A stretch of DNA of 64,000 nt from the NCBI GenBank assembly GCA_039811685.1, contig JBDHZC010000002.1, positions 384,001 through 448,000 of the forward strand. Reading direction: 5' to 3'. Both the position numbers and the translations under genes were made by a program. Below the pieces are notes generated by a model, which searched no databases, was not told the origin of the DNA, and was given only the letters and a program-made list of their open reading frames with translations. This DNA comes from Armatimonadota bacterium (GTDB taxonomy: Bacteria; Armatimonadota; UBA5829; DSUL01). Numbering within the stretch: the stretch's first letter is position 1; each line of letters opens with the position of its first letter. Below are positions 1-64,000 of the stretch, one piece after another.

Positions 1-1
1 C

Positions 2-844
2 TTTTTCATCGGGGATATCCGCGATGAAGCGCTGGTGAACAACCTGACGCCCAATATGGACGCCATCGTGAACTTTGCAGCGGAAACATTTGTGGACCGT
101 TCGATTCACGAGCCGGGGGACTTCATTACCACAGATGTCGTAGGCACTTTCCGGCTCCTGGAAGCGGCACGGCGATCCCGCATTGAACGCTTTGTGCATG
201 TGTCCACAGATGAGGTGTACGGTAGCGTCGAGCAGGGGTCCAGCAAGGAAACTGACCCGATCGAGCCAAACAGCCCGTACTCCGCCAGCAAAGCCGGAGG
301 TGACCTTCTGGCGCGCTCATACTATGTCACGTACGGTGTGCCGGTGATGATTACGCGAGCATCCAACAACTACGGACCCTATCAGCATCCGGAGAAGCTG
401 ATTCCGTTCTTCGTAACCAACGCTATCGACGGGGAATCGCTGCCGGTCTATGGAGACGGCAAGCAGGTGCGGGACTGGCTCTACGTGGAGGATCACTGCC
501 GGGCAATTGACACAGTGCTGCACAAGGGTGAAGCCGGCAATGTGTATAACGTCGGCGCTGGCTATGAGCGAACGAACATGGAAGTTACTCACGGTATTTT
601 GAAGGCGCTCGGCAAAGATGACCGGCTGATTCGCTACGTGGCCGACCGCCCGGGGCATGACCGGCGCTACTCCGTGGACTGCACAAAGCTCAAGGCTCTC
701 GGCTGGGCCCCGGAGGTTTCCTTTGAAGACGGCCTCCCACGCACCGTTGAGTGGTACGTTCAAAATGAGGACTGGTGGCGGCGCATTAAAGAGGGACAGT
801 CTTACAAGGATTTCCAGCAAGCCTGGTATAAAGACCGGGTGTGA
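2..844 (+). CDS. rfbB: dTDP-glucose 4,6-dehydratase (5' truncated by window edge)
   Basis: Motifs NFAAETFVDRSI, VSTDEVYG, YSASK (YxxxK), YGPYQHPEKLIP, DRPGHDRRY; the frame is open from position 2. Confidence 0.95.
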   Translation, partial: FFIGDIRDEALVNNLTPNMDAIVNFAAETFVDRSIHEPGDFITTDVVGTFRLLEAARRSRIERFVHVSTDEVYGSVEQGSSKETDPIEPNSPYSASKAGGDLLARSYYVTYGVPVMITRASNNYGPYQHPEKLIPFFVTNAIDGESLPVYGDGKQVRDWLYVEDHCRAIDTVLHKGEAGNVYNVGAGYERTNMEVTHGILKALGKDDRLIRYVADRPGHDRRYSVDCTKLKALGWAPEVSFEDGLPRTVEWYVQNEDWWRRIKEGQSYKDFQQAWYKDRV

Positions 845-1416
845 CTTCGCCAAAGGCCAGATGCGCTGTTTTCCTTGACCGCGACGGCACTCTGAACGTG
901 GAGCGCGCCAGCTATGTGCGGACTGTGGAAGAGCTGGAGATGCTGCCAGGGGCCGCGAGGGCGCTGAAGCCGCTTGCACAGCGCAAGGTTCCACTCGTGA
1001 TAATCTCCAACCAGGCTGGCGTTGGCAAAGGGCTGATGGCGGAGGCGGACCTTCAGGCCATTGAAGCGGCAGTTCGCAAAGAGCTGGCCGCAGAAGGAGT
1101 TCACCTGACGGCCGCTTACTATTGCCGCCACACGGATGAGATGGCCTGCGAGTGCCGCAAGCCAAAGCCAGGACTAATCACTGCTGCCGCGCGTGAGCTG
1201 AATATCGACGTCGATTGCTCCTTTATGGTGGGAGACAACTGGCGCGATATGGCGGCCGGGCGAGGCGCGGGCGCGCGCACTGTCTTCTTACCGACCGGAC
1301 TCCACCCGAAGGAGCAGCGTGAGCGTACAGCCGACATGGCCGACTACTTTGCCGAGGACCTGACAGATGCCGTCCGGTGGATTTGTGAGCAGATGGATCA
1401 AGATGAGAGCTCTTAA
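841..1416 (+). CDS. gmhB: D-glycero-D-manno-heptose 1,7-bisphosphate phosphatase (HAD IIIA)
   Basis: FLDRDGTLN, ISNQAG, Zn ligands CRH..CECRKPKPG, MVGD..D; GTGA overlap with the rfbB stop. Confidence 0.88.
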   Translation: MTSPKARCAVFLDRDGTLNVERASYVRTVEELEMLPGAARALKPLAQRKVPLVIISNQAGVGKGLMAEADLQAIEAAVRKELAAEGVHLTAAYYCRHTDEMACECRKPKPGLITAAARELNIDVDCSFMVGDNWRDMAAGRGAGARTVFLPTGLHPKEQRERTADMADYFAEDLTDAVRWICEQMDQDESS

Positions 1417-2887
1417 GCGTTCGCTTGCCGTTCTCCTGGCCGTTGTGCCTCTCACAGCTCTGTGCCCAGCCCCCAGCCTTGCGCAGGCGAGCCGGACACC
1501 GCAGATTTCCTATGACACTGTGCCGCGCCAGTCCTGGACGTACGACGCCCTCGCGTGGCTGGCCAGGAAGGGCCGCCTGCAGCCGTACGCCGCCCGCGAC
1601 TTTCTCCTCAGCCGGCTCTTTACGCGCATCGAGATAGCCGACATCCTGAAAGAGTCGCGCCCCGGCGGCTGGGAATCTCTGGGAAGCCAGGAAAAGCACG
1701 TCCTGCTTCAGCTTGCCACTGAATACAGAGCTGAGTTGCGCTATCTTGGTGTGGATTTTGACAGTTTTATTGACGGACTCGCAGATTCACCAGACGAAAG
1801 TCTGCTCTACAACGCCTGGCTCTACGGCGACTCCGTGCGCTCCAACTCCAGGACAGTAAGCCGCGGAATCGGCAGCCTGACCGGCGTGGCGCTGGTTGGA
1901 GAGCAGATTGGCTATTCGGCGACGGTGTCTTCTGAGAGGAGGCTTTTCCACCCGGGCGCCTCAGACGTCTTTCCGGTTCTGGACCGCTTCAGTATGCGCG
2001 GGAGCGGGCGGACCTGGCGCTGGGACCTGGGGCGCACCCACAGCTGGGTCGGTCAGGCCCAGAGCGGGTCTCTGTGGCTGGGTGACTCCAGTCCCGCGCT
2101 GTTGCAGGGCAGAGCCGGGCGCGAAGTGCGGCTTCCTGTCTTCGGGCGCTGGTGGATCAACTGGGAGGTCAGCGGCTGGGGCGAGAGTGGCCAGACGTTC
2201 TACCTGATTACCAAACGCTTTGAAAAGACTCTCTCCCCGCAGTGGAGTCTCTCAGTTTTTGACATGGCCAAAACGACAGAGACACCCAATCCCGCAATGC
2301 TGGTCATTCCGGCTCAGATCTATCAGTCGCTGTTTCTCAACGAAATCGACACGAAGTGGAACACGGTGATGGGCATTGAGGGCGCGTACCACGTCGGCGG
2401 AAGGCTGAGCGCCTATGCGCAGTGGCTGGTGGATGATCTTGAGAATCCGTTCGACAGAAATCCCGGAACCCCGACCAAAACCGGTTTTCTACTCGGCGTG
2501 CGCTCGCGTTCCGGAGGCGCGCTGCGGTCCGGATTGCAGTGGCGAGCGGAGTATGCTCAGATTGACCGCCGCACCTACGAAGCGACAAGGCCAAGCGCTC
2601 CGCTTCTGTCGTGGACGCAGGATAGCCTGCCACTGGGCTGGCCGTACGGCGGCAACTCCAAGACGCTCACCCTGCATGCCGAGCGCAAAATCGCAGACAG
2701 ACTCGACATCACCGGTGAGTACGTCGATACGCGGGACAGGGACGGCAACAACGCCGCGAGAGTCTTTAGTATCGCCCCGTTCTACGACCTGCGCCCGGAC
2801 GTGAGCCTCGGCCTGATATACCAGCACGCCCGAGCCAGCGGAACAAGCACAGACTCAGTTGGAGTCCGGGCGCTGGCTTCTTTCTAG
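1403..2887 (+). CDS. Outer-membrane beta-barrel protein (capsule assembly Wzi-like) with N-terminal SLH/OmpM-like segment
   Basis: Signal peptide from ATG 1403; SLH-like SWTYDALAWLARKG..TRIEIA; helix LATEYRAELRYLGVD; amphipathic beta strands, PLGWPYGGN, C-terminal Phe. Confidence 0.6.
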   Translation: MRALKRSLAVLLAVVPLTALCPAPSLAQASRTPQISYDTVPRQSWTYDALAWLARKGRLQPYAARDFLLSRLFTRIEIADILKESRPGGWESLGSQEKHVLLQLATEYRAELRYLGVDFDSFIDGLADSPDESLLYNAWLYGDSVRSNSRTVSRGIGSLTGVALVGEQIGYSATVSSERRLFHPGASDVFPVLDRFSMRGSGRTWRWDLGRTHSWVGQAQSGSLWLGDSSPALLQGRAGREVRLPVFGRWWINWEVSGWGESGQTFYLITKRFEKTLSPQWSLSVFDMAKTTETPNPAMLVIPAQIYQSLFLNEIDTKWNTVMGIEGAYHVGGRLSAYAQWLVDDLENPFDRNPGTPTKTGFLLGVRSRSGGALRSGLQWRAEYAQIDRRTYEATRPSAPLLSWTQDSLPLGWPYGGNSKTLTLHAERKIADRLDITGEYVDTRDRDGNNAARVFSIAPFYDLRPDVSLGLIYQHARASGTSTDSVGVRALASF

Positions 2888-2940
2888 AGCCGTTCTCCCG
2901 CAGCCGAAGAGACGTCTGGATTCGTCCGGATCATGTAGCT

Positions 2941-4626
2941 TCAGTGCCTGCCTGACCCGCGTGCCTGCTCGCGGCTGACAGCTCGCATGCCAGTCAGCCG
3001 AACTGACGGCTGAGACAAACCCGGCAGCTTTCCGACAGCCACGATATCCCCTGGCTGGAAGGGCAGTGGAAAGTCCGGCCTGATAGCCACACGTTGCGCC
3101 TTGCCAGTGTGAGGATTTCTGAGCGCCAGAGCGCTCGGACCCTCCACGCGCAGGACCTCCCAGCCGTCTGAAGCCTCTCCCCTGGACTTTCCACCGTAAG
3201 CCAGAAGAGCATTGAAACTGTGCACCTGCCATCCGCTACTGACGCGAATCTGTCGCGTCGCAACAGGAAAGCCGGGCCGGGCAATGTGAACAGTGTAGCG
3301 TCCGGGAAGTAGCCCCACAAAAGCGTAGAAGCCCGTGATGTCAGTGCGTGCGGTGCGGGAGGCCGGTCCAGAGAGGGTGACTTCTGCTCCGACGATGGGC
3401 GCAAGCCACGGATCACTCAGTACGAAGCCTTTGACGATGGCCTGAGCGCTGGCCTGCGGCGGCGCTGCTGCTGACCTGGCAAAAGGAGGCTCGCCCGCAC
3501 CGGACGGCTTGGCCAGCGCCCTGTAGAACTCCTCATTGTATTCCTGTGCGCGCCCTGCCTGCGTGGTATTGGTTCCTCCGTAGGAGTAAAGCAACACTCC
3601 GTCCGCTTTTTTCCCATTGTTGGAAGGCTTGCGCACGTCAGCTATCTGTTCAAAGGTCGCAGGGATTGTATTCAGCCAGATGCCGGCTCCAACAACGAGC
3701 TGACGGTTGTATTTGTGATCTTTGGCAAACTCATTCCAGTGCAGCCAGTAGTCCCGGTGAGCTTTGTTTGAGAAGTACATCATCGGACAGTTGATGTCCA
3801 GCAGCCCCTCTTCCATCCAGCCGCGCCAATCCTGATAGACTGTCCGGTAGGCGCTGGAGCGCTGCCACTGCTCGAGATCCGCCGGCCCGTCACCCCAGGT
3901 GATAGTGGCGGCGGAAACCTCTACAGACGGCCGCACGGCCTTAGCGTGAGCATAGACTTTGCGCACAAGATTTGTGACATTGTCTCTGCGCCACTGCTGG
4001 TAGGCCGGGTCATCAAAGGCGGGAGCGCCAATCCTGTTGTTCAACGCGTTGAACCACGCCAGGCTGACAGGGTTGTAGCCCCAGTGAGACCCACCGTAGC
4101 GCACAAAGTCGAAGTGAATGCCGTCCACATCGTAGTGGCGCATCACGTCCAGATAGACGCGAAATGTCCAGTCGTTGGCGCCGGGACTGCCCGGGTCAAT
4201 CTTGCGCGCTTCGTTGTCGTAGGTCTCTCCCTTGTCAGAAAGACTGATGTAGTCCGGGTGTCTGTTGAGAATGTGCCCGGGGTCTTTGTCGCCCCCAACG
4301 GCGCAGGTGTTCAGCCACGCGTGGACTTTGATAGGTTGCGGCCCCGCATGCGCGTTGTCCAGGAGATACTTCAGCGCATCCCAGTGATCAGGATTCTCGC
4401 GTGCCCAGGGATCGTACGTGCTCTTGTACTGCGCGTCGCCGCGCTTTCTCATCTGTGCCCAGACACCGTTGCAGTTAGCCTCGCGCAATCGTCGCAGGAG
4501 CGTGTCCGTCTCCTGCGCAGACCGGAATCCCGCACTGAACCCGTCCGCCCAGAACGCGCGGTATTCCTGACAACTCACGGAAGCTGGCGTCAATGCCAGC
4601 AGACAAACTATCCAAACGAAGCGCAT
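2941..4626 (-). CDS. Secreted GHL10 (DUF187) glycoside hydrolase-like protein with carboxypeptidase-regulatory-like domain
   Basis: Signal peptide; EYRAFWAD, VHAWLN, YDVDGIHFDFVRY, WRRDNVTNLV, QDWRGW, PMMY; then TDITGFYAF..LLPGRYTV..PGF. Confidence 0.85.
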   Translation of the reverse strand: MRFVWIVCLLALTPASVSCQEYRAFWADGFSAGFRSAQETDTLLRRLREANCNGVWAQMRKRGDAQYKSTYDPWARENPDHWDALKYLLDNAHAGPQPIKVHAWLNTCAVGGDKDPGHILNRHPDYISLSDKGETYDNEARKIDPGSPGANDWTFRVYLDVMRHYDVDGIHFDFVRYGGSHWGYNPVSLAWFNALNNRIGAPAFDDPAYQQWRRDNVTNLVRKVYAHAKAVRPSVEVSAATITWGDGPADLEQWQRSSAYRTVYQDWRGWMEEGLLDINCPMMYFSNKAHRDYWLHWNEFAKDHKYNRQLVVGAGIWLNTIPATFEQIADVRKPSNNGKKADGVLLYSYGGTNTTQAGRAQEYNEEFYRALAKPSGAGEPPFARSAAAPPQASAQAIVKGFVLSDPWLAPIVGAEVTLSGPASRTARTDITGFYAFVGLLPGRYTVHIARPGFPVATRQIRVSSGWQVHSFNALLAYGGKSRGEASDGWEVLRVEGPSALALRNPHTGKAQRVAIRPDFPLPFQPGDIVAVGKLPGLSQPSVRLTGMRAVSREQARGSGRH

Positions 4627-4733
4627 TTTCTTCCCCTCCCTTTTGGCAGCGCCCAGCCGACAACCCGTGCTGCCTTGAGGTATGATTCGGCCAGAGTATT
4701 ACTGAATCCCTTCTACCTTCTGGAGCGCCAACC

Positions 4734-5633
4734 GTGTACGACGTTATCTGTTACGGCACACTCTGTCAGGATTACATCATGCGTATCGCCAGATATCCGC
4801 CAGAAGGCTCCTCGCAGTGGATTGAAGAGGACCGCGTGACGCTGGGAGGCGAGGCGGGCAACTCTGCGCGGGCTTTCAGCGCCTGGGGACTGGAAACACT
4901 TCTGATCGGAACGGTTCTGGGCAGGGATGAACGCGCGCAGTGGCTGCTGGATGAACTTGCGAACCTGCCCCACGTTGACTGCAGTTGGTTGATAGCCGCA
5001 CCGGACGCCAACACTCCTTACTGCAACATTCTGGCAACGCCGAACGGGGAGCGCACCATGTTCGGCCGCCACTTCGCGGGCATGCGTGGACAGACCGTAG
5101 CAGAGCTGCCTCACGCCAGAGTGTTCACGCTTGATCCCTATTGTGGTGACAGCGCTTTTCAGGCGGCCCAGACAGCACACGCTGCCGGAATCCCCATCGT
5201 CGCTATGGACACGCTGAATCCGGAGAAGATCGCTGGAATTGCCGATATTATCGTGACCAGCCATCAGGAGATTGGCGCCGGGCATTCCGTTGATGAGCTA
5301 TTCCAAACAGCTGCAGAAACCGCCAGAAGATCAGGAGCAACCTTTGTCCTGACGCTCGGGCCTGACGGATCAGTAGCCTTTGACAGCAATGGAGACATCC
5401 TGCACCGGCAGGCCGCCATTTCCGTGTCCGCCATTGTCGATGCGACCGGATGCGGAGATATCTACCGCGCCGGCCTGGTGTGCGGTGTAGCGCAGGGGTG
5501 GCCCCTGGCAGAGTCCATGGCCTTCGCCTCCGCTGCGGCGTCCCTGAACCTGATGGGAATGGGCGGCGGCGGCCACGTCCTGTCGCTGGACGAGACCCGG
5601 AAAATCGCCGCCAGAGGGTCTCTTGAGGCGTGA
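4734..5633 (+). CDS. PfkB/ribokinase-family carbohydrate kinase
   Basis: GGEAGNSA, TLGPDG, DATGCGD motifs. Confidence 0.88.
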   Translation: MYDVICYGTLCQDYIMRIARYPPEGSSQWIEEDRVTLGGEAGNSARAFSAWGLETLLIGTVLGRDERAQWLLDELANLPHVDCSWLIAAPDANTPYCNILATPNGERTMFGRHFAGMRGQTVAELPHARVFTLDPYCGDSAFQAAQTAHAAGIPIVAMDTLNPEKIAGIADIIVTSHQEIGAGHSVDELFQTAAETARRSGATFVLTLGPDGSVAFDSNGDILHRQAAISVSAIVDATGCGDIYRAGLVCGVAQGWPLAESMAFASAAASLNLMGMGGGGHVLSLDETRKIAARGSLEA

Positions 5634-5696
5634 CAGCAATGCGAATACAGGCGAAGAAAGGGAGTGCAACAGGACTCGAGACACATCAACGACACT

Positions 5697-6290
5697 CTAG
5701 GGCAGACTGAAACCGATTCCCATCTTTTTCAGATAAGCCTGCGTGATCAGCCCGAGAATCATCACAACCCACAGCGCCTGATGCGTCAGCTCGCAGTTTT
5801 CAATGAGTTGCCGAACCGAAAAATGACTGTGCAGCGCGGCAGGTGACCAGCGGGAGGGAATGAAGCGGGCGACATTCTGGCAATAGTCCCGAAAGCTCTG
5901 CCCGTGCTCCTGCGCAAGCAGCCTCTCTTCCCATGCAACCTGCACCCAGTAGCACACTACAAATGTCACCACGAAGAAAGCAAGCAGTGCCGCGCTGTGC
6001 ACAAACAACGCCAGTCCCACACCGCCCAGAAAGCTCCCAACGTACAAAGGGTTGCGTGAGAGAGCATAGGGTCCATCGGTGCTCAATTCAGCGATCTTGA
6101 CAAGTGATCCAGCGGCCCAGATGCGAATGGCGCTGCCCAGCACAATCAGCGACAGCGCCCACCAGCGGGGCTCACCACGGTTGACGAAGAACGCCCCTAT
6201 CATCACCAGATAACCCAGCACAAGGCGAAGGCGGGCGATGCGCGGAGGTTTCCTGGGCACACGGTCTGCGCGTTCAGGGGCCGGTGGCAC
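5697..6290 (-). CDS. Isoprenylcysteine carboxylmethyltransferase / PEMT-family membrane protein
   Basis: GPYALSRNPLYVG, EERLL...G..F..YC..V.RFIP motifs; several TM segments. Confidence 0.8.
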   Translation of the reverse strand: MPPAPERADRVPRKPPRIARLRLVLGYLVMIGAFFVNRGEPRWWALSLIVLGSAIRIWAAGSLVKIAELSTDGPYALSRNPLYVGSFLGGVGLALFVHSAALLAFFVVTFVVCYWVQVAWEERLLAQEHGQSFRDYCQNVARFIPSRWSPAALHSHFSVRQLIENCELTHQALWVVMILGLITQAYLKKMGIGFSLP

Positions 6291-6325
6291 AGACGCTCTC
6301 AGAATCGGCTCAATGTTTGTCGCGG

Positions 6326-7165
6326 CTATTCTGGCTTCCCATCCGGCTGATCCAGAACTGCACTGTCAATGCCACGGTCCTTGAGCTGCTGAGAAAGCCT
6401 GTCCGCATTCTCCCGATTGCGAAACAGCCCAGCCTGAACGCGGTACAGTTCGCGCCCGTTTACGGTGGTTTTGCGCACGTAAGCCATCTGACCCGCGGAT
6501 TTCAAGTCTTCCGCCGCCTTCTGAGCCCGCTCGGCATCAGAGTAGGTGCCAAGCTGAACGCGGTACAGGACGCTTTTCGACTGCGTAGCCGAAGGCTGTG
6601 CACCGGCGGACTGTGCAGGGCTGGCGCTGTGCGCTGCCTTCTGCGGTTCACCTTCCTTTTCGGCCCTCTTCGCTACGGTGGAGGACTCTGGCGACTGCGG
6701 GCCTGATGCCGTATCTTTAGAAGCAGCGCCACTCTTCTCTGCGCCCTGAGCTGTTTTTTCACCTGTGGTGGCAGAAGATCGGGAAGTTCGGCTGGCGCTC
6801 GTTGTGGACGAGCTTTCAGCCACCGACGGACGCATCGCAGAGGAAGTGCTATCTGGACTGCGAGAGACAGATGACTCCTGCGATGTTCTGTCCACGGCAG
6901 TTGGCGTCGCCAGCGAGGATTTGCGCCCGTCGCGTTCACTTATCCGCACGTGCACACCGTCCTCCTCGCGGGCAGCAGAGCCAGAAGAAGATTCGGACGG
7001 CGCAGATGCCAGATTATCTGATCTCATTCCGGCGAACTTCGGACCGACGAAGTAAAACCCTATAGCAGAGCTTGCCGCGAAAACCGCAACCAGCCCAACC
7101 AGTAACCCCAATACTCTTCCGCTTTGACCTCGATGAAAGCTGCGCAAAATGTTCAACCCGGACAT
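6326..7165 (-). CDS. Membrane-anchored SPOR domain (peptidoglycan-binding) protein
   Basis: GAGGAGG RBS before ATG 7165; TM helix, Ser/Ala-rich linker, C-terminal YRVQLGTYS..A / YRVQAGLFRNRENA repeats. Confidence 0.88.
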   Translation of the reverse strand: MSGLNILRSFHRGQSGRVLGLLVGLVAVFAASSAIGFYFVGPKFAGMRSDNLASAPSESSSGSAAREEDGVHVRISERDGRKSSLATPTAVDRTSQESSVSRSPDSTSSAMRPSVAESSSTTSASRTSRSSATTGEKTAQGAEKSGAASKDTASGPQSPESSTVAKRAEKEGEPQKAAHSASPAQSAGAQPSATQSKSVLYRVQLGTYSDAERAQKAAEDLKSAGQMAYVRKTTVNGRELYRVQAGLFRNRENADRLSQQLKDRGIDSAVLDQPDGKPE

Positions 7166-7204
7166 AGCCTCCTCCTCACACGCTCGACTCAGCAGGCCCG
7201 GCAC

Positions 7205-7213
7205 AGTATAGCA
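7205..7213 (-). promoter_or_regulatory. Extended -10 promoter (TGcTATACT) for SPOR gene
   Basis: Motif lies ~40 nt upstream of the start codon. Confidence 0.5.
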
Positions 7214-7330
7214 GTACGAACCCCTGCGCTTCCAGAATTTCATCCTGGCAGGACGACATAGCCAGGTCAGGACGTGTGGGCCTTTTCCCTATTGGACTGC
7301 ATCACTTCAGGCGCAGTTTTCCCCGTACAG

Positions 7331-7364
7331 CAACAGGGCCTCCGGGGGATAGGAGGCCCTGTTG
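7331..7364. terminator. 13-bp perfect stem-loop downstream of the 857-aa gene
   Basis: CAACAGGGCCTCC-N8-GGAGGCCCTGTTG; no clear U-tract. Confidence 0.55.
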
Positions 7365-7392
7365 TGGGAAGGAGAACGTTCGCAGATAAGTC

Positions 7393-9966
7393 TTACGGGT
7401 CCTGATCGATGTCGTTGTCGTTTGCGACCCGGATCACGCGCTTGCCATCCTCGCAACCGAGAATACCGCGCACTGTGACCCAGATGTAGGGCGACACGAC
7501 ATTGTTGCTCGAGCCTGTATAGACCTTGATCAGGCCGTTACCACTCGGATCAGAATGATCGTCAATGTAGAAGTAGTCCGGAGAGATCTCACCGGTGTTA
7601 ATTACTTCACCCCACGTCGCAATATAAGCGCCCAGCAGGGACGGATAGTCCGACTTGAGATCGCGGTAGTTCGCCCACACCGGCGGCAGATACGGCATGC
7701 CGCGGCGCAGTACCTGCGGATTCAGAGCGTAAATGATCTTCTCGCAGGTGCCGGCTTCGACCGCAATCTTGCCCCTGACAAGAACGACGTCGCCGGGTTT
7801 CAAGCTCTGGCTGGCGCCCTTGTCATACAGACAGCGCACACCACCCGCGCGTCCCGGCCCCTGAATGTGGAACCACGTATCTCCGACTGCATCCACAATC
7901 GCTTCCGGCAGAGCGATCCATGTGCCCTCGGGGGCGCTGTTGACCTCTCCAACGGAAGAAAGCTGCGTTACGGAGCCGCTTTCAGGCAGCAGGCCGATTT
8001 CGACGTCATCCCACTGCGCGGTTTCCTGACTCACAGCCAGTCCACCTATTTCGATGCGGTTCAGAGGAACCAGTCCGCCCGCTGTATAGCGCGACGCCGT
8101 TGCAATCACATTGCCGTCCAAGAGGAACTGGAACTTCTTGTCCTTGCCAGGATCCGGATTATCACCGTAAACACGGACTTCATAGCTGTGCCATCCAGTG
8201 AAGTTGGGTCCTCGCCAGATGCCAGTGTCAGTCCACGGATTCGTCAGAAAGTCGTTCGGGACGCCACCAGTCTCCTTGACCAGATATTTCCAGTTGTTAG
8301 AATCCTTGCACTGAGCGTTGGGATTGCCGTTGTCACACACGGCAGAGCCAGAATAGCGGTGCCAGATGCCGAACTTGGCAAAATCATCGTGATTTGCATT
8401 GTCCACGAACATCTGCACGGCGCGATACTGCGGCGCCACTGCGCCACGAATCTCGTAAGCGTCACCAGGCTTCACACCAGCAGCCACAGGGTTCTGCGTG
8501 TTAGGCGCATAAGGCGTAACCTGGAAACGATGGTTGTAATCCCAGTCACAGAAGCCGTCCGGGATGTTGCCGTAAGGCGGTCCACCACACGTATAGTACT
8601 CCGGCACCTGAATCAGCCACTGCTTGCCTGCGGCGTCACCAGACAGCATCGTAAGCACGAACGTCGGGAGGCTGGAGTTGCCACGCAGATCAGAGAAATA
8701 CGTGTTGGCATCGGAGATACTGGGTTTGGTCAACCGGCAAGCCGGCCATCCGGGATAGTTGATAGTCTTGCCGCCGTCGTCTGCGTCAGTGAGAGTGCCG
8801 CTGTAAACAACGGTATCGGTCCAATCCTGATAGAAGTAAGGCGGGCCACTGGGAAGAGCACAGGTGCATGGAGTGACTCCCGGGTTAATCATGCGCTCAC
8901 TCTCGCGCCCGAAGTTCACCCAGGCTTTGACGTAGAAGTTGTCAGCCGGATCTGCGCCCAACGGATAGCCGATTTCATGCATAGCCGACCACTGAGAGAA
9001 TGTCTCAGCCTGATTGGCCGATTTGTTGCCCGTCCGGCCAAAGTTGGCCATGTTCATCGGGTCGTTAGAGTTCTGCGCCCAGGGATACGCCGGCGGCTTC
9101 TGCCACTCAGTCCCCATAAAGCTCAACCTCGCCAGCGACGTACGCAGACTGCCACCTGTTCCGCCACCACCCTGAAGAGTAATTGTCGGAACAGACGTGT
9201 ACTGTCCTGCCGAAATCAACTGTACATTAGCAAGGTGACCGTTGATTACGGATACAGTCGCCTTGGCGCCGGAGCCTCCGCCACCTGAGAAGATCACATC
9301 AGGGGCCGAAGTGTAGCCAGATCCAACACTGTCGATGGATATGCCGGCCAGTGCGACAGGCTGCAACTCCGCGACAGCCGTCGCGCCGCTACCGCCGCCA
9401 CCCGTAATCTCTACAGTTGGTACAGACGTGTAACCATCTCCAGGCGCGATGAGATCAATGGAAGTCACCTTGCCACCCGAGATGTTGGCCTGAGCCAAAG
9501 CCGGGCTTCCACCAGGTGAAAAAACGACCTGCGGCTGTGAGGTATAGCCACAGCCGGTGCCATTGCTGCCTTCAATCCGCACACCACTGATACTGTCTTT
9601 GTTCAGCTCGATGATGCCAGAGGCGCCATGACCGCCACCACCGACAAACTGCACTTTCCCAGGAGATCCGTAGCCACTGCCACCGTTAATCATATGCACA
9701 GCAGTGATCTTTCCATTAGTTATGGTAACGGATGCGTTTGCGCCAGAGCCTCGACCACCGACCACAGTGACCGTCGGCGGGCTGGTGTAGCCCGAGCCGG
9801 GATTTGTGACGTTGATGCGGGCGACAAAGACCGGCGCACCGTATTCCTCGAAGCTGGTGAAATACAGCGGAACAGCGGAAACGGGAGGCGCCGGAGCTGC
9901 AACCCAACAGGTCGCGGCGGCCAGCAGCACGGCCGAGAGCTTCTTAATCGACTCGGGCGTTGCCAT
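7393..9966 (-). CDS. Large secreted repeat protein: six GSGYT repeats, LamG-like beta-sandwich, C-terminal tandem OB-like domains
   Basis: AAGGAGG RBS; signal peptide; repeats GxGYTSxPxVxxxGGGGxGA; GWHSYEV..FLLDG..IEIGG..WDDVEI. Confidence 0.75.
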   Translation of the reverse strand: MATPESIKKLSAVLLAAATCWVAAPAPPVSAVPLYFTSFEEYGAPVFVARINVTNPGSGYTSPPTVTVVGGRGSGANASVTITNGKITAVHMINGGSGYGSPGKVQFVGGGGHGASGIIELNKDSISGVRIEGSNGTGCGYTSQPQVVFSPGGSPALAQANISGGKVTSIDLIAPGDGYTSVPTVEITGGGGSGATAVAELQPVALAGISIDSVGSGYTSAPDVIFSGGGGSGAKATVSVINGHLANVQLISAGQYTSVPTITLQGGGGTGGSLRTSLARLSFMGTEWQKPPAYPWAQNSNDPMNMANFGRTGNKSANQAETFSQWSAMHEIGYPLGADPADNFYVKAWVNFGRESERMINPGVTPCTCALPSGPPYFYQDWTDTVVYSGTLTDADDGGKTINYPGWPACRLTKPSISDANTYFSDLRGNSSLPTFVLTMLSGDAAGKQWLIQVPEYYTCGGPPYGNIPDGFCDWDYNHRFQVTPYAPNTQNPVAAGVKPGDAYEIRGAVAPQYRAVQMFVDNANHDDFAKFGIWHRYSGSAVCDNGNPNAQCKDSNNWKYLVKETGGVPNDFLTNPWTDTGIWRGPNFTGWHSYEVRVYGDNPDPGKDKKFQFLLDGNVIATASRYTAGGLVPLNRIEIGGLAVSQETAQWDDVEIGLLPESGSVTQLSSVGEVNSAPEGTWIALPEAIVDAVGDTWFHIQGPGRAGGVRCLYDKGASQSLKPGDVVLVRGKIAVEAGTCEKIIYALNPQVLRRGMPYLPPVWANYRDLKSDYPSLLGAYIATWGEVINTGEISPDYFYIDDHSDPSGNGLIKVYTGSSNNVVSPYIWVTVRGILGCEDGKRVIRVANDNDIDQDP
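9133..9825 (-). repeat. Six ~39-aa tandem protein repeats (GSGYTSxPTVxxxGGGGSGAxA)
   Basis: Visible in the translation, aa ~48-278. Confidence 0.9.
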
Positions 9967-10082
9967 GAATACAGACTCCTCCTTTTAGAAACCTTTCACA
10001 TTTTGAGAGAACGGGACGCATGCTGAGAGTCTCCCCTGGACGCGGAGCTCCAAAACCGGGCGACATATTCTCTTCGGTACCC

Positions 10083-10111
10083 AGTATCTCACAGTGCCAC
10101 GAATATGTAAA
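10083..10111 (-). promoter_or_regulatory. Sigma70-type promoter for the 857-aa gene
   Basis: TTTACA-N17-GATACT with TG extension, in an AT-richer intergenic region. Confidence 0.5.
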
Positions 10112-10433
10112 GATAATGCGACAAATAATGGCCTATTCTGACATGTTTTTTCTGTGACCAAAAACAACCCGGCAGTTGACGGACAACAAACGAAGGAAAT
10201 CAGCCGTTCCAAACAGGCGACCACGGGACAGCCGAGAACGCTGCGGCCGTGTACCGGCAGCAGAAAACGGTTTCAGAGGAATCGTAATGGAGTGGCTGCA
10301 AGTCTTGGACGTTAGCAAACGCACGAGGTGATCAGAAGAACTAACGGCCAGGTACCGCCGTTCCAGGCGACGGCTTCGACAGGTTGTGCCCTTCTCGCCC
10401 TTACCCGTTTTACGGTGCGGCGCGAACCGAGGC

Positions 10434-12191
10434 TCAGGCCACGCGGCTGATGGTCTGGCGCGCAATCTCCAGGTTGTTCGCCGCTTCAGGAAAGTCCGGC
10501 TCCAGCGCCAACGCTCTCTCCCAATTCTGAATCGCCAGCTCCAGGCGTCCAGATCGCACACATGCGTTGCCAGCGGCGAAGAAACCCGCCGCGTTGTTCG
10601 GGTCCAACTCGAGGGCCAGCGAGTAAAGATGCGCGGCATCCTCGTAAGCGCCTGCCCGGTACAGCGCATCGCCAGCGCCGAAGTATGGCTCCGCCCACGC
10701 CGGATTTGATGAGATTGCCCTCTCAAAGCACTTCAGAGCGCCGCGTACGTCCGCGCAAGCAGCACGCAGACGCCCCGCCTCCATCTGAATGTCCCCGCTT
10801 TCCGGCTCTGAAGAGACGGCTTTTTCCGCTTCCTCAAGCGCTTCCTCGGGCCTGTTCAGCTCAAGCAAAAGAAAACCCCGCCGGATGTGACTCTGAGCGC
10901 AGTCCGGTTGAACCTCGAGCAGGCGGTTGGCCATCTGCAAAGCGTCTCTCGTCCGATCCGCGTCGGTGAACACGGAGATTGAGAGTGTCAGGGCGTCAAT
11001 GTGATACGGGTGAAGCCTCAGCGCTTCCTGAAGCAGCTCCACCGCCTCCTGAACCCCACCCTTCAGGTGTTCCAGACAGGCTAGCAGGACGTAAGGCTCC
11101 GGCTGATCAGAGGCGTTCGCGAGCGCCTCGCGGGCGTGCGGCGTCGCTTCGTCCAGATCTCCGTTCTCCAGCAGCGCAAGCGCCAGTCCCATGGAAGCCC
11201 TGTAGCCAGCAATCCCAGGATCACAACCGAAGGGGTCTCTGGAGGGAGAACGGGCGAGATCGCGCGCTTCGGCAAAAGCCGCCGCCGCGGGCGGGAAATC
11301 GCCCAGTCCCATCTGACACCAGCCTTCCGCGAAAGACAACTCCGGGCTGGCCATTCCAAGGCGGCGGGCGTTGTCCGCCATCGCCGCTCCCACCTCGGGC
11401 GCGCCCAGTTCGCGCTGGCAAACGATCAGGAGCGCATAGATGGCGCAGGCCAGAGACGACGGGAGCTCTACATAGTCAGCCGCCAGCGAAAGATACTCCT
11501 CGGCCCCACTTAGATCTCCCGATCCATAATACTCCAGACCCAGCTCATAGAGCAGCTCCGCGTCTTTGGGGTAAGAGGCGAGCGCGCTCTTCAAACGCTT
11601 CACGTTGCGGTGAAACTCACCTGAAGGCTCAGGCGACTGCGCGTAGCCGTCGTGCAACAGACCGACGCGATCAAGAGCGCGAACGCATCCTTGCGTTCCA
11701 GGAGGAATAGATGCCAGGAAAGCCTTGTCATCCAGCTCCAGAGCCCAGCTTTTGCGTACAAGCCGGCAAGCGCGCCGCATGAACCCTTCCTGCGGTTGTG
11801 GCGGGGTGGAGCAGTTGCGGACCCATACTGAGAAGGCGTCAACTCCTGGCGCCGGGAGCGCTTTGCGGATCTGAGAGACAGACAAGGGCGCAAGCCACTC
11901 ATCGGATTCAATCCAGAAGACCCATTCGCCCTGACATTGCTCCAGAGCTGCGCGAAAAAGAAGGGCACGGTTGCTGGAAGCGCGGGCGCCAAGCACTTTT
12001 GCGCCGTACGTGGAGGCTGCGGCCCGCGCCAGCCCGTCTCGAGGCCGTGTGTCAACCACAACAATGTCTTCGGCGAGACTTGAGGCGCTCTTGAGCGCGC
12101 GCTCTATGGTCAGGCGGTTGTGGTCGGCGACGACGATCGCCGAAAGTTCAGCGGCACTCGGTGTATCGGTCTCTACCTTGGCTGTTTTCAT
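10434..12191 (-). CDS. Glycosyltransferase family 2-like domain (degenerate) + multiple TPR repeats
   Basis: DIVVVDT, WVFWIESDEWL, LLHDGY, then TPR repeats (ALELDPNNA..GNA, ALALEPDFPEAANNL). Confidence 0.8.
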   Translation of the reverse strand: MKTAKVETDTPSAAELSAIVVADHNRLTIERALKSASSLAEDIVVVDTRPRDGLARAAASTYGAKVLGARASSNRALLFRAALEQCQGEWVFWIESDEWLAPLSVSQIRKALPAPGVDAFSVWVRNCSTPPQPQEGFMRRACRLVRKSWALELDDKAFLASIPPGTQGCVRALDRVGLLHDGYAQSPEPSGEFHRNVKRLKSALASYPKDAELLYELGLEYYGSGDLSGAEEYLSLAADYVELPSSLACAIYALLIVCQRELGAPEVGAAMADNARRLGMASPELSFAEGWCQMGLGDFPPAAAAFAEARDLARSPSRDPFGCDPGIAGYRASMGLALALLENGDLDEATPHAREALANASDQPEPYVLLACLEHLKGGVQEAVELLQEALRLHPYHIDALTLSISVFTDADRTRDALQMANRLLEVQPDCAQSHIRRGFLLLELNRPEEALEEAEKAVSSEPESGDIQMEAGRLRAACADVRGALKCFERAISSNPAWAEPYFGAGDALYRAGAYEDAAHLYSLALELDPNNAAGFFAAGNACVRSGRLELAIQNWERALALEPDFPEAANNLEIARQTISRVA

Positions 12192-12247
12192 CTCTGACTC
12201 GTGTGCTCCGAAACTTTCAAGTGTTTACGGTGGACTAACTATTGTAG

Positions 12248-12275
12248 TTATCGGCGCACAGGGTGAGCTTTCGTA
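12248..12275 (-). promoter_or_regulatory. Candidate sigma28 (FliA) promoter for the GT2-TPR gene
   Basis: Perfect GCCGATAA -10 (12255..12248); weak TACG -35 at N16; an adjacent TACAAT could instead be a sigma70 -10. Confidence 0.5.
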
Positions 12276-12440
12276 GAGTGGCCAGCGCTTTTGACACGCG
12301 TCATAATAGCGCTCCGAGGGATTTCATCCCGCCGAGCCCGCCTGGCAACGGCTGACTTATCTCTTGTCAGCCCACTGAACTTTCCGCGCAGAGTCCATGC
12401 CATTCCGGCAAATTTGCTGTTCTCGCGCACGAATGGCAAA

Positions 12441-12449
12441 TGCTATAAT
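12441..12449 (+). promoter_or_regulatory. Extended -10 promoter TGcTATAAT
   Basis: Perfect extended -10, ~65 nt upstream of ATG 12513. Confidence 0.6.
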
Positions 12450-12512
12450 GGATTTGGAGGAGGTTCCGCAGGGCTGGGAATTTCAGCACCTTAGAGAGGA
12501 ACTCCAGGAACA

Positions 12513-13280
12513 ATGCCGTTCAAAATGGGCGCAGTATTCGCTCTGGTTCTGACCGCGCTTTGCCCGGCGTTCGGCGGACCGGTGAATTACACCCTCAGAA
12601 ACTTCGGTGTCCCGACACATGTCGTTACCGTTGACCTCTCCAGCCCCTATGTGAGCGTGAGAGCGCAGGTCGCCGCTGGTGGAATAGGAACTACCGAGTC
12701 TTTTCACTCCATGCTCCGGCGCACGCGGCCGGTGGCGGCGGTAACGGGCACGTTTTTCGACCCGAAAACGAAACTTCCGATTGGTGACATCGCTGTAGAT
12801 GGGCAACTCATTTGCAGGGGCATGATCGGCGACGGAATTTGCTTCACAAAAGGTGGTCAGCTTGAGATAGTCTCCCGAGCTGACGGCGTGGCAAACAACT
12901 GGCAGAATTACGACGCAGTCGTCTGCGGAGGCCCGACGCTGCTCATGGATGGTCAGTGGGCGCTATATCCCAGAGATCAAGGCTTCCGGGACCCCGCGCT
13001 CTTTGCGAAAAGGCCGCGCACCGCCGTCGGACATACGTACAACAACAAGATGGTGCTGGTCTCGGTCAACAGGCCAATACATCTGCGCACGCTGGGCAAG
13101 ATTATGCAGAAGCTGGGGTGCAAGGACGCAGTTTCGCTGGACGGCGGCTCCTCCACGGGCTTGTGGTTCAACGGCCGCATTCTCTCCGAGCCTGCCAGGC
13201 GTCTGACGAATGTAGTAGCGGTGCATATCAACAATCCACTGCGGGGCCAGGTGGCCTCCGGGCCGGTTTCCCGCAGCTAG
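12513..13280 (+). CDS. Phosphodiester glycosidase (NAGPA/DUF2233) family secreted protein
   Basis: Signal peptide; AAVTGTFF, GGPTLL, RPRTAVG, SLDGGSST. Confidence 0.88.
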   Translation: MPFKMGAVFALVLTALCPAFGGPVNYTLRNFGVPTHVVTVDLSSPYVSVRAQVAAGGIGTTESFHSMLRRTRPVAAVTGTFFDPKTKLPIGDIAVDGQLICRGMIGDGICFTKGGQLEIVSRADGVANNWQNYDAVVCGGPTLLMDGQWALYPRDQGFRDPALFAKRPRTAVGHTYNNKMVLVSVNRPIHLRTLGKIMQKLGCKDAVSLDGGSSTGLWFNGRILSEPARRLTNVVAVHINNPLRGQVASGPVSRS

Positions 13281-13337
13281 GACACGCGCACAGAGCGCAA
13301 CAACAGTTTGTATGGCCGGCAGTTAGCGCCGGCAACG

Positions 13338-13381
13338 AGAAAGGCCGTCCCGAATATGTTCGAGACGGCCTTCGAGTTTTT
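13338..13381. terminator. Bidirectional terminator between convergent genes
   Basis: AAGGCCGTC(C)CGAA-TATG-TTCG(A)GACGGCCTT stem, T-rich tails on both strands. Confidence 0.7.
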
Positions 13382-13417
13382 GCACGCACCAGAAAAACCT
13401 GGTCTGGAACCCAAAAC

Positions 13418-14020
13418 CTAGCGGGCTTCTGCTCGCAGGTCCCTGGATGGGGTGACGGCCTTATCCGAGTTCAGCGGACAGTCTTCGCCGGTCGTGCAGT
13501 TTGCGGCCATGCCACAGTGGCCCATAAGGCCGGTTGTCCATAAGGCGTAGCTGGCATGAGAGGCGCCATTGCCACGGTACGTTGCCGCAGAAGCGCGCAG
13601 CAGCTCAGCATAAGCCCCACCGGCTTTTACGGCCAGATTCCGTACTTCAGCATCCCTGGCGCCAGCCTCCACAGCTTTGGCCACGGCGGCATTAGCCTGA
13701 GAAAAGCTGACCATCGCCTTGCGGACACCAGCCGGAACGTCGGTCATGGCCGCTGCGGAGGCGTTTACGCCACTCTTCTGCGCGCAGCAGGCATCCTGTG
13801 TTGCGGCCGCAGACTTCGAATACGCGCACTGGCCGGCTGCTTTCGAAGCACTGTCGGCTGTCATCGCTACCGGCTGAGCGGCGGCCGTAGCGCTGGCCTT
13901 TGTCGCGCAGCACCCTTCACCGCCGGCAGTCGCCTGACGGGAAGTGCTCGTGAGACCTGCTCCCACCAGCACTGCTGCCACGCCCAGCGCTGCAAACACG
14001 GACTTGTTCGATGTTGGCAT
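13418..14020 (-). CDS. Secreted Cys-rich hypothetical protein
   Basis: GGAG RBS; signal peptide; GCCA, ACCA, HCGMAANC..EDC. Confidence 0.7.
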   Translation of the reverse strand: MPTSNKSVFAALGVAAVLVGAGLTSTSRQATAGGEGCCATKASATAAAQPVAMTADSASKAAGQCAYSKSAAATQDACCAQKSGVNASAAAMTDVPAGVRKAMVSFSQANAAVAKAVEAGARDAEVRNLAVKAGGAYAELLRASAATYRGNGASHASYALWTTGLMGHCGMAANCTTGEDCPLNSDKAVTPSRDLRAEAR

Positions 14021-14094
14021 TGTCTAAACTCCTATTGGAAAGTGGATACGGTTGTGAGGAAGCGCGGATTTGGTGCACCCTCCAGTCTTGATAC

Positions 14095-14120
14095 TACGTC
14101 CCTGAGGTAGCCCAGGTTCC
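14095..14120 (-). promoter_or_regulatory. Candidate ECF sigma promoter
   Basis: GGAACC-N16-CGTA on the minus strand; a TATAAT also lies at 14158..14153. Confidence 0.45.
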
Positions 14121-14345
14121 GCAAGAAGAGACCGCAGGCTGCCCTGCTATGCATTATACCTCACTGGCTGCGTGCGGAACTAACGCAACGTCACCCTGTA
14201 GCCGTCTGAACCTTCCTGCAGCGCACAGGAACCCCGCTGGCTCACCGCAGCGTTGAAACAGGCGGCGCGATCGGAAGCACTGAAACTGCAGGACGGCAGA
14301 CTGGAAAGCAATCCAGCCCGTAGCGTTGGGGATCACGCATTCGAG

Positions 14346-14756
14346 ATGGCGGACGTTGGAAGGATTTTCGAAATGACAAAGACCGAGGAAGAGTGGCGTC
14401 AGAGACTGACACCGGAGCAGTACCGCGTCTGCCGCGAGAAAGGCACGGAAGCTCCGTTTACAGGCAAATACTGGGACAATCACGAGACGGGTGATTATCT
14501 CTGCGTTGCGTGTGGGCAGAAGTTGTTTGCGTCAGACACGAAGTTCGACTCGGGCAGCGGATGGCCCAGCTTCTACAAACCAGTGGATGAGCAAGCGGTG
14601 AGCGCACAGGACGATGGCAGTCACGGAATGTCGCGCACAGAAGTCCTATGCCGAGGGTGCGGCTCACACCTCGGACACGTCTTTCCAGACGGCCCGGAGC
14701 CGACGGGGCTGCGCTACTGCATCAACTCTGTAGCCCTGGATTTCCAGAAACAGTAA
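14346..14756 (+). CDS. msrB: Peptide-methionine (R)-S-oxide reductase
   Basis: GTEAPFTG, CxxC pairs, [27 protein letters not shown]. Confidence 0.96.
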
Positions 14757-14773
14757 AACCCTGAGCGGCCTTT

Positions 14774-16087
14774 TCAGAAAATGCGGCTGATGGGGCGATT
14801 GAGCGCAGCGAGCACACTGGCAGCGGCGGCGCGATGGGTATCGTTGCGCCGGACTACGGCAACTCCGTAGCAGGGCAGTATCTCACGGGCGCTGGCCAGC
14901 AGAGCGGTGGCGATAATGACGACGCTCTTATCCGGCAGCGTAAACTCTGAGACATCTTCCACTGCAACATGGTGACCCTCTGGAAGCGCCTGTTGAACAG
15001 CGCCTGCGCAAACGTCAGCCGCCAATCGAAGAGAAGAGCGCAGTGTACCCAGGCCACTGAGCTGATGCCGGTAGACGTCCTCACCTCGCGTCAAGGTGAC
15101 GTGGAAGCTGGCCTGCGAACCAGCAGAAGAGTAACCAATCTCTTTGAGTTCAAAGCGTGCGGGCGGCGCGGTCTGGGCAGGCGCAGAGGCTCCAGTAGCT
15201 TCGACAGGTAAACCAGCCTGTGACCCAGCGGCTTTTGCGGTAGCTGCGGACTCTTCTTCTGCGCGGCGCTTGTCCTGCTTCATGCGCGTGCACTCTCTGC
15301 TTGCGCGGTTGAGGAGATCGTCAATGGTGGCGGCGTAGTGCGTGTCCTCACGCTCCCGGGTTCTGCGTCCGCCTGAGACGCCGAAAGAGATGGACAGCTC
15401 CTCCTCCAGTCCTTCGACGTGCAGCCTCGAAACCGCCTGCTGTGCAATTTCAGCCAGTTCCCGGGACTCAGCGTGGGTGCGCATCGTCGCAATTACGAAC
15501 TCATCTCCCCCCATCCGGCACAGCATATCCCGGGACGAATCTTCCAGCCCCTTCAGGACAGATGTCAGAGCCTTGAGCACCGAATCTCCCATTATGTGGC
15601 CGTACTTCTTGTTGAACTTGCCGAAGAGATCGATATCGAAGAAGATAACCGAGATCTCCTCACCGGCGTGAAGTCTGGCGCGCGCCCACTCGCGCAGGGT
15701 GTCCGACCAGGGTAGCGCAGTGAGAGGGTCAAACGACTTCCCGAGTTCCGGGATAATGTCCGTGTGCGTGACGATGCCAGCCAGACTTCCCTCCTCCTCC
15801 ACGAGAAGCCTGGTGACGCCGGACTCCGCCATCTTGTCCGCCGCCTTGTGCACTGGCGTATCTGGCGCAACGGTCACGAAGTCCCGCTGCATAACCTCTT
15901 CCACCGCAATGGACGGATCGCATCCCAGCAAATCCGCACGCTGAACCAGCCCGATCAGCGCCTCGCCATTGACGACCGGCAGCGCGCCAATCTGGTGTCC
16001 CTTCATCAGCACGACCGCAGTCTTTACCGTACTGGCAGGGTGAATCGTGACAATGTCCTGGCTCATGATGTCCCGGACAGTCTTCAT
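14774..16087 (-). CDS. CBS pair + GGDEF domain + C-terminal LeuA-regulatory-like domain protein
   Basis: VRDIM..IGALPVV CBS pair; FFDID..GH..GD..RMGGDEF; C-terminal AAASVLAALNR. Confidence 0.85.
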   Translation of the reverse strand: MKTVRDIMSQDIVTIHPASTVKTAVVLMKGHQIGALPVVNGEALIGLVQRADLLGCDPSIAVEEVMQRDFVTVAPDTPVHKAADKMAESGVTRLLVEEEGSLAGIVTHTDIIPELGKSFDPLTALPWSDTLREWARARLHAGEEISVIFFDIDLFGKFNKKYGHIMGDSVLKALTSVLKGLEDSSRDMLCRMGGDEFVIATMRTHAESRELAEIAQQAVSRLHVEGLEEELSISFGVSGGRRTREREDTHYAATIDDLLNRASRECTRMKQDKRRAEEESAATAKAAGSQAGLPVEATGASAPAQTAPPARFELKEIGYSSAGSQASFHVTLTRGEDVYRHQLSGLGTLRSSLRLAADVCAGAVQQALPEGHHVAVEDVSEFTLPDKSVVIIATALLASAREILPCYGVAVVRRNDTHRAAAASVLAALNRPISRIF

Positions 16088-16210
16088 GAATGCGCGAGGT
16101 CCTTTCCGCAGTGGAGAGAGAGTCAGTGGAAACAGCGCAGCCCGGCGTAAATATCGCAGCTGAACAGTCTCAGGACAGCCGCGCCGCCCGCGCGCAATTT
16201 TCCCACCTCA

Positions 16211-16219
16211 ACTATAGCA
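16211..16219 (-). promoter_or_regulatory. Extended -10 promoter TGcTATAGT
   Basis: Upstream of the CBS-GGDEF gene. Confidence 0.45.
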
Positions 16220-16387
16220 CGCCGCAGCCGCTTGCCAGAACTCGAAAAGATACGGGTTTTGGACGATCTGAGGGCGGAAGACGTTTTCTACAGCCGGGAC
16301 TAGCCGCGCCGGGATACGCTGACGCGCCGCTGTCCTAATGGCAGCGGATAGCGACCATTACGGCCACAGCGTGAAACAAGAAGTGAA

Positions 16388-17062
16388 TCAATCCATCTGC
16401 GAGATCAGGTGACGGACGTCTTCGTTCAGAAATTGATACGCGCTGTCCATCATCGTCTCGACCGGATCAACTCCGGAGATAGGGTTCGCTCCGAACTGCA
16501 CATCCAGCTCGACGTAGAGTTGCGACAGGTCGGAGAAGAACGGCTCTATGCGCAGATCGTAGGCGCCGTTGTTGCTGTGCGTAACCAGGCGCATCCCGCA
16601 CCCTTTGCGCTCCCCTGAAAGCTGATTGAGTTGCGTCTTGAATGCGGAGAAGACCGAGTTCTCAAGCAGGGCCGCTGCTCCCGCGTCTTCCACCGGCATG
16701 AATGAGGTCAGCTTCACGCCAAAGGTCAGAAACTGCTGGATATTCAGGTTTTCTGACACCATCTCAAAGACCTGCAGGGTCTTTTCCTTAGTCAGCTCAA
16801 AGTGAAAAATGTTGGCATCATTGATTTGGAGACGTCCGGCTTCTCCCGGGTTGTTCTGGCCAGGAGCGGAGCCCATCGTGATGATGCAGTCATTCTCAGG
16901 ATTATACATCCGCACGCCATTGGGGAGATGCTGTAGATTCTGGTAGGGAAACTGCTCTGTGACTGCGGCATACAGCCGGTTCATTTCGGACGCCTCAAAC
17001 GGACGGCCGGGGAAAAGCAGTCCTGCGGTCATGCGGCGGGCATTCAGCAATTCTGTGTTCAT
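16388..17062 (-). CDS. Hypothetical protein (possibly TIGR04255-like)
   Basis: 224-aa ORF with GGAG RBS and TGaTAGAAT upstream; alpha/beta pattern ending YVELDV. Confidence 0.65.
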   Translation of the reverse strand: MNTELLNARRMTAGLLFPGRPFEASEMNRLYAAVTEQFPYQNLQHLPNGVRMYNPENDCIITMGSAPGQNNPGEAGRLQINDANIFHFELTKEKTLQVFEMVSENLNIQQFLTFGVKLTSFMPVEDAGAAALLENSVFSAFKTQLNQLSGERKGCGMRLVTHSNNGAYDLRIEPFFSDLSQLYVELDVQFGANPISGVDPVETMMDSAYQFLNEDVRHLISQMD

Positions 17063-17208
17063 TGTGGCAAACGCGCTCCCGGTAAAATTCCTCTACTACA
17101 CCCGCATTCTATCATGTGAGCGCACAATTTCCACGCATCTGAGCGTGGGAACGGCACATACTCGACGCGCGTTTGTTGCACAAAAGCTCTCACGAGGAAA
17201 AGCAAAGA

Positions 17209-17625
17209 ATGGAACTCCGCGAAAGATTGACGAATATCGGCCTGTTGTGGTTGCGTGTACTGACCGGACTGGGGATTGCCAGTCATGGCTACCAGAAGCT
17301 CTTTGGCGGCATCATGCCGCAGTTCATGGAAGGTGTGGCGAAGCTCGGCCTGCCGGCGGCAGGTTTTTTTGCGCACGCTGCTGGCGCTTCAGAGTTCTTC
17401 GGCGGGCTTCTGATCGCGCTAGGGCTGTTCACACGCGTTGGCGCTGTCTTCGTGTTCTTCACTATGAGCGTTGCAGCCTTTCACGCCCACGCCGGAACTC
17501 CGTTCTCGGAGCGGGAGCTGCCGCTGGCCTACTGGACAGTCTCCTCCGCCCTGATCCTGCTCGGTGCGGGAAGGTGCTCTCTGGACTGGCTGTTCTTTGG
17601 AAGGGGCCGCGCCGGAAAGAGCTGA
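17209..17625 (+). CDS. DoxX family membrane protein
   Basis: LLWLRV..HGYQKL, EFFGGLLIALGLFTR, GAGRCSLD. Confidence 0.9.
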   Translation: MELRERLTNIGLLWLRVLTGLGIASHGYQKLFGGIMPQFMEGVAKLGLPAAGFFAHAAGASEFFGGLLIALGLFTRVGAVFVFFTMSVAAFHAHAGTPFSERELPLAYWTVSSALILLGAGRCSLDWLFFGRGRAGKS

Positions 17626-17731
17626 TCTGTCCGGCAGGCTTTTGACGCCCAGCGCATAAGTGGCACGCAAGCGCCCCGCGAACGAACTCACAAAGAGTGT
17701 CAGACTCACGCGGGCGCCGAACGGAGTCACT

Positions 17732-18979
17732 ATGGGAATCATGTATTGCTTTGCTGTTGTGGCCTTGATGGCGATGCCGGCCCGCGCATTTGCCGGAAAC
17801 CCACCACAACACCCTGCATCGCTGGACGTGATGGACTACGGCGCAAAAGGCGACGGAAAGTCCGATGACACGTCTGCTTTTCAGAAGGCGATAGACGAGG
17901 CCAACGCCCTTGGCGGATGCGTTGTGACAGTACCGCGAGGTGACTTTCTCATCAAGGGACATCTCACGGTCAAAGACAATGTCGTCTTGAAAGGTGTCTT
18001 CGAAGCCCCCACAGCACGGACTCAGATGAAAGGCAGCACGCTGCTGGCCGTGGAGGGAGCAGGGAGCGAAAACGGCGAGCCTTTCATTACACTGAAGACC
18101 AATGGAACGCTGAAAGGGCTGACCATTCACTATCCGGAACAGTCTTCCGACAGCCCGAAACCCTATCCCTGGACCGTGCGGGGCGATGGTGACAACTGTT
18201 CCATCGTGGATGTGCTGATGACCAACCCGTGGAACGCCGTGGACTTTGGAACACTCCCGGCAGGGCGGCACTACATCAAGGGGCTTTACGCCCAGCCGCT
18301 CCACACAGGTATCTTTATTGATAAGTGCTTCGATGTGGGACGCGTGGAAGACGTACACCTCTGGCCATTCTGGGATGTGAGCGAAAAGATGCAGAAGTAC
18401 CTTGCCGCAAACGCGACCGCGTTTGTGATCGGACGCACGGACTGGGAGTATATGCTGAACTGCTTCTGCATCTTCTACAAGGTCGGCTTCCATTTTGTGG
18501 CGAATGCCGATGGCCCTGGCAACTGCGTGATACTGAATTCCGGGTCGGACGTGGGCCCGACCGCGGTGCTTGTGGACGCGGTGCAGGATCATGCCGGTGT
18601 GGCGTTCACGAACTGCCAGTTTATGACAGGCGTGCGCATCAGTCCGGGCAACAAAGGACCGGTGAAGTTCACAAGCTGCGGGTTCTGGGGAATCCCTGGA
18701 GCGAAAAATCACGCCGTGCTGGAAGGACAGGGACAGACGAGCTTTGTCAACTGCCACTTCACGTGGGCGCACTACGACAATTCCGCGCCGACGATTCTGG
18801 CAAAGGGCGGCGGCCTTCTTGTGAATGGCTGTGACTTTATGGATAGTGAGAAGACGCAGATTGTGCTGGAGAAGGGCGTGGAGTCGGCCATCATCACCTC
18901 CAATCGCCTGCGCGGCGGAGAAAAGATCACCAACAACACCGAAGGCGACGTCCAGATCGGACTCAACAGCAAAAAGTAA
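17732..18979 (+). CDS. Secreted beta-helix protein (pectate lyase 3 / GH28-related N-terminus)
   Basis: Signal peptide; DVMDYGAKGDGKSDDTSAFQKAID; NCxF beta-helix repeats. Confidence 0.85.
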   Translation: MGIMYCFAVVALMAMPARAFAGNPPQHPASLDVMDYGAKGDGKSDDTSAFQKAIDEANALGGCVVTVPRGDFLIKGHLTVKDNVVLKGVFEAPTARTQMKGSTLLAVEGAGSENGEPFITLKTNGTLKGLTIHYPEQSSDSPKPYPWTVRGDGDNCSIVDVLMTNPWNAVDFGTLPAGRHYIKGLYAQPLHTGIFIDKCFDVGRVEDVHLWPFWDVSEKMQKYLAANATAFVIGRTDWEYMLNCFCIFYKVGFHFVANADGPGNCVILNSGSDVGPTAVLVDAVQDHAGVAFTNCQFMTGVRISPGNKGPVKFTSCGFWGIPGAKNHAVLEGQGQTSFVNCHFTWAHYDNSAPTILAKGGGLLVNGCDFMDSEKTQIVLEKGVESAIITSNRLRGGEKITNNTEGDVQIGLNSKK

Positions 18980-19128
18980 GCGCATCATGCCCGTGTCCTG
19001 CGCGTGAACTGTGACCAACTCAGGCGACTCTCGCGCAGGATTTTTCCCACGACTACGGCCGTCAAGGCGTCCTTGCCTGTTAGCGCAGAAAAAGTTGGAA
19101 AAGATTCCGTCGTTCTGTTAGCTATATG

Positions 19129-19171
19129 TGACTGAACAAGGGTATAATTGACCGGAATACGAATTTAGTCA
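19129..19171 (+). promoter_or_regulatory. -10 TATAAT plus putative TetR operator (TGAC-N15-GTCA)
   Basis: TATAAT 19143-19148, inverted repeat 19149-19171, extra half-site TGACTGAA at 19129. Confidence 0.6.
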
Positions 19172-19178
19172 TGGAGTC

Positions 19179-19787
19179 ATGGTCAGCAAGTCCGCGCCTT
19201 CAACAGACGACACCCGCGATGTCATTCTGGATGCTGCCAACCGCCTATTTGCTCGCTACGGTTATCGGAAGACAACTGTGGACGATCTTGCCCGCGAGGC
19301 GGGCATCGGCAAAGGCAGCGTCTATCTGCATTTCCCCAGCAAACAGGAGGTTGCTCTGTCGCTGATAGACAGGGTGAATGTGGAGTTGCAGGAGCAGTTG
19401 CGCGCAATTCTGCGGGAAGGATCGAGCCCGGAGTTACGACTGCGCAAAATGCTGGAGGCGCGGGTTTTGGTTCGCTTTGATGCGGTGCAGCATTTCACAG
19501 AGAGTCTGGACGACATCTTTGCGGACTTGCGTCCGCAGATTATGGAGCGGCGAGAGGGCTATCATCGGGTTGAAGCGCAGCTTTTTGCGACACTTCTGGA
19601 AGAGGCCAGGGCGAATGAGCAGATGCAGTTTGACAGCGCGCAGAACGCAGCCTACAGTCTTCTGATTGCCACAGCTTCTCTGTTGCCCTACAGTCTCAGC
19701 GCGCAGCAGTTGGGCGACCGTGACGAGATTATCAGGAAAGTGAGACGCCTGGCGGAGTTGATGTTGCGCGGACTCTTGAGCCGGTGA
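19179..19787 (+). CDS. TetR/AcrR family transcriptional regulator
   Basis: ILDAANRLF...TTVDDLAREAGIGKGSVYLHFPSK. Confidence 0.95.
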   Translation: MVSKSAPSTDDTRDVILDAANRLFARYGYRKTTVDDLAREAGIGKGSVYLHFPSKQEVALSLIDRVNVELQEQLRAILREGSSPELRLRKMLEARVLVRFDAVQHFTESLDDIFADLRPQIMERREGYHRVEAQLFATLLEEARANEQMQFDSAQNAAYSLLIATASLLPYSLSAQQLGDRDEIIRKVRRLAELMLRGLLSR

Positions 19788-19832
19788 CTCAGCCGGGAGT
19801 GCGGCGGTCTGCCCCGCATCAGGACCCTTTTT

Positions 19833-21356
19833 ATGTCAAAGAGTGAACAAGAGCTGAAGCCCTCTGTCGATATCCCGGAGCAGTTGGACGGGAATAGCGC
19901 TTCCAGTAACGGCAATACTCCCGGCGAAGGACAGAAGCGCTCCCGCGCGCCTGTCATCGTTGTCGCCAGTGTCATCGCTATCGTTGCCATAGCCTTTCTG
20001 TATAAAGCGTGGGTTTTCTCCTCCACCCACGAGACGACAGATAACGCGTTTCTGACTTCAGACGTCATCCAGATTGCGCCGCAGGTCACTGGGACTGTCA
20101 GCGAAATCCGCGTGAACGACAATCAGGAGGTGAAGAAGGGACAGCTTCTGGTGGTCATGGACGACTCTACCTACAGAGCCGCGTTTCAGCAGGCAAAGGC
20201 CAATCTCGACGCAGCTGTCGCTCAGGCAAAGGGGGCAGGCATCAGCGTCGGGATGACTGCGCAGACAGGAAGCGGACAACTTCAGGAGGCGCAGGCTGCC
20301 GTCTCGCAGGCTCAAAGCGCCGTTGCCGGAGCGGACGCAGATGTCATCAAGAGCTCAGCCGGCATCGGCACGGCGCAGGCTAACGCTCGCAGCGCTGAAG
20401 CCTCTGTCACGACCGCACAGGCCAACTATACCGCCGCGCTTGCCGCTAAGAAGCGCTACGGACAGGTGTTGAAATCTGCTCAGGCCGCACTGGACGCCGC
20501 ACAGGCGGACGCCGCCCGAGCGCAGCGCGACTCCAGGCGCTATGCCAGCCTGGTCTCGCAAGGGGCTGTCAGCGAAGAGACCGCCGATCAATACACATCA
20601 ACGGCTGCCTCGTTGGAGGCGCAGGTGGAAGGGCGAAAGGCTGACGTGGCCGCAGCCCAGGAGCAGATGGCTCTGGCGGACGCTGCGATCGAGCAGGCCC
20701 GAGCGCAGGTTTCCGCCGCCAAAGACCAGGCCGCAGCAGCCCAGGCCGGAGTCCGCCAGGCAAAGGCCGTAAGGCAGGCGGCGCAGCAGGCGGTCTCTGC
20801 CGCCAAGGGGAGGCACTCTCAAGCTGTCGGACAGCTTACGCAGGCCAGGACGGCGCCGGACCAGGTCGCCGTCAGCCAGAGCGCCCACAAACAGGCTTCA
20901 GCAAAGATTGAACAAGCTCGCGCGGCACTGGAGATGGCGCTGATTCAGCTTCAGGACACACGCATCTATGCGCCCGCCTCCGGACGAGTCAGTAAGAAGA
21001 GTGTGGAGCTTGGCTCACTGGTTCAGGTAGGCACTCCCCTGATGGCCATCATTCCTCAGGACGACATCTGGGTAACGGCGAACTACAAGGAAACACAGGT
21101 TGCGGGCATGCGCCCGGGAGCAGAGGCCCGAGTGGAGGTGGATGCGCTGCCCGGCAAGACTTTCACCGGAAAGGTGGACAGCGTAGCAGCTGCGACAGGA
21201 GCGACATTTGCTCTGCTCCCGCCAGACAACGCCACGGGTAACTTCACAAAAGTTGTTCAGCGCATTCCCGTAAAAATTGTCCTTGATCGCGAGCAGCCGG
21301 ACATAGAGCGCCTGCGCGCAGGGATGTCTGTGACAGCCATCGTGCGAACACGTTAG
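19833..21356 (+). CDS. emrA: EmrA/HlyD-family efflux periplasmic adaptor
   Basis: TTDNAF, VKKGQLL, long coiled coil, ANYKETQ, LLPPDNATGNFTKVVQRIPV. Confidence 0.9.
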   Translation: MSKSEQELKPSVDIPEQLDGNSASSNGNTPGEGQKRSRAPVIVVASVIAIVAIAFLYKAWVFSSTHETTDNAFLTSDVIQIAPQVTGTVSEIRVNDNQEVKKGQLLVVMDDSTYRAAFQQAKANLDAAVAQAKGAGISVGMTAQTGSGQLQEAQAAVSQAQSAVAGADADVIKSSAGIGTAQANARSAEASVTTAQANYTAALAAKKRYGQVLKSAQAALDAAQADAARAQRDSRRYASLVSQGAVSEETADQYTSTAASLEAQVEGRKADVAAAQEQMALADAAIEQARAQVSAAKDQAAAAQAGVRQAKAVRQAAQQAVSAAKGRHSQAVGQLTQARTAPDQVAVSQSAHKQASAKIEQARAALEMALIQLQDTRIYAPASGRVSKKSVELGSLVQVGTPLMAIIPQDDIWVTANYKETQVAGMRPGAEARVEVDALPGKTFTGKVDSVAAATGATFALLPPDNATGNFTKVVQRIPVKIVLDREQPDIERLRAGMSVTAIVRTR

Positions 21357-21368
21357 GAGACGCCATAG

Positions 21369-22979
21369 TTGTCAACTGCGGTTGAAGTAGGCGGCGAGGA
21401 ATACACAGACTACACCTCGTTTGCGCGCTGGATGGCGCTGGTGGCGGTGATGTTGGGCACCATCATGGAAGTGCTGGACGTCACCGTCGTCAACGTGGCT
21501 ATCCCGCATATGATGGCCAACCTGGGCGCGACGCTGGATCAGATTGGCTGGGTCTCCACCGGCTATATCATCGCAAACGTCATTATCCTGCCGCTTACTG
21601 GCTGGCTCTCCAGCACATTTGGCCGCCGGGAGTACCTCGCTGCGTCCATGCTGCTGTTCACCGCCGCATCCTTCATGTGCGGCACGTCTCAATCCCTTAA
21701 CCAGCTTGTGTTTTTCCGGATTATGCAGGGGGCTGGCGGCGCTGCGCTTCTCTCCACAGCGCAGGCTACACTCCTGGAGATCTTCCCTCCACAACAGGTC
21801 GGAATGGTGCAGGGCATCTTCAGCCTGGGAGTCGTTATGGCTCCGACGCTTGGCCCCACTCTAGGCGGCTGGATTACGGACAACTACACCTGGCCCTGGG
21901 TGTTCTTCATCAACATGCCCATCGGCATCGTCGCTATCACTCTAACACTATTGTTTCTGAAAGACTCCAAGTACCACGCGCCAGGCGAGAATGGAAACGG
22001 CAGCCGCAACGGTCACGGCCGGGTGGACTTCATCGGCATCGGTGTCCTCGCCATCGGCCTGGGAAGTCTGCAGACAGTCCTTGAAAAAGGTAACCGTGAA
22101 GGCTGGCTGGAATCCCCGCTCATCGTCTGGCTCGGCATTATCTCTCTAGTGGCGCTGGTGGCCTTTCTGTGGTGGGAGCTTCACACACCCTACCCGGCTG
22201 TAAACTTGAGATTGTTCAAGAATCGCAGTTTTGCGGCTGGTACCGCGCTCGGGGCAGTGCTCGGATACGGGTTGTACGGCGGCGTCTTTATCCTCCCAGT
22301 TTTTCTTCAGAACCTGCGCCAGTTTACGGCAGAACAAACGGGTCTGCTGCTGTTACCGGGCGGCATTGCAACCGGTATAACGGCGATGATTGTCGGGCGC
22401 AGTATGGGCAAAATAGACGCCAGAATCATGCTGCTCTTCGGCGGAGCCGGAGTTGCGATCTCTATGCTGATGATGCACTCCATCACCATGGATACCGGGT
22501 ACGAGCACCTTTACTGGCCGCTTATCATCCGTGGATTCGCTCTGGGTTGCATCTTTGTACCTCTGACTCTGACCACGCTGACCGGACTGAAGGGCAAGGA
22601 TGTCTCCTACGGGACCGGGCTATTCAACCTGTCGCGGCAGCTTGGAGGCAGCATCGGGATCGCCTACCTCTCCACAATCGTGGACCACGGCATCGCTTTT
22701 CACCGGGCGGATCTGGTGCAAAACGTGACGGAGTACAGTCAGGCAACCGTAGCGCGGCTACAGGGACTGCAGCAGATGCTGATGAGTAAGGGGGCGCCGG
22801 CGTCCGTCGCCAAGAAGCAGGCGCTGGCTATCATTGATGGGACGGTCCAACAGCAGGCTGCAGTATTGAGCTACGAACACGCCTTCCTGACCATCGCCAT
22901 CGCGTTTGCCTTCACTCTGCCACTGATTCTGCTGTTCCGAAAATCCGGCAAGCCCGTGGGGCACGTGCATATAGAATAG
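21369..22979 (+). CDS. emrB: DHA2/EmrB-family MFS efflux permease
   Basis: LDVTVVNVA, WVSTGY, GPTLGGWITD..WPWVFFINMP, 14-TM pattern. Confidence 0.92.
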   Translation: MSTAVEVGGEEYTDYTSFARWMALVAVMLGTIMEVLDVTVVNVAIPHMMANLGATLDQIGWVSTGYIIANVIILPLTGWLSSTFGRREYLAASMLLFTAASFMCGTSQSLNQLVFFRIMQGAGGAALLSTAQATLLEIFPPQQVGMVQGIFSLGVVMAPTLGPTLGGWITDNYTWPWVFFINMPIGIVAITLTLLFLKDSKYHAPGENGNGSRNGHGRVDFIGIGVLAIGLGSLQTVLEKGNREGWLESPLIVWLGIISLVALVAFLWWELHTPYPAVNLRLFKNRSFAAGTALGAVLGYGLYGGVFILPVFLQNLRQFTAEQTGLLLLPGGIATGITAMIVGRSMGKIDARIMLLFGGAGVAISMLMMHSITMDTGYEHLYWPLIIRGFALGCIFVPLTLTTLTGLKGKDVSYGTGLFNLSRQLGGSIGIAYLSTIVDHGIAFHRADLVQNVTEYSQATVARLQGLQQMLMSKGAPASVAKKQALAIIDGTVQQQAAVLSYEHAFLTIAIAFAFTLPLILLFRKSGKPVGHVHIE

Positions 22980-23059
22980 AGGCCTGCGGCGTCACGCGCG
23001 CGCGAACTACAGCGCTCTGGAGGAGATATCTGATGGGGCGGTCACTCCGCAGACGGACG

Positions 23060-23299
23060 TTAGTGCTGGTAATCTACGTCGGCGGCATCTGCAGTGGCCG
23101 GTTTTGAGCTCTTGATCAGCTCGTCAGCAGCCGGAGCGGAGCTTGTTGGTGAGGTCATTGGCGCTACCGCCTGAACCTGCCGCTGCTGACCTAAAGGCAA
23201 CACATGCGCTTCAGTCAATGCCAGAATGGTTCCAATCGCCAGCATTGCCACTGATGCCACAGTCGCCATTAAAATGACCAGCGCCCTTGCCTTGATCAT
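23060..23299 (-). CDS. Small membrane-anchored/secreted hypothetical protein (79 aa)
   Basis: ATG 23299; hydrophobic N-terminal helix then Pro/Ala-rich tail. Confidence 0.55.
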   Translation of the reverse strand: MIKARALVILMATVASVAMLAIGTILALTEAHVLPLGQQRQVQAVAPMTSPTSSAPAADELIKSSKPATADAADVDYQH

Positions 23300-23715
23300 G
23301 CTTTTGCCATCTCGCTTTCCGGTGTAAACCTTGCGATCCGGGCGCCCGCACAGCAACCCGGCCTCTTCGACGAAAACTGCCTTTGTAAAGAGACAATGCG
23401 CCTTGAAGCCAGATTGGCCCCTTGCGCCATTGAAACCAACAAATGTCTGCGAGCCCGTCAGGATATACAATCTCCTGACATCAGTGTCCTGATATCGACA
23501 TACCCTGTCGCTATGGACAGGAACCGGGCGCCGCACCGGCGGTCTCAGATGCTTCAGCCTTAGACGAACCCGGCGTGCCCTGGGTTACTCAATACAGTCG
23601 GAACTTCAGACGCACTGGCGTGCGGTTGGTGACCTTGAAGATGCCACGCGAGAGATGTGTGCGCTGCACAGCACCCTGTTGAGGACTGTTCTGTGCAGCG
23701 CGGAGTCTTTCCTCC
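23300..23715 (-). ncRNA. Candidate structured leader or ncRNA
   Basis: Starts just downstream of TGcTACAAT (23728..23720); five to six stem-loops including an 11-bp perfect stem at 23661-23701. Confidence 0.35.
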
Positions 23716-23819
23716 AACTATTGTAGCATTTTTGCGCACAGAATGCGACCTGCGGAATATGCCAGCCTAGAAGGAAGCAAGGCAGAACGAAGCCCTGCGA
23801 CAGACGAATAAGCTTCTCG

Positions 23820-23848
23820 TTGACTCAAAGCTGCTCAGGTGCTACCAT
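23820..23848 (+). promoter_or_regulatory. Sigma70 promoter for the 557-aa membrane protein
   Basis: TTGACT-N17-TACCAT with TG extension. Confidence 0.65.
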
Positions 23849-23914
23849 ACGCTCGCGCGCGAAAGGACACGCTTCGGCGCAGTTGCGCGCGCTATTTACC
23901 TGTGGAGCAAGGAC

Positions 23915-25588
23915 ATGGAAGCCTCATCAGCACTGAAGTTTTTGCGGTTGGTGGTCTGGATAGCGCCGGTTCTGGCGATTGCCTGGGTACTCCTGGCCGA
24001 TCTGATGGACAGGACCCAGGACGGACGCCGGGAACCACTCACCCCGTTGTTGCTCTTTGGCTGCGCCGCTGTCGCGCTGACATTAGCGGCGGCCTGGGCA
24101 GTGAGCGCAGCCGTCCACAAAGGCGCCGAGGATACAGTGCTGTGGCCAAATATTCTGGCGGGCGGCGCTTGCGCTCTGGCCGGGGCCGCTTTAGTCGGCC
24201 ACATCCACCGCCGCCAGCTGGAGTCCTCCGCCTCCGCCGGAGCGCCCCGCGCTCAGTCTGACGCAGCGATTCTCGCGGTTGCTATTCCCGTTTCGTTGGC
24301 CGGTTATCTGATTTCGAAATCCGGGGCGCGTCCGGACGCGTGGCTGAGCGCTGCGCCACTCGGAAGCGCCGCATTTGTCTCTCTTTTTGTTCTCGCAGCC
24401 CGCGCACAGCGCCGCGCTTCTCCAGGATCTGCGCTGCCGCTGCGGCTGAGCGGCCCGCTGGAAATGCTGGCGGCGGTATGCGCCGTCGTCGCGCTCAGCA
24501 TGCTTGTGGGAAGGCTTCTTCGCTTCGACGAGCAGCTCATCAAGCACGCGGGTGATGTGGTTGCGATGAGCTTGGCCGTTGGCCTGCTGCTCTGGCTGCC
24601 ACTCAGCGTAATTCAGCGCACTCTTGCTCCGCGCTGCCTGATATTTCCGATAGGAGCCTCCGTCATTTACACCAGTGTTGGGGCATGGCTGTTTGGACTC
24701 GTCGCAAAGGCGAACTTGCTGGGAAGCCCTGTGTCGCAGTGCCTGCAAGTGGGACTGGCGGCCGGGATAGTGCTTGCGCTCATGAGCACGGCCGGGCTGT
24801 TTCACAGGGAGTCCGGCTACAGCGCACAGGCCAACGCAATCGCTCTGGTTGTTATCGCCTCGGCGCTGGCTCTGTGCTTGCGGCTGCTGGCAGGCTTCGG
24901 AGTGGCAGCGTGCGCCGGTGGAATGGTCGCCGCAGTGCCCGTCTGGGCGCTTCTGACGCCGTGGCGCACAAAATCTGAGCTGGGGGCAGAGCATGCGTTT
25001 CCGGCGTCTCTGGTGTGGGGCGCTGGCTTCCTCGCGTGCGTGGCGGCGCTTCGCATCTGGCTTTCCTTGAACGATGCGACAAGTATCAACATCTTCTCTT
25101 CTTATCCGCTGCTGGGGATGATCATCGGCCTTTCCCTGCCTTTTGTCGTCTGGTCGCTCAGCGCAGGACGCAACGAAGACGCGGTCTCACCAGGCGGAAC
25201 GGCGCTGGCGCTGTTTGGCTCTGTAGTTGGATGGCTTGTGGTGGTCGGGGCAATAGCGGGGGTCGCTGTCGTGCTGCGAGAGCCTGCAGTACGCCTGTTT
25301 TTATTCGGATTGGGAGCTTCGGGACTGGCCGGTCTGGCCGTAGCAGGCGCCGTGCGTGAAGAGTGGACAAGCGCTCCGGTTGTGTCCACGGCGCTTCTGT
25401 CTTCGCTGCTGACTGTGACGTGCGCCAGAGCGCTTATGGATATTTCAGCAGAAGCGAGCCGGCCGGAAAAAGTCAAAGCGCTGGCAGTCATCTTTGGCGC
25501 CGTGATTGTGTTCTATCTGCTACTTGAGATATGGCGGACGCTGGCTCTGCGCCAAAGGACAACCGCGATTATTGTGGAGGAGCCGTAA
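23915..25588 (+). CDS. Polytopic membrane protein of unknown function (~15-16 TM)
   Basis: 557 aa, almost entirely hydrophobic segments; RBS and promoter upstream. Confidence 0.8.
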   Translation: MEASSALKFLRLVVWIAPVLAIAWVLLADLMDRTQDGRREPLTPLLLFGCAAVALTLAAAWAVSAAVHKGAEDTVLWPNILAGGACALAGAALVGHIHRRQLESSASAGAPRAQSDAAILAVAIPVSLAGYLISKSGARPDAWLSAAPLGSAAFVSLFVLAARAQRRASPGSALPLRLSGPLEMLAAVCAVVALSMLVGRLLRFDEQLIKHAGDVVAMSLAVGLLLWLPLSVIQRTLAPRCLIFPIGASVIYTSVGAWLFGLVAKANLLGSPVSQCLQVGLAAGIVLALMSTAGLFHRESGYSAQANAIALVVIASALALCLRLLAGFGVAACAGGMVAAVPVWALLTPWRTKSELGAEHAFPASLVWGAGFLACVAALRIWLSLNDATSINIFSSYPLLGMIIGLSLPFVVWSLSAGRNEDAVSPGGTALALFGSVVGWLVVVGAIAGVAVVLREPAVRLFLFGLGASGLAGLAVAGAVREEWTSAPVVSTALLSSLLTVTCARALMDISAEASRPEKVKALAVIFGAVIVFYLLLEIWRTLALRQRTTAIIVEEP

Positions 25589-26276
25589 TAGCGGATCGCG
25601 TGGGTTGGCCCACAAGGTAGCTGTCAACAGACAGGCGTTCTCTCTGGCTTCCTCGAACACGCCAGAGGCTGGCGATAAGGCGCGGTCCGGCGCGTCTCTG
25701 GTGAGCTTCAACTCGCACATTTGACCGCGCGCCCGCGCCAACAACAGACACGACCAGCCGAGCGCCAGCCGCCTCAGCTCGCACATTCACCGGTGTGGCG
25801 CGGTTGTTGCGAAAACGCAAGTCCGCTACCCCCAAAGCCACCGTAGCATCGCGCCCGCACGGGACACTGGCGATTGGCCGGGAATGCGCGTGGCGCTCGG
25901 TGATCTCCAGGTCAGCCAATACGGCCGCGTTGTAGAGTGTGGATGAGACCTGACAGATACCGCCTGCCACTGCATCCTCCACCGCGTTTCCAACGTACGC
26001 CCGCGCCTCCTTCCAGCCACGGTCCGAGGTGGTCGGACCGAGCGCCTGAGCCATAGAAAACTCTTTGCCAGGGAGGATAGCGCGCGCGTCAATCAGGCGC
26101 GCGGCGCGGCGTATATTGGCCAACTGATCAGAACTTCGCCCCTGAAGCGTTGTTGAATAGCTCCCCAATACAGTCCGCCCGGAGGACTCCACGAGCCTTG
26201 AGCCTACCCAGAGAAGAGCCACCAGCGACAGAACACCGACAACGCCTGCCCAGACTCTCATCGAGCGAGTTTTCAC
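25569..26276 (-). CDS. VanW-domain protein (predicted L,D-transpeptidase), membrane-anchored
   Basis: N-terminal TM; NI..AA..ID...PG.EFS, GGICQVSSTLYNA, ERHAHS, GRDATVA..DLRFRN. Confidence 0.9.
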   Translation of the reverse strand: MKTRSMRVWAGVVGVLSLVALLWVGSRLVESSGRTVLGSYSTTLQGRSSDQLANIRRAARLIDARAILPGKEFSMAQALGPTTSDRGWKEARAYVGNAVEDAVAGGICQVSSTLYNAAVLADLEITERHAHSRPIASVPCGRDATVALGVADLRFRNNRATPVNVRAEAAGARLVVSVVGAGARSNVRVEAHQRRAGPRLIASLWRVRGSQRERLSVDSYLVGQPTRSAITAPPQ

Positions 26277-29200
26277 CGCACACTCAGCCTGTCTTCCGAG
26301 GAGCTTCCGGACATCAAGGGCTGGTACATCGAGTAAGCCTGGCAGGGCATTACATGCAGATCGCCCGGCACTTCAGCGCGTACATCAAAGCTGATCTCCC
26401 GCTCTGCGCCGGACATAAAGCGCACGAACGCGCCTACCTTCTCATCGTGAATCTCCAACCCTGAGTAGGAGTTGTCCCATTCCCTCTCCGGGTGCATCAC
26501 TTCAAACCCGCTCGGCAGCGGGTTGTCAACCAGAACATAGGAGGCATCGCCTTTGCCGCGAATCTTGATTTGCACCCGAACGACCTCGCCAACCTTTATG
26601 CGGCCACGCACAGGCTGCGTGTCCTCAGTGTACTTCGGCGCTCCGTCGTCTCCCACGCCCGCGCGCGTCAACTTCACGCGCAGCAAGTTTCTCTCAACAG
26701 TGAAAAAGCCCTTCTGTGCAGGAACGTCCTCGCGCGAGCTCAGATAGCTCAGGTTCGCGGTCCAGAACAGCGGCCCGCTTCCAGACTTCGTTATCACAAT
26801 CCGGTTGACGCCCCGGTTCAGCTTGCTGTTTTCAATGATGAAGCTCTTTGGCCTGCGGAAGTAGTCTTCACGCGTGACGTCAAACGTTCCTACGCTGCGG
26901 CCGTTAACCTGCACGTTCGCGGAATAGGTCACAGGCTGCACGCGTTCCAGATGCTCAAGCAGCGCCAGCGTGCACAGCGCTGTGTCACGGGTGGAAACCC
27001 AGTATCCTCCGCTGCGGCGCTCTGCCAGATAGCGCGCGGCCGGCTCCAGAGCGTCCACCGGGCGGCCGGCCCGCGACAGCACGCGCATAGCCATGGCAGT
27101 GGCAGCGTAGTCACTCCAGTAGTTCGAGGTCTGCTCGTTGTGCCAGAGCAACAGACCTTCAGAGCGTTTGGCGCGCTTTTCGAGCAACGACGCAATCTCC
27201 GCCAGCGCCGCTCCTCTCCCTGCGCTTGAGGCCGCCATACCCAGGCATGCCACACCGAAGACAGACATCTCAGAGCGTTTCGCATACAGCGCGTCAAAGC
27301 TCTGTATATCGAATCCTCCGCTCGCTGCCAGCGCCATTACCGCGTACGCCCGGTCTTCCAGAGTGGCCAGATACCTGGGCTGCGCCTTTGGGCGGTCCTG
27401 CGCGGTAGGTCTGGGCGGAAGGGGTTGCCGCATGTGCCGTCCGAGCCACGACGCCGCAGACTCTATCATCCCGGAAGGAATCGAAACACCTGCTTCTCGA
27501 GCCTGCACAAGCCCCAGCAGCGCATACGCCGTCATCCCTACGTCCGCATCCGTCTCGCTATACCATCCGAACGACCCGTCCGAATGCTGCATTTCCCTCA
27601 GTTTTCGAAGTCCGTGCGCGATCATTTTCGGAAGCTCAGCGCGCGTTTTTTCGTCCACGGGCGCCCCAAGGTTTGTCAGTGCCTGCTGCACCAGAACGTC
27701 CGGTACAAAGCTGGACACCGTCTGCTCCACGCACCCCCACGGGTACGTCGCAAGATACCCAAGAGCCTGAATCACCGCGCCCGCCGCCGAGGGTGTCAGA
27801 TCTATACGCAGCGCTGCGCCGGACAGTTGACCATCCCTGTCCATACTGAGGGCAACGCTTGCGCCCTCTTCACCCGAAGCGCCTCCGGAAGCGTCCCTGA
27901 ACATACGCGCACCGTGCGGATAGACTGGGAAGCTCATCTGAAGGCGATCCACCGCGCTGCGGTCGTCAGTGATTGCCTCCGCCAGCAGAGTCGCCTCTCC
28001 TGGTGTCGTTACTTCCACCGGGAACTCCACGCGCGCCGTACCATTGGCCTCTACAGTTGCGCTGCGCACAGTGCCGGAACGCAGCTTCAGCCCTCTGGCA
28101 GTCAGGCGCACACTCACTTTCTTGCGAGCGCCCGTGTAGTTGTGAACCACCGCCCCGAGCGTCTGAGTGTCCCGCTGACGGAAGAAGCGCGGAACTTGCA
28201 GACGCACAATCAGGTCTTTCGTTACCGTCACCTTCTGAGTGCCAGCCCCAACGGCAGTCGTATCCGTTACAGCACGAGCGGTCGCTCGCCAGGTGGTGAG
28301 TGAATCTGGCATTGTGAAAGAGACAGTCGCCACTCCGAGGGAGTCTGTCTTAATGACAGGATTCCAGTACGCGGTGTCTGGGAAGTACTTGCGCACCTTG
28401 TTTTCGAACTTGTCCAATCCGCCGTAGTAGTAGTCTTCAAGGCTGTTGGAAGTGTTCACGTTGTTGGAGCGCGGCCCCCAGAAGTACTTCTGAATATCCG
28501 GCGTACTGTCGTTTCGCAAAGCGTAGATGGACTCATCCACGACCCCCAGCGAAACTTCAGCGGGCACTCCATGGCCGGAGGCGTTCAGCGTCTCAATGGT
28601 GTAGGTCGCCTTCTCGCCGGGCTGGTAGCGCTGTTTGTTACTCGTAATCTTGACAGTAAGGAGGCTGTCCTGAGGAGATATGGCAATGCCTGTCTCCTGT
28701 GACTGAATCTGCCTGTCAGCCAGCAGAGTGCACACCAGAGTCACACTTGGGAGGTAGTCGTTCTCAATGGGCAGATCCAGCATGTACGCAGCGCCTTTGG
28801 TGCGAACCACACGGGCTTCGTACAACTTTTCTCCTTCCACTGTCAGGAGAAGTGTGGCGGACGGGTGGTTGGACTTGATGAGAATGTGCGCCGTGTCACC
28901 CTTCTGGTACATCTTCTTGTCCGGGACGATTGTCAGAGCTTCTTCTGAGCTCGAGGACTCCTCCCAAAAAGCCTCTGTCCCCACATACACGTAGGCCTCT
29001 GCCTGCGCTGTGCGCCCTGCGGAGTCTTTTGCCCGGAAAGTAAAGACCAGTTGACCCTGCGCCGTTGCCTTCCAGCTCAGCGTGGCCAATCCGCCAGCGT
29101 CTGTGCGCGCTGAACCGGTTCCGACCTGACGCCGGATTTCCTTTCCACCTCTCCAGTCAGCACGCTCGATGACGACGTCTATTGGCTTATCCGGCACTAT

Positions 29201-30997
29201 TCGACGGTCCCAGTCCACCGTCTTGATTTTGAAGCGCACAGTCTCACCCGGCCGGTAAACGTAGCGCAAAGGTTCGGGCTGGACGGCAAAATCCGCCGGG
29301 ACCACGTTAGCTCCGGCCGAAGCGCTGACTTCCTTCATAGTTGGGTCCACAACGCGCGCTTCAACTACATAGCGGGACTGATGCTCCTCGCCCTGGGTAT
29401 CGATCTCGGTCTTGAAGTCTCCGTTGTCGTCAGTCACGCCGCGCCCTTCCCTGACGACCTCCCCGTAACCGCCGTAGTCATATCCGTAGTCACCCTCATT
29501 GAACCAGCTCTCGTACTCGTTGTCGTAGTCCCAGAAAGTCCAGTCGGAACGATAGACGGTGTAGGTGACTTCCGCGTTGGCGACCGGAGCGCCGAAGTAG
29601 TAGTTCGCGCGTACAGAGACCGGTATCTTCTGCCCGCGAATGTAGTACGGCTTCGGAATTGCGACGGCGACGGCATATTCAGGCTTGCGATACTCTTCGA
29701 TGGCAAAGCTCGCCTGGAAGCGCGAGTTGGAAGCCTGGTCTGCCTCCCCTGAGAACACGACCCCGACTGTGTAACTGCCGAGCTCTGCTTCCTCGGGAGA
29801 AACCCAGCTACCGTAAGCGGTGCCCTGATCGCTTGCTACAGCGCTGACGCGGGCCACTATCTGACCCTGTGGCGCGCGGATGAGAAACTCCACATTCCCG
29901 CTTGTCCGCTTCTGGTATCCGCTGCCTGTCCAACGGCGGAAGATTCCCTTGAAATGGACAGTGTGTCCGGGGCGGTAGATGGGGCGGTCCGTATAGAGAA
30001 GCTGATCCTGATCGAAGTGATAGTCACCCATGTACGACCCGGTCATAGCCACGGACTTGCCCGAGCGCGCTATGATGGCGGCGCTTTCCGGGCCTGTGAA
30101 CTCACTGCGCCAGAGACCGTCCTCGCCGGTGACACCTGAGAGCAGCTTATGGGACCCCGTATAGACCTCGACTGAGGTATCTTTCAACGGACTGCCGCTC
30201 TTGATGTCCGCAGCCCACACCAGCAGACTCCCTCTGTCTCGCTTTACGACAACGGAAAGGTTGGTAATATTGACAGGGTCTGCGCTGACCATCCTTCCGA
30301 GAAAACCAACGACTATGTAAGTCCCAGGCTCGCTGATTGTGGGGATGGCGGGCCAGCCCGTGAAGCTACCATCCATTTCTGAGGTGCGGTAGGCGCGATC
30401 CCACTGTTCTAAAGGTTGAATGGAGTCCGTGAGACTTTTCAGAAATCTCTCCTGAAAGCTCTGCCCGTCCTGGCTGCGCTCCAGCCGGGCGCGGACAAGA
30501 TCGTAGGGATAGACAGCGAAGTGAATCTGCGCGAGCTCGGCGTCCCAGACGCCGTTGACTGTGAGGTGCTTTCGAGAGCCCGGCACGGCGGTTCTGGGGT
30601 AATTGACGCTCAGATTGAGGGAGTTGTGCGCCGGATAGAGCACTATGTCCGGGACTCGCAGCGTCCGCCCCTCAGTAAGAGAGCCTGACTCCTGCGTCGA
30701 CTCCGAAAATCCCCGTCTGCCTGCGGTAATCTCGTGGTAGCCCACGGGTGTCTGTGGCGCCCGCCACTCGCCGTCTTCGTCAGTGCGCACGTGGCGGTAC
30801 TCATCAGGGACGGTTGTGGGGACGGTTACAAACGCCCGGGCGATCGGCCTGCCCTGGTCGTCTATCACGCGCCCGCGCAGAATGCCGACCCGAGGCTCTC
30901 CGGCCACTGTCATTGTGAGTAACCCGGCAGTGATCGCCAGGGCGAAACCCAGAAGAACGACCCCTGCCCAGGGCCGCCGAATTCTTACACCCGCCAT
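26273..30997 (-). CDS. Bacterial alpha-2-macroglobulin (thioester type) with N-terminal carboxypeptidase-regulatory-like domain
   Basis: YTDRPIYRPG (MG2), IEEYRKPEY, VRKYFPDTAYW, PDSLTTWRA, YPWGCVEQT thioester, W.STRDT, LPSGFE. Confidence 0.95.
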   Translation of the reverse strand: MAGVRIRRPWAGVVLLGFALAITAGLLTMTVAGEPRVGILRGRVIDDQGRPIARAFVTVPTTVPDEYRHVRTDEDGEWRAPQTPVGYHEITAGRRGFSESTQESGSLTEGRTLRVPDIVLYPAHNSLNLSVNYPRTAVPGSRKHLTVNGVWDAELAQIHFAVYPYDLVRARLERSQDGQSFQERFLKSLTDSIQPLEQWDRAYRTSEMDGSFTGWPAIPTISEPGTYIVVGFLGRMVSADPVNITNLSVVVKRDRGSLLVWAADIKSGSPLKDTSVEVYTGSHKLLSGVTGEDGLWRSEFTGPESAAIIARSGKSVAMTGSYMGDYHFDQDQLLYTDRPIYRPGHTVHFKGIFRRWTGSGYQKRTSGNVEFLIRAPQGQIVARVSAVASDQGTAYGSWVSPEEAELGSYTVGVVFSGEADQASNSRFQASFAIEEYRKPEYAVAVAIPKPYYIRGQKIPVSVRANYYFGAPVANAEVTYTVYRSDWTFWDYDNEYESWFNEGDYGYDYGGYGEVVREGRGVTDDNGDFKTEIDTQGEEHQSRYVVEARVVDPTMKEVSASAGANVVPADFAVQPEPLRYVYRPGETVRFKIKTVDWDRRIVPDKPIDVVIERADWRGGKEIRRQVGTGSARTDAGGLATLSWKATAQGQLVFTFRAKDSAGRTAQAEAYVYVGTEAFWEESSSSEEALTIVPDKKMYQKGDTAHILIKSNHPSATLLLTVEGEKLYEARVVRTKGAAYMLDLPIENDYLPSVTLVCTLLADRQIQSQETGIAISPQDSLLTVKITSNKQRYQPGEKATYTIETLNASGHGVPAEVSLGVVDESIYALRNDSTPDIQKYFWGPRSNNVNTSNSLEDYYYGGLDKFENKVRKYFPDTAYWNPVIKTDSLGVATVSFTMPDSLTTWRATARAVTDTTAVGAGTQKVTVTKDLIVRLQVPRFFRQRDTQTLGAVVHNYTGARKKVSVRLTARGLKLRSGTVRSATVEANGTARVEFPVEVTTPGEATLLAEAITDDRSAVDRLQMSFPVYPHGARMFRDASGGASGEEGASVALSMDRDGQLSGAALRIDLTPSAAGAVIQALGYLATYPWGCVEQTVSSFVPDVLVQQALTNLGAPVDEKTRAELPKMIAHGLRKLREMQHSDGSFGWYSETDADVGMTAYALLGLVQAREAGVSIPSGMIESAASWLGRHMRQPLPPRPTAQDRPKAQPRYLATLEDRAYAVMALAASGGFDIQSFDALYAKRSEMSVFGVACLGMAASSAGRGAALAEIASLLEKRAKRSEGLLLWHNEQTSNYWSDYAATAMAMRVLSRAGRPVDALEPAARYLAERRSGGYWVSTRDTALCTLALLEHLERVQPVTYSANVQVNGRSVGTFDVTREDYFRRPKSFIIENSKLNRGVNRIVITKSGSGPLFWTANLSYLSSREDVPAQKGFFTVERNLLRVKLTRAGVGDDGAPKYTEDTQPVRGRIKVGEVVRVQIKIRGKGDASYVLVDNPLPSGFEVMHPEREWDNSYSGLEIHDEKVGAFVRFMSGAEREISFDVRAEVPGDLHVMPCQAYSMYQPLMSGSSSEDRLSVR

Positions 30998-31066
30998 ATC
31001 CCCGTTTTCAACCTCGATTTACAGTTATCTGTTAGACCACGTTCCGCGTCGCTTCGGTGCGGGTGA

Positions 31067-31075
31067 ATGATAGCA
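31067..31075 (-). promoter_or_regulatory. Extended -10 TGcTATCAT for the macroglobulin-VanW operon
   Basis: ~70 nt upstream of ATG 30997. Confidence 0.5.
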
Positions 31076-31458
31076 CGCCTGAGCGCCGGATACCAGACCC
31101 TGCAAGAGTTGTGCGAAGGCAAACGGAAAGGCAATCTGAAACAGACTTCGGACGCGGGCGCAGGGATGGAGTCTCACTCGGTTGACATGACGTGGCGAAG
31201 AGGGTAAAGACTAGGAAGCCCGGTGCACAATTTCCAGAGTGGATTCTGGCTGTCGCCAGGCGCGCCACCCCAACTTTTCACGACTTCGCAGCCCGATTTT
31301 GCACAGACACGTCAGTGTGACTTGTTCTTTTCGGGTGAACGCAAAGGCGCAGGCAACCCGTCTTGTGTGGTACAGGTGTGTCAGTCGGTGGCGTAGGCGC
31401 CGGGCGCTGAGACACCGGCGATAGTAGACTACAAGAGCACAGAGGAGGACACAAGACT

Positions 31459-31701
31459 GTGGCTTATGTCATCACAGAACCCTGTATCGGGGTGAAGGAC
31501 AGGTCCTGCGTTGAGGCTTGTCCTGTAGACTGCATCCATGGAACCGACGACGATCCGCAACTCTACATCGATCCAGAAGTCTGTATCGACTGCGGCGCCT
31601 GCGAACCCGTTTGCCCGGTAAACGCTATTTATCCGGACTACAACGTGCCAGACGACCAGCAGAAGTACATCCAGATCAATGCGGAGTACTATCAGAAGTA
31701 G
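31459..31701 (+). CDS. Dicluster ferredoxin (7Fe/8Fe type)
   Basis: GAGGAGG RBS; CIGVKDRSCVEACPVDCI and CIDCGACEPVCP. Confidence 0.95.
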   Translation: MAYVITEPCIGVKDRSCVEACPVDCIHGTDDDPQLYIDPEVCIDCGACEPVCPVNAIYPDYNVPDDQQKYIQINAEYYQK

Positions 31702-31832
31702 CTGCGCTCAACACTGAGAGCGCCAGCAAGCTACCACAAACAGCGAAAGGCCTGCCGAGATTTCCAAAAAACTTGCGCCGGCACTACCGCTGAAAGCCAA
31801 TATCTGAGAAGCAACAGCCTCTCACTCTGACG

Positions 31833-31879
31833 AGCCTCCTCGATCAGCCACTCTGATTCGGGGAGGTTTCTGTTTTTTT
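31833..31879 (+). terminator. Intrinsic terminator downstream of ferredoxin
   Basis: GCCTCCTCGA-TCAG..CTGA-TTCGGGGAGGT stem followed by TTCTGTTTTTTT. Confidence 0.75.
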
Positions 31880-31978
31880 GCCCCACAGCAACCTCCAAGG
31901 CAACTTTTTACACGGCGAGCGCGCCATTCCCCTGTGAGCTTTTGGCCTGATACACTGCTTCGGCTGCATCCGGCGCGA

Positions 31979-32007
31979 TTGACGCTTTGATGGGCAGATG
32001 TTACAAT
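31979..32007 (+). promoter_or_regulatory. Sigma70 promoter of tRNA-Ser
   Basis: TTGACG-N17-TACAAT with TG extension. Confidence 0.75.
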
Positions 32008-32018
32008 TTCGCATTCAC

Positions 32019-32112
32019 GGAGCGATGTCCGAGTTGGTCGAAGGAGCACGACTGGAAATCGTGTAGCGGGGTTAAAACTCGCTCGTGGGTTCGAATCCCA
32101 CTCGCTCCGCCA
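32019..32112 (+). tRNA. tRNA-Ser(GGA), long variable arm, encoded CCA
   Basis: Acceptor GGAGCGA/TCGCTCC, G discriminator, anticodon arm CACGA-CTGGAAA-TCGTG, T-loop GTTCGAATC. Confidence 0.97.
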
Positions 32113-32228
32113 CTTTGTCCGGAGCGTATCTTCAGTTTCCAGCGGGTCCGGGGGAGAGTCCGTTCGGGAGGGCGCGGACAAGACAAATCAGCAGCGCGTT
32201 CAGGCGCAGCAACACAACAGCAGATACA

Positions 32229-33791
32229 GTGACAAAGACAACAGCGTTATTGCTAGCTCTTCCTCGACGCCTGTTCATCGGGCATCATTCGCATTCGTGG
32301 CGCAGCGTCGTCGTTCGCTTCTTCGTGGCGGCGGTCTTCGTTCTCGTCTGCACCTGTCTGGATATCAGCCTGAAGATTCAATCCGCAAACTCTTCTCAGG
32401 GAGTGGCGGGGCTGGCTTCGGCGCGCCATCTGACACACAGCGCGCGGCTCCTTGTGATCTCCCCGCATCCGGACGACGAATCGCTGGGGTGCGCAGGCCT
32501 CATCCGAAGCACGGTTCGCGCGGGTGGCAAGGTGCGGGTGGTTTTTCTTACCAATGGGGACGGATTCCGGGTAGCCGCTGAGCGCGAGACACGTGAGCTG
32601 CGGGTAACGCCCTCAGAGTTCGTGCAGTTCGGCAACTACCGCCGCCGCGAAACTGTGAAAGCCGACTCTCATCTGGGTCTCAAAGAGCAGGACCTGACCT
32701 TCCTTGGGTATCCAGACCGGGGGCTGGTCCCGATGTGGACGGACTACTGGAACACTCCGTTCACGTCCCGCTACACCCGCGCCAGTTCTGTGCCTTACGA
32801 GAAGGCCTACCTTCCAAACGCCCCCTATACAGGCAAAAGCGTCCTTCAGTCGCTGGTAGCGATTATCAGCGACTACCGGCCGACCAACATCGTTGTGACC
32901 CATCCGCTGGATGACCATCCGGACCACTACGCCGCCTTTGCGTTCGCGACCGCAGCCCTCGAAGAAATTCGCGAGCGCGATCCGGCCTATGTCGCCCGCC
33001 TGGATCTGCGCACGTATCTGGTGCACAGAGGACAGTGGCCTAGCCCGCGCAAAGGCGCCGCTGAGCGCTGCATGGCGCCTCCCGCGTCCTTCGCTGATCA
33101 CGATCTGACGAAGTGGGAGATATTGACGCTTTCACCCGCGGACATCGCCGCCAAAGACGCCGCCATCAACTCCTACAAATCGCAGACCGCGATTATGGGG
33201 TCTTTTCTGCGCAGCTTCGGACGGAGAAACGAGCTTTTCGGCGCTATAAGCGAGCCTGCAATTCCCGTAGTCCGCACTGGAGCAATCCGTATTGACGGCG
33301 ATCTCAACGACTGGAAAACGATAAAACCGCAGATTGAAGACCCGACATCCGACAATCTCAGTCGCGCTCTGCGGGAAGGGGCTGACTTGAAGGCGCTCTG
33401 GTTGGCGCAGGACTCTGAAAATCTCTACCTGCGAGTGGATACCGCCAGGAAGATGCCAACCGGCCTGCGTCTGCGCGTGTTGGTGAGAGCCATAGACGGC
33501 AGCAAATCCGAAGCCCTTCCCATCGTGCTCACCGCGCCGCGATCGTTGACTCCGGCAGGATCACAGTTTGTCTGCAAGGCAAACACACTGGAAGCGCGTA
33601 TCCCGCTGTCAAAGCTGAGCATGCTGAACCAGCGGCCGCCGGGGATGACCAGAGTGTGGGTCGGCGCAAGCACTTACTATCTGGGGTTCAACATAGACAA
33701 AACCGGGTGGCGTCCGATGTCGCTGTCAGCCCGGACTCGAAGCGCTGCGCGTACGCGCGCACTCAGACTCTCAGGGCAGGGTGCCGGCTAG
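32229..33791 (+). CDS. PIG-L/LmbE family N-acetyl deacetylase with C-terminal CBM9-like domain (start uncertain)
   Basis: TM/signal; SPHPDDES, FLTNGD, FLGYPD, DDHPDH, YKSQ; then IRIDGDLNDW. Confidence 0.85.
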   Translation: MTKTTALLLALPRRLFIGHHSHSWRSVVVRFFVAAVFVLVCTCLDISLKIQSANSSQGVAGLASARHLTHSARLLVISPHPDDESLGCAGLIRSTVRAGGKVRVVFLTNGDGFRVAAERETRELRVTPSEFVQFGNYRRRETVKADSHLGLKEQDLTFLGYPDRGLVPMWTDYWNTPFTSRYTRASSVPYEKAYLPNAPYTGKSVLQSLVAIISDYRPTNIVVTHPLDDHPDHYAAFAFATAALEEIRERDPAYVARLDLRTYLVHRGQWPSPRKGAAERCMAPPASFADHDLTKWEILTLSPADIAAKDAAINSYKSQTAIMGSFLRSFGRRNELFGAISEPAIPVVRTGAIRIDGDLNDWKTIKPQIEDPTSDNLSRALREGADLKALWLAQDSENLYLRVDTARKMPTGLRLRVLVRAIDGSKSEALPIVLTAPRSLTPAGSQFVCKANTLEARIPLSKLSMLNQRPPGMTRVWVGASTYYLGFNIDKTGWRPMSLSARTRSAARTRALRLSGQGAG

Positions 33792-34226
33792 GAGCCGGAA
33801 GACCCACACGCCCAGAAGCAACACAAGAGCCGCGCCAGCGCCTGTCCACTTCCACATAAGCGAAATATCGCCCAGCCCTCTCCTGCGACGCCACCAACCG
33901 ACGCTGTAATACAGAGCGGCGCCTGCCAGATAGACAATCAGCAGCGGGTGATAACGCCAGGATTGGCGCACATGTCCGTGCAGCAGCGCATGAAGCGAGC
34001 GTGTCATGCCGCAGGTTGCGCAGTCAACGCCGAAGGTCCGGCGCATAAAGCAGGTGGCAGGGATTTTCTCTACCGGCAGCACCCACACGAGGACTATCGC
34101 CGTGACAACCGCTGCGAGAAGAATTCGGCCCGACAGCGCGCTGCTCTTCGCGCCAGGAGGCAGAAGAGGACGTGGCGGGTGTATTTGCCCTTTCCGGGAA
34201 GACTGCTCTGTTGAGAAGATGCTCAC
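33771..34226 (-). CDS. DUF2752 domain membrane protein
   Basis: CFM..FGVDCATCGMTRS..LLHG....W.YHPL. Confidence 0.85.
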   Translation of the reverse strand: MSIFSTEQSSRKGQIHPPRPLLPPGAKSSALSGRILLAAVVTAIVLVWVLPVEKIPATCFMRRTFGVDCATCGMTRSLHALLHGHVRQSWRYHPLLIVYLAGAALYYSVGWWRRRRGLGDISLMWKWTGAGAALVLLLGVWVFRLLAGTLP

Positions 34227-34351
34227 ACCGCAGTCATGTTACTACAGACAGGCCGGTGGCAGAAAGCGCGTCTCAGCTTTTTCGCGCGTTTGCGCGGAGG
34301 GCGACTGAGCGCACGGCGTGGACGCGCAAAAGGCGCTGGACAGGTGCGAGC

Positions 34352-35008
34352 TCAGGCGGCGTTGCCCGCGCCGGACTGCATCTCCCGAAGGCTGAGGAAC
34401 AGCTTTACTTCGGCTGGCGCGCGCGCTTCACGCTCGGCAATCTCCGCCCACGAAAGCCCCTGATCGGCCAGCTCATAAATGCGCTCAACGGACCCCTGCG
34501 CGGAGGAGGCGGCAGGCTCAGGCTCAACGCCGGGCACAGCGGCGTCTCCAGCCAGGCTCGGCGCAAAAGATGAACCTGCGGCCACTTCTTCCTGCGGAAG
34601 CTCAAACTCCGGAATCGGCTGTGCCTTCGCCAGCTCCGCCACGGAGGGGCTTGTCTCTTCACCGCGAGTGTCTATATTCAGAGGTTCAAAAGGCTTGAAC
34701 GGCACTTCCACAGCGGTGTTGGGCAAAGGTGACGTGGTAGATGACGACGGCGGTTTTGCAAGAGACTCTGCAGCGGCTTGAGCCTTTCGAATCGCTTCCT
34801 CCACCTGCGCCGTGCACTCATCCGCCGCCGAGCGCAGGTCCGCGACCAGAGCGTCGCACGTCTCTCTGAGGGCCTCCATGTCAGCGGGAGTGAGTGACTC
34901 GGTCTCCCGCGCAGCGCGCGCGCTGTTCATCGCCCACTGCGCCACTTTCCAGAACACCGCGACAAAGGCGGCCAGAATTGCGAAAACTAAGAGTGTGTAG
35001 ATATCCAT
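34352..35008 (-). CDS. Single-pass membrane protein with coiled coil and C-terminal HTH-like helix (DUF6115/SwrB-like position)
   Basis: N-terminal TM, coiled coil, IYELADQGLSWAEIA...EVKLFLSL; last gene of the flagellar run. Confidence 0.65.
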   Translation of the reverse strand: MDIYTLLVFAILAAFVAVFWKVAQWAMNSARAARETESLTPADMEALRETCDALVADLRSAADECTAQVEEAIRKAQAAAESLAKPPSSSTTSPLPNTAVEVPFKPFEPLNIDTRGEETSPSVAELAKAQPIPEFELPQEEVAAGSSFAPSLAGDAAVPGVEPEPAASSAQGSVERIYELADQGLSWAEIAEREARAPAEVKLFLSLREMQSGAGNAA

Positions 35009-35038
35009 AGGCTTTCAGATGAGTCTGGCGGAAGCGCT

Positions 35039-35227
35039 TCACGCGACTTCGTCAATGAGATGATCAGAGCTTTCTCGCTCGTCGCGGCGCTCCTCTGGGT
35101 CTTCCTCGACATGACCGCGTCCGGAGCTCCCGTGCCGCTCCCGCGCGTCGCGCTCCATCGACTTACCGCTGTCAGCAACTCCCGTCAAACGCGTCAGTTG
35201 CGCTGAATCTGTAGGACGAATAAGCAT
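35039..35227 (-). CDS. Small highly charged hypothetical protein (62 aa)
   Basis: GGAGG RBS before ATG 35227; lies between fliA and the next gene. Confidence 0.55.
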   Translation of the reverse strand: MLIRPTDSAQLTRLTGVADSGKSMERDARERHGSSGRGHVEEDPEERRDERESSDHLIDEVA

Positions 35228-35296
35228 GGGTCGCCTCCGTCTCCGGCGCTGCGCTGCCACTTCGCAAGCGCCCGCCCAGCCTGGCGATTCGGCCGC

Positions 35297-36079
35297 TTAC
35301 GCCGCCATGAACATCACATCCAGCCACCGGGAGAGCTTTGCCTGCAGCTTCAGGATGGCTTTGGTGTGAATCTGGCACGCTCTGGACTCGGAAAAACCGA
35401 GAACCTGCCCAATCTCTTTGAGGGTCATATCCTCGAAATAATACAGGGCGATGACCGTGCGTTCGTTGTCCACCAGGCTGTCAATAGCTTCCGCCAACAT
35501 CCGCTTCACCTGCGAGTTTTGCGCGTGCGTTGCCGGATCGTATGCCATGTTATCGGCGATATTTGAGGAAGAATTTAGATCGCCGATGTCAGAAATTACG
35601 GCGTCCAGGCTTTCGATGGCGGAGGCGTTCATAACTGTGAGAAGCTCTTCCAGCTCCTCCTGCGAAATGCCGAGCGCATCGCGCAACTCCTCGTCTGTCG
35701 CGCTGCGTCCCTCAGACATCTCGATTCTGCGCATCGCCTGCCGCAGTTTGTTCTCACTGTTGCGCACAGCGCGGGGCAGCCAGTCTGTGCTGCGCACCGC
35801 ATCCAGAATCGCTCCGCGAATGCGCACCAGCGCGTACGCCTCAAACGGACGCCCCATCTCGAGATCAAAGCGCTCGACAGCGTCAATGAGTCCCACAATA
35901 GCATGGCCATAGAGGTCATCCTGAGAAAAGACCGGGCCGGTGGGAATGTGTACGCGGCCGGCTCCAACTTTGGCCAGGTACATGTAGTGTTCAATAAGGC
36001 GCGTGCGCGCGTCAGCGTCTCCGTGCTCTTTGAAGCGCTTCCACAGATATGCGGTTTCAGAGTGTTCAGAAGAGATCAA
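35297..36079 (-). CDS. fliA: RNA polymerase sigma-28 (FliA/WhiG family)
   Basis: GLIDAVERFD, YALVRIRGAILD..R..DWLPR, LYYFEDMTLKEIGQVLGFSESRACQIH. Confidence 0.95.
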   Translation of the reverse strand: MISSEHSETAYLWKRFKEHGDADARTRLIEHYMYLAKVGAGRVHIPTGPVFSQDDLYGHAIVGLIDAVERFDLEMGRPFEAYALVRIRGAILDAVRSTDWLPRAVRNSENKLRQAMRRIEMSEGRSATDEELRDALGISQEELEELLTVMNASAIESLDAVISDIGDLNSSSNIADNMAYDPATHAQNSQVKRMLAEAIDSLVDNERTVIALYYFEDMTLKEIGQVLGFSESRACQIHTKAILKLQAKLSRWLDVMFMAA

Positions 36080-36083
36080 TTAG

Positions 36084-36305
36084 CTATTTGTCTTCCTGCG
36101 CGCCCTGACCAAACGTTCCAGAGCGCTCCAGTCCGTCCACGACACCCGCCAGCAAATTGCCGATAAGCCGCACGACTACACCCGCGCCGATGGATTTCAG
36201 CGCACACGTCAGCAGGTCCTGACCGCCCGTCACGCAGATGAACATGGTGACCAGAAAAGCCACCAGCCCGAGCATATTGCTGACCCACTGATAGAGCGAA
36301 ACCAC
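36084..36305 (-). CDS. Small 2-TM hypothetical protein between flhF and fliA
   Basis: 73 aa, two hydrophobic helices, 3-4 nt gaps to both neighbours. Confidence 0.65.
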   Translation of the reverse strand: MVSLYQWVSNMLGLVAFLVTMFICVTGGQDLLTCALKSIGAGVVVRLIGNLLAGVVDGLERSGTFGQGAQEDK

Positions 36306-36308
36306 TGT

Positions 36309-37436
36309 TTATCCGCCAGAGCCTTCCAGACTCTGAAGCACCAGCAACGCCATCTCCACAGCCTGAGCGCAACGGATGCCTCCAGGAATGCTCTGCCCCG
36401 TCGTCAGGTGGCTGATGGCGGTGCGGCTGCTCTGCCCAATGGCCGCTACCGGGCCTGCCGTAGAGGCTTCATCCAGCTTGCTGACAATCAGTCGGTAAGG
36501 ATCTATCCGTTCAAACGCCCGGAGCATCTGTGCGCGCACATCCGGGGCCAGGTTCGCCGGCACGACAACCACAGGCCGCACCCTGTCGTCGCTGAGGAGA
36601 GATTTGAGAGAAGAGATAAAGTCTTGGTCGCGCGCGCTCCCGCCTGCTGTATCAATAAAAATGACATCGTACTCCGTGAAGCTGTCCAGAGCCGCACTCA
36701 GGCCCTGCGGGGAGACAGCCTCGCAAAACGGGACATCCAGCGCGCTCACAAGAGTCTTGAGCATGGCAGACGCTCCAAGGCGCTGGGTATCGCATCCGAT
36801 GACAGCTACCCTCCTGCCCTGGCGGAATTTGTATTCAGCCGCCAGCCTCGCAAGCGCCGTCGTTTTGCCTGAGCCCGTTGAGCCAACCAGAGCAAAGACG
36901 CCAGGTCCTTGCTCCGGAAGAGTAAAGTCAGCGCAGGTGAAAAGGCAACTCCACTGCTGCGCCAGCTCTTCCAGCGGCTTTCCGGAGCGCGCGGAGCGTA
37001 CAATCTGCGCCGCCAGAGCAGGCTCTACACCAGCGTCACGCAACCGGCGCTCTGCGGTTGACTCCGGCCGCACGTGGGCCGCCAACACACCTTCCCCCAC
37101 CAGAGACTCAAGCGCAGTGCGCAACGCAGCCACTTCACCCGCCACATTGCCGGGACCAGAAGCATGCGAATCGCCAGCGCTGTCTGCGGAGGCGAGCGCT
37201 GGGCTTACAGGCTGTGGGGTGCGCAGCGCGCTCACAAGCGCCGCATCTGTCTCATCCACCGCCGCAACCAGCTCAACCAGAGTCTGCGACAGCGCCCGGC
37301 CGTTTGCGCCCGCTCGCATAGCGGGCGACTCGGCGTACTCCCGCGTGTTCAAGATCACCGCGTCCTCGCCAAGTTCGCGCCGCGCCAGCTCCATGGCTTC
37401 CTTGAGCGTTCTTGCTTCAAATTTCTTGATTTTCAT
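36309..37436 (-). CDS. flhF: Flagellar SRP-family GTPase FlhF
   Basis: MKIKKFEA..ELGEDAVIL, GSTGSGKTT, DTAG, SKLDE, TTGQSIP. Confidence 0.9.
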   Translation of the reverse strand: MKIKKFEARTLKEAMELARRELGEDAVILNTREYAESPAMRAGANGRALSQTLVELVAAVDETDAALVSALRTPQPVSPALASADSAGDSHASGPGNVAGEVAALRTALESLVGEGVLAAHVRPESTAERRLRDAGVEPALAAQIVRSARSGKPLEELAQQWSCLFTCADFTLPEQGPGVFALVGSTGSGKTTALARLAAEYKFRQGRRVAVIGCDTQRLGASAMLKTLVSALDVPFCEAVSPQGLSAALDSFTEYDVIFIDTAGGSARDQDFISSLKSLLSDDRVRPVVVVPANLAPDVRAQMLRAFERIDPYRLIVSKLDEASTAGPVAAIGQSSRTAISHLTTGQSIPGGIRCAQAVEMALLVLQSLEGSGG

Positions 37437-37473
37437 CTTCTTACTGAATCCGCAATACCGTGTTATACGTTAC

Positions 37474-39573
37474 CTAGACAGGTGCGACTGGCTCGGCAGA
37501 CGCCACCTCTTCGACCATCACCATCCCCGTTGACTCCACATTGACTCCGGTTGGAATCTCGTTGTAGCTCAACACGGGAAGCTGCGGGAAATTGCGCTCT
37601 ACCAGCCGGCGAAAATGCATCCGGACAGGCGCCGAAACCAGCGCAAGCGGCGAATGTCCGTTCATTGCGATGCGCTCCATTTGATCTCTGACGGAGAGCA
37701 GAATCTTCTGCAGCAGCTCCGGATCAATAATGCAGCGCACGCCGTTCTCCGTCTGGCGCAGCGACTCCGAGAGGTGGTGCTCGATGCGCGGGTCCACCGT
37801 GAACACATGCAGCCTTCCGTCGGGCTCCGTATGCTGCCTGGTGATCTGTCTCCCCAGCCGCTCGCGCACCTTTTCCACCAGAATGTCCACGTCCTTGGTC
37901 AAGGGCGCATGGTCTGCCAGCGCCTCCAGAATACTTGAGACATCCCGAACATCAACGCGCTCATCCAGCAGGCGGCATAACACGCGCTGAACCTCACCAA
38001 CCGACATAATCTTCGGCACCAGTTCATCTACCACGATAGGCGCTTTCTCTTTCACGGAGTCGATGATAGCCTGGACGTCCTGGCGGGTTACAATCTCACT
38101 TGCGTGCGAGCGGACAAACTCAGAAAGATGAGTTATCAACACTGTGACAGCGTCCACCACGCTGCATCCCAGTGACTCGGCAATGCTGCGGTCCTGCTCG
38201 GCAATCCAGACGGCCGGAAGCCCAAAGGCGGGTTCAGTTGTGCGCAGGCCCGGGATGTCAATGGATCCGCCGCTTGGGTTCATCGCAAGCAACTGGCCAG
38301 GGTAGCTCTCTCCACGCGCCACTTCCACGCCCTTGAGCTTGACGGCGTACTCTGTTGGCTTGAGTTGCAGATTGTCACGCACCCGAATGGGTGGCGTCAC
38401 AAATCCGGATTCCGTAGCCATCTGACGGCGCAGCGCTGTGACGCGGTCCAGCAGGTCTCCGCCCTGTTTTCTGTCCGCCAGAACAATAAGCCCGTAGCCA
38501 ATCTCAAGCTCCAGCGGGTCAACTCCCACCAGCTCAGCCAGATTCTCCGGCGGTTTTGGCGCATCCGGCTGCTCCTGCGCGGCGGGTCTGGCTGAGGCCG
38601 CTGCCTGCTGTCTGGAAAGTGTCATCGCGAGAAGTCCCGCCATCGTTCCGACAAAGAGAAACGGAGCCTTGGGAATGCCCGGGACGAGCCCGAGCATTAG
38701 AAAGACGCCGGCCGCAGTCCCGATGGCTTTGGGCTGTGCGAGCATCTGCGTGCTGAGGTTAGCGCCGAGGTTGGTCTCCCCGTTAGCCCGGGTGACAACC
38801 AGACCGGTCGCAGTGGAAATGAGAAGCGCCGGAATCTGCGCAACCAGCCCCTCTCCAATAGTCAGCAGAGTGTAAGTCTGCAGCGCTGTCTGCAGGTCCA
38901 TATGGTGCTGGACTATGCCCACCGTGAACCCGCCGAGAATGTTGACGACGATGATGATTACCGCCGCGATAGCGTCCCCGCGCACGAACTTGCTCGCGCC
39001 GTCCATCGCTCCGTAAAAATCTGACTCCTCAGCAATCTTCTTGCGGCGCTCGCGGGCTTCATCTTCGTTAATCAGCCCCGCGTTGAGGTCTGCGTCAATG
39101 GCCATCTGCTTACCAGGCATCGCGTCCAGAGTGAAGCGCGCCGCAACCTCCGCCACGCGCCCCGCGCCATTTGTGATAACCACAAACTGGATCATCACCA
39201 GAATGATGAAGACAACCAGCCCGACGATATAGTTGCCACCCACAACCACAGAACCAAAAGCGCTGATGATCGCGCCTGCCTCCGCGTGCAGCAGAATCAG
39301 ACGGGTTGCGGAGATGTTGAGCGCCAGCCGAAAGAGCGTTACGATGAGCAGCATCGAGGGAAAGCTGCTGAAATCCAGAGGGCGCGCGCTGTAGATAACC
39401 ACCAGCATGATGGTCAGAGCCAGCGTTATGTTGAACCCGAGCAGAATGTCCAGCAGCCACGACGGCAGCGGAACGACCATCATCCCGACGATGAGCACCG
39501 CGCCCAGAGCGCTGACCAGGTCCGGGCTTACCAGCTTTCGCTGCGGGTTGGGTTGTGCTATTGCTACAGCCAA
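37474..39573 (-). CDS. flhA: Flagellar export protein FlhA
   Basis: RVAEVAARFTLDAMPGKQMAIDADL, FYGAMDGASKFVRGD, EPAFGLPA. Confidence 0.98.
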   Translation of the reverse strand: MAVAIAQPNPQRKLVSPDLVSALGAVLIVGMMVVPLPSWLLDILLGFNITLALTIMLVVIYSARPLDFSSFPSMLLIVTLFRLALNISATRLILLHAEAGAIISAFGSVVVGGNYIVGLVVFIILVMIQFVVITNGAGRVAEVAARFTLDAMPGKQMAIDADLNAGLINEDEARERRKKIAEESDFYGAMDGASKFVRGDAIAAVIIIVVNILGGFTVGIVQHHMDLQTALQTYTLLTIGEGLVAQIPALLISTATGLVVTRANGETNLGANLSTQMLAQPKAIGTAAGVFLMLGLVPGIPKAPFLFVGTMAGLLAMTLSRQQAAASARPAAQEQPDAPKPPENLAELVGVDPLELEIGYGLIVLADRKQGGDLLDRVTALRRQMATESGFVTPPIRVRDNLQLKPTEYAVKLKGVEVARGESYPGQLLAMNPSGGSIDIPGLRTTEPAFGLPAVWIAEQDRSIAESLGCSVVDAVTVLITHLSEFVRSHASEIVTRQDVQAIIDSVKEKAPIVVDELVPKIMSVGEVQRVLCRLLDERVDVRDVSSILEALADHAPLTKDVDILVEKVRERLGRQITRQHTEPDGRLHVFTVDPRIEHHLSESLRQTENGVRCIIDPELLQKILLSVRDQMERIAMNGHSPLALVSAPVRMHFRRLVERNFPQLPVLSYNEIPTGVNVESTGMVMVEEVASAEPVAPV

Positions 39574-39694
39574 AGGTGTGACTCAGTCCTTTTCAGTACG
39601 TGCGCAGCGACCGCGCCGCGTCCACTGACAGCGTCCTTATTAGACCTGACAGGAAGGTACGGAGACAGCCGCGCGTCGCTTTGAATCTGCCTGC

Positions 39695-40765
39695 TCATCT
39701 GGCCACTCCCGCGGAAGCGTTCTTGATCCGGTAGACGGCCGCCAGCACTTCAGCTACAGCCTCGTACAGCTCCAGCGGCACTTCACGTCCCACCTCAACG
39801 CTTCTGAACAGGGAGCGCGCCAGGGGAATGTTTCGCACGACAGGCACTTTGTGCTTCTCGGCGATCTCCTTGATCTTTTCCGCGACCAGGTTCTGTCCTT
39901 TAGCCACCACTTTTGGCGCCGCCATCTCACCGGCGTCGTACTTCAGAGCGACTGCGAAGTGGACCGGGTTGGTGATGACGACATCGGCCTTCGGAACGTC
40001 CGCCATCATCCGTTTTCGAGCCATCTCCCGCATAATCGAGCGGATGCGAGAGCGTGTGGTCGGGTCTCCTTCAGATCGCCGCAGGTCTTCTTTGAGCTCC
40101 TGGCGGGTCATCATCAGCTCCTGCATGTGCTGGCGGCGCTGAACGGCGTAGTCGATGCCGGCGATCACCAGAATGCTGCAGGTGGCGCGGACAATCATCT
40201 TCCAGGCCACAGCGCCCACGCCGGTCGCTATGCCGATCCACGAAGTGTTCATCAGATTGGCCAGCGTACCAGACTCTTCCCGCAGCGTGATCCAGATGAC
40301 ATAGCCCACCACCAGAACCTTCAAAGTTGTCTTGAAAAGCTCGAAAACACCGCGCTTCGAGAGCATCCTCTGCAGACCCTTCATCGGGTCAAGTCTTGTA
40401 AGCTGAGGCTGGAGAGGCTCAACAGAGAACACAAGTCCCACCTGCGCGGCGGTAGCCAGCGCGGCAACGCCCATACCTATCAGGAGCACCGGCAGCAGGA
40501 TCATCACAGACTGCGTGAGAGCAAAGCGCCCCATCACACTCGCTGACTCCAGATCGAAGCTGCGCACCGGCCAGGTCGTGAAGCAGTACACGCAAAGGTT
40601 GCGCAGGCGCTCCGTGAAAGCGGGTCCCATCGTCTTGAGAGTGATCAGAGCCGCCAGAACAGCCAGACTCGAAGACAGTTCAACTGAGCGCGCAGCCTGA
40701 CCCTTTCGACGCGCCTCTTCGCGGCGACGGTCTGTCGGTTGTTCTGTTTTTTCTTCAAGCGCCAT
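39695..40765 (-). CDS. flhB: Flagellar export protein FlhB
   Basis: EKTEQPT, SEGDP, ITNPVHFAVAL (NPxH autocleavage site), PKVVAKG. Confidence 0.97.
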   Translation of the reverse strand: MALEEKTEQPTDRRREEARRKGQAARSVELSSSLAVLAALITLKTMGPAFTERLRNLCVYCFTTWPVRSFDLESASVMGRFALTQSVMILLPVLLIGMGVAALATAAQVGLVFSVEPLQPQLTRLDPMKGLQRMLSKRGVFELFKTTLKVLVVGYVIWITLREESGTLANLMNTSWIGIATGVGAVAWKMIVRATCSILVIAGIDYAVQRRQHMQELMMTRQELKEDLRRSEGDPTTRSRIRSIMREMARKRMMADVPKADVVITNPVHFAVALKYDAGEMAAPKVVAKGQNLVAEKIKEIAEKHKVPVVRNIPLARSLFRSVEVGREVPLELYEAVAEVLAAVYRIKNASAGVAR

Positions 40766-40773
40766 TTAGATTT

Positions 40774-41556
40774 TCAGTGCCCCAGCGCCCGCGCCGCCAC
40801 CATCACGTCGCCATACATCCCTCTCAGCAAATGCGTCAGCACAACTCCCATCACCGGCAACCCAACCGCCAATGCGCAGATTCCAACTCCTATTTTCAGC
40901 GGCAGCCCCACCATCAGCAGGTTGAGCTGAGGAGATGTCCGCGCAACCAGCCCAAGCGCGATGTCACACAGCAGCATCAGACCGATGATCGGCCCGGCTA
41001 TCTTCAGCCCGGTGAGAAACACCTCCACGAAGATCTCCATCACCGGACGGGAAGCCGCCGCCAGGTTGGCCGGGGCGCCCGGAGCGATGATGCCAAAGCT
41101 CTCTACCAGCCCCTGGATCAACAGGTGATGCGCGCCCACCACCAGAAACAGCAGCGTCGCGAACATCTGGAGAAAGCGCGCCGCAACCGGCATCTGCACG
41201 TTGCTGATCGGATCCACACTGCCGGAGAGCCCAAACCCTATTTCGTAGTCCATCAGCTCACCAGCCATCTGCGCAGCCGAGATGACCAGGCTCGCTATGA
41301 AGCCGATAGCCAGCCCGACCGTCACCTCTCGCGCCAAACCCACCACCAGCGGCAGTGGGCTGGCCTGCGTGAACTGAGGCGCTGATCCGGACACCGGCGC
41401 AACCGCCGCTGCCAGCGCAACGATTATGATGATGCGCACCTGCACCGGAACCTTCGCCTGCCCAAATATGGGCGCGACGGAAAAAATGCCGCCAACTCTG
41501 CCGAGCACCAGCAGAAATCGAATCAGTTGTTCGCTCCACAAATCCAGAACTGTCAC
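40774..41556 (-). CDS. fliR: Flagellar export protein FliR
   Basis: APIFG, E...GL.IGF, AGELMD..IGF, RTSPQLN...GLPLK. Confidence 0.95.
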   Translation of the reverse strand: MTVLDLWSEQLIRFLLVLGRVGGIFSVAPIFGQAKVPVQVRIIIIVALAAAVAPVSGSAPQFTQASPLPLVVGLAREVTVGLAIGFIASLVISAAQMAGELMDYEIGFGLSGSVDPISNVQMPVAARFLQMFATLLFLVVGAHHLLIQGLVESFGIIAPGAPANLAAASRPVMEIFVEVFLTGLKIAGPIIGLMLLCDIALGLVARTSPQLNLLMVGLPLKIGVGICALAVGLPVMGVVLTHLLRGMYGDVMVAARALGH

Positions 41557-41574
41557 GTCAGAATCTCGATTTCC

Positions 41575-41841
41575 TCAGCGCACAAGCTGCGGGATAGACA
41601 GAAGCAGATCCCGCGAAAAACCTACGAGCATCTTCAGCATCCACGGGCCGAAAAATACTCCGGAAAGTACGACAGCGATGATTTTTGGGACAAAGGAGAT
41701 TGTGGCTTCCTGAATCTGTGTGGCGGCCTGAAAAATGCTGACCAGAAGCCCAACCACAAGACCGACAATCAGCACCGGAGCGCACAGGATCAGCGCAATC
41801 GAAATAGATTTTTGAGCCAGATGCAAGACTGCGGAATCCAT
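41575..41841 (-). CDS. fliQ: Flagellar export protein FliQ
   Basis: GLLVSIFQAATQIQEATISFVPK, GPWM. Confidence 0.97.
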   Translation of the reverse strand: MDSAVLHLAQKSISIALILCAPVLIVGLVVGLLVSIFQAATQIQEATISFVPKIIAVVLSGVFFGPWMLKMLVGFSRDLLLSIPQLVR

Positions 41842-41866
41842 TTGTTACTCCTCGAAACACCGTCCG

Positions 41867-42646
41867 TCAATGAAACGACAGCGAAAGCGACTGCGCTATG
41901 AGCTGCCATCCGTCCACTAGGACGAACAGCAGAATCTTGAATGGCAGACTCACCAGAACCGGCGGCAGCATCATCATTCCCATTGACATCAGGGTGATGG
42001 AAACCACCATATCAATCACCAGAAAGGGGATGAAGATGACGAACCCAATTGTGAAAGCGGTCTTGAGCTCGCTGATAATGAACGCGGGCGCAAGAACGCT
42101 GGTGGGAATGTCGGCCTGAGTGTGCGGGCGCGGCATTTTGGACAGCTTGACAAACAGAGCGACGTCGCTCTCCCGCGTCTGCTTGAACATGAATGCGCGC
42201 ACTGGCTTTGAGCCGCGGTCCACCGCCTGATCGAAGTCAATCTGCTTTGCCATGAACGGCTTGACCGCCTTTTCGTTGACCTGATTCAGCGTTGGCGCCA
42301 TCGTGAAGAAAGTGAGAAACAGAGCCAGGCCCAGCAGCACTGCGTTTGGCGGAACCTGTTGCGTCCCGAGAGCGCTGCGCGTCAGGCTGAGCACGATGAC
42401 AATGCGCGTGAAGCTGGTGCACATCAGCAGAATGGCAGGCGCGACGCTCAGCACTGTGAGCATCAGCAGAAGCTGCACTGTCGCGGAGACATCCTCCGGA
42501 CTCCTGGACGTGCCCACGCCAACTGAAAGCTTGGGAATCCCCGCCAGGCTCTGGGCATGAAGCGCACCGCATGTCAGAAAAACCATGCCAAGCGTCACGC
42601 TCAGCACGGCTCCTGACCGGGCAAAGATGCGGGTGCGCGCTTTCAT
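41867..42646 (-). CDS. fliP: Flagellar export protein FliP
   Basis: TSFTRIVIVL, PAFIISELKTAF, MGMMMLPP..SLPFKILLFVLVDGW. Confidence 0.98.
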   Translation of the reverse strand: MKARTRIFARSGAVLSVTLGMVFLTCGALHAQSLAGIPKLSVGVGTSRSPEDVSATVQLLLMLTVLSVAPAILLMCTSFTRIVIVLSLTRSALGTQQVPPNAVLLGLALFLTFFTMAPTLNQVNEKAVKPFMAKQIDFDQAVDRGSKPVRAFMFKQTRESDVALFVKLSKMPRPHTQADIPTSVLAPAFIISELKTAFTIGFVIFIPFLVIDMVVSITLMSMGMMMLPPVLVSLPFKILLFVLVDGWQLIAQSLSLSFH

Positions 42647-43782
42647 CAGACCTGGGGGGACTCCAGACGGCTGCGAAGCTCATCAATAAACTGCGTGCTT
42701 TTGCGGATTTCCGCAGCAACTTTGCGGGCAGCGGCGGGCTGTTGCGCAGGCTGCTTCGGCCTTGCCTGCACTGTACCCAGACGGCTCTTGAATCCCTCCA
42801 GCACCGCCGGCAGCAGCGAGCTCATGAAATTGACCGATGGCGAGTCTTCATGCTCCAGAGTCTGAGCGGAGGACTCCGCGCCTGTTGTTGAGCCAGAGCC
42901 GTGATCTCTTGCGCTTCTGAGCTCAGGCTCCTTGATCTCAAAGTTGTCATCCAGCGCAGCCAGAATATTCACTTGTCCCTGCGCCGTGCCGACGAGAAAG
43001 CGCTTCCCGTTGATGTTGACCAGATGCACAGCCGTTCCGGCGCTCAGCGGCGCGCTCTCTTCAACAATCAGCGTGCGCGCGCCGAAGCGCAGCGGCTTGC
43101 CTGTGCGCGTCCAGAAGAGCTTGAGAGCCACGACCGACAGATAGGCCAGGACCAGAACAAGCGCCAGCTTCGCCAGAAAACCCAGGCCGGCGCCAATCCC
43201 TGTGAGGGCTGTGCCAAAGGAAGAGCTCTGGCCTTCAGGCTCAAACAGCTTGCCCTGCGATTCTCTGTCAGGCTGTACAGCAGCGGCGGGCGCTGCGGTG
43301 CTGCGGGCAGAGGACTTCACTTTAGCGGCGTGAGCGGGCTCCGTTGGCCTTTCCTCTGTTACGGACGGACGGGCGAGAACGGGCCTGGCGGCAGACGCCT
43401 TTGAGTTACGCTCTCGCGCGGAGGCTGCGGCAGGTGGATTTGTCACAGGACGTGGCTGGACTGTTTCCACTGGACGGGAGCGAGGCGCGCGGGTTACCCG
43501 GGGAGCGGGCGTGGTTTTTTCCACGGGCCTGGGCGCGCGGCGAGCGTCCAGCTTCTGCTGCGCCCACTTAGACCCAGAAGCCGCCAAATCCTCAAGAGAT
43601 TTGGCCTCAGGCTTGACAGTTGCGGCGGGTTTCTCAGCTTTGGCCTGCTCTTTCGCAGCAGCGCGAGCTGCCGCCATTTCCGCAATCTCCTCAGCTTTGG
43701 TCTTTGGCTCCGGCCCCTGGGCAAAGACAACCCCTGCCACAGCCGCGAGCAACAGAAGTACCACGACACACGCTCTACGCAA
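42646..43782 (-). CDS. fliO: FliO/FliZ-family protein with long N-terminal extension
   Basis: Between fliN and fliP; TTG 43782 overlaps the fliN end; signal-like N-terminus, Pro/Ala linker, TM, LSAGTAVHLVNINGKRFLVG. Confidence 0.75.
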   Translation of the reverse strand: MRRACVVVLLLLAAVAGVVFAQGPEPKTKAEEIAEMAAARAAAKEQAKAEKPAATVKPEAKSLEDLAASGSKWAQQKLDARRAPRPVEKTTPAPRVTRAPRSRPVETVQPRPVTNPPAAASARERNSKASAARPVLARPSVTEERPTEPAHAAKVKSSARSTAAPAAAVQPDRESQGKLFEPEGQSSSFGTALTGIGAGLGFLAKLALVLVLAYLSVVALKLFWTRTGKPLRFGARTLIVEESAPLSAGTAVHLVNINGKRFLVGTAQGQVNILAALDDNFEIKEPELRSARDHGSGSTTGAESSAQTLEHEDSPSVNFMSSLLPAVLEGFKSRLGTVQARPKQPAQQPAAARKVAAEIRKSTQFIDELRSRLESPQV

Positions 43783-44266
43783 CTTTGTTGTCCCTTTCCG
43801 CCGTGCTGACAACTTCCGTAACCCGCACCCCGAAATTCTCATCAATGACAACAACCTCTCCGCGGGCAATCAACTTGTTGTTCACGTAGAGATCGACTGG
43901 CTCACCGGCGATGCGGTCAAGCTCTACCACTGACCCCGGCCCCAGAGCCAGAGCCTCTTTTATGGTGAGATCGCGCCGTCCAAGCTCCGCTGTCAGCACA
44001 AGCTGCACGTCCAGCAGAAGGTCAATGGACTTGGGAGCCTCCACGCCTGATTGCTGTGCGCGCAAAGAGCCAAACTGCACGTTCTGAACTGACGCGGTCT
44101 CAGAAGCGTGAGAACCGTAGATTGCTGCGTCAGCGGGAGCCTCAGACTCAGAATCGGCGCTGTGAACGACCTCAAGCTCCGGTGAATCCGCGGGTGTCTG
44201 CCCGGATGCGCCCTCTTCGCTCACAGGCGCACTATCCATCTCATCTTGCGAAAGGCCTTCGCCCAT
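43775..44266 (-). CDS. fliN: Flagellar motor switch protein FliN
   Basis: IDLLLDV.L.LTAELGR, GSVVELDR.AGEPVD, IARGEVVVIDENFGVR. Confidence 0.95.
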   Translation of the reverse strand: MGEGLSQDEMDSAPVSEEGASGQTPADSPELEVVHSADSESEAPADAAIYGSHASETASVQNVQFGSLRAQQSGVEAPKSIDLLLDVQLVLTAELGRRDLTIKEALALGPGSVVELDRIAGEPVDLYVNNKLIARGEVVVIDENFGVRVTEVVSTAERDNKVA

Positions 44267-44663
44267 TGACTGACTGTCCTTCCTGACGCCTCAAGCGCCG
44301 ACAACGCCGCGCGGTCCCCCGCACAGCGGTTGAGCCGGGTAAAAGCGTCACTGATTCGGTTGAAATACTCTGTCGGGATTGCCTGACATCCAGGACCTGC
44401 CGCCGCAGACCGGTGTCCGCCTCTGAGTTCTCAGGGCGTTTTGGTCTCTATCCGGGCGAAGTCGCTTCTTCGGTTGTCAGGTCTCAAGTGGGGTGGACAT
44501 CGTGTCCGGACGAAAACACGGATAGGACCGCGCTTGCGTCAAAGGGCGTCATCTTGAGCAGATTCTCCTGCGCCGCCGGTTTTTGCCGGTGGTGGCTCCG
44601 GAGTGGCCCACCAGACCCGGATCAGCATCCCCGTACAATCACCGGGACATCCGATCAGCACCA

Positions 44664-44691
44664 TAATCGGCACGAAGTGTGGAAACCTTTA
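44664..44691 (-). promoter_or_regulatory. Sigma28-type promoter upstream of the flagellar operon
   Basis: TAAA-N16-GCCGATTA. Confidence 0.65.
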
Positions 44692-44852
44692 ACGGTTTTT
44701 GAAGTTTCTCTACCAGCTTTTTTGGCGGGCAAGACGACGCCCAAGCATTCGGGTACTGGCCGGGTCAAATGCGGCTATCGGCTATAATGCAATTTCTGGG
44801 TGGCGCTGGAGCGCGCACTTTGGGCGGAGGTTTGACACCAACTGTGGTTGAT

Positions 44853-46223
44853 ATGGACACAATCGTGTCGCTGTGCAAGCGACGCGGCTTTATCTTTCAG
44901 TCGAGCGAGATATACGGAGGCATTCAGGGAGTCTTTGACTACGGCCCTCTTGGAGTGGAGCTGAAGAACAATCTCAAGAAGCTCTGGTGGCGGCACAACG
45001 TCTATGAAAGAGACGATATGGAGGGTCTGGACGCCAGCATCCTGATGAACCGCAGAGTCTGGAAGTACTCCGGCCACGAAGACACATTTGTCGATCCGAT
45101 GGTGGACTGCAAACTGTGCAAGGGGCGCTTCAGGGCGGACAAGCTTGGCGAAAGTCAGTGCCTGCTGCACTCAAAGCTTCATCCGGGTGAGTGTGAAGGA
45201 GAGCTGACTGAGCCGCGCGCCTTCAACATGATGTTCAGGACGCAGGTCGGGCCTGTCGCGGACGATGAGTCCTTCGCTTACCTGCGCCCGGAGACGGCGC
45301 AGGGTATCTTCGTCAACTTCAAGAATGTGCTCGACTCCACAAACCGCAAGCTCCCGTTTGGAATCGCGCAGATTGGCAAAGCCTTTCGCAATGAGATCAC
45401 GCCACGCAACTTTATCTTCCGCGTGCGCGAGTTCGAGCAGATGGAGATTGAGTACTTCTGCCGTCCGGAGGAGGCTGAGGGCGCTTTTGACGCGTGGGTG
45501 AAAGACCATGTGGACTTCTGGGTCAATGAGGTGGGGCTGGACCGCGAAAAGCTGCGGCTGTACGAAGTTCCCGAGTCCGACCGCGCCCACTACTCCAAGC
45601 GCACCATTGACATTTTCTACCAGTATCCGATCGGCTGGGAGGAGCTGGAAGGCATCGCGAACAGGACGGACTATGACCTCGGATCGCACTCCCGGCAGCA
45701 GGACAGCCTGGGCGTGCAGGCGCAGGTCATTCCGAATGAGCACACCACCGAAAAGCTGACCTACTTCGACCACACCACGAACAAGCACGTGGTTCCCTTT
45801 GTTGTGGAGCCTTCTGCGGGTGTGGACCGCGGTGTGCTGGCGGCGCTTTGCGAAGCCTACGATGAGGAGACGCTGGAGAACGGCGAAAAGCGCGTGGTCC
45901 TGCGTCTGAAGCCCGCTCTGTCACCAATCAAGGTAGCCGTTCTACCGCTGAAAAAGAACACTCCAGAGATTGTGGCCATGGCAAAGAGCATCAAGAACGA
46001 GCTTCAAAAAGGGGGACAGATGCGCGCGGTGTACGACGACACTGCGGCGATTGGCAAACTGTACCGGCGTCAGGACGAAGTCGGCACACCGTTTTGCGTA
46101 ACCGTGGATTTTCAGTCACTGGAAGATCAGACCGTCACCGTGCGCGACCGCGACAGCATGCAGCAGGCGCGCCTGCACATCAACGAGCTGAAAGCAGCCC
46201 TTCAGGACCGCCTGGATTCCTGA
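44853..46223 (+). CDS. glyQS: Glycine--tRNA ligase, alpha2 homodimeric type (start may be up to 21 nt upstream)
   Basis: [64 protein letters not shown] at 44783. Confidence 0.96.
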
Positions 46224-46282
46224 AAAGCTCCACAGTACGCTGAGCCGGGGACGGCGACGCGTACCACTGCTGAACATTTGCG

Positions 46283-47479
46283 ATGTCAGCCACTCCGGAG
46301 CAGATCGCCGCGCTCATTGACAGCCCGTACCGGGACTGTATCCCGCAGTGGAAGGATTTGCCAAAGGACCCTGTGCGACGCGTCACACTTCTGCGAAAAA
46401 GCGTGCCAGCCAGCGTCGCGCCGGTGATTCTGGAGCTCTCCGAGCTGCGCCACCGCGGGCGGGAAAAGTTCGGCCGCGCCTGCGAGATGTTCTTCGACCG
46501 GGAAGCGCTGGAGCAGTCCTCGTCCGAGGCGATAGCGGCTCTTCGAGCGGAGGCATTCAAGGACTGTGAGACGGTTGCAGACCTGACCTGCGGTATTGGC
46601 GGCGACACCTCAGCGCTGGCGCGACAGTGCCGAAAAGTGATAGCCTCTGATCTCAGCGCAGCCCGGGTTAGTATGAGCCAGTGGAACGTCGAAGCGCTGT
46701 GCGCCGCAGCTTCCATTCGCGGTGAGGTGAGCTTCCGCACAGCTTGCGCTCAGAACTACCCACTGGCAGACGGCTATTTCCTGGATCCCTCTCGCAGAGC
46801 GTCAGGCCGCAAATCCAGGTTCCTGCGAGACCTCTCGCCGCCTGTCGAGCTCGTGAAGGAGCTGGCAGCTACATCAGACAGTGTAGGTGTGAAGCTGTCC
46901 GCCGCGACACCGGATGAAGAGTTGCTTGCGCTGGGAGGCAGCATTGACTTTGTCGCGAGCGCGGGTGTCTGCCGGGAGGCCTTTGTGCGCCTGGGCAGAC
47001 TTTCCACAGGGACAACAAGGGCGCTCTTCCCGAAGAGAGGCGGTGGCTGGAGCGCACTGAGCGCGACGCCCGGCTCGCCTGGAGCTCCGCTTTCAGAGCC
47101 GCTGAAATTCCTGCTGGAGCCAAATCCCGCCATCATCCGAGCTTCCCTTCTGCCGGAGTTGTGTAGATGCGTGCACGCCGCTATTCTGGACCCGGAGAGC
47201 GCCTATTTGACTGCGGAGCGCCCATGCCCGGATTCCTCTGCGATGTCCTATGAGATTCACCGCTCGCTGCCCTTTTCACTCAAAGGCGTGAAGTCTCATC
47301 TGCGGGAAATAGGGATCGGACACGTTGAGGTCAAGAAGCGGGGGATTGACGCAGACGTAGAGGAGGTTCGCAGGCATCTGCAAAGCAAGCTCAACGGGCA
47401 CGGCGTTGTTGTGCTGATGCGTCTGTCTGGAAAGCCGTGGGCCTTCATCTGCAGCGCTGTTCCCATCGGAGCGGACTGA
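46283..47479 (+). CDS. Class I SAM-dependent methyltransferase with THUMP-like domain
   Basis: ALEQSS, DLTCGIGGD, DPSRR, EPNPAIIRA, VKKRG. Confidence 0.85.
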   Translation: MSATPEQIAALIDSPYRDCIPQWKDLPKDPVRRVTLLRKSVPASVAPVILELSELRHRGREKFGRACEMFFDREALEQSSSEAIAALRAEAFKDCETVADLTCGIGGDTSALARQCRKVIASDLSAARVSMSQWNVEALCAAASIRGEVSFRTACAQNYPLADGYFLDPSRRASGRKSRFLRDLSPPVELVKELAATSDSVGVKLSAATPDEELLALGGSIDFVASAGVCREAFVRLGRLSTGTTRALFPKRGGGWSALSATPGSPGAPLSEPLKFLLEPNPAIIRASLLPELCRCVHAAILDPESAYLTAERPCPDSSAMSYEIHRSLPFSLKGVKSHLREIGIGHVEVKKRGIDADVEEVRRHLQSKLNGHGVVVLMRLSGKPWAFICSAVPIGAD

Positions 47480-47568
47480 ACGAGCGGCCGCCCACTTGCA
47501 GCGCTGTGCCAGCTTACGCTACTATCCGCCCCGGCGCCCTCCATAAAAGAGGCGCGGGAGGATTCACA

Positions 47569-48195
47569 TTGAGCAAGACGAAGACACTTCTGTTCACTGG
47601 AGGTGAGATTCACGACTACAAGGGCGTTGGCGCGGAGCTGAAGCGGATTCTGGAGGCCTCTGGCAACTTTGAAGTAACGCACGTGGAGCAGGACCTGAAC
47701 GTGTTCGCCAGTCCCGATCTGACTCAGTACGACGCGATCGTACTGTTTTACACCATCGGAGAACTCACGGATGCGCAGTACAACGGCCTGTCCAACTTTG
47801 TTAAAAGCGGCAAAGGGTTCGTCCCCATTCACTCTGGCGCGGATTCGTTCCAGAAGTGCCCGGAGTACCGCGCGTTGGTTGGCGGGCACTTTGTCACCCA
47901 TCCCGCCTACCGCACCTATCAGGTCAGCGTGTTGGACCGTGAGCACGAAATCACCGAAGGGCTGGATGAGTTTCAGGCGACTGACGAGCAGTACATCACC
48001 GATTACGATCCGCGCGTGAACGTGCTGGCGACGGCTGTGTGGCAGGGCATAGCGCGGCCCGTAGCCTGGACCAAGAGCTGGGGTGAAGGCAGAGTGTTCT
48101 ATCTCGCTCTCGGACACGACGCACCGGCCTGCCGCAATGAGCACTTCGAGCTGCTGCTCACGCGGGGTGTGGCCTGGGCGGGGCGCCGCGCCTGA
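47569..48195 (+). CDS. ThuA-like (class I glutamine amidotransferase fold) protein
   Basis: GGAGG RBS, TTG start; GKGFVPIHSG, GG.F..HP, DEQY, GRVFYLALGH. Confidence 0.88.
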   Translation: MSKTKTLLFTGGEIHDYKGVGAELKRILEASGNFEVTHVEQDLNVFASPDLTQYDAIVLFYTIGELTDAQYNGLSNFVKSGKGFVPIHSGADSFQKCPEYRALVGGHFVTHPAYRTYQVSVLDREHEITEGLDEFQATDEQYITDYDPRVNVLATAVWQGIARPVAWTKSWGEGRVFYLALGHDAPACRNEHFELLLTRGVAWAGRRA

Positions 48196-48251
48196 GACCT
48201 GCTTTCAAAAGAGGCACTTGGACCAGACCGGCGTCGCTCTGGTCCGCGCGG

Positions 48252-49040
48252 TTATCTGGGTGAGCGCCCGAGAAACATCTCTGTGACGTAGAAGCTGCCG
48301 TCCGCGCCTTTGCAGACCCCGATACCAATTGCGTCATAGCGTGGATCGAGGATGTTCGCGCGGTGGCCTTCACTGTTCATCAGAGCGTTGTGGCTGACGC
48401 CGACATTGACTTCAGAGCAGTACGCGATGTTTTCTCCGATCATCGCATAGCGAGGTCTGTAGTTGAGCGCTTTCAGGTAGCGCTTCATCGGCGTACGCAG
48501 GGAGCCCGTGGGGGACTCATGGGCGAAGTAGAACTTGTCGTACATCTCGCGGCTGTGGGCGCGAGCCGCCTCAACCAGAGTGCGGTCCACCTCCAGCGGC
48601 TTGAGTCCAACCAGTGCTCGCTCGCGGTTGGTGAGCTCCACAAACTCTATCTCCTCTTCTACGAGGGCGGCCGGATAGGTAGCCGAAGAGTCCGGGCGCC
48701 CATCGAAGAGGGCTCCGTCCGCAGGTGAGTCGTCCAGCAACCCGGGCGCTCTGAGGACTCTGCTGGTGTAGTCAGCGTAGCTGCGTCGTGACCCGGTGAC
48801 AGCGCCGGACAAATCCGCCACCCGCAACCGCGCCGGTGACATCTGATCTGAAGCGGCAGGCTCCAAAGACTTCTGAGACCCCTCGGGCTTTGAGGCGGAC
48901 TCAACATCGCGCTCAGCTACAAGCGCGGGACTGGTGGCAGGTGACTTCACAGGCGCCATATTCGGCTGGGCAGGCGCAGGCGGTCCCGAAAAGCTCCCCG
49001 ACATCAGCATCATGCACACAGACACAGCGAGGCTGTTCAC
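48252..49040 (-). CDS. CAP/SCP domain secreted protein
   Basis: LTNRER..GL, ARAHSREM, YFAHES, GENIA, LMNSEGHRANIL. Confidence 0.9.
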   Translation of the reverse strand: MNSLAVSVCMMLMSGSFSGPPAPAQPNMAPVKSPATSPALVAERDVESASKPEGSQKSLEPAASDQMSPARLRVADLSGAVTGSRRSYADYTSRVLRAPGLLDDSPADGALFDGRPDSSATYPAALVEEEIEFVELTNRERALVGLKPLEVDRTLVEAARAHSREMYDKFYFAHESPTGSLRTPMKRYLKALNYRPRYAMIGENIAYCSEVNVGVSHNALMNSEGHRANILDPRYDAIGIGVCKGADGSFYVTEMFLGRSPR

Positions 49041-49205
49041 GTCTGATTCTCCTTCTCCCACTCTTACTGGGGCTGCGGCCTCTTCTCATCCCATTTTGGG
49101 CCGCTTGAAACCAAAACTCCGTCAATCTCCGGACACAGCACAGGGCGCCTGGCCGGTTCGACGTATCTGGTGAGGCGTTAGCGATGCCACAACGCTGACC
49201 CACCA

Positions 49206-49214
49206 ATTATAACA
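49206..49214 (-). promoter_or_regulatory. Extended -10 TGtTATAAT for CAP gene
   Basis: Perfect extended -10 in the divergent intergenic region. Confidence 0.55.
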
Positions 49215-49390
49215 TTGCCATGCCGAGCGTGCGTCTTTAGATAAAATTAAACTTGTGGACACTATTTAGAAGGCGCAGCCTGCCGGGACCGGAAGGGAGA
49301 GGAGCGCTCCGTGGCGAAGTGCCCGGTTCGGAAGACGCGCGCACGCGCTACAACTGGCCGCCCCTGCGCGGTTAAGATGAGGTAGAGATT

Positions 49391-50359
49391 TTGCAGTACG
49401 GACAGATACCTGGGATAGACAAACCCTTTTCGCGACTGGTGCAGGGGACGACAATGATCGGCTCCGGTGACATCGACGGGAGCTTTGCGCTTCTCGACGG
49501 TGTTCTGGAGCTGGGCTACACGGTTTTCGACACAGCTCACATATACGGTGGCGGAGACAATGAGCGCACGCTGGGACGATGGATTAGTGACCGCGGAGTG
49601 CGGGACAGGGTTGTTATCTTGGCCAAGGGCGCGCACCTGAATGCGGATCGCCGCCGCGTAACACCCTGGGACATTACCTCCGACCTCTACGACTCACTTG
49701 CGCGCTTCAAGACGGACTACATAGACCTCTACGTTCTGCACAGAGACGACCCGGACTTCCCTGTCGAACCGATTGTGGACATTCTCAACGAGCACGCGAG
49801 GGCCGGGCGCATTCGGGCCTTTGGCGGCTCCAACTGGACGCATGACCGCATCCAGCAGGCAAACAGCTATGCCACAGCAAACGGCCTCATCCCGTTTGCC
49901 GTCAGCAACCCCCAGTTCAGCCTGGCTGTTCAGAAGGAGGAGCCGTGGGACGAGTGCGTAAGCATCACCGGTCCGGAAGGCGCACAGGCCCGCAAATACT
50001 ACCAGGAGTCTCAGATCCCGCTGCTGCTGTGGTCGAGCGTCGCGGGAGGTTTCTTCTCCGGACGCTTCCGGCGCGACAATCTGGATAGTTTCACAGACGG
50101 CAGCGATCAGCTCTGCGTGCGCTGCTATGCAACGGAGGAGAACTTTCAGAGGCTGGACCGAGCTGAGGAGATGGCTGCAGGAAAAGGCGTGACAGCGTAC
50201 CAGATTGCGCTTGCGTGGGTGCTGGCACAGCCGCAAAACACCTTTCCGCTGGTCGGGGCACGCACGGTTGAAGAGGCGCGTCAGAACGCTGAAGCGCTGG
50301 AAATCAAGCTGACACCGCAGGAGAGCGCCTGGCTGAACCTGGAATCCGGCTCACTCTGA
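49391..50359 (+). CDS. Aldo/keto reductase
   Basis: FDTAHIYG, LAKG, DYIDLYVLHRDD, GGSNW, QIALAWVL. Confidence 0.93.
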   Translation: MQYGQIPGIDKPFSRLVQGTTMIGSGDIDGSFALLDGVLELGYTVFDTAHIYGGGDNERTLGRWISDRGVRDRVVILAKGAHLNADRRRVTPWDITSDLYDSLARFKTDYIDLYVLHRDDPDFPVEPIVDILNEHARAGRIRAFGGSNWTHDRIQQANSYATANGLIPFAVSNPQFSLAVQKEEPWDECVSITGPEGAQARKYYQESQIPLLLWSSVAGGFFSGRFRRDNLDSFTDGSDQLCVRCYATEENFQRLDRAEEMAAGKGVTAYQIALAWVLAQPQNTFPLVGARTVEEARQNAEALEIKLTPQESAWLNLESGSL

Positions 50360-50389
50360 TCCGCACAAGTCCAACGGCCGGTGGATGTG

Positions 50390-51601
50390 TCAGGATATGC
50401 TGGCTGGAGCGCTCTGGCGCGCCCGGGGCAGAAGCTTGGCCGCTGCGGCCGCAAAGCTGAGGAGCAGAAGAACCCCGCCGCTCCAGTAGGGCCACGCTAT
50501 GCCTATGCGTCCGTAGGCGAACGCACCCCAGAGGGCCCCGGCAAAGCGCGCCAGACTGCCCAGCCCCTGAGAGATGCCTAAAATGCCGCCCATGTGCTCC
50601 TCCGCCGCCGCCCCGGAGATCAGACTCTGGATGGAAGGGTTGCCAATACCTGACCCGACAGAGACCAGCGCAAGCACCGCCAGCAGCGCGGGAATACCAT
50701 GAGTCTCGGGAATGGCTATCAGCCCGATTCCCACCATCAGAATACCCGCCACCAGCAGCCGCCGTTCCCCAAACATCCGGGTGAGCCGCCCGATAAAGCC
50801 GCCCTGCACAATTACAGCGATGATGCCTACGTAACCCAGGATACGGCCGGTATAGGCTACCACATCTCTCTGGCTGTGAATCTGGAAGTGATCCTGCACA
50901 AACAGTGTGAACGTGCTCTCAAGGTTGGCGAAGGCCAGCGTGTTGACGAAGAAAATCACCAGCAGAAACGCAAGCTCGGGATGGCGCAGAGCTTCAATCA
51001 GACGGCTGAGTGAAAACAGCCCTTCTCCGCCAGGGTGAGCGCCGCGCTGGGGGCGCGTTTCCGGCAGCATCACAAACGCCCAGAAGAAGTTGAGGATGCA
51101 GAGCGCGGCAGCCACGTAAAACGGCAACGCTGTGCTGATTTTCCCGAGCTCTCCGCCGAACCACGGACCGAAGATAAAACCCAGCCCGAAAGCCGCGCCT
51201 ATCATGCCCATACCGCGCGCCCGCTCTTCTCGAGTCGTCACGTCCGCAACCAGCGCCGGCGCCGAGGCCAGCCCACCGGCCGTGAAGATGCCCTGCACAA
51301 CCCGGGCGGCGTACAGGTAGCCCAGGCTCGGAGAGTAGGCCATAGCCAGAAAAGAGAAGCTGCCGCCAATCAGGGACAGAAGAATAATTGGCCGGCGTCC
51401 AACGCGGTCTGATAACCGCCCCCACAGAGGCGCGCACACAAACTGAGCCAGAGAGTAAGCGGCGCTGAGGGCGATGATGGCGGTCTTGTCCGCCGTGAAC
51501 TTCTCCGCCCACACAGGCAGGAGCGGCAGAATCATCCCGAAACCGAGAAGATCGATGAAGACCGTCAGAAATATAATCGAGAGAACAGAGCGATTTTTCA
51601 A
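50390..51601 (-). CDS. MFS transporter, TetA/DHA1-like
   Basis: FLTVFIDLLGFGMILPLLP, GRLSDRVGRRP, GAAFGLGFIFGP; start overlaps the upstream MFS stop. Confidence 0.9.
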   Translation of the reverse strand: MKNRSVLSIIFLTVFIDLLGFGMILPLLPVWAEKFTADKTAIIALSAAYSLAQFVCAPLWGRLSDRVGRRPIILLSLIGGSFSFLAMAYSPSLGYLYAARVVQGIFTAGGLASAPALVADVTTREERARGMGMIGAAFGLGFIFGPWFGGELGKISTALPFYVAAALCILNFFWAFVMLPETRPQRGAHPGGEGLFSLSRLIEALRHPELAFLLVIFFVNTLAFANLESTFTLFVQDHFQIHSQRDVVAYTGRILGYVGIIAVIVQGGFIGRLTRMFGERRLLVAGILMVGIGLIAIPETHGIPALLAVLALVSVGSGIGNPSIQSLISGAAAEEHMGGILGISQGLGSLARFAGALWGAFAYGRIGIAWPYWSGGVLLLLSFAAAAAKLLPRARQSAPASIS

Positions 51602-52920
51602 TGTTGCCACGGCCGGCGCTCCCGAATACGTGTCAGCGCCAGCGTTCCAAGAGTGTAGTAAGAAATGGCCACGATCATCAGAGCCCGGTAACCAAGGCCG
51701 GGACCGGCGCGATTGCCTATCGCGGCTATCTGACCGGCTATCAGGGGCGCGACGATTTGCGGGACCGTGTCCGACAGCCCCCACACCCCAAGGTACTTCG
51801 CGCGCGCCTGCTCCGGCAGAAGATTGCAGCCCAGCGCCCAATCCACAGCAGTGAAAGCGCCAAACCCCGCACCGAAAACCCCAACGGCAGCGTAGGCGAC
51901 AGGCAGTGATTTGGCCAGAACAAAGACCACCGCAGCGGCTAGGCAAGTGCCGTTTGCCACGTACAGCACAGACTTTCTTGAGGTTCTATCGCTGATCTGT
52001 CCAGCCGGAACGATGCCGAGGAGACCCGTCACGGTTGACACCACCATAAAAGCGGCCAGAACGCGCGGCGCAACGCTGCGATCTACCCCCAGAGTATACT
52101 CGATGTAGTACAGAAGAAACGACAGCACCGTGTAAAACCCGAGCATAATCGCAAATCGCGACGCAATCACCCAGCCGAAGGTCGGGTAGGGACGAGGCGA
52201 GAGGTTTATGATGTCGCGCAGACGCTCACCCAGGGCTCTGTCCGATCTGGGCGCGGGCGCCTCGCAGATCAACCAGATATAGGCCACCATAAAAACATTC
52301 AGCATCAGCGCGAACAGGACGGACGCGACAACGAGGCCGGAGGGCGTTCCAAGCAGCAGTCCCGCCACCAGTGGCCCGCCGATGCGCCCCAGAATCTGCC
52401 AGACACCCATGTACGCCGAAGCCCGTCCGTGGTAGGCCAGCGGGATTTTATCCGGCAACAGCGCCTGATACGGCCCCATGGCGAAGTTGAGAGAGAACTG
52501 CAGACTCACGTAAACCGCCAGAAGCGCCGGCATGGTTGTCGCATACGGAAAGGCAAGCAGAGGAACGCTTGCAACCAGCGTGCCGATGACCACGTACGGC
52601 CGGCGCTGGCCCCAGCGAGACCCGAATGTATCGCTGAAAGCGCCGGAAAGAATCTGAGTCAGCGCAGCGACGGCCGCGCCAGTGGCAAGCAGGACGCCAA
52701 GCGCCTGATCTTTGTGAGCTGTGCCCACAATCTGCTCCACACGGTGGGGCAGAATCAGGGCGAGCATCGAGCCCCAGAAGAACGACAGGGCAAACCAGTA
52801 CACCGAGACTCCCAGATAGTCCCGGATTCCTGGCGGAGAAACTACCTCCTGCGAATGCTGAAGCGCGCTCGTTGGAAGCGCCGAACCAGCTAAGGAGTCG
52901 GAAGGTTCAGAGTTTGTCAT
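51598..52920 (-). CDS. MFS transporter
   Basis: SD....RWGQRRPY, GQISDRTSRK, 12-TM pattern. Confidence 0.88.
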   Translation of the reverse strand: MTNSEPSDSLAGSALPTSALQHSQEVVSPPGIRDYLGVSVYWFALSFFWGSMLALILPHRVEQIVGTAHKDQALGVLLATGAAVAALTQILSGAFSDTFGSRWGQRRPYVVIGTLVASVPLLAFPYATTMPALLAVYVSLQFSLNFAMGPYQALLPDKIPLAYHGRASAYMGVWQILGRIGGPLVAGLLLGTPSGLVVASVLFALMLNVFMVAYIWLICEAPAPRSDRALGERLRDIINLSPRPYPTFGWVIASRFAIMLGFYTVLSFLLYYIEYTLGVDRSVAPRVLAAFMVVSTVTGLLGIVPAGQISDRTSRKSVLYVANGTCLAAAVVFVLAKSLPVAYAAVGVFGAGFGAFTAVDWALGCNLLPEQARAKYLGVWGLSDTVPQIVAPLIAGQIAAIGNRAGPGLGYRALMIVAISYYTLGTLALTRIRERRPWQH

Positions 52921-52982
52921 CTGCAGGCTGTCAAGAGCCGTCCCTGATCCAGAGTTCAGTTCGACAGCCGCCGCTCCCTCAG

Positions 52983-53594
52983 CTAGCCCGCCACAGCGTC
53001 AAAAACACCTGCAGCCTTCAACCATGTCGTGCCAAACAGCCGGTTGCCTGATGCTTTGAGATGCACGCCATCGGTGGTGAAGGCTGGCTCTGGCGACACT
53101 GTATGCCAGCGCGCAATAGCCTCCAGAAACGCTCTGTGAATCGGCACTATGACAGCGCCGTGTTCGCGGGCAATCCGCTCTGCGCTATCGCAGTAGTCCG
53201 CCAGCTTGCCATTGTCCTCGTTGTCCAGGTCCTCTCCGATGACCGAGGGTGTGCACAGCATGACTTTCGCCTGGCTACCCGCAGCGATCGCCTTGAAAAG
53301 CTCCTCCATCCCGCGCTGAAAATCCGGCAGAGCGACGCCGTCCGCGCCATGCCACACGTCGTTGATGCCAATGGACACCGATATCCAGTCTGGATTCTCA
53401 CTGAGCACATCGCGCTCAAGCCGCTCCAGCAACTGCACAATCTTGTTGCCGCCAACCCCGCGATTGACGCACGTGAGACGAAGCTCGGGACAAAGCGCCT
53501 GCAACATCTCATCCACAAAGCTCACATAGCCCGGGTCGGCCTCCGTAATGCTGTCTCCGAAAAAAACAATCTTCTGGTCAGTTTGAAAAATCAT
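52983..53594 (-). CDS. SGNH/GDSL hydrolase
   Basis: FGDSIT, NRGVGG, IGINDV, DGVH. Confidence 0.93.
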   Translation of the reverse strand: MIFQTDQKIVFFGDSITEADPGYVSFVDEMLQALCPELRLTCVNRGVGGNKIVQLLERLERDVLSENPDWISVSIGINDVWHGADGVALPDFQRGMEELFKAIAAGSQAKVMLCTPSVIGEDLDNEDNGKLADYCDSAERIAREHGAVIVPIHRAFLEAIARWHTVSPEPAFTTDGVHLKASGNRLFGTTWLKAAGVFDAVAG

Positions 53595-53695
53595 AAAGCT
53601 CCGTCATCCCTAAATAGACGAGGACGCGTCTGGATTAGTCCCGCTTTGCCTGTGCAGACACTCAATGTCCACCGCCTGCGAAAGTGCAGAAAGTC

Positions 53696-56600
53696 TCAGT
53701 CACTGAGCTTTGCGCTGATTACGCTGGAGATGCCTGGCTCCTGCATCGTAATGCCATAGAGCACATCGGCCGCTTCCATAGTCGCGCGGTTGTGCGTGAT
53801 AACAATGAACTGTGACTCCTCCGCGAACTGGCGCACAAGCTGCGCAAAGCGCCCCACATTGGCATCGTCCAGCGGGGCGTCCACCTCGTCCAGCACACAG
53901 AACGGAGATGGCCGCACACGCATCAGCGCAAACAGAAGCGCCTGCGCTGTCAGCGCCTTCTCCCCGCCGCTGAGCAAATCCATATTCTGCAGCTTCTTGC
54001 CCGGAGGCTGCACAAAGACTTCGATACCGGTTTCCAGCAGATTGTCCGGTTGCGTAAGCTCCAGTTGCGCGACACCTCCGCCAAAAAGCAGAGTAAAGAG
54101 CTCCTCAAAGTTGCCCTTCACCTGCTCGAATGTGTTCATGAACAGATCGCGAGTGGAGTCGTCAATCTCCCGGATCGCTTCCAGCAGCGAGTCGCGCGCT
54201 TCCTCCAGATCCGTGCGCTGCGTAGCCAGAAACTCCCAGCGCTCTCGGACGCGCTCAAACTCCGCGATGGCGCCGGTGTTCACCTCACCCATCGCGCGAA
54301 TCTCCTTACGCAGGCGCGCCACCTCGCCAACAGTCCCATGTTTGATGAGCAGAGGCTCCGGCCAGCTCATCGCGTCTGACCTGGTGATCTCGTACTCGTC
54401 CCAAAGACGCTCGAGATTCTGCGCGAGGTCCGCCTCTGAGCGGGTCAGTGAAATCTGCAACTGATGCAGTTCTTCACTCAGTCCGTCCCGCAAATCGCGT
54501 GTATCTTTGAGCTGCATCGCCCGCGCATGGTGTTCCTGCTGGGCGGACTGCGAAGCCGCCTGAGCCTCGGCCAACAACTCCTCAGCGCGCTTGAACGCCG
54601 CCAGAGCCGCCTCAGCGTCTATCGCCAGGTCCTGAAGAGACTCATCGGAAAGGCTTCCGGCGGACTCAACATCCGAAAGCTCGCGCCGCCGCGCTTCAAG
54701 TGAATGTGTCGCGCGCTGAATCTCTTCCTGAGTCTGACTCTGCGCACGCGAGACAGAGTTCTCCCGCTCAATCAGCGCTGAAAGTCTGCTGGATAGCTCC
54801 GAGACTTCCTCAGCGCGCCGGTGCCTTTCAGACTGCATCTCACCGAGCTCCTTGCGCTGATGCTCCAGCATCTCATCCAGGCTGCTGCCTTCCGATCCCG
54901 TGTTGTCCAGCAAAGCCTGCAGGGCCGCGCTCTCAGCCTGGATAGTCGCGGACTGCGCGCGGGTGGACTCGAGGCGCGACAACGTTTCGCGCTCCGCGTC
55001 ATCCATCTCGCGAAGAGACGCCCTCGCGCTGTCTCTCTCCCCGGCCGCCTGCGCCAGACACACCTTCGCCTGTTCACCCTCAGCCTGGACTTCTGAGAGC
55101 TTTCCCGCAAGCTCTTCCAGCTCGACCTTGATCTGCTGAACAGCCGCCTGTGCCAGCTCCTGTTCATCTGTCAGGCGCTCAAGCTCGCGGCCCAACTCGG
55201 CAATCTCCCGCTTGCGCTCGATGAGACCCGCGCCTTTTTTCACGCGGCTGCCCCCTGTGACGGCGCCGCTTGGCACCAGCAGTTCCCCTTCAAGGGTGAC
55301 GATTTTCCCCCACCCGCGAAGCTTTCGGGCTGCCTCGCCAGCAAACTGAACGTTCTCCGCCACCAGCACACGCCCCAGCAGAAGCCGGGCGACCGGATCG
55401 TAGCGCCGGTCAAACTCAACCAGTTCATACGCGGAGCCTCTGAGTCCGTTCACTCCGCGCCAGCGCTCACGCGTCCAGACATCCCGGTCTTCCAGACGGT
55501 CCATAGGGAGAAACGTCGCCCGTCCCAGATTCCGGCTCTTCAGAAACTCAATAGCCCGGCGAGCGTCTTCAAAGGTTGAGCAGGCGATATCCTGAACCTG
55601 ACTGCCGAGCGCGGCTTCCAGCGCGTGATCCAGATCTGCTGGAATACGCAGAATATCAGCCACAGCAGCGTAGTCCGCCGGCAGGTCTCCCTTACGCGCC
55701 GCCGACAATACCGAGCGTACACCGGCAAAATACCCCTCGCGGGCCTCTTCCAGTTCTTTGAGCATTTTCAGGCGGCTGCCACAGTCAATGCTGAGACGCG
55801 AGGCCTCCTCTCTCAGGGCCTGCGCGGACTCAAGATTCTCCCGCGCGTCTTCGTGGCGAGAGCGCAACTCCTGGAGCAGCGCAGAGAGGGCTTCGACGTT
55901 TTGAGTCTGCGCGGCTACAACGCTCTCCGCGCGCTCCACATCCTGAATGCGTGTGTCGCGCCGCTCGGCAAGACTCTGCAAACGCTCCTGAGCGACGGCT
56001 TCGGCGGCTTCCAGCTCCTGTCTGCGCCGGAGATTGCTCTCCAGTCGGCTCCTCTGAGCAGCCTTGTCTTCCGCCAGACCGCGAGCGCTTGCTTCCTGCT
56101 CGGCCAGAGACTCCTCCCGCTGCCGGATCTGCTGCGTGAACTGATGAAGGCCTGCCTTCAGACGCGCGACTTCCTCTTCCAGACCTGACCTGGTCTGCGC
56201 CGTATCGCTATGCTCTTCAGCGCGCGCGTCCAGTTGCTGTGAAAGCTCCGCAAGGCGCATCTCGAGCCGGATGATGTCCTCACTGGCCCGTTTCCGCGCC
56301 TCCTCGGCAGACTGGCGATGCGCCTGAGCTATGGCCAGATCGCTGCGAAGCCGCTCCGCCGCGCTCTGCGCATGCGAAAACTCCCTATGCGTGGTTTCAA
56401 GGGTGCTCTGGGCTTCACGGGCCGCCTGCCCCGCATCAGCTTCGGCCTGAGTCTGGGAGGCAAAGACGCCTTCCAACTCCGCCACCTGCGCGGTGATGGA
56501 TTCCTCAGTGAGTTTGTAATCGCTAATATCGGAGTCCAGCTTCTGCACGCGCGACACCAGCAGCCCCACTTCAATTTCACGCAGACGCTCCGTAAGCTCC

Positions 56601-57247
56601 CGGTAACGGATGGCTGTCTCCGCCTGCTCCGCCAGCGGCTCCATCTGCGTCTGCAACTCCTGCATGATGTCGTCCACACGGGAAAGATTCTCGCGCGTGT
56701 GCTCCAGCTTCCGGTACGTCTCGTGACGCCGGACGCGATATTTCTTCACACCGGCGGCTTCTTCCAGCAGTTCTCGGCGGTCCTCAGCTTTGCCAGTCAG
56801 CAGACGGTCAATCTCTCCCTGGCTGACCATGGAGTAAGCGCCCCTCCCTGCGCCGGAATCCAGAAAGAGCTCAAAGATGTCTTTCAGGCGGCAGGGGACT
56901 TTGTTGATGAAGTACTCGCTGTCTCCGGAGCGGTAGGCGCGGCGCGTAACGGTGATCTCTTCGAAGCCCACCGGCAGGCTGCCGCTTGAGTTGTCGAGTG
57001 TGAGGGAGACTTCCGCCAACCCCACCGCCTTGCGCTTCGCGCTGCCGTTGAAGATGACGTCCTCTGTCTTGTTGGCGCGCAGATGCCGCACATTGGACTC
57101 GCCCATCACCCAGGCGATGGCGTCCGAGATGTTGCTCTTGCCAGAGCCATTCGGGCCGACAACCGCTGTGATCCCGGGGGTAAAAACGACTTCCGTGTTG
57201 TCCGCGAAGGTTTTGAACCCTCGGATCTCCAGCTTTTTTAAGCGCAA
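53696..57247 (-). CDS. smc: Chromosome segregation protein SMC
   Basis: GPNGSGKSN, hinge GRATFLP/GAVTGG, LSGGE, LDEVDAPLD. Confidence 0.98.
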   Translation of the reverse strand: MRLKKLEIRGFKTFADNTEVVFTPGITAVVGPNGSGKSNISDAIAWVMGESNVRHLRANKTEDVIFNGSAKRKAVGLAEVSLTLDNSSGSLPVGFEEITVTRRAYRSGDSEYFINKVPCRLKDIFELFLDSGAGRGAYSMVSQGEIDRLLTGKAEDRRELLEEAAGVKKYRVRRHETYRKLEHTRENLSRVDDIMQELQTQMEPLAEQAETAIRYRELTERLREIEVGLLVSRVQKLDSDISDYKLTEESITAQVAELEGVFASQTQAEADAGQAAREAQSTLETTHREFSHAQSAAERLRSDLAIAQAHRQSAEEARKRASEDIIRLEMRLAELSQQLDARAEEHSDTAQTRSGLEEEVARLKAGLHQFTQQIRQREESLAEQEASARGLAEDKAAQRSRLESNLRRRQELEAAEAVAQERLQSLAERRDTRIQDVERAESVVAAQTQNVEALSALLQELRSRHEDARENLESAQALREEASRLSIDCGSRLKMLKELEEAREGYFAGVRSVLSAARKGDLPADYAAVADILRIPADLDHALEAALGSQVQDIACSTFEDARRAIEFLKSRNLGRATFLPMDRLEDRDVWTRERWRGVNGLRGSAYELVEFDRRYDPVARLLLGRVLVAENVQFAGEAARKLRGWGKIVTLEGELLVPSGAVTGGSRVKKGAGLIERKREIAELGRELERLTDEQELAQAAVQQIKVELEELAGKLSEVQAEGEQAKVCLAQAAGERDSARASLREMDDAERETLSRLESTRAQSATIQAESAALQALLDNTGSEGSSLDEMLEHQRKELGEMQSERHRRAEEVSELSSRLSALIERENSVSRAQSQTQEEIQRATHSLEARRRELSDVESAGSLSDESLQDLAIDAEAALAAFKRAEELLAEAQAASQSAQQEHHARAMQLKDTRDLRDGLSEELHQLQISLTRSEADLAQNLERLWDEYEITRSDAMSWPEPLLIKHGTVGEVARLRKEIRAMGEVNTGAIAEFERVRERWEFLATQRTDLEEARDSLLEAIREIDDSTRDLFMNTFEQVKGNFEELFTLLFGGGVAQLELTQPDNLLETGIEVFVQPPGKKLQNMDLLSGGEKALTAQALLFALMRVRPSPFCVLDEVDAPLDDANVGRFAQLVRQFAEESQFIVITHNRATMEAADVLYGITMQEPGISSVISAKLSD

Positions 57248-57309
57248 ATGAGCCTCCCTGCCAACGATGCGAAAGCGCCAGGTCTCACAGACGCGACGCT
57301 CTGAGAGCT

Positions 57310-57318
57310 ATTGTAACA
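57310..57318 (-). promoter_or_regulatory. Extended -10 TGtTACAAT for smc
   Basis: ~63 nt upstream of the start codon. Confidence 0.55.
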
Positions 57319-57372
57319 CGCAGAGGCAGATGCGGAAAAGGCGGCCATGCGGCGCGCCGGGATGACAAACTC

Positions 57373-58392
57373 CTACCAGCCTTCTACGGGAATCCCGAGC
57401 TTCTTCAGCTCTGCGCGGTATTTCTCAACGTCCTGCGGGCGGACAATGTCCACGCCAGTATCTATGATCCCGTTGCGAGCGCCCATCCCCTTCAGCGCCT
57501 CGTCTTTTCCGTCGCGGATAATCGCGCTGATCACCTCAACACCCTTGAGTCCCATCAGATACGGGCGCTGACCGATGACCACGTCAAGCTTCTTCTGCTT
57601 AAGCATATTCATGTGCTCTTTCAGATTGTCGAAGCAGACTATCTTGACTTTTCCGGTCCTGCCTGCGGACTCTGTCGCGATAGCGCAGGATGGACCGTTG
57701 AGAGCATACACGCCAAAGAACGCGGCCAGATCGGGCGTCGCCGCGAGTTTGGCTTTGGCTTTCTGGATAGCAACAGCGCGATCTTCATTGTCCACCAGAA
57801 CCTCCGGTAGAACAGTGATGCCCGGATACTTCGCCGCCATGACCTCCTTGAAGCCCTTGATGCGCTCCAGAGAGTTGGAAGCCGTGACGGAGCCTGTCGC
57901 AATGCAGACCTTGCCCTTTCCGCCCAGCTCCTTAGCCATCTCCTCAGCCGCAGTCTTGCCGGCCAGATAGTTGTCCGTACCCACGTAAGCGGCTCTGCCG
58001 CTGTCTGGGGCATCTGTGTCCATCGCCACGCACGTTATCTTGCGGGCGATAGCGTCCTTTATGGCCGGCCCGACAGTTTCAGGGTCGGAGGCGGCAAAAA
58101 GAATCCCGTTTTTGCCGAGCGCCACCCAGCTCTTGATCTTCTCCGCCTGCTTCTGCGCATCTTCCTTGGACGGAACGTAGAACTCCACGTCAACACCGGC
58201 CTTCCCCGCAGCCGCCTTCATCCCCATCTCAACCTGATCCCAGAAAGGGTGGACGGATTTACCCAGACCGGCGATCTGAAGCCTGCCGGAGCCAGACGGC
58301 CCTCCGGCCGCATTGTCGCCGGGACCCTTGGCGCAACCAGTGGTCAAGACACAGGCAAGGCTGAGCGCAAGCGCGAATCTGAAAAGTTTCAT
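57373..58392 (-). CDS. Sugar ABC transporter substrate-binding lipoprotein (RbsB-like)
   Basis: Lipobox LTTGC; HPFW, YVGTDNY.AG, ERIKGF, GQRPYLMG. Confidence 0.92.
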   Translation of the reverse strand: MKLFRFALALSLACVLTTGCAKGPGDNAAGGPSGSGRLQIAGLGKSVHPFWDQVEMGMKAAAGKAGVDVEFYVPSKEDAQKQAEKIKSWVALGKNGILFAASDPETVGPAIKDAIARKITCVAMDTDAPDSGRAAYVGTDNYLAGKTAAEEMAKELGGKGKVCIATGSVTASNSLERIKGFKEVMAAKYPGITVLPEVLVDNEDRAVAIQKAKAKLAATPDLAAFFGVYALNGPSCAIATESAGRTGKVKIVCFDNLKEHMNMLKQKKLDVVIGQRPYLMGLKGVEVISAIIRDGKDEALKGMGARNGIIDTGVDIVRPQDVEKYRAELKKLGIPVEGW

Positions 58393-58510
58393 GTGTGGAG
58401 TATCCCTCAGCGCAAAAGCGCACGTCGTGATGAGAAAAAGCTGTGTTGGAAATTCTCGATGGAGCCAGATGTTTCCTCTGTCCGGCTCGCTTGAGAAGAA
58501 AGGGGCCAAA

Positions 58511-59485
58511 TCAGAGCCTTTCGCGCCGCCGCCTCCGCACGCTATCCAGAGTCACAGCAAGGACCACCACAAAACCTGTTGACATGGACTGCCACCACGA
58601 CTCAACACCGATGAAGGTCAATCCGAGCGGCAACAAACTCATCAGACCGGCGCCTATCACAGCGCCCAGAATCGTCCCGACGCCACCCGTTAGACTGATT
58701 CCACCGATGACTACAGCAGCGATGGCGGTCAGTTCATAGGCCACTCCCGCCTTCGGATCTCCGATGGTTACACCGGACGCAATGATTACGCCGGCCAGAG
58801 CGGCGCACGCCGCGCTTGCTGAGTAGCAGAATGCGCGCACGCCCTCCACATTGACTCCGGCCAGTCGCGCCGCCTCGACATTGCCGCCAACCGCATAGAT
58901 CCGGCGGCCGAGCGCAGTGTGATGGGCAATCAGATGAGCGACGATGGCCAGCGCGACGAACAGGACCCCAGCAACCGGCAAAAACGGAAGAAAACGGACG
59001 TGCGCGTTGCCGCTTGCGCCGATAGCGTTGAACGCCTCCGGCAGCCCGCTGATAATGGAGCCGTGAGTGATATACTCAGCCAGCCCCCGCGCGATGATCA
59101 GCGTCCCCAGAGTGATGATGAACGGGGGCACCCCCAGGCGGTTGATATAAAACGAGTGGTAGAGACCAATCCCGACACCGGCGGCAAGCGTCAGCGCAAT
59201 GGCGAGGACAACAGCAGGCACATCTCCCATAACAGGCGCCAGCTTCTGCACCAGTAGCGCATCCAGAACACCGGCCAGCGCGATAATAGAGCCGGGCGCC
59301 AGGTCAATGCCGCCCGTGAGTATGACGAAGGTCTCCCCGATTGCCAGAAGCCCAATCAGCGACAGAGAAAACAGCCACAGATTCGCGGAGTAAGTCTGGA
59401 AAAAAGCAGCCGGATTCAGGACCGCTACGGCCACCATGGCCACAACCAGCGCGACAAATATCCCCGACTCGGCGCGGTTCTTCAC
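58511..59485 (-). CDS. Sugar ABC transporter permease (RbsC-like)
   Basis: ILTGGIDL, PPFIITLG, GRRIYAVGGN.EAARLAG, ELTAIAAVVIGG.SL.GG.G. Confidence 0.93.
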   Translation of the reverse strand: MKNRAESGIFVALVVAMVAVAVLNPAAFFQTYSANLWLFSLSLIGLLAIGETFVILTGGIDLAPGSIIALAGVLDALLVQKLAPVMGDVPAVVLAIALTLAAGVGIGLYHSFYINRLGVPPFIITLGTLIIARGLAEYITHGSIISGLPEAFNAIGASGNAHVRFLPFLPVAGVLFVALAIVAHLIAHHTALGRRIYAVGGNVEAARLAGVNVEGVRAFCYSASAACAALAGVIIASGVTIGDPKAGVAYELTAIAAVVIGGISLTGGVGTILGAVIGAGLMSLLPLGLTFIGVESWWQSMSTGFVVVLAVTLDSVRRRRRERL

Positions 59486-59534
59486 GCGGACGCACACCCC
59501 GCACTGGCCCTGGCAGTCACAGTGGGCAGGAAGA

Positions 59535-60173
59535 TCAAGCCGCCTTCTCCCGGGGTTCTTCCGGGCGCAGATGATGCCACACCCAGAAAGCCACCGCGCA
59601 CACAAACACGACCAGCACAACCACATCCGCACCCTGGAAGTACCGCTTCAGATCTTCCCAGCGGTCGCCAAGTTTGTGCCCCGCCCACGCCAGAGCGTAA
59701 CACCACGGCAGACTTCCGAGAAACGTATAGACCGTGAAGTGCCAGAAACGCATCCGGGAGATGCCCGCCGGCAGCGAAATGACAGTCCTCACGACTGGCA
59801 GCAAGCGGCTGATAAAGATAGCCCAGTCTCCCCAGCGGTCGAAGAAGCGATCTGCTGCGTCCACGTCGCGCTTTCTGACAAGCAGATAGCGCCCATACTT
59901 ATACACAAAGGGACGTCCGCCGAAGTAGCCGACCCAGTAAGCCAGCCACGATCCCAGAACGCAGCCCAGCGCGCCAGCGACTGCCATTCCGATCAGAGAG
60001 AACTTTTCGGGATTTTGAGAGACCAGATACCCGCCAAAGGGCATGATAATCTCACTGGGAAGAGGGATACAGGCGCTTTCAATGGCCATCATCAGCACAA
60101 TACCTAGGTAGCCAAGCGCCGCGATCGTGCCGGTGGTCCACGCTATGACCGGTGCGAGAAGTTTGTGGATCAA
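59535..60173 (-). CDS. DedA family protein
   Basis: IESACIPLPSE, YWVG..GGR, SRLLPVVRTVISLPAG. Confidence 0.93.
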   Translation of the reverse strand: MIHKLLAPVIAWTTGTIAALGYLGIVLMMAIESACIPLPSEIIMPFGGYLVSQNPEKFSLIGMAVAGALGCVLGSWLAYWVGYFGGRPFVYKYGRYLLVRKRDVDAADRFFDRWGDWAIFISRLLPVVRTVISLPAGISRMRFWHFTVYTFLGSLPWCYALAWAGHKLGDRWEDLKRYFQGADVVVLVVFVCAVAFWVWHHLRPEEPREKAA

Positions 60174-61312
60174 GCCGCTCGTCCCAGAGCTGTCTCATAC
60201 ACCTCCAGCACTTTTGAAATCATCGCGTCCACGCTCAGAGAACCGGAGAACGCGCGGGCGGCGGCCCCAAAGCTCCTTCTCTGCTCGTCATCTCTAAGCA
60301 GACTCAACACGCGCCCGGAAAACTCCCGGGCATCGTTACCCACCAGGTAGCCCGTTTCGCCGTCGCGCACAAACTCCGGGATACCTCCGGACGCAACAGC
60401 CACGCTCGGCAGACCCTCTGCCGCTGCTTCTCCAACCGCCAGTCCCTGGGTCTCCGTCAGAGACGGAAAGACGAAGATATCCGCCTGAGAGAAGACATCT
60501 CGCAGTCTTGCGCGCTCCAGTGGACCAGTAAAGGTCGTGCGAACTCCAATGCCCTTGATTTTTGCGTTCTCCTTCAACTCTTCCAGATACGGCCCGCCGC
60601 CGACAATGACGAGACGCGCCCGGGGTTCTTCAGCGCTGACAATCTTGAACGACTCCAGAAGAAGCTCGAGGTTCTTCTCTTTCGCGATGCGCCCCACATA
60701 AACGAGCAGCCGATCCTGTGGCATCATACGGTACTTCGCGCGCAAATCAAAGCGCTCGCTGTGACCGTTATTCAGCTCAATTCCTGTAGGAATAGCTCGC
60801 CACGGCGTCTTTACTCCATAGCTTTGCAGAATCTTTCCTGTCGCGTTGCTGGGCACAATGACGGCGTTGCAGCGATTGTAGTAGTAGCGCATCCACGCCA
60901 CCACCAGCCACCTCCACATCCACGACGGCCCGTGAAAGTAGTGAACGTACTCCGTATAGAGTGTGTGGTTTGTGGAGACTACCGGCACCGAAGTGGCCTC
61001 CGCCCAGCCCAGCCCGGCTGTACCCACGACAAATGGAGTATGCGTATGCACAAGGTCCACCCGCAAAGAGCAAAACAGATCGAACATCCGATTCCCACCC
61101 GGCAGGGCAATCGGGTAGTCCGGTATGGACGATGGACGCACGCTTCGCAGGCGATAGACGTTTGAGCGCTCATCCTGATAGCCGGGAAAGTTGGGCGCGA
61201 AATAGCTGACGCGATGCCCGCGCTTCTCGAGCTCTCGTCCGAGAGTCTCTATGGAGATCGAGACGCCGTTCACTACAGGCGCGAAGCTCTCGGAGAATAT
61301 CCCTATGTGCAA
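60170..61312 (-). CDS. Glycosyltransferase family 4 (glycolipid synthase-like)
   Basis: PVVNGVS, HTHTPF, HTLYTEY.HY, VGRIAKEKN, ETQGL..EA. Confidence 0.9.
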   Translation of the reverse strand: MHIGIFSESFAPVVNGVSISIETLGRELEKRGHRVSYFAPNFPGYQDERSNVYRLRSVRPSSIPDYPIALPGGNRMFDLFCSLRVDLVHTHTPFVVGTAGLGWAEATSVPVVSTNHTLYTEYVHYFHGPSWMWRWLVVAWMRYYYNRCNAVIVPSNATGKILQSYGVKTPWRAIPTGIELNNGHSERFDLRAKYRMMPQDRLLVYVGRIAKEKNLELLLESFKIVSAEEPRARLVIVGGGPYLEELKENAKIKGIGVRTTFTGPLERARLRDVFSQADIFVFPSLTETQGLAVGEAAAEGLPSVAVASGGIPEFVRDGETGYLVGNDAREFSGRVLSLLRDDEQRRSFGAAARAFSGSLSVDAMISKVLEVYETALGRAA

Positions 61313-61335
61313 TCCTTGCCTGGCCTCTGTGAAGA

Positions 61336-62457
61336 CTAATGCTCAGTCGGCGCAGCGGGTTCGTCGCGCTTTCGGCGGGAGAGCCGCTCACCGTGATTCT
61401 CCATAAAAGCGATCACGTCTGAAAGGCGGAAACGCCTTTGGTTTCCCACAGTACGAAAGTGCGGCAGAACGCCCCGGTTGGTGTAGCGGCGCACAGTGGT
61501 GGGACAGACGTTGAGAATCCGCGCGGCGTCCTCCAGGCTCAGAGGCGGATCGAGCAGCCTCTCGAGAAGCTCAGAGCGACTCTCGCGAAAGTCTCTCTTG
61601 TAAGACTTCTGCGCAACTTCGCTGAGAAGCTCGGCCTTGTCCGAATCAATTCGTGCCAGCGCCTGAATGTGTCTCGGCAGAGTCTCCAGCGACTGCGGCA
61701 CGGCATCTGCCCCGGCGGCAGCGTCACCCGGCGCAACAGACCCAACAACGGGCTGCTTTGCCGGAGTTTCTGCAGGGCGCGGGCGAGGCTGGGCTGCCTT
61801 TGGCGCTGAAGCGGGACTGGCAGAAGGCGCTGGTAGTTTGGCCGCCGGCGCGCGGACATCCGGCTCCTGCGAACCTCCGTCCTCAGGCGATCCAAACGCA
61901 GGTTGACCCGAATCTGGAGTCTGCGGCTTTTCCTGCTCCGCCCTGTCCTTCGCCTGCGGTGAATCCGGTTCTGTAGCGCTGTCTGAGGTCTTCAGATAAG
62001 GCAGAAAATCTTCAATTTCGGGGATGTGAAGGTTCAAATCGTCCGGATGAAGCGGCTGAGTCTTGGACGCAGGCGGCGCCGGCCGGGCAACCACTTCCTG
62101 GCTGGAAGCAAGCTTCGCCTCCTCAGACTGATTCAGACGGCCGGCCGCTTCCGAGACAGAAGCAATGCCGGGCTTCTCAACGCTTCGAGTCTTTGTCTCC
62201 GCATTTGAGCCGGACACAGACGCTGGGGAGGACGCAGGTTTGGAAACCGGCGGCACAGTTTGCGCGCCCTGATCGCTGACAGGTTTGCGCGAGCCAAAGA
62301 GCGCCTCTTTGCGGGCGGCGGCCTCAGAAGCGACACTGCCGGTGGATTCCTTCGGCTTTTCAGCCTTCTCAGCAGGTGGCGCTGAAGGCGCGGCGGTCTG
62401 CTGATCCTGGTCTTTCTCGACCTGCTCAACATACTTCAGCCAGTCATCCAGCCTCAT
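61336..62457 (-). CDS. BldC/excisionase-like (HTH_17) DNA-binding protein with long disordered N-terminal region
   Basis: C-terminal LSLEDAARILNVCPTTVRRYTNRGVLPHFRTVGNQRRFRLSDV. Confidence 0.8.
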   Translation of the reverse strand: MRLDDWLKYVEQVEKDQDQQTAAPSAPPAEKAEKPKESTGSVASEAAARKEALFGSRKPVSDQGAQTVPPVSKPASSPASVSGSNAETKTRSVEKPGIASVSEAAGRLNQSEEAKLASSQEVVARPAPPASKTQPLHPDDLNLHIPEIEDFLPYLKTSDSATEPDSPQAKDRAEQEKPQTPDSGQPAFGSPEDGGSQEPDVRAPAAKLPAPSASPASAPKAAQPRPRPAETPAKQPVVGSVAPGDAAAGADAVPQSLETLPRHIQALARIDSDKAELLSEVAQKSYKRDFRESRSELLERLLDPPLSLEDAARILNVCPTTVRRYTNRGVLPHFRTVGNQRRFRLSDVIAFMENHGERLSRRKRDEPAAPTEH

Positions 62458-62557
62458 AGTCCATTTCCCTTCTTTCCCGTCTGGTGAGTGTGCCCCGGGC
62501 ACAACTCGAGCGGCTCGCGCTCCGTGTAAAAAAACCGTCTGTATCAGGGCCTGTCTG

Positions 62558-63565
62558 TTAGAGAATGAGCATGGCGTCGCCCAGGCTCAGGAAGCGGTAG
62601 CGCTCCTGCACAGCCTGCGCATAGGCCTGCTTCAGATTGTCCAGCCCTGCAAATGCGCTCACAAGCACAAACAGCGTTGAGCGCGGCATGTGAAAGTTGG
62701 TCAGCAGTCCCCCGGTCACTCGAAATTCATAACCCGGCTTGATGAAGAGATCCGTCTCTGACTCCCTGGGCGAAACCCGCCCGGGGCCGGCAGCGCACGC
62801 TTCGACAGTGCGCGTTGAAGTTGTCCCCACGCAAACCACGCGTCCGGCGCCTGCGTTGATAGTCTGCGCCGCTTCCCGCGTTATGCGGATACGCTCTGCA
62901 GCGAGTTCGTGCTCATCCAGCGTCTGGCTGCGCACCGGGCGAAAAGTGCTGGCGCCGACGTGCAGAGTGACCCTGGCCACCTCTACCCCGCGTCTGGTTA
63001 GCCTGTCAAGCACTTCGTCCGTGAAGTGAAGTCCCGCAGTTGGCGCTGCGCTAGACCCCTCGTCCTTTGAGTAAACAGTCTGATAACGCTCCCCTGCTGT
63101 CAGGGGTTTGCGTATGTACGGAGGAAGCGGTGTTTCCGCGGCGCTTGCGATAGCAGCGCCAACATCCTCCCCGGACATCTCAACCAACCGGCTGCCGTCC
63201 TCCAGCCTCCGGATTATCCGGCCCGTCAGATCGTCTGAAAAGATGACTTCGTCACCCGCTCGCAGCCGCCTGCCAGGCTTCATCAGAGCGCGGTAAACAC
63301 TCCCGCCCACGCTCTCCAGAAACAGCGCCTCAACCTGTGCGCCACTCGGGCGATGTCCCCGAAGCCGGAACGCCGAGACCCGTGTATCGTTAATGACCAG
63401 CACGTCTCCGGGATTCAGATATTCTGGAAAATCCCGGAACATGCGGTGCTGAACGTCTCCGGTGGCCCTGTTGAGAACCAGCATCCGCGACGCGCTGCGG
63501 TCCTCCAGAGGCTCCTGCGCAATCAGCTCCTCCGGCAGAAAATAGTCAAAATCGCTTGTGAGCAC
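62558..63565 (-). CDS. queA: tRNA preQ1(34) S-adenosylmethionine ribosyltransferase-isomerase
   Basis: LPEELIAQ, PLPPYI, YQTVY, AAPTAGLHF, VGTT, TNFH.PRSTL, GDAM. Confidence 0.97.
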   Translation of the reverse strand: MLTSDFDYFLPEELIAQEPLEDRSASRMLVLNRATGDVQHRMFRDFPEYLNPGDVLVINDTRVSAFRLRGHRPSGAQVEALFLESVGGSVYRALMKPGRRLRAGDEVIFSDDLTGRIIRRLEDGSRLVEMSGEDVGAAIASAAETPLPPYIRKPLTAGERYQTVYSKDEGSSAAPTAGLHFTDEVLDRLTRRGVEVARVTLHVGASTFRPVRSQTLDEHELAAERIRITREAAQTINAGAGRVVCVGTTSTRTVEACAAGPGRVSPRESETDLFIKPGYEFRVTGGLLTNFHMPRSTLFVLVSAFAGLDNLKQAYAQAVQERYRFLSLGDAMLIL

Positions 63566-63784
63566 CTACCGGCGCATCCCGGACAGTAGGTACAAAAGCG
63601 CGCTCAGCACAAGACTCACGACGATACAGGTTGCTATGGGAAAGTACAGCGTAGTGTTGCCCCGCCGGATCACTACGTCGCCGGGAAGCGCCCCTGGACG
63701 CCCACCCGTGACAGCCTCCAGCGCCATCACAACAAGCCCCAGAACGACTATCAGCGCGCCAGCGCCTACAATGAACTTGCCCAT
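63566..63784 (-). CDS. DUF2905 family small membrane protein
   Basis: G.LPGD......YFPIATCIVVS; typically adjacent to queA. Confidence 0.9.
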   Translation of the reverse strand: MGKFIVGAGALIVVLGLVVMALEAVTGGRPGALPGDVVIRRGNTTLYFPIATCIVVSLVLSALLYLLSGMRR

Positions 63785-63820
63785 AATACACCAGCCGCAC
63801 CCTCGTCGCGGCCAAGGCCT

Positions 63821-63849
63821 ATTCTAGTCTGAGCGTCAAGCGCGGTCAA
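63821..63849 (-). promoter_or_regulatory. Sigma70 promoter of the DUF2905-queA operon
   Basis: TTGACC-N17-TAGAAT. Confidence 0.7.
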
Positions 63850-64000
63850 GAAGTAACGCGCAAAAAGAGTAAGTTCCAGCCGAAAAACTAGACTACTCTT
63901 AGACTTACTGGACGTTGCGGCTATCATGGACAATAGTCTGAGGCATCGCTTCTTTGACACGAGAGCGGGTCTGGGAGTTGCCTGAACTGCCGAAGCCCGG

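Follow-up and report, generated by a model that had tools for sequence, protein, structure and literature searches.

A thioester alpha-2-macroglobulin, a short VanW protein and a third membrane protein form a candidate envelope module in Armatimonadota

Type I bacterial macroglobulins are placed on the outer face of the cytoplasmic membrane and are encoded with the peptidoglycan transpeptidase PBP1C; the accepted reading of these operons is that the pbpC-macroglobulin pair works by 'trap and repair' (both statements from PMC5764988). In a 64,000-nucleotide stretch of an Armatimonadota genome, here called the window, a preliminary description had noted such a macroglobulin with a VanW-domain gene as its neighbor and without pbpC. 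The locus therefore raises the question of whether the VanW protein is a true partner of the protease trap and, if so, what it does at the position held by PBP1C in the textbook pair.

The macroglobulin and VanW genes

The 1574-residue macroglobulin and its intact CVEQ thioester motif were recovered exactly as first described, using ORF, Pfam, and motif searches (Table 1). The protein comprises an N-terminal anchor, CarboxypepD_reg, MG domains, a bait region, TED, and bMG10. The Pfam E-values were 1.3e-25 for MG2, 3.1e-24 for A2M, 1.2e-19 for A2M_BRD, 7e-17 for bMG10, 4.8e-14 for TED, and 1.1e-13 for CarboxypepD_reg, and MG2, bMG3, A2M_BRD, A2M, TED_complement, and bMG10 all scored above the cut-off. 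The closest solved structures were E. coli YfhM (5a42, 1.8e-23) and Salmonella A2M (4u48), with a sequence relation also to 4ziq. GCxEQ was kept in 38 of 41 VanW-linked macroglobulins; in the macroglobulin alignment (A3), E1091 was invariant, and C1089 and Q1092 were nearly so. Hydropathy analysis located a single hydrophobic segment at the N-terminus, its top-scoring 19-mer beginning at residue 13, which could be either a signal anchor or a signal peptide. Residues 1-50 contain no cysteine and therefore no lipobox such as that of YfhM. Related macroglobulins likewise carry a hydrophobic helix, followed by an E-x-P-x-G motif.

Table 1. Positions of the genes and motifs of the module in the window
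Feature	Coordinates	Strand	Evidence
Gene X, 557-aa polytopic membrane protein, membrane-pyrophosphatase-like predicted fold	23915..25588	+	HMM, model, fold search, survey
Short VanW-domain gene, 235 aa, GTG start	25569..26276	-	ORF, Pfam, structure model
ERHAHS (residues 127-132) ... GRDAT (141-145), with His131 and Asp143 as candidate triad partners	25842..25898	-	Motif search
GGICQ (residues 105-109), with Cys108 as candidate catalytic nucleophile	25950..25964	-	Motif search
GTGA, macroglobulin stop (TGA) overlapping VanW start (GTG)	26273..26276	-	Sequence
Thioester alpha-2-macroglobulin gene, 1574 aa	26273..30997	-	ORF, Pfam
CVEQ thioester motif (residues 1089-1092) inside GCVEQ (1088-1092)	27722..27733	-	Motif search
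N-terminal hydrophobic segment of the macroglobulin (about residues 9-33)	30899..30973	-	Hydropathy

The reported overlap with the VanW gene was also found: in the junction ...gtg cgG TGA aaa..., four bases are common to the macroglobulin TGA and the VanW GTG. An in-frame ATG at 26259-26261, five codons downstream of the GTG, is another possible VanW start; however, 14 of 15 related loci of the class and 25 of 41 loci from two phyla also show an NTGA overlap, which favors the overlapping GTG.

The VanW protein consists of one N-terminal helix (a single hydrophobic segment, top 19-mer from residue 8), the VanW domain (residues 52-178; PF04294, E 2.3e-43, 147 bits against a cut-off of 27), and a short beta-rich tail, and Pfam detected no PG_binding_4 domain in its 235 residues. 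Hydropathy and motif positions agreed with the earlier account of a membrane-anchored protein that keeps GGICQ and ERHAHS. In a 12-sequence alignment (A1), C108, E127, R128, H131, R142, and D143 were invariant, and GG[IVL]CQ was found in all 41 macroglobulin-linked VanW genes. In the structure model, pLDDT fell below 50 across residues 130-148, that is, exactly over the candidate His131-Asp143 stretch. We read the protein as a putative Cys-His-Asp L,D-transpeptidase. Assignment as the glycopeptide-resistance VanW (NCBIfam equivalog) was rejected at 50 bits against a curated cut-off of 365, leaving a VanW-domain protein only.

Conservation of the linkage and a third partner

Within the class, our reading of the gene listings gave macroglobulin-VanW linkage in 24 of 26 macroglobulin-bearing genomes, and 15 linked loci were confirmed by tblastn. 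Across the phylum, at least 63 of 151 sampled genomes, belonging to many families, have a short VanW gene immediately downstream of a bMG10-type macroglobulin gene, in the same order, on the same strand, and mostly with a four-base overlap. In a second phylum (a sample of the cyanobacterial phylum, to which a Sericytochromatia MAG belongs), a macroglobulin gene precedes 12 of the 14 short VanW genes; one Sericytochromatia MAG has AMMECR1 directly upstream of the pair, and the sole AMMECR1 gene of the present genome sits away from the module, beside a SpoIID gene. Twenty loci from a third phylum, in a lineage of Bacillota, included two adjacent pairs and three in-frame TED-bMG10-VanW fusions, each in a different genome. 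The exceptions are eight genomes of the phylum in which X and the macroglobulin lack an adjoining VanW gene, and at least six short VanW genes without an upstream macroglobulin. The adjacency is far beyond chance, and the fusions suggest a tighter physical coupling than a loose 'trap plus repair' arrangement needs.

PBP1C was sought through its marker PF06832, which had no match anywhere in the 97%-complete genome; the absence of pbpC noted for the window thus extends to the genome, whose one class-A PBP is located on a different contig. The marker scored above the cut-off in none of 41 class genomes and in 3 of 151 phylum genomes, in none of them on a contig with a listed macroglobulin match. 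The preliminary description had proposed a survey of macroglobulin neighborhoods for VanW against pbpC, and a pbpC-linked macroglobulin in close relatives would have spoken against it. Linkage to VanW proved to be conserved in the class, the phylum, and a second phylum and fused in a third, and among the matches listed for the 41 class and 151 phylum genomes no pbpC-linked macroglobulin turned up. As a genomic statement, it holds that VanW stands where PBP1C stands, and the VanW partnership replaces the textbook pairing of macroglobulin and PBP1C. Our literature search found no paper joining VanW and alpha-2-macroglobulin.

The module has a third conserved partner, the membrane protein X, which had been overlooked and is new here. 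X is present in 61 of the 63 genomes that carry the macroglobulin-VanW pair and lies directly upstream of the macroglobulin gene in 56 of 78 X-holding genomes; in the window it is inverted and convergent with VanW, their 3' ends overlapping by 20 bases. When the genome was searched with an HMM of 29 X sequences taken from other genomes, the only ORF matched was that of the window (E 8.3e-19). The X model contains about 16 helices (pTM 0.81). Alignment of this model with VIA-align gave Z scores of 26.6 (rmsd 3.6, 515 residues) and 25.4 against pyrophosphatases, the next unrelated structure scoring 10.2; with Foldseek (E 2e-7, TM 0.52-0.64), the best 36 among the matches listed (E<=0.001) were all pyrophosphatases. 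Membrane-integral pyrophosphatases are defined by catalytic aspartates and lysines. When the 29 X sequences were examined, no acidic column was conserved at >=70%; the conserved positions were glycines, R380, an H-Y pair, and basic residues near helix ends. Neither the window protein nor three relatives had a Pfam match at E<=1, H_PPase included. X thus agrees with the pyrophosphatases in predicted fold, but the Pfam match and the conserved acidic residues are missing.

Possible functions of the module

Our first choice, to which we assign a probability of roughly 40%, is a conserved three-protein envelope module that combines a protease trap, L,D-cross-link repair by VanW, and X as a platform; its main rival has VanW tethering the trap to the wall. 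The genome encodes TolC-like OEP and AcrB proteins, which indicate an outer membrane and a periplasm. The N-terminal helix of the macroglobulin would hold the trap at the outer face of the cytoplasmic membrane and, as in Type I action, a protease in the periplasm would cut the bait region, expose the buried Cys-Gln thioester, and become covalently bound. Because its start codon overlaps the stop codon of the macroglobulin gene, VanW would be synthesized together with the trap. It could then take a tetrapeptide stem as a thioacyl intermediate and join it to a neighboring stem (a 3-3 cross-link), re-knitting or reinforcing the wall at the site of ongoing attack, with X as the membrane platform holding both proteins in place. 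The role proposed for E. coli PBP1C would fall to VanW, an enzyme that is not homologous to it and does not depend on new precursor. We infer all of these activities and the division of labor among the three proteins. In favor of the repair reading are the intact thioester, the invariant VanW C108, H131, and D143, the activity of the C. difficile VanW domains, the conserved linkage with its fused forms, the absence of the PBP1C marker from the genome, and the co-occurrence of X.

Several observations count against repair. The VanW catalytic domain begins only about 10-20 residues past the membrane helix and may not reach a diderm sacculus, and the protein lacks the PG_binding_4 domain of its 508-residue housekeeping paralogue (PG_binding_4, VanW, and G5) in the same genome. 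For general 3-3 cross-linking, the genome already holds two YkuD-type and two other VanW-type candidates. A catalytic repair role requires neither 1:1 coupling nor fusion, and the joining of VanW to the C-terminal end of the macroglobulin would be explained at least equally well if VanW worked on the trap or together with it. The genomes in which X-macroglobulin or short VanW genes occur without the expected neighbor are also harder to reconcile with repair. In addition, the one published test (PMC11348318) gave L,D-transpeptidase activity in only three of seven foreign VanW proteins.

In the main rival, which we regard as possible but doubtful, VanW would use the same thioacyl chemistry, but the acceptor would be an amine on the macroglobulin or on the protease complex it has trapped, so that the trap is covalently tied to peptidoglycan and VanW is a dedicated one-substrate enzyme. 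The parallel is with L,D-transpeptidases of the YkuD type, which fix Braun lipoprotein or outer-membrane proteins to the wall. Translational coupling of an enzyme with its presumed substrate, and their fusion in three genomes, would fit such a role, as would the loss from the short VanW of PG_binding_4, the general wall-binding domain of the paralogue. Attachment of lipoproteins and outer-membrane proteins to peptidoglycan by L,D-transpeptidases is established (PMC12729407). Moreover, PBP1C and VanW are unrelated transpeptidases that both accompany macroglobulins, and the trait they share is that both transfer stem peptides to amines. Features of the macroglobulins count against anchoring: no C-terminal lysine is conserved (over 41 loci the last residue varies among R, K, P, E, Q, L, and D), no lysine is invariant in the last 400 residues of alignment A3, and the likely mature N-terminus often starts with Q, whose cyclization we infer. 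We also know of no VanW protein that attaches proteins.

It is unlikely, in our estimation, that macroglobulin, VanW, and X form a machine fixing captured proteases to the wall. After bait cleavage and thioester capture, VanW, which is tethered to the trap or fused with it at its C-terminal end, close to the thioester domain, would move a stem peptide onto either the trap or the captured protease, immobilizing the enemy enzyme on the sacculus; X, its catalytic site lost, would be a membrane platform or an ion-driven or conformational switch licensing the reaction. Such a VanW would, if the reading is true, be the first known to attach proteins, and it would suggest that PBP1C does the same for Type I macroglobulins. 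To our knowledge, the function of PBP1C has been unclear for decades.

We give still less weight to a role away from the wall, in which VanW would stabilize, position, process, or regulate the macroglobulin without acting on peptidoglycan, and its Cys-His-Asp site could be vestigial or a peptidase acting on trap or prey. The precedent is MagB in the Type II operon magABCDEF of Pseudomonas aeruginosa, a single-helix membrane protein required for the stability and membrane location of MagD (PMC5764988). A structural partner would fit stoichiometric coupling and fusion, and in the published assay four of seven foreign VanW proteins had no activity (PMC11348318). Nevertheless, the candidate catalytic residues and motifs are invariant in proteins with 32-53% identity to the window VanW, which speaks for a functional active site; the macroglobulin carries its own membrane helix; and the short VanW forms match the profile of the wall-active long forms across the entire VanW and tail region. 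Finally, a housekeeping VanW gene lying beside the macroglobulin by chance, as might be imagined with VanW-type matches in 148 of 151 phylum genomes, is refuted by the surveys, in which order, strand, and overlap are repeated, the pair recurs in a second phylum and is fused in a third, and PG_binding_4 paralogues never adjoined a macroglobulin in the loci examined.

Comparison with known systems

The macroglobulin shares with the Type I systems, E. coli yfhM-pbpC (ECAM/PBP1C) and Salmonella Sa-A2M, the multi-MG chain, the bait region, the TED with CxEQ, and the C-terminal bMG10. It differs from YfhM in carrying an N-terminal helix and CarboxypepD_reg in place of the lipobox. The downstream gene is VanW rather than pbpC; compared with PBP1C, VanW has no transglycosylase domain, its chemistry would be Cys-based instead of Ser-based, and the predicted links are 3-3 instead of 4-3. 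Further differences from the Type I operon are the extra partner X, the stop/start overlap, and the fused forms in Bacillota. In Type II systems (magABCDEF and the E. coli yfaS operon), the macroglobulin is likewise grouped with co-encoded envelope proteins; however, these systems have six genes, no thioester, and no VanW or 16-helix partner, whereas GCVEQ is intact here and the module neighbors are VanW and X only, which places the locus outside Type II.

According to PMC11348318, the VanW domains of two Clostridioides difficile proteins, Ldt4 and Ldt5, have Cys-dependent L,D-transpeptidase activity, for which a Cys-His-Asp triad is proposed; one review states that some VanW proteins lack this activity. 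The protein described here has in common with Ldt4 and Ldt5 the VanW domain, the Cys in a GG-x-C-Q-type motif, and the N-terminal membrane helix, and its conserved His and Asp are candidates for the corresponding triad partners. Those enzymes are general cross-linkers of about 450-550 residues with PG_binding_4 and G5, whereas this VanW has 235 residues, lacks PG_binding_4, and, going by its linkage, would be devoted to a macroglobulin. X resembles the membrane-integral pyrophosphatases (Vigna radiata H+-PPase 5gpj, Pyrobaculum 8b37, and Thermotoga Na+-PPase) in predicted fold, but shares only 12-13% identity with them, is about 150-200 residues shorter, and lacks the catalytic aspartates. The AMMECR1-macroglobulin-VanW trio of the Sericytochromatia MAG has the macroglobulin-VanW core in common with the Armatimonadota module, in which the upstream partner is X.

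The gene pair and its host genome

The two open reading frames, the CVEQ thioester, the GTGA overlap, and the GGICQ and ERHAHS motifs from which the preliminary description proposed an envelope defence and repair pair were all re-found in the sequence. At the junction (gtg cgG TGA aaa), the macroglobulin stop and the VanW start have four bases in common; an alternative VanW ATG start is possible five codons downstream of the GTG. Comparison of the macroglobulin with Pfam placed MG2, bMG3, A2M_BRD, A2M, TED_complement, and bMG10 above their cut-offs and located a CarboxypepD_reg domain in the N-terminal part. The closest solved structures were those of E. coli YfhM (ECAM) and the Salmonella macroglobulin, and the closest named relative carries the name Armatimonadota. 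The short VanW protein matched the Pfam VanW domain at 2.3e-43, fell far short of the threshold set for VanW of resistance clusters, and has a GRDAT motif in addition to the two mentioned. Both proteins have one strongly hydrophobic N-terminal segment; that of the macroglobulin contains no cysteine, so that the protein, unlike YfhM, is not a lipoprotein. With the third partner described below (X) included, every product of the module either spans the cytoplasmic membrane or faces it.

Coordinates of the module, its surroundings, and related genes of the host genome (G000); window coordinates unless a contig is named
Feature	Position	Strand	Description
Macroglobulin ORF	26273-30997	-	1574 aa, ATG start
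CVEQ thioester motif	27722-27733	-	GCVEQ, macroglobulin residues 1088-1092
Short VanW ORF	25569-26276	-	235 aa, GTG start
X	23915-25588	+	557 aa; convergent with VanW, 3' ends overlapping by 20 bases
Interval upstream of macroglobulin (about 1 kb)	30998-32084		ORFs of 78-91 aa only (119 aa on the other strand)
PIG-L deacetylase domain protein	32085-33791	+	568 aa; between module and flagellar genes
DUF2752 protein	33771-34226	-	Between module and flagellar genes
Flagellar export cluster	35297-43869	-	FliO, FliP, FliR-type, FlhB, FlhA; SRP54-type GTPase (probably FlhF); sigma-70-family factor (probably FliA); a few kb upstream of module
Second macroglobulin	G000:C1:501686-506380 (L117:4687-9378)		1564 aa; full TED and A2M receptor-binding domain
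AMMECR1 gene, the only one in G000	G000:C1:944154-947627 (L242)		On another contig than the module; N-terminal hydrophobic segment

Promoter-like and terminator-like sites were no commoner than in shuffled sequence. RNA-library contigs of 151-263 bases from three sludge metatranscriptome studies, in which DNA carry-over is possible, mapped with at least 99% identity to parts of X, parts of the macroglobulin gene, and the stretch upstream of it; none of them bridged the macroglobulin-VanW junction. The nearby flagellar cluster shows no sign of a relation to the module.

The 3.42-Mb assembly of the host genome is 97% complete and encodes one class-A PBP, two YkuD-type L,D-transpeptidase candidates, three VanW proteins, and two macroglobulins. 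The preliminary description, which had VanW standing in for PBP1C, left it to be seen whether pbpC lies elsewhere in the genome; the PBP1C marker BiPBP_C (PF06832) had no match anywhere in the assembly. One VanW paralogue (508 aa; PG_binding_4, VanW, and G5) shares its domain architecture with the characterised VanW enzymes, and the remaining one has 375 aa. The second macroglobulin, with its full TED and receptor-binding domain, has an animal-like architecture and showed no VanW linkage in the relatives examined. Downstream of it come a 103-aa ORF and, next, TolC-like OEP, HlyD, and AcrB genes, a set that indicates an outer membrane.

Linkage of macroglobulin and VanW and absence of PBP1C

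Linkage in the class was read from two domain-match tables covering 41 genomes, including the host. In 24 of the 26 macroglobulin-bearing genomes, a short VanW gene followed the A2M match on the same strand and contig, at a distance of about 2.1-2.5 kb. One exception is a 69%-complete genome holding only a macroglobulin fragment. The other, G035, has X and the macroglobulin gene followed by a 120-aa ORF without family match (L118, G035:C16:14000-30000) and its short VanW gene at the end of another contig; the cause is a rearrangement or a break in the assembly. A tblastn search of 30 returned class loci placed a macroglobulin C-terminus directly before VanW in 15, and the other 15 were long paralogues. 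The stop and start overlapped as NTGA in 14 of the 15 linked loci; in the fifteenth, the macroglobulin frame was broken.

The linkage also extended through the phylum, for which an even sample of 151 genomes was used. The short-VanW profile matched in 148 of them and bMG10 in 121. Pairing by script, which used 150 listed bMG10 rows (27 further rows left out) and the 79 rows with a short open frame among 150 listed VanW rows (147 further rows left out), gave at least 63 genomes in which a bMG10 macroglobulin is followed on the same strand by a short VanW gene, 39-345 bases from domain to domain. All VanW-linked macroglobulins with an intact frame had 1550-1741 aa. A separate, longer class of bMG10 macroglobulins, whose 39 listed rows have open frames of 1840-2330 aa, included none that was VanW-linked. 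Examples of this long class are found at loci L149-L153, L169, L173, and L175. For sixteen short VanW rows, no macroglobulin partner was listed. Among 30 returned loci searched by tblastn, six of these genes had no macroglobulin upstream, and one (G083, L145) was preceded by a macroglobulin C-terminus after all, its bMG10 row falling outside those listed.

The PBP1C marker exceeded its cut-off in none of the 41 class genomes, so that no pbpC-linked macroglobulin appeared among close relatives, and in three of the 151 phylum genomes, where no listed bMG10 match shared a contig with it. The linkage and marker surveys support the earlier proposal that VanW replaces PBP1C as the genomic partner.

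Outside Armatimonadota, a scan of contigs (at least 602 stretches) found a macroglobulin gene upstream of VanW in one of 80 loci, a proportion that is no measure of frequency since the matches listed were mostly Bacillota housekeeping VanW genes. This best locus, from a Candidatus Sericytochromatia MAG, encodes a 1591-aa macroglobulin and a 227-aa VanW protein with an ATGA overlap. Of 121 genomes from the phylum of this MAG, 14 matched short VanW at E<=1e-30; in 12 of them, a macroglobulin C-terminus was encoded directly upstream. In a third sample, 151 genomes of the phylum holding Desulfosporosinus nitroreducens, 17 genomes had a bMG10 match. Twenty loci were returned from this Bacillota lineage; VanW was adjacent in another frame in two of them, and in three TED, bMG10, and VanW lay in one stop-free open frame, with VanW about 30 residues after bMG10 and lacking a membrane helix of its own. 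Judged from their reading frames, these three (loci L249, L250, and L252) are natural macroglobulin-VanW fusions. They surfaced only in the genome search of this lineage; none was seen among the best 150 of 16235 VanW profile matches (longest 745 aa), the 120 best longer VanW relatives (all PG_binding_4/G5 forms), or 71 relatives of the macroglobulin C-terminal part. The same lineage contains six macroglobulin-like frames of 1792-1859 aa with strong bMG10 matches and no VanW within 1.5 kb (L243-L247 and L260), and one record grouped with this sample is titled Caulobacteraceae MAG (L093), a title or binning that looks wrong. The macroglobulin-VanW linkage is thus conserved in at least three phyla. 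A literature search returned no paper containing both "VanW" and "alpha-2-macroglobulin" as whole words.

The working parts were compared across 41 two-gene loci, namely that of the Sericytochromatia MAG and 40 of the phylum sample. GCxEQ was present in 38 of the linked macroglobulins; of the other three, one has CVEQ without the glycine, one has CGEQ displaced by about 100 residues, and one has no motif. All 41 linked VanW proteins have GG[IVL]CQ. With start codons chosen automatically, the genes overlap by four bases at 25 loci, and the rest show a 1- or 19-base overlap or a gap of 0-100 bases. In an alignment of 12 short VanW proteins, 32-53% identical to that of the window, C108, E127, R128, H131, R142, and D143 were invariant. 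According to PMC11348318, published VanW enzymes combine a conserved Cys with His and Asp, and a Cys-to-Ala change ends cross-linking; H131 and D143 would occupy the corresponding triad positions. A PDB sequence search found no VanW structure, and our model of the protein (pLDDT 79 overall) is unreliable over residues 130-148.

The third partner, X

Clustering of the neighbours of the 41 two-gene loci revealed a further ORF, of about 450-630 aa, on the strand of the macroglobulin gene; it immediately precedes this gene, often with a 4-base overlap. Twenty loci fell into one cluster and seven into another, and in total 29 loci had an ORF of this type within 60 bases of the macroglobulin gene. 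The product, X, is a polytopic membrane protein without a Pfam match at E<=1. An HMM built from the 29 proteins had exactly one match in the host genome (E 8.3e-19), the 557-aa ORF of the window. In the phylum sample, X was matched in 80 of the 151 genomes, in single copy. Placement was typed for 78 rows, one per genome. In 56, X directly preceded a listed bMG10 macroglobulin gene of the same orientation; in two (the host genome and G001), it was convergent and downstream of VanW; and in 20, many on short contigs, no macroglobulin was listed within 8 kb on its contig. The full order X-macroglobulin-VanW occurred in 48 genomes of the phylum sample and X-macroglobulin without adjacent VanW in eight; X was present in 61 of the 63 genomes bearing the macroglobulin-VanW pair.

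The AlphaFold model of X (29-row alignment; pLDDT 76, pTM 0.81) had only one strong fold match, the membrane-integral pyrophosphatases. Foldseek gave 36 matches at E<=0.001, among those listed all pyrophosphatases (TM 0.52-0.64), and an independent fold search gave Z 26.6 (rmsd 3.6 over 515 residues) and Z 25.4, with the next chain at 10.2. Among the 29 sequences, conservation is confined to glycines, R380, an H-Y pair, and basic residues, and no acidic position is conserved at >=70%. X would therefore have a pyrophosphatase fold without the catalytic residues that define the membrane pyrophosphatases. The idea that X and VanW form a split PBP1C, as glycan polymerase and transpeptidase, was dropped, as neither fold search showed X to resemble SEDS proteins or other glycosyltransferases, a negative that does not exclude these families.

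X looks like an undescribed protein family. A word-indexed protein search yielded only eight relatives, none with a Pfam domain; the closest named one is a hypothetical protein from an Armatimonadota MAG. A protein-atlas search gave only matches of score 0.80 to unnamed archaeal clusters and thus no lead.

At the Sericytochromatia locus, X was not detected within 8-kb flanks, and the gene directly upstream of the macroglobulin encodes an AMMECR1 protein. The AMMECR1 protein of the host genome is probably exported, as suggested by its N-terminus, and its gene lies directly downstream of a SpoIID-domain gene whose product has a signal-like N-terminus. No paper joining AMMECR1 with a bacterial macroglobulin was found in a literature search.

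Possible function and relation to known macroglobulin operons

To our knowledge, no test has addressed the reason for which protease traps accompany a transpeptidase of the wall. Our tentative first choice, with a probability of roughly 0.4, is a sharpened form of the model in the preliminary description, in which the module combines trapping with wall repair. The macroglobulin would disarm proteases or wall endopeptidases entering the periplasm, VanW would re-make cross-links from the tetrapeptide stems left by the damage, with no need for new precursor, and X would serve as a membrane platform.

The main rival to this repair reading, somewhat less probable than it, makes VanW an anchoring enzyme that would link the trap, with or without its prey, to peptidoglycan. 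The 1:1 coupling of the two genes, the loss of the general wall-binding domain from the short VanW, and the fusion of VanW to the C-terminus of the trap in the Bacillota lineage fit such anchoring at least as well as they fit repair, and attachment of proteins to the wall is established for YkuD-family L,D-transpeptidases (PMC12729407). However, a conserved acceptor lysine, sought at the macroglobulin C-terminus as in Braun lipoprotein, was absent from the 41 linked loci. A non-wall, MagB-like role of VanW is improbable because its active-site motifs are invariant, and chance adjacency of VanW and macroglobulin is excluded. Two kinds of small and tractable protein, the minimal 235-aa VanW and the natural fusions, lend themselves to deciding between repair and anchoring.

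Bacterial macroglobulins have been sorted into two operon types, those with PBP1C and those with Mag/Yfa proteins, and the present module is a variant of these operons. Type I macroglobulin genes adjoin pbpC, as stated in PMC5764988. A second, unrelated transpeptidase family occupies the position of PBP1C in at least three phyla and is sometimes fused to the trap. The pairing of a macroglobulin with a stem-peptide transferase therefore looks less like a chance feature of gene order in enterobacteria and more like a principle that has been conserved. For the newly recognised VanW enzymes, this provides a first specific biological context beyond general cross-linking. X adds a membrane family of predicted pyrophosphatase fold, without the catalytic residues, for which the linkage is the sole functional clue. 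New here is that Armatimonadota use X where the Sericytochromatia MAG has AMMECR1; compared with the known operons, X would be an extra, previously unreported partner in Armatimonadota, its pyrophosphatase fold being that of the model.
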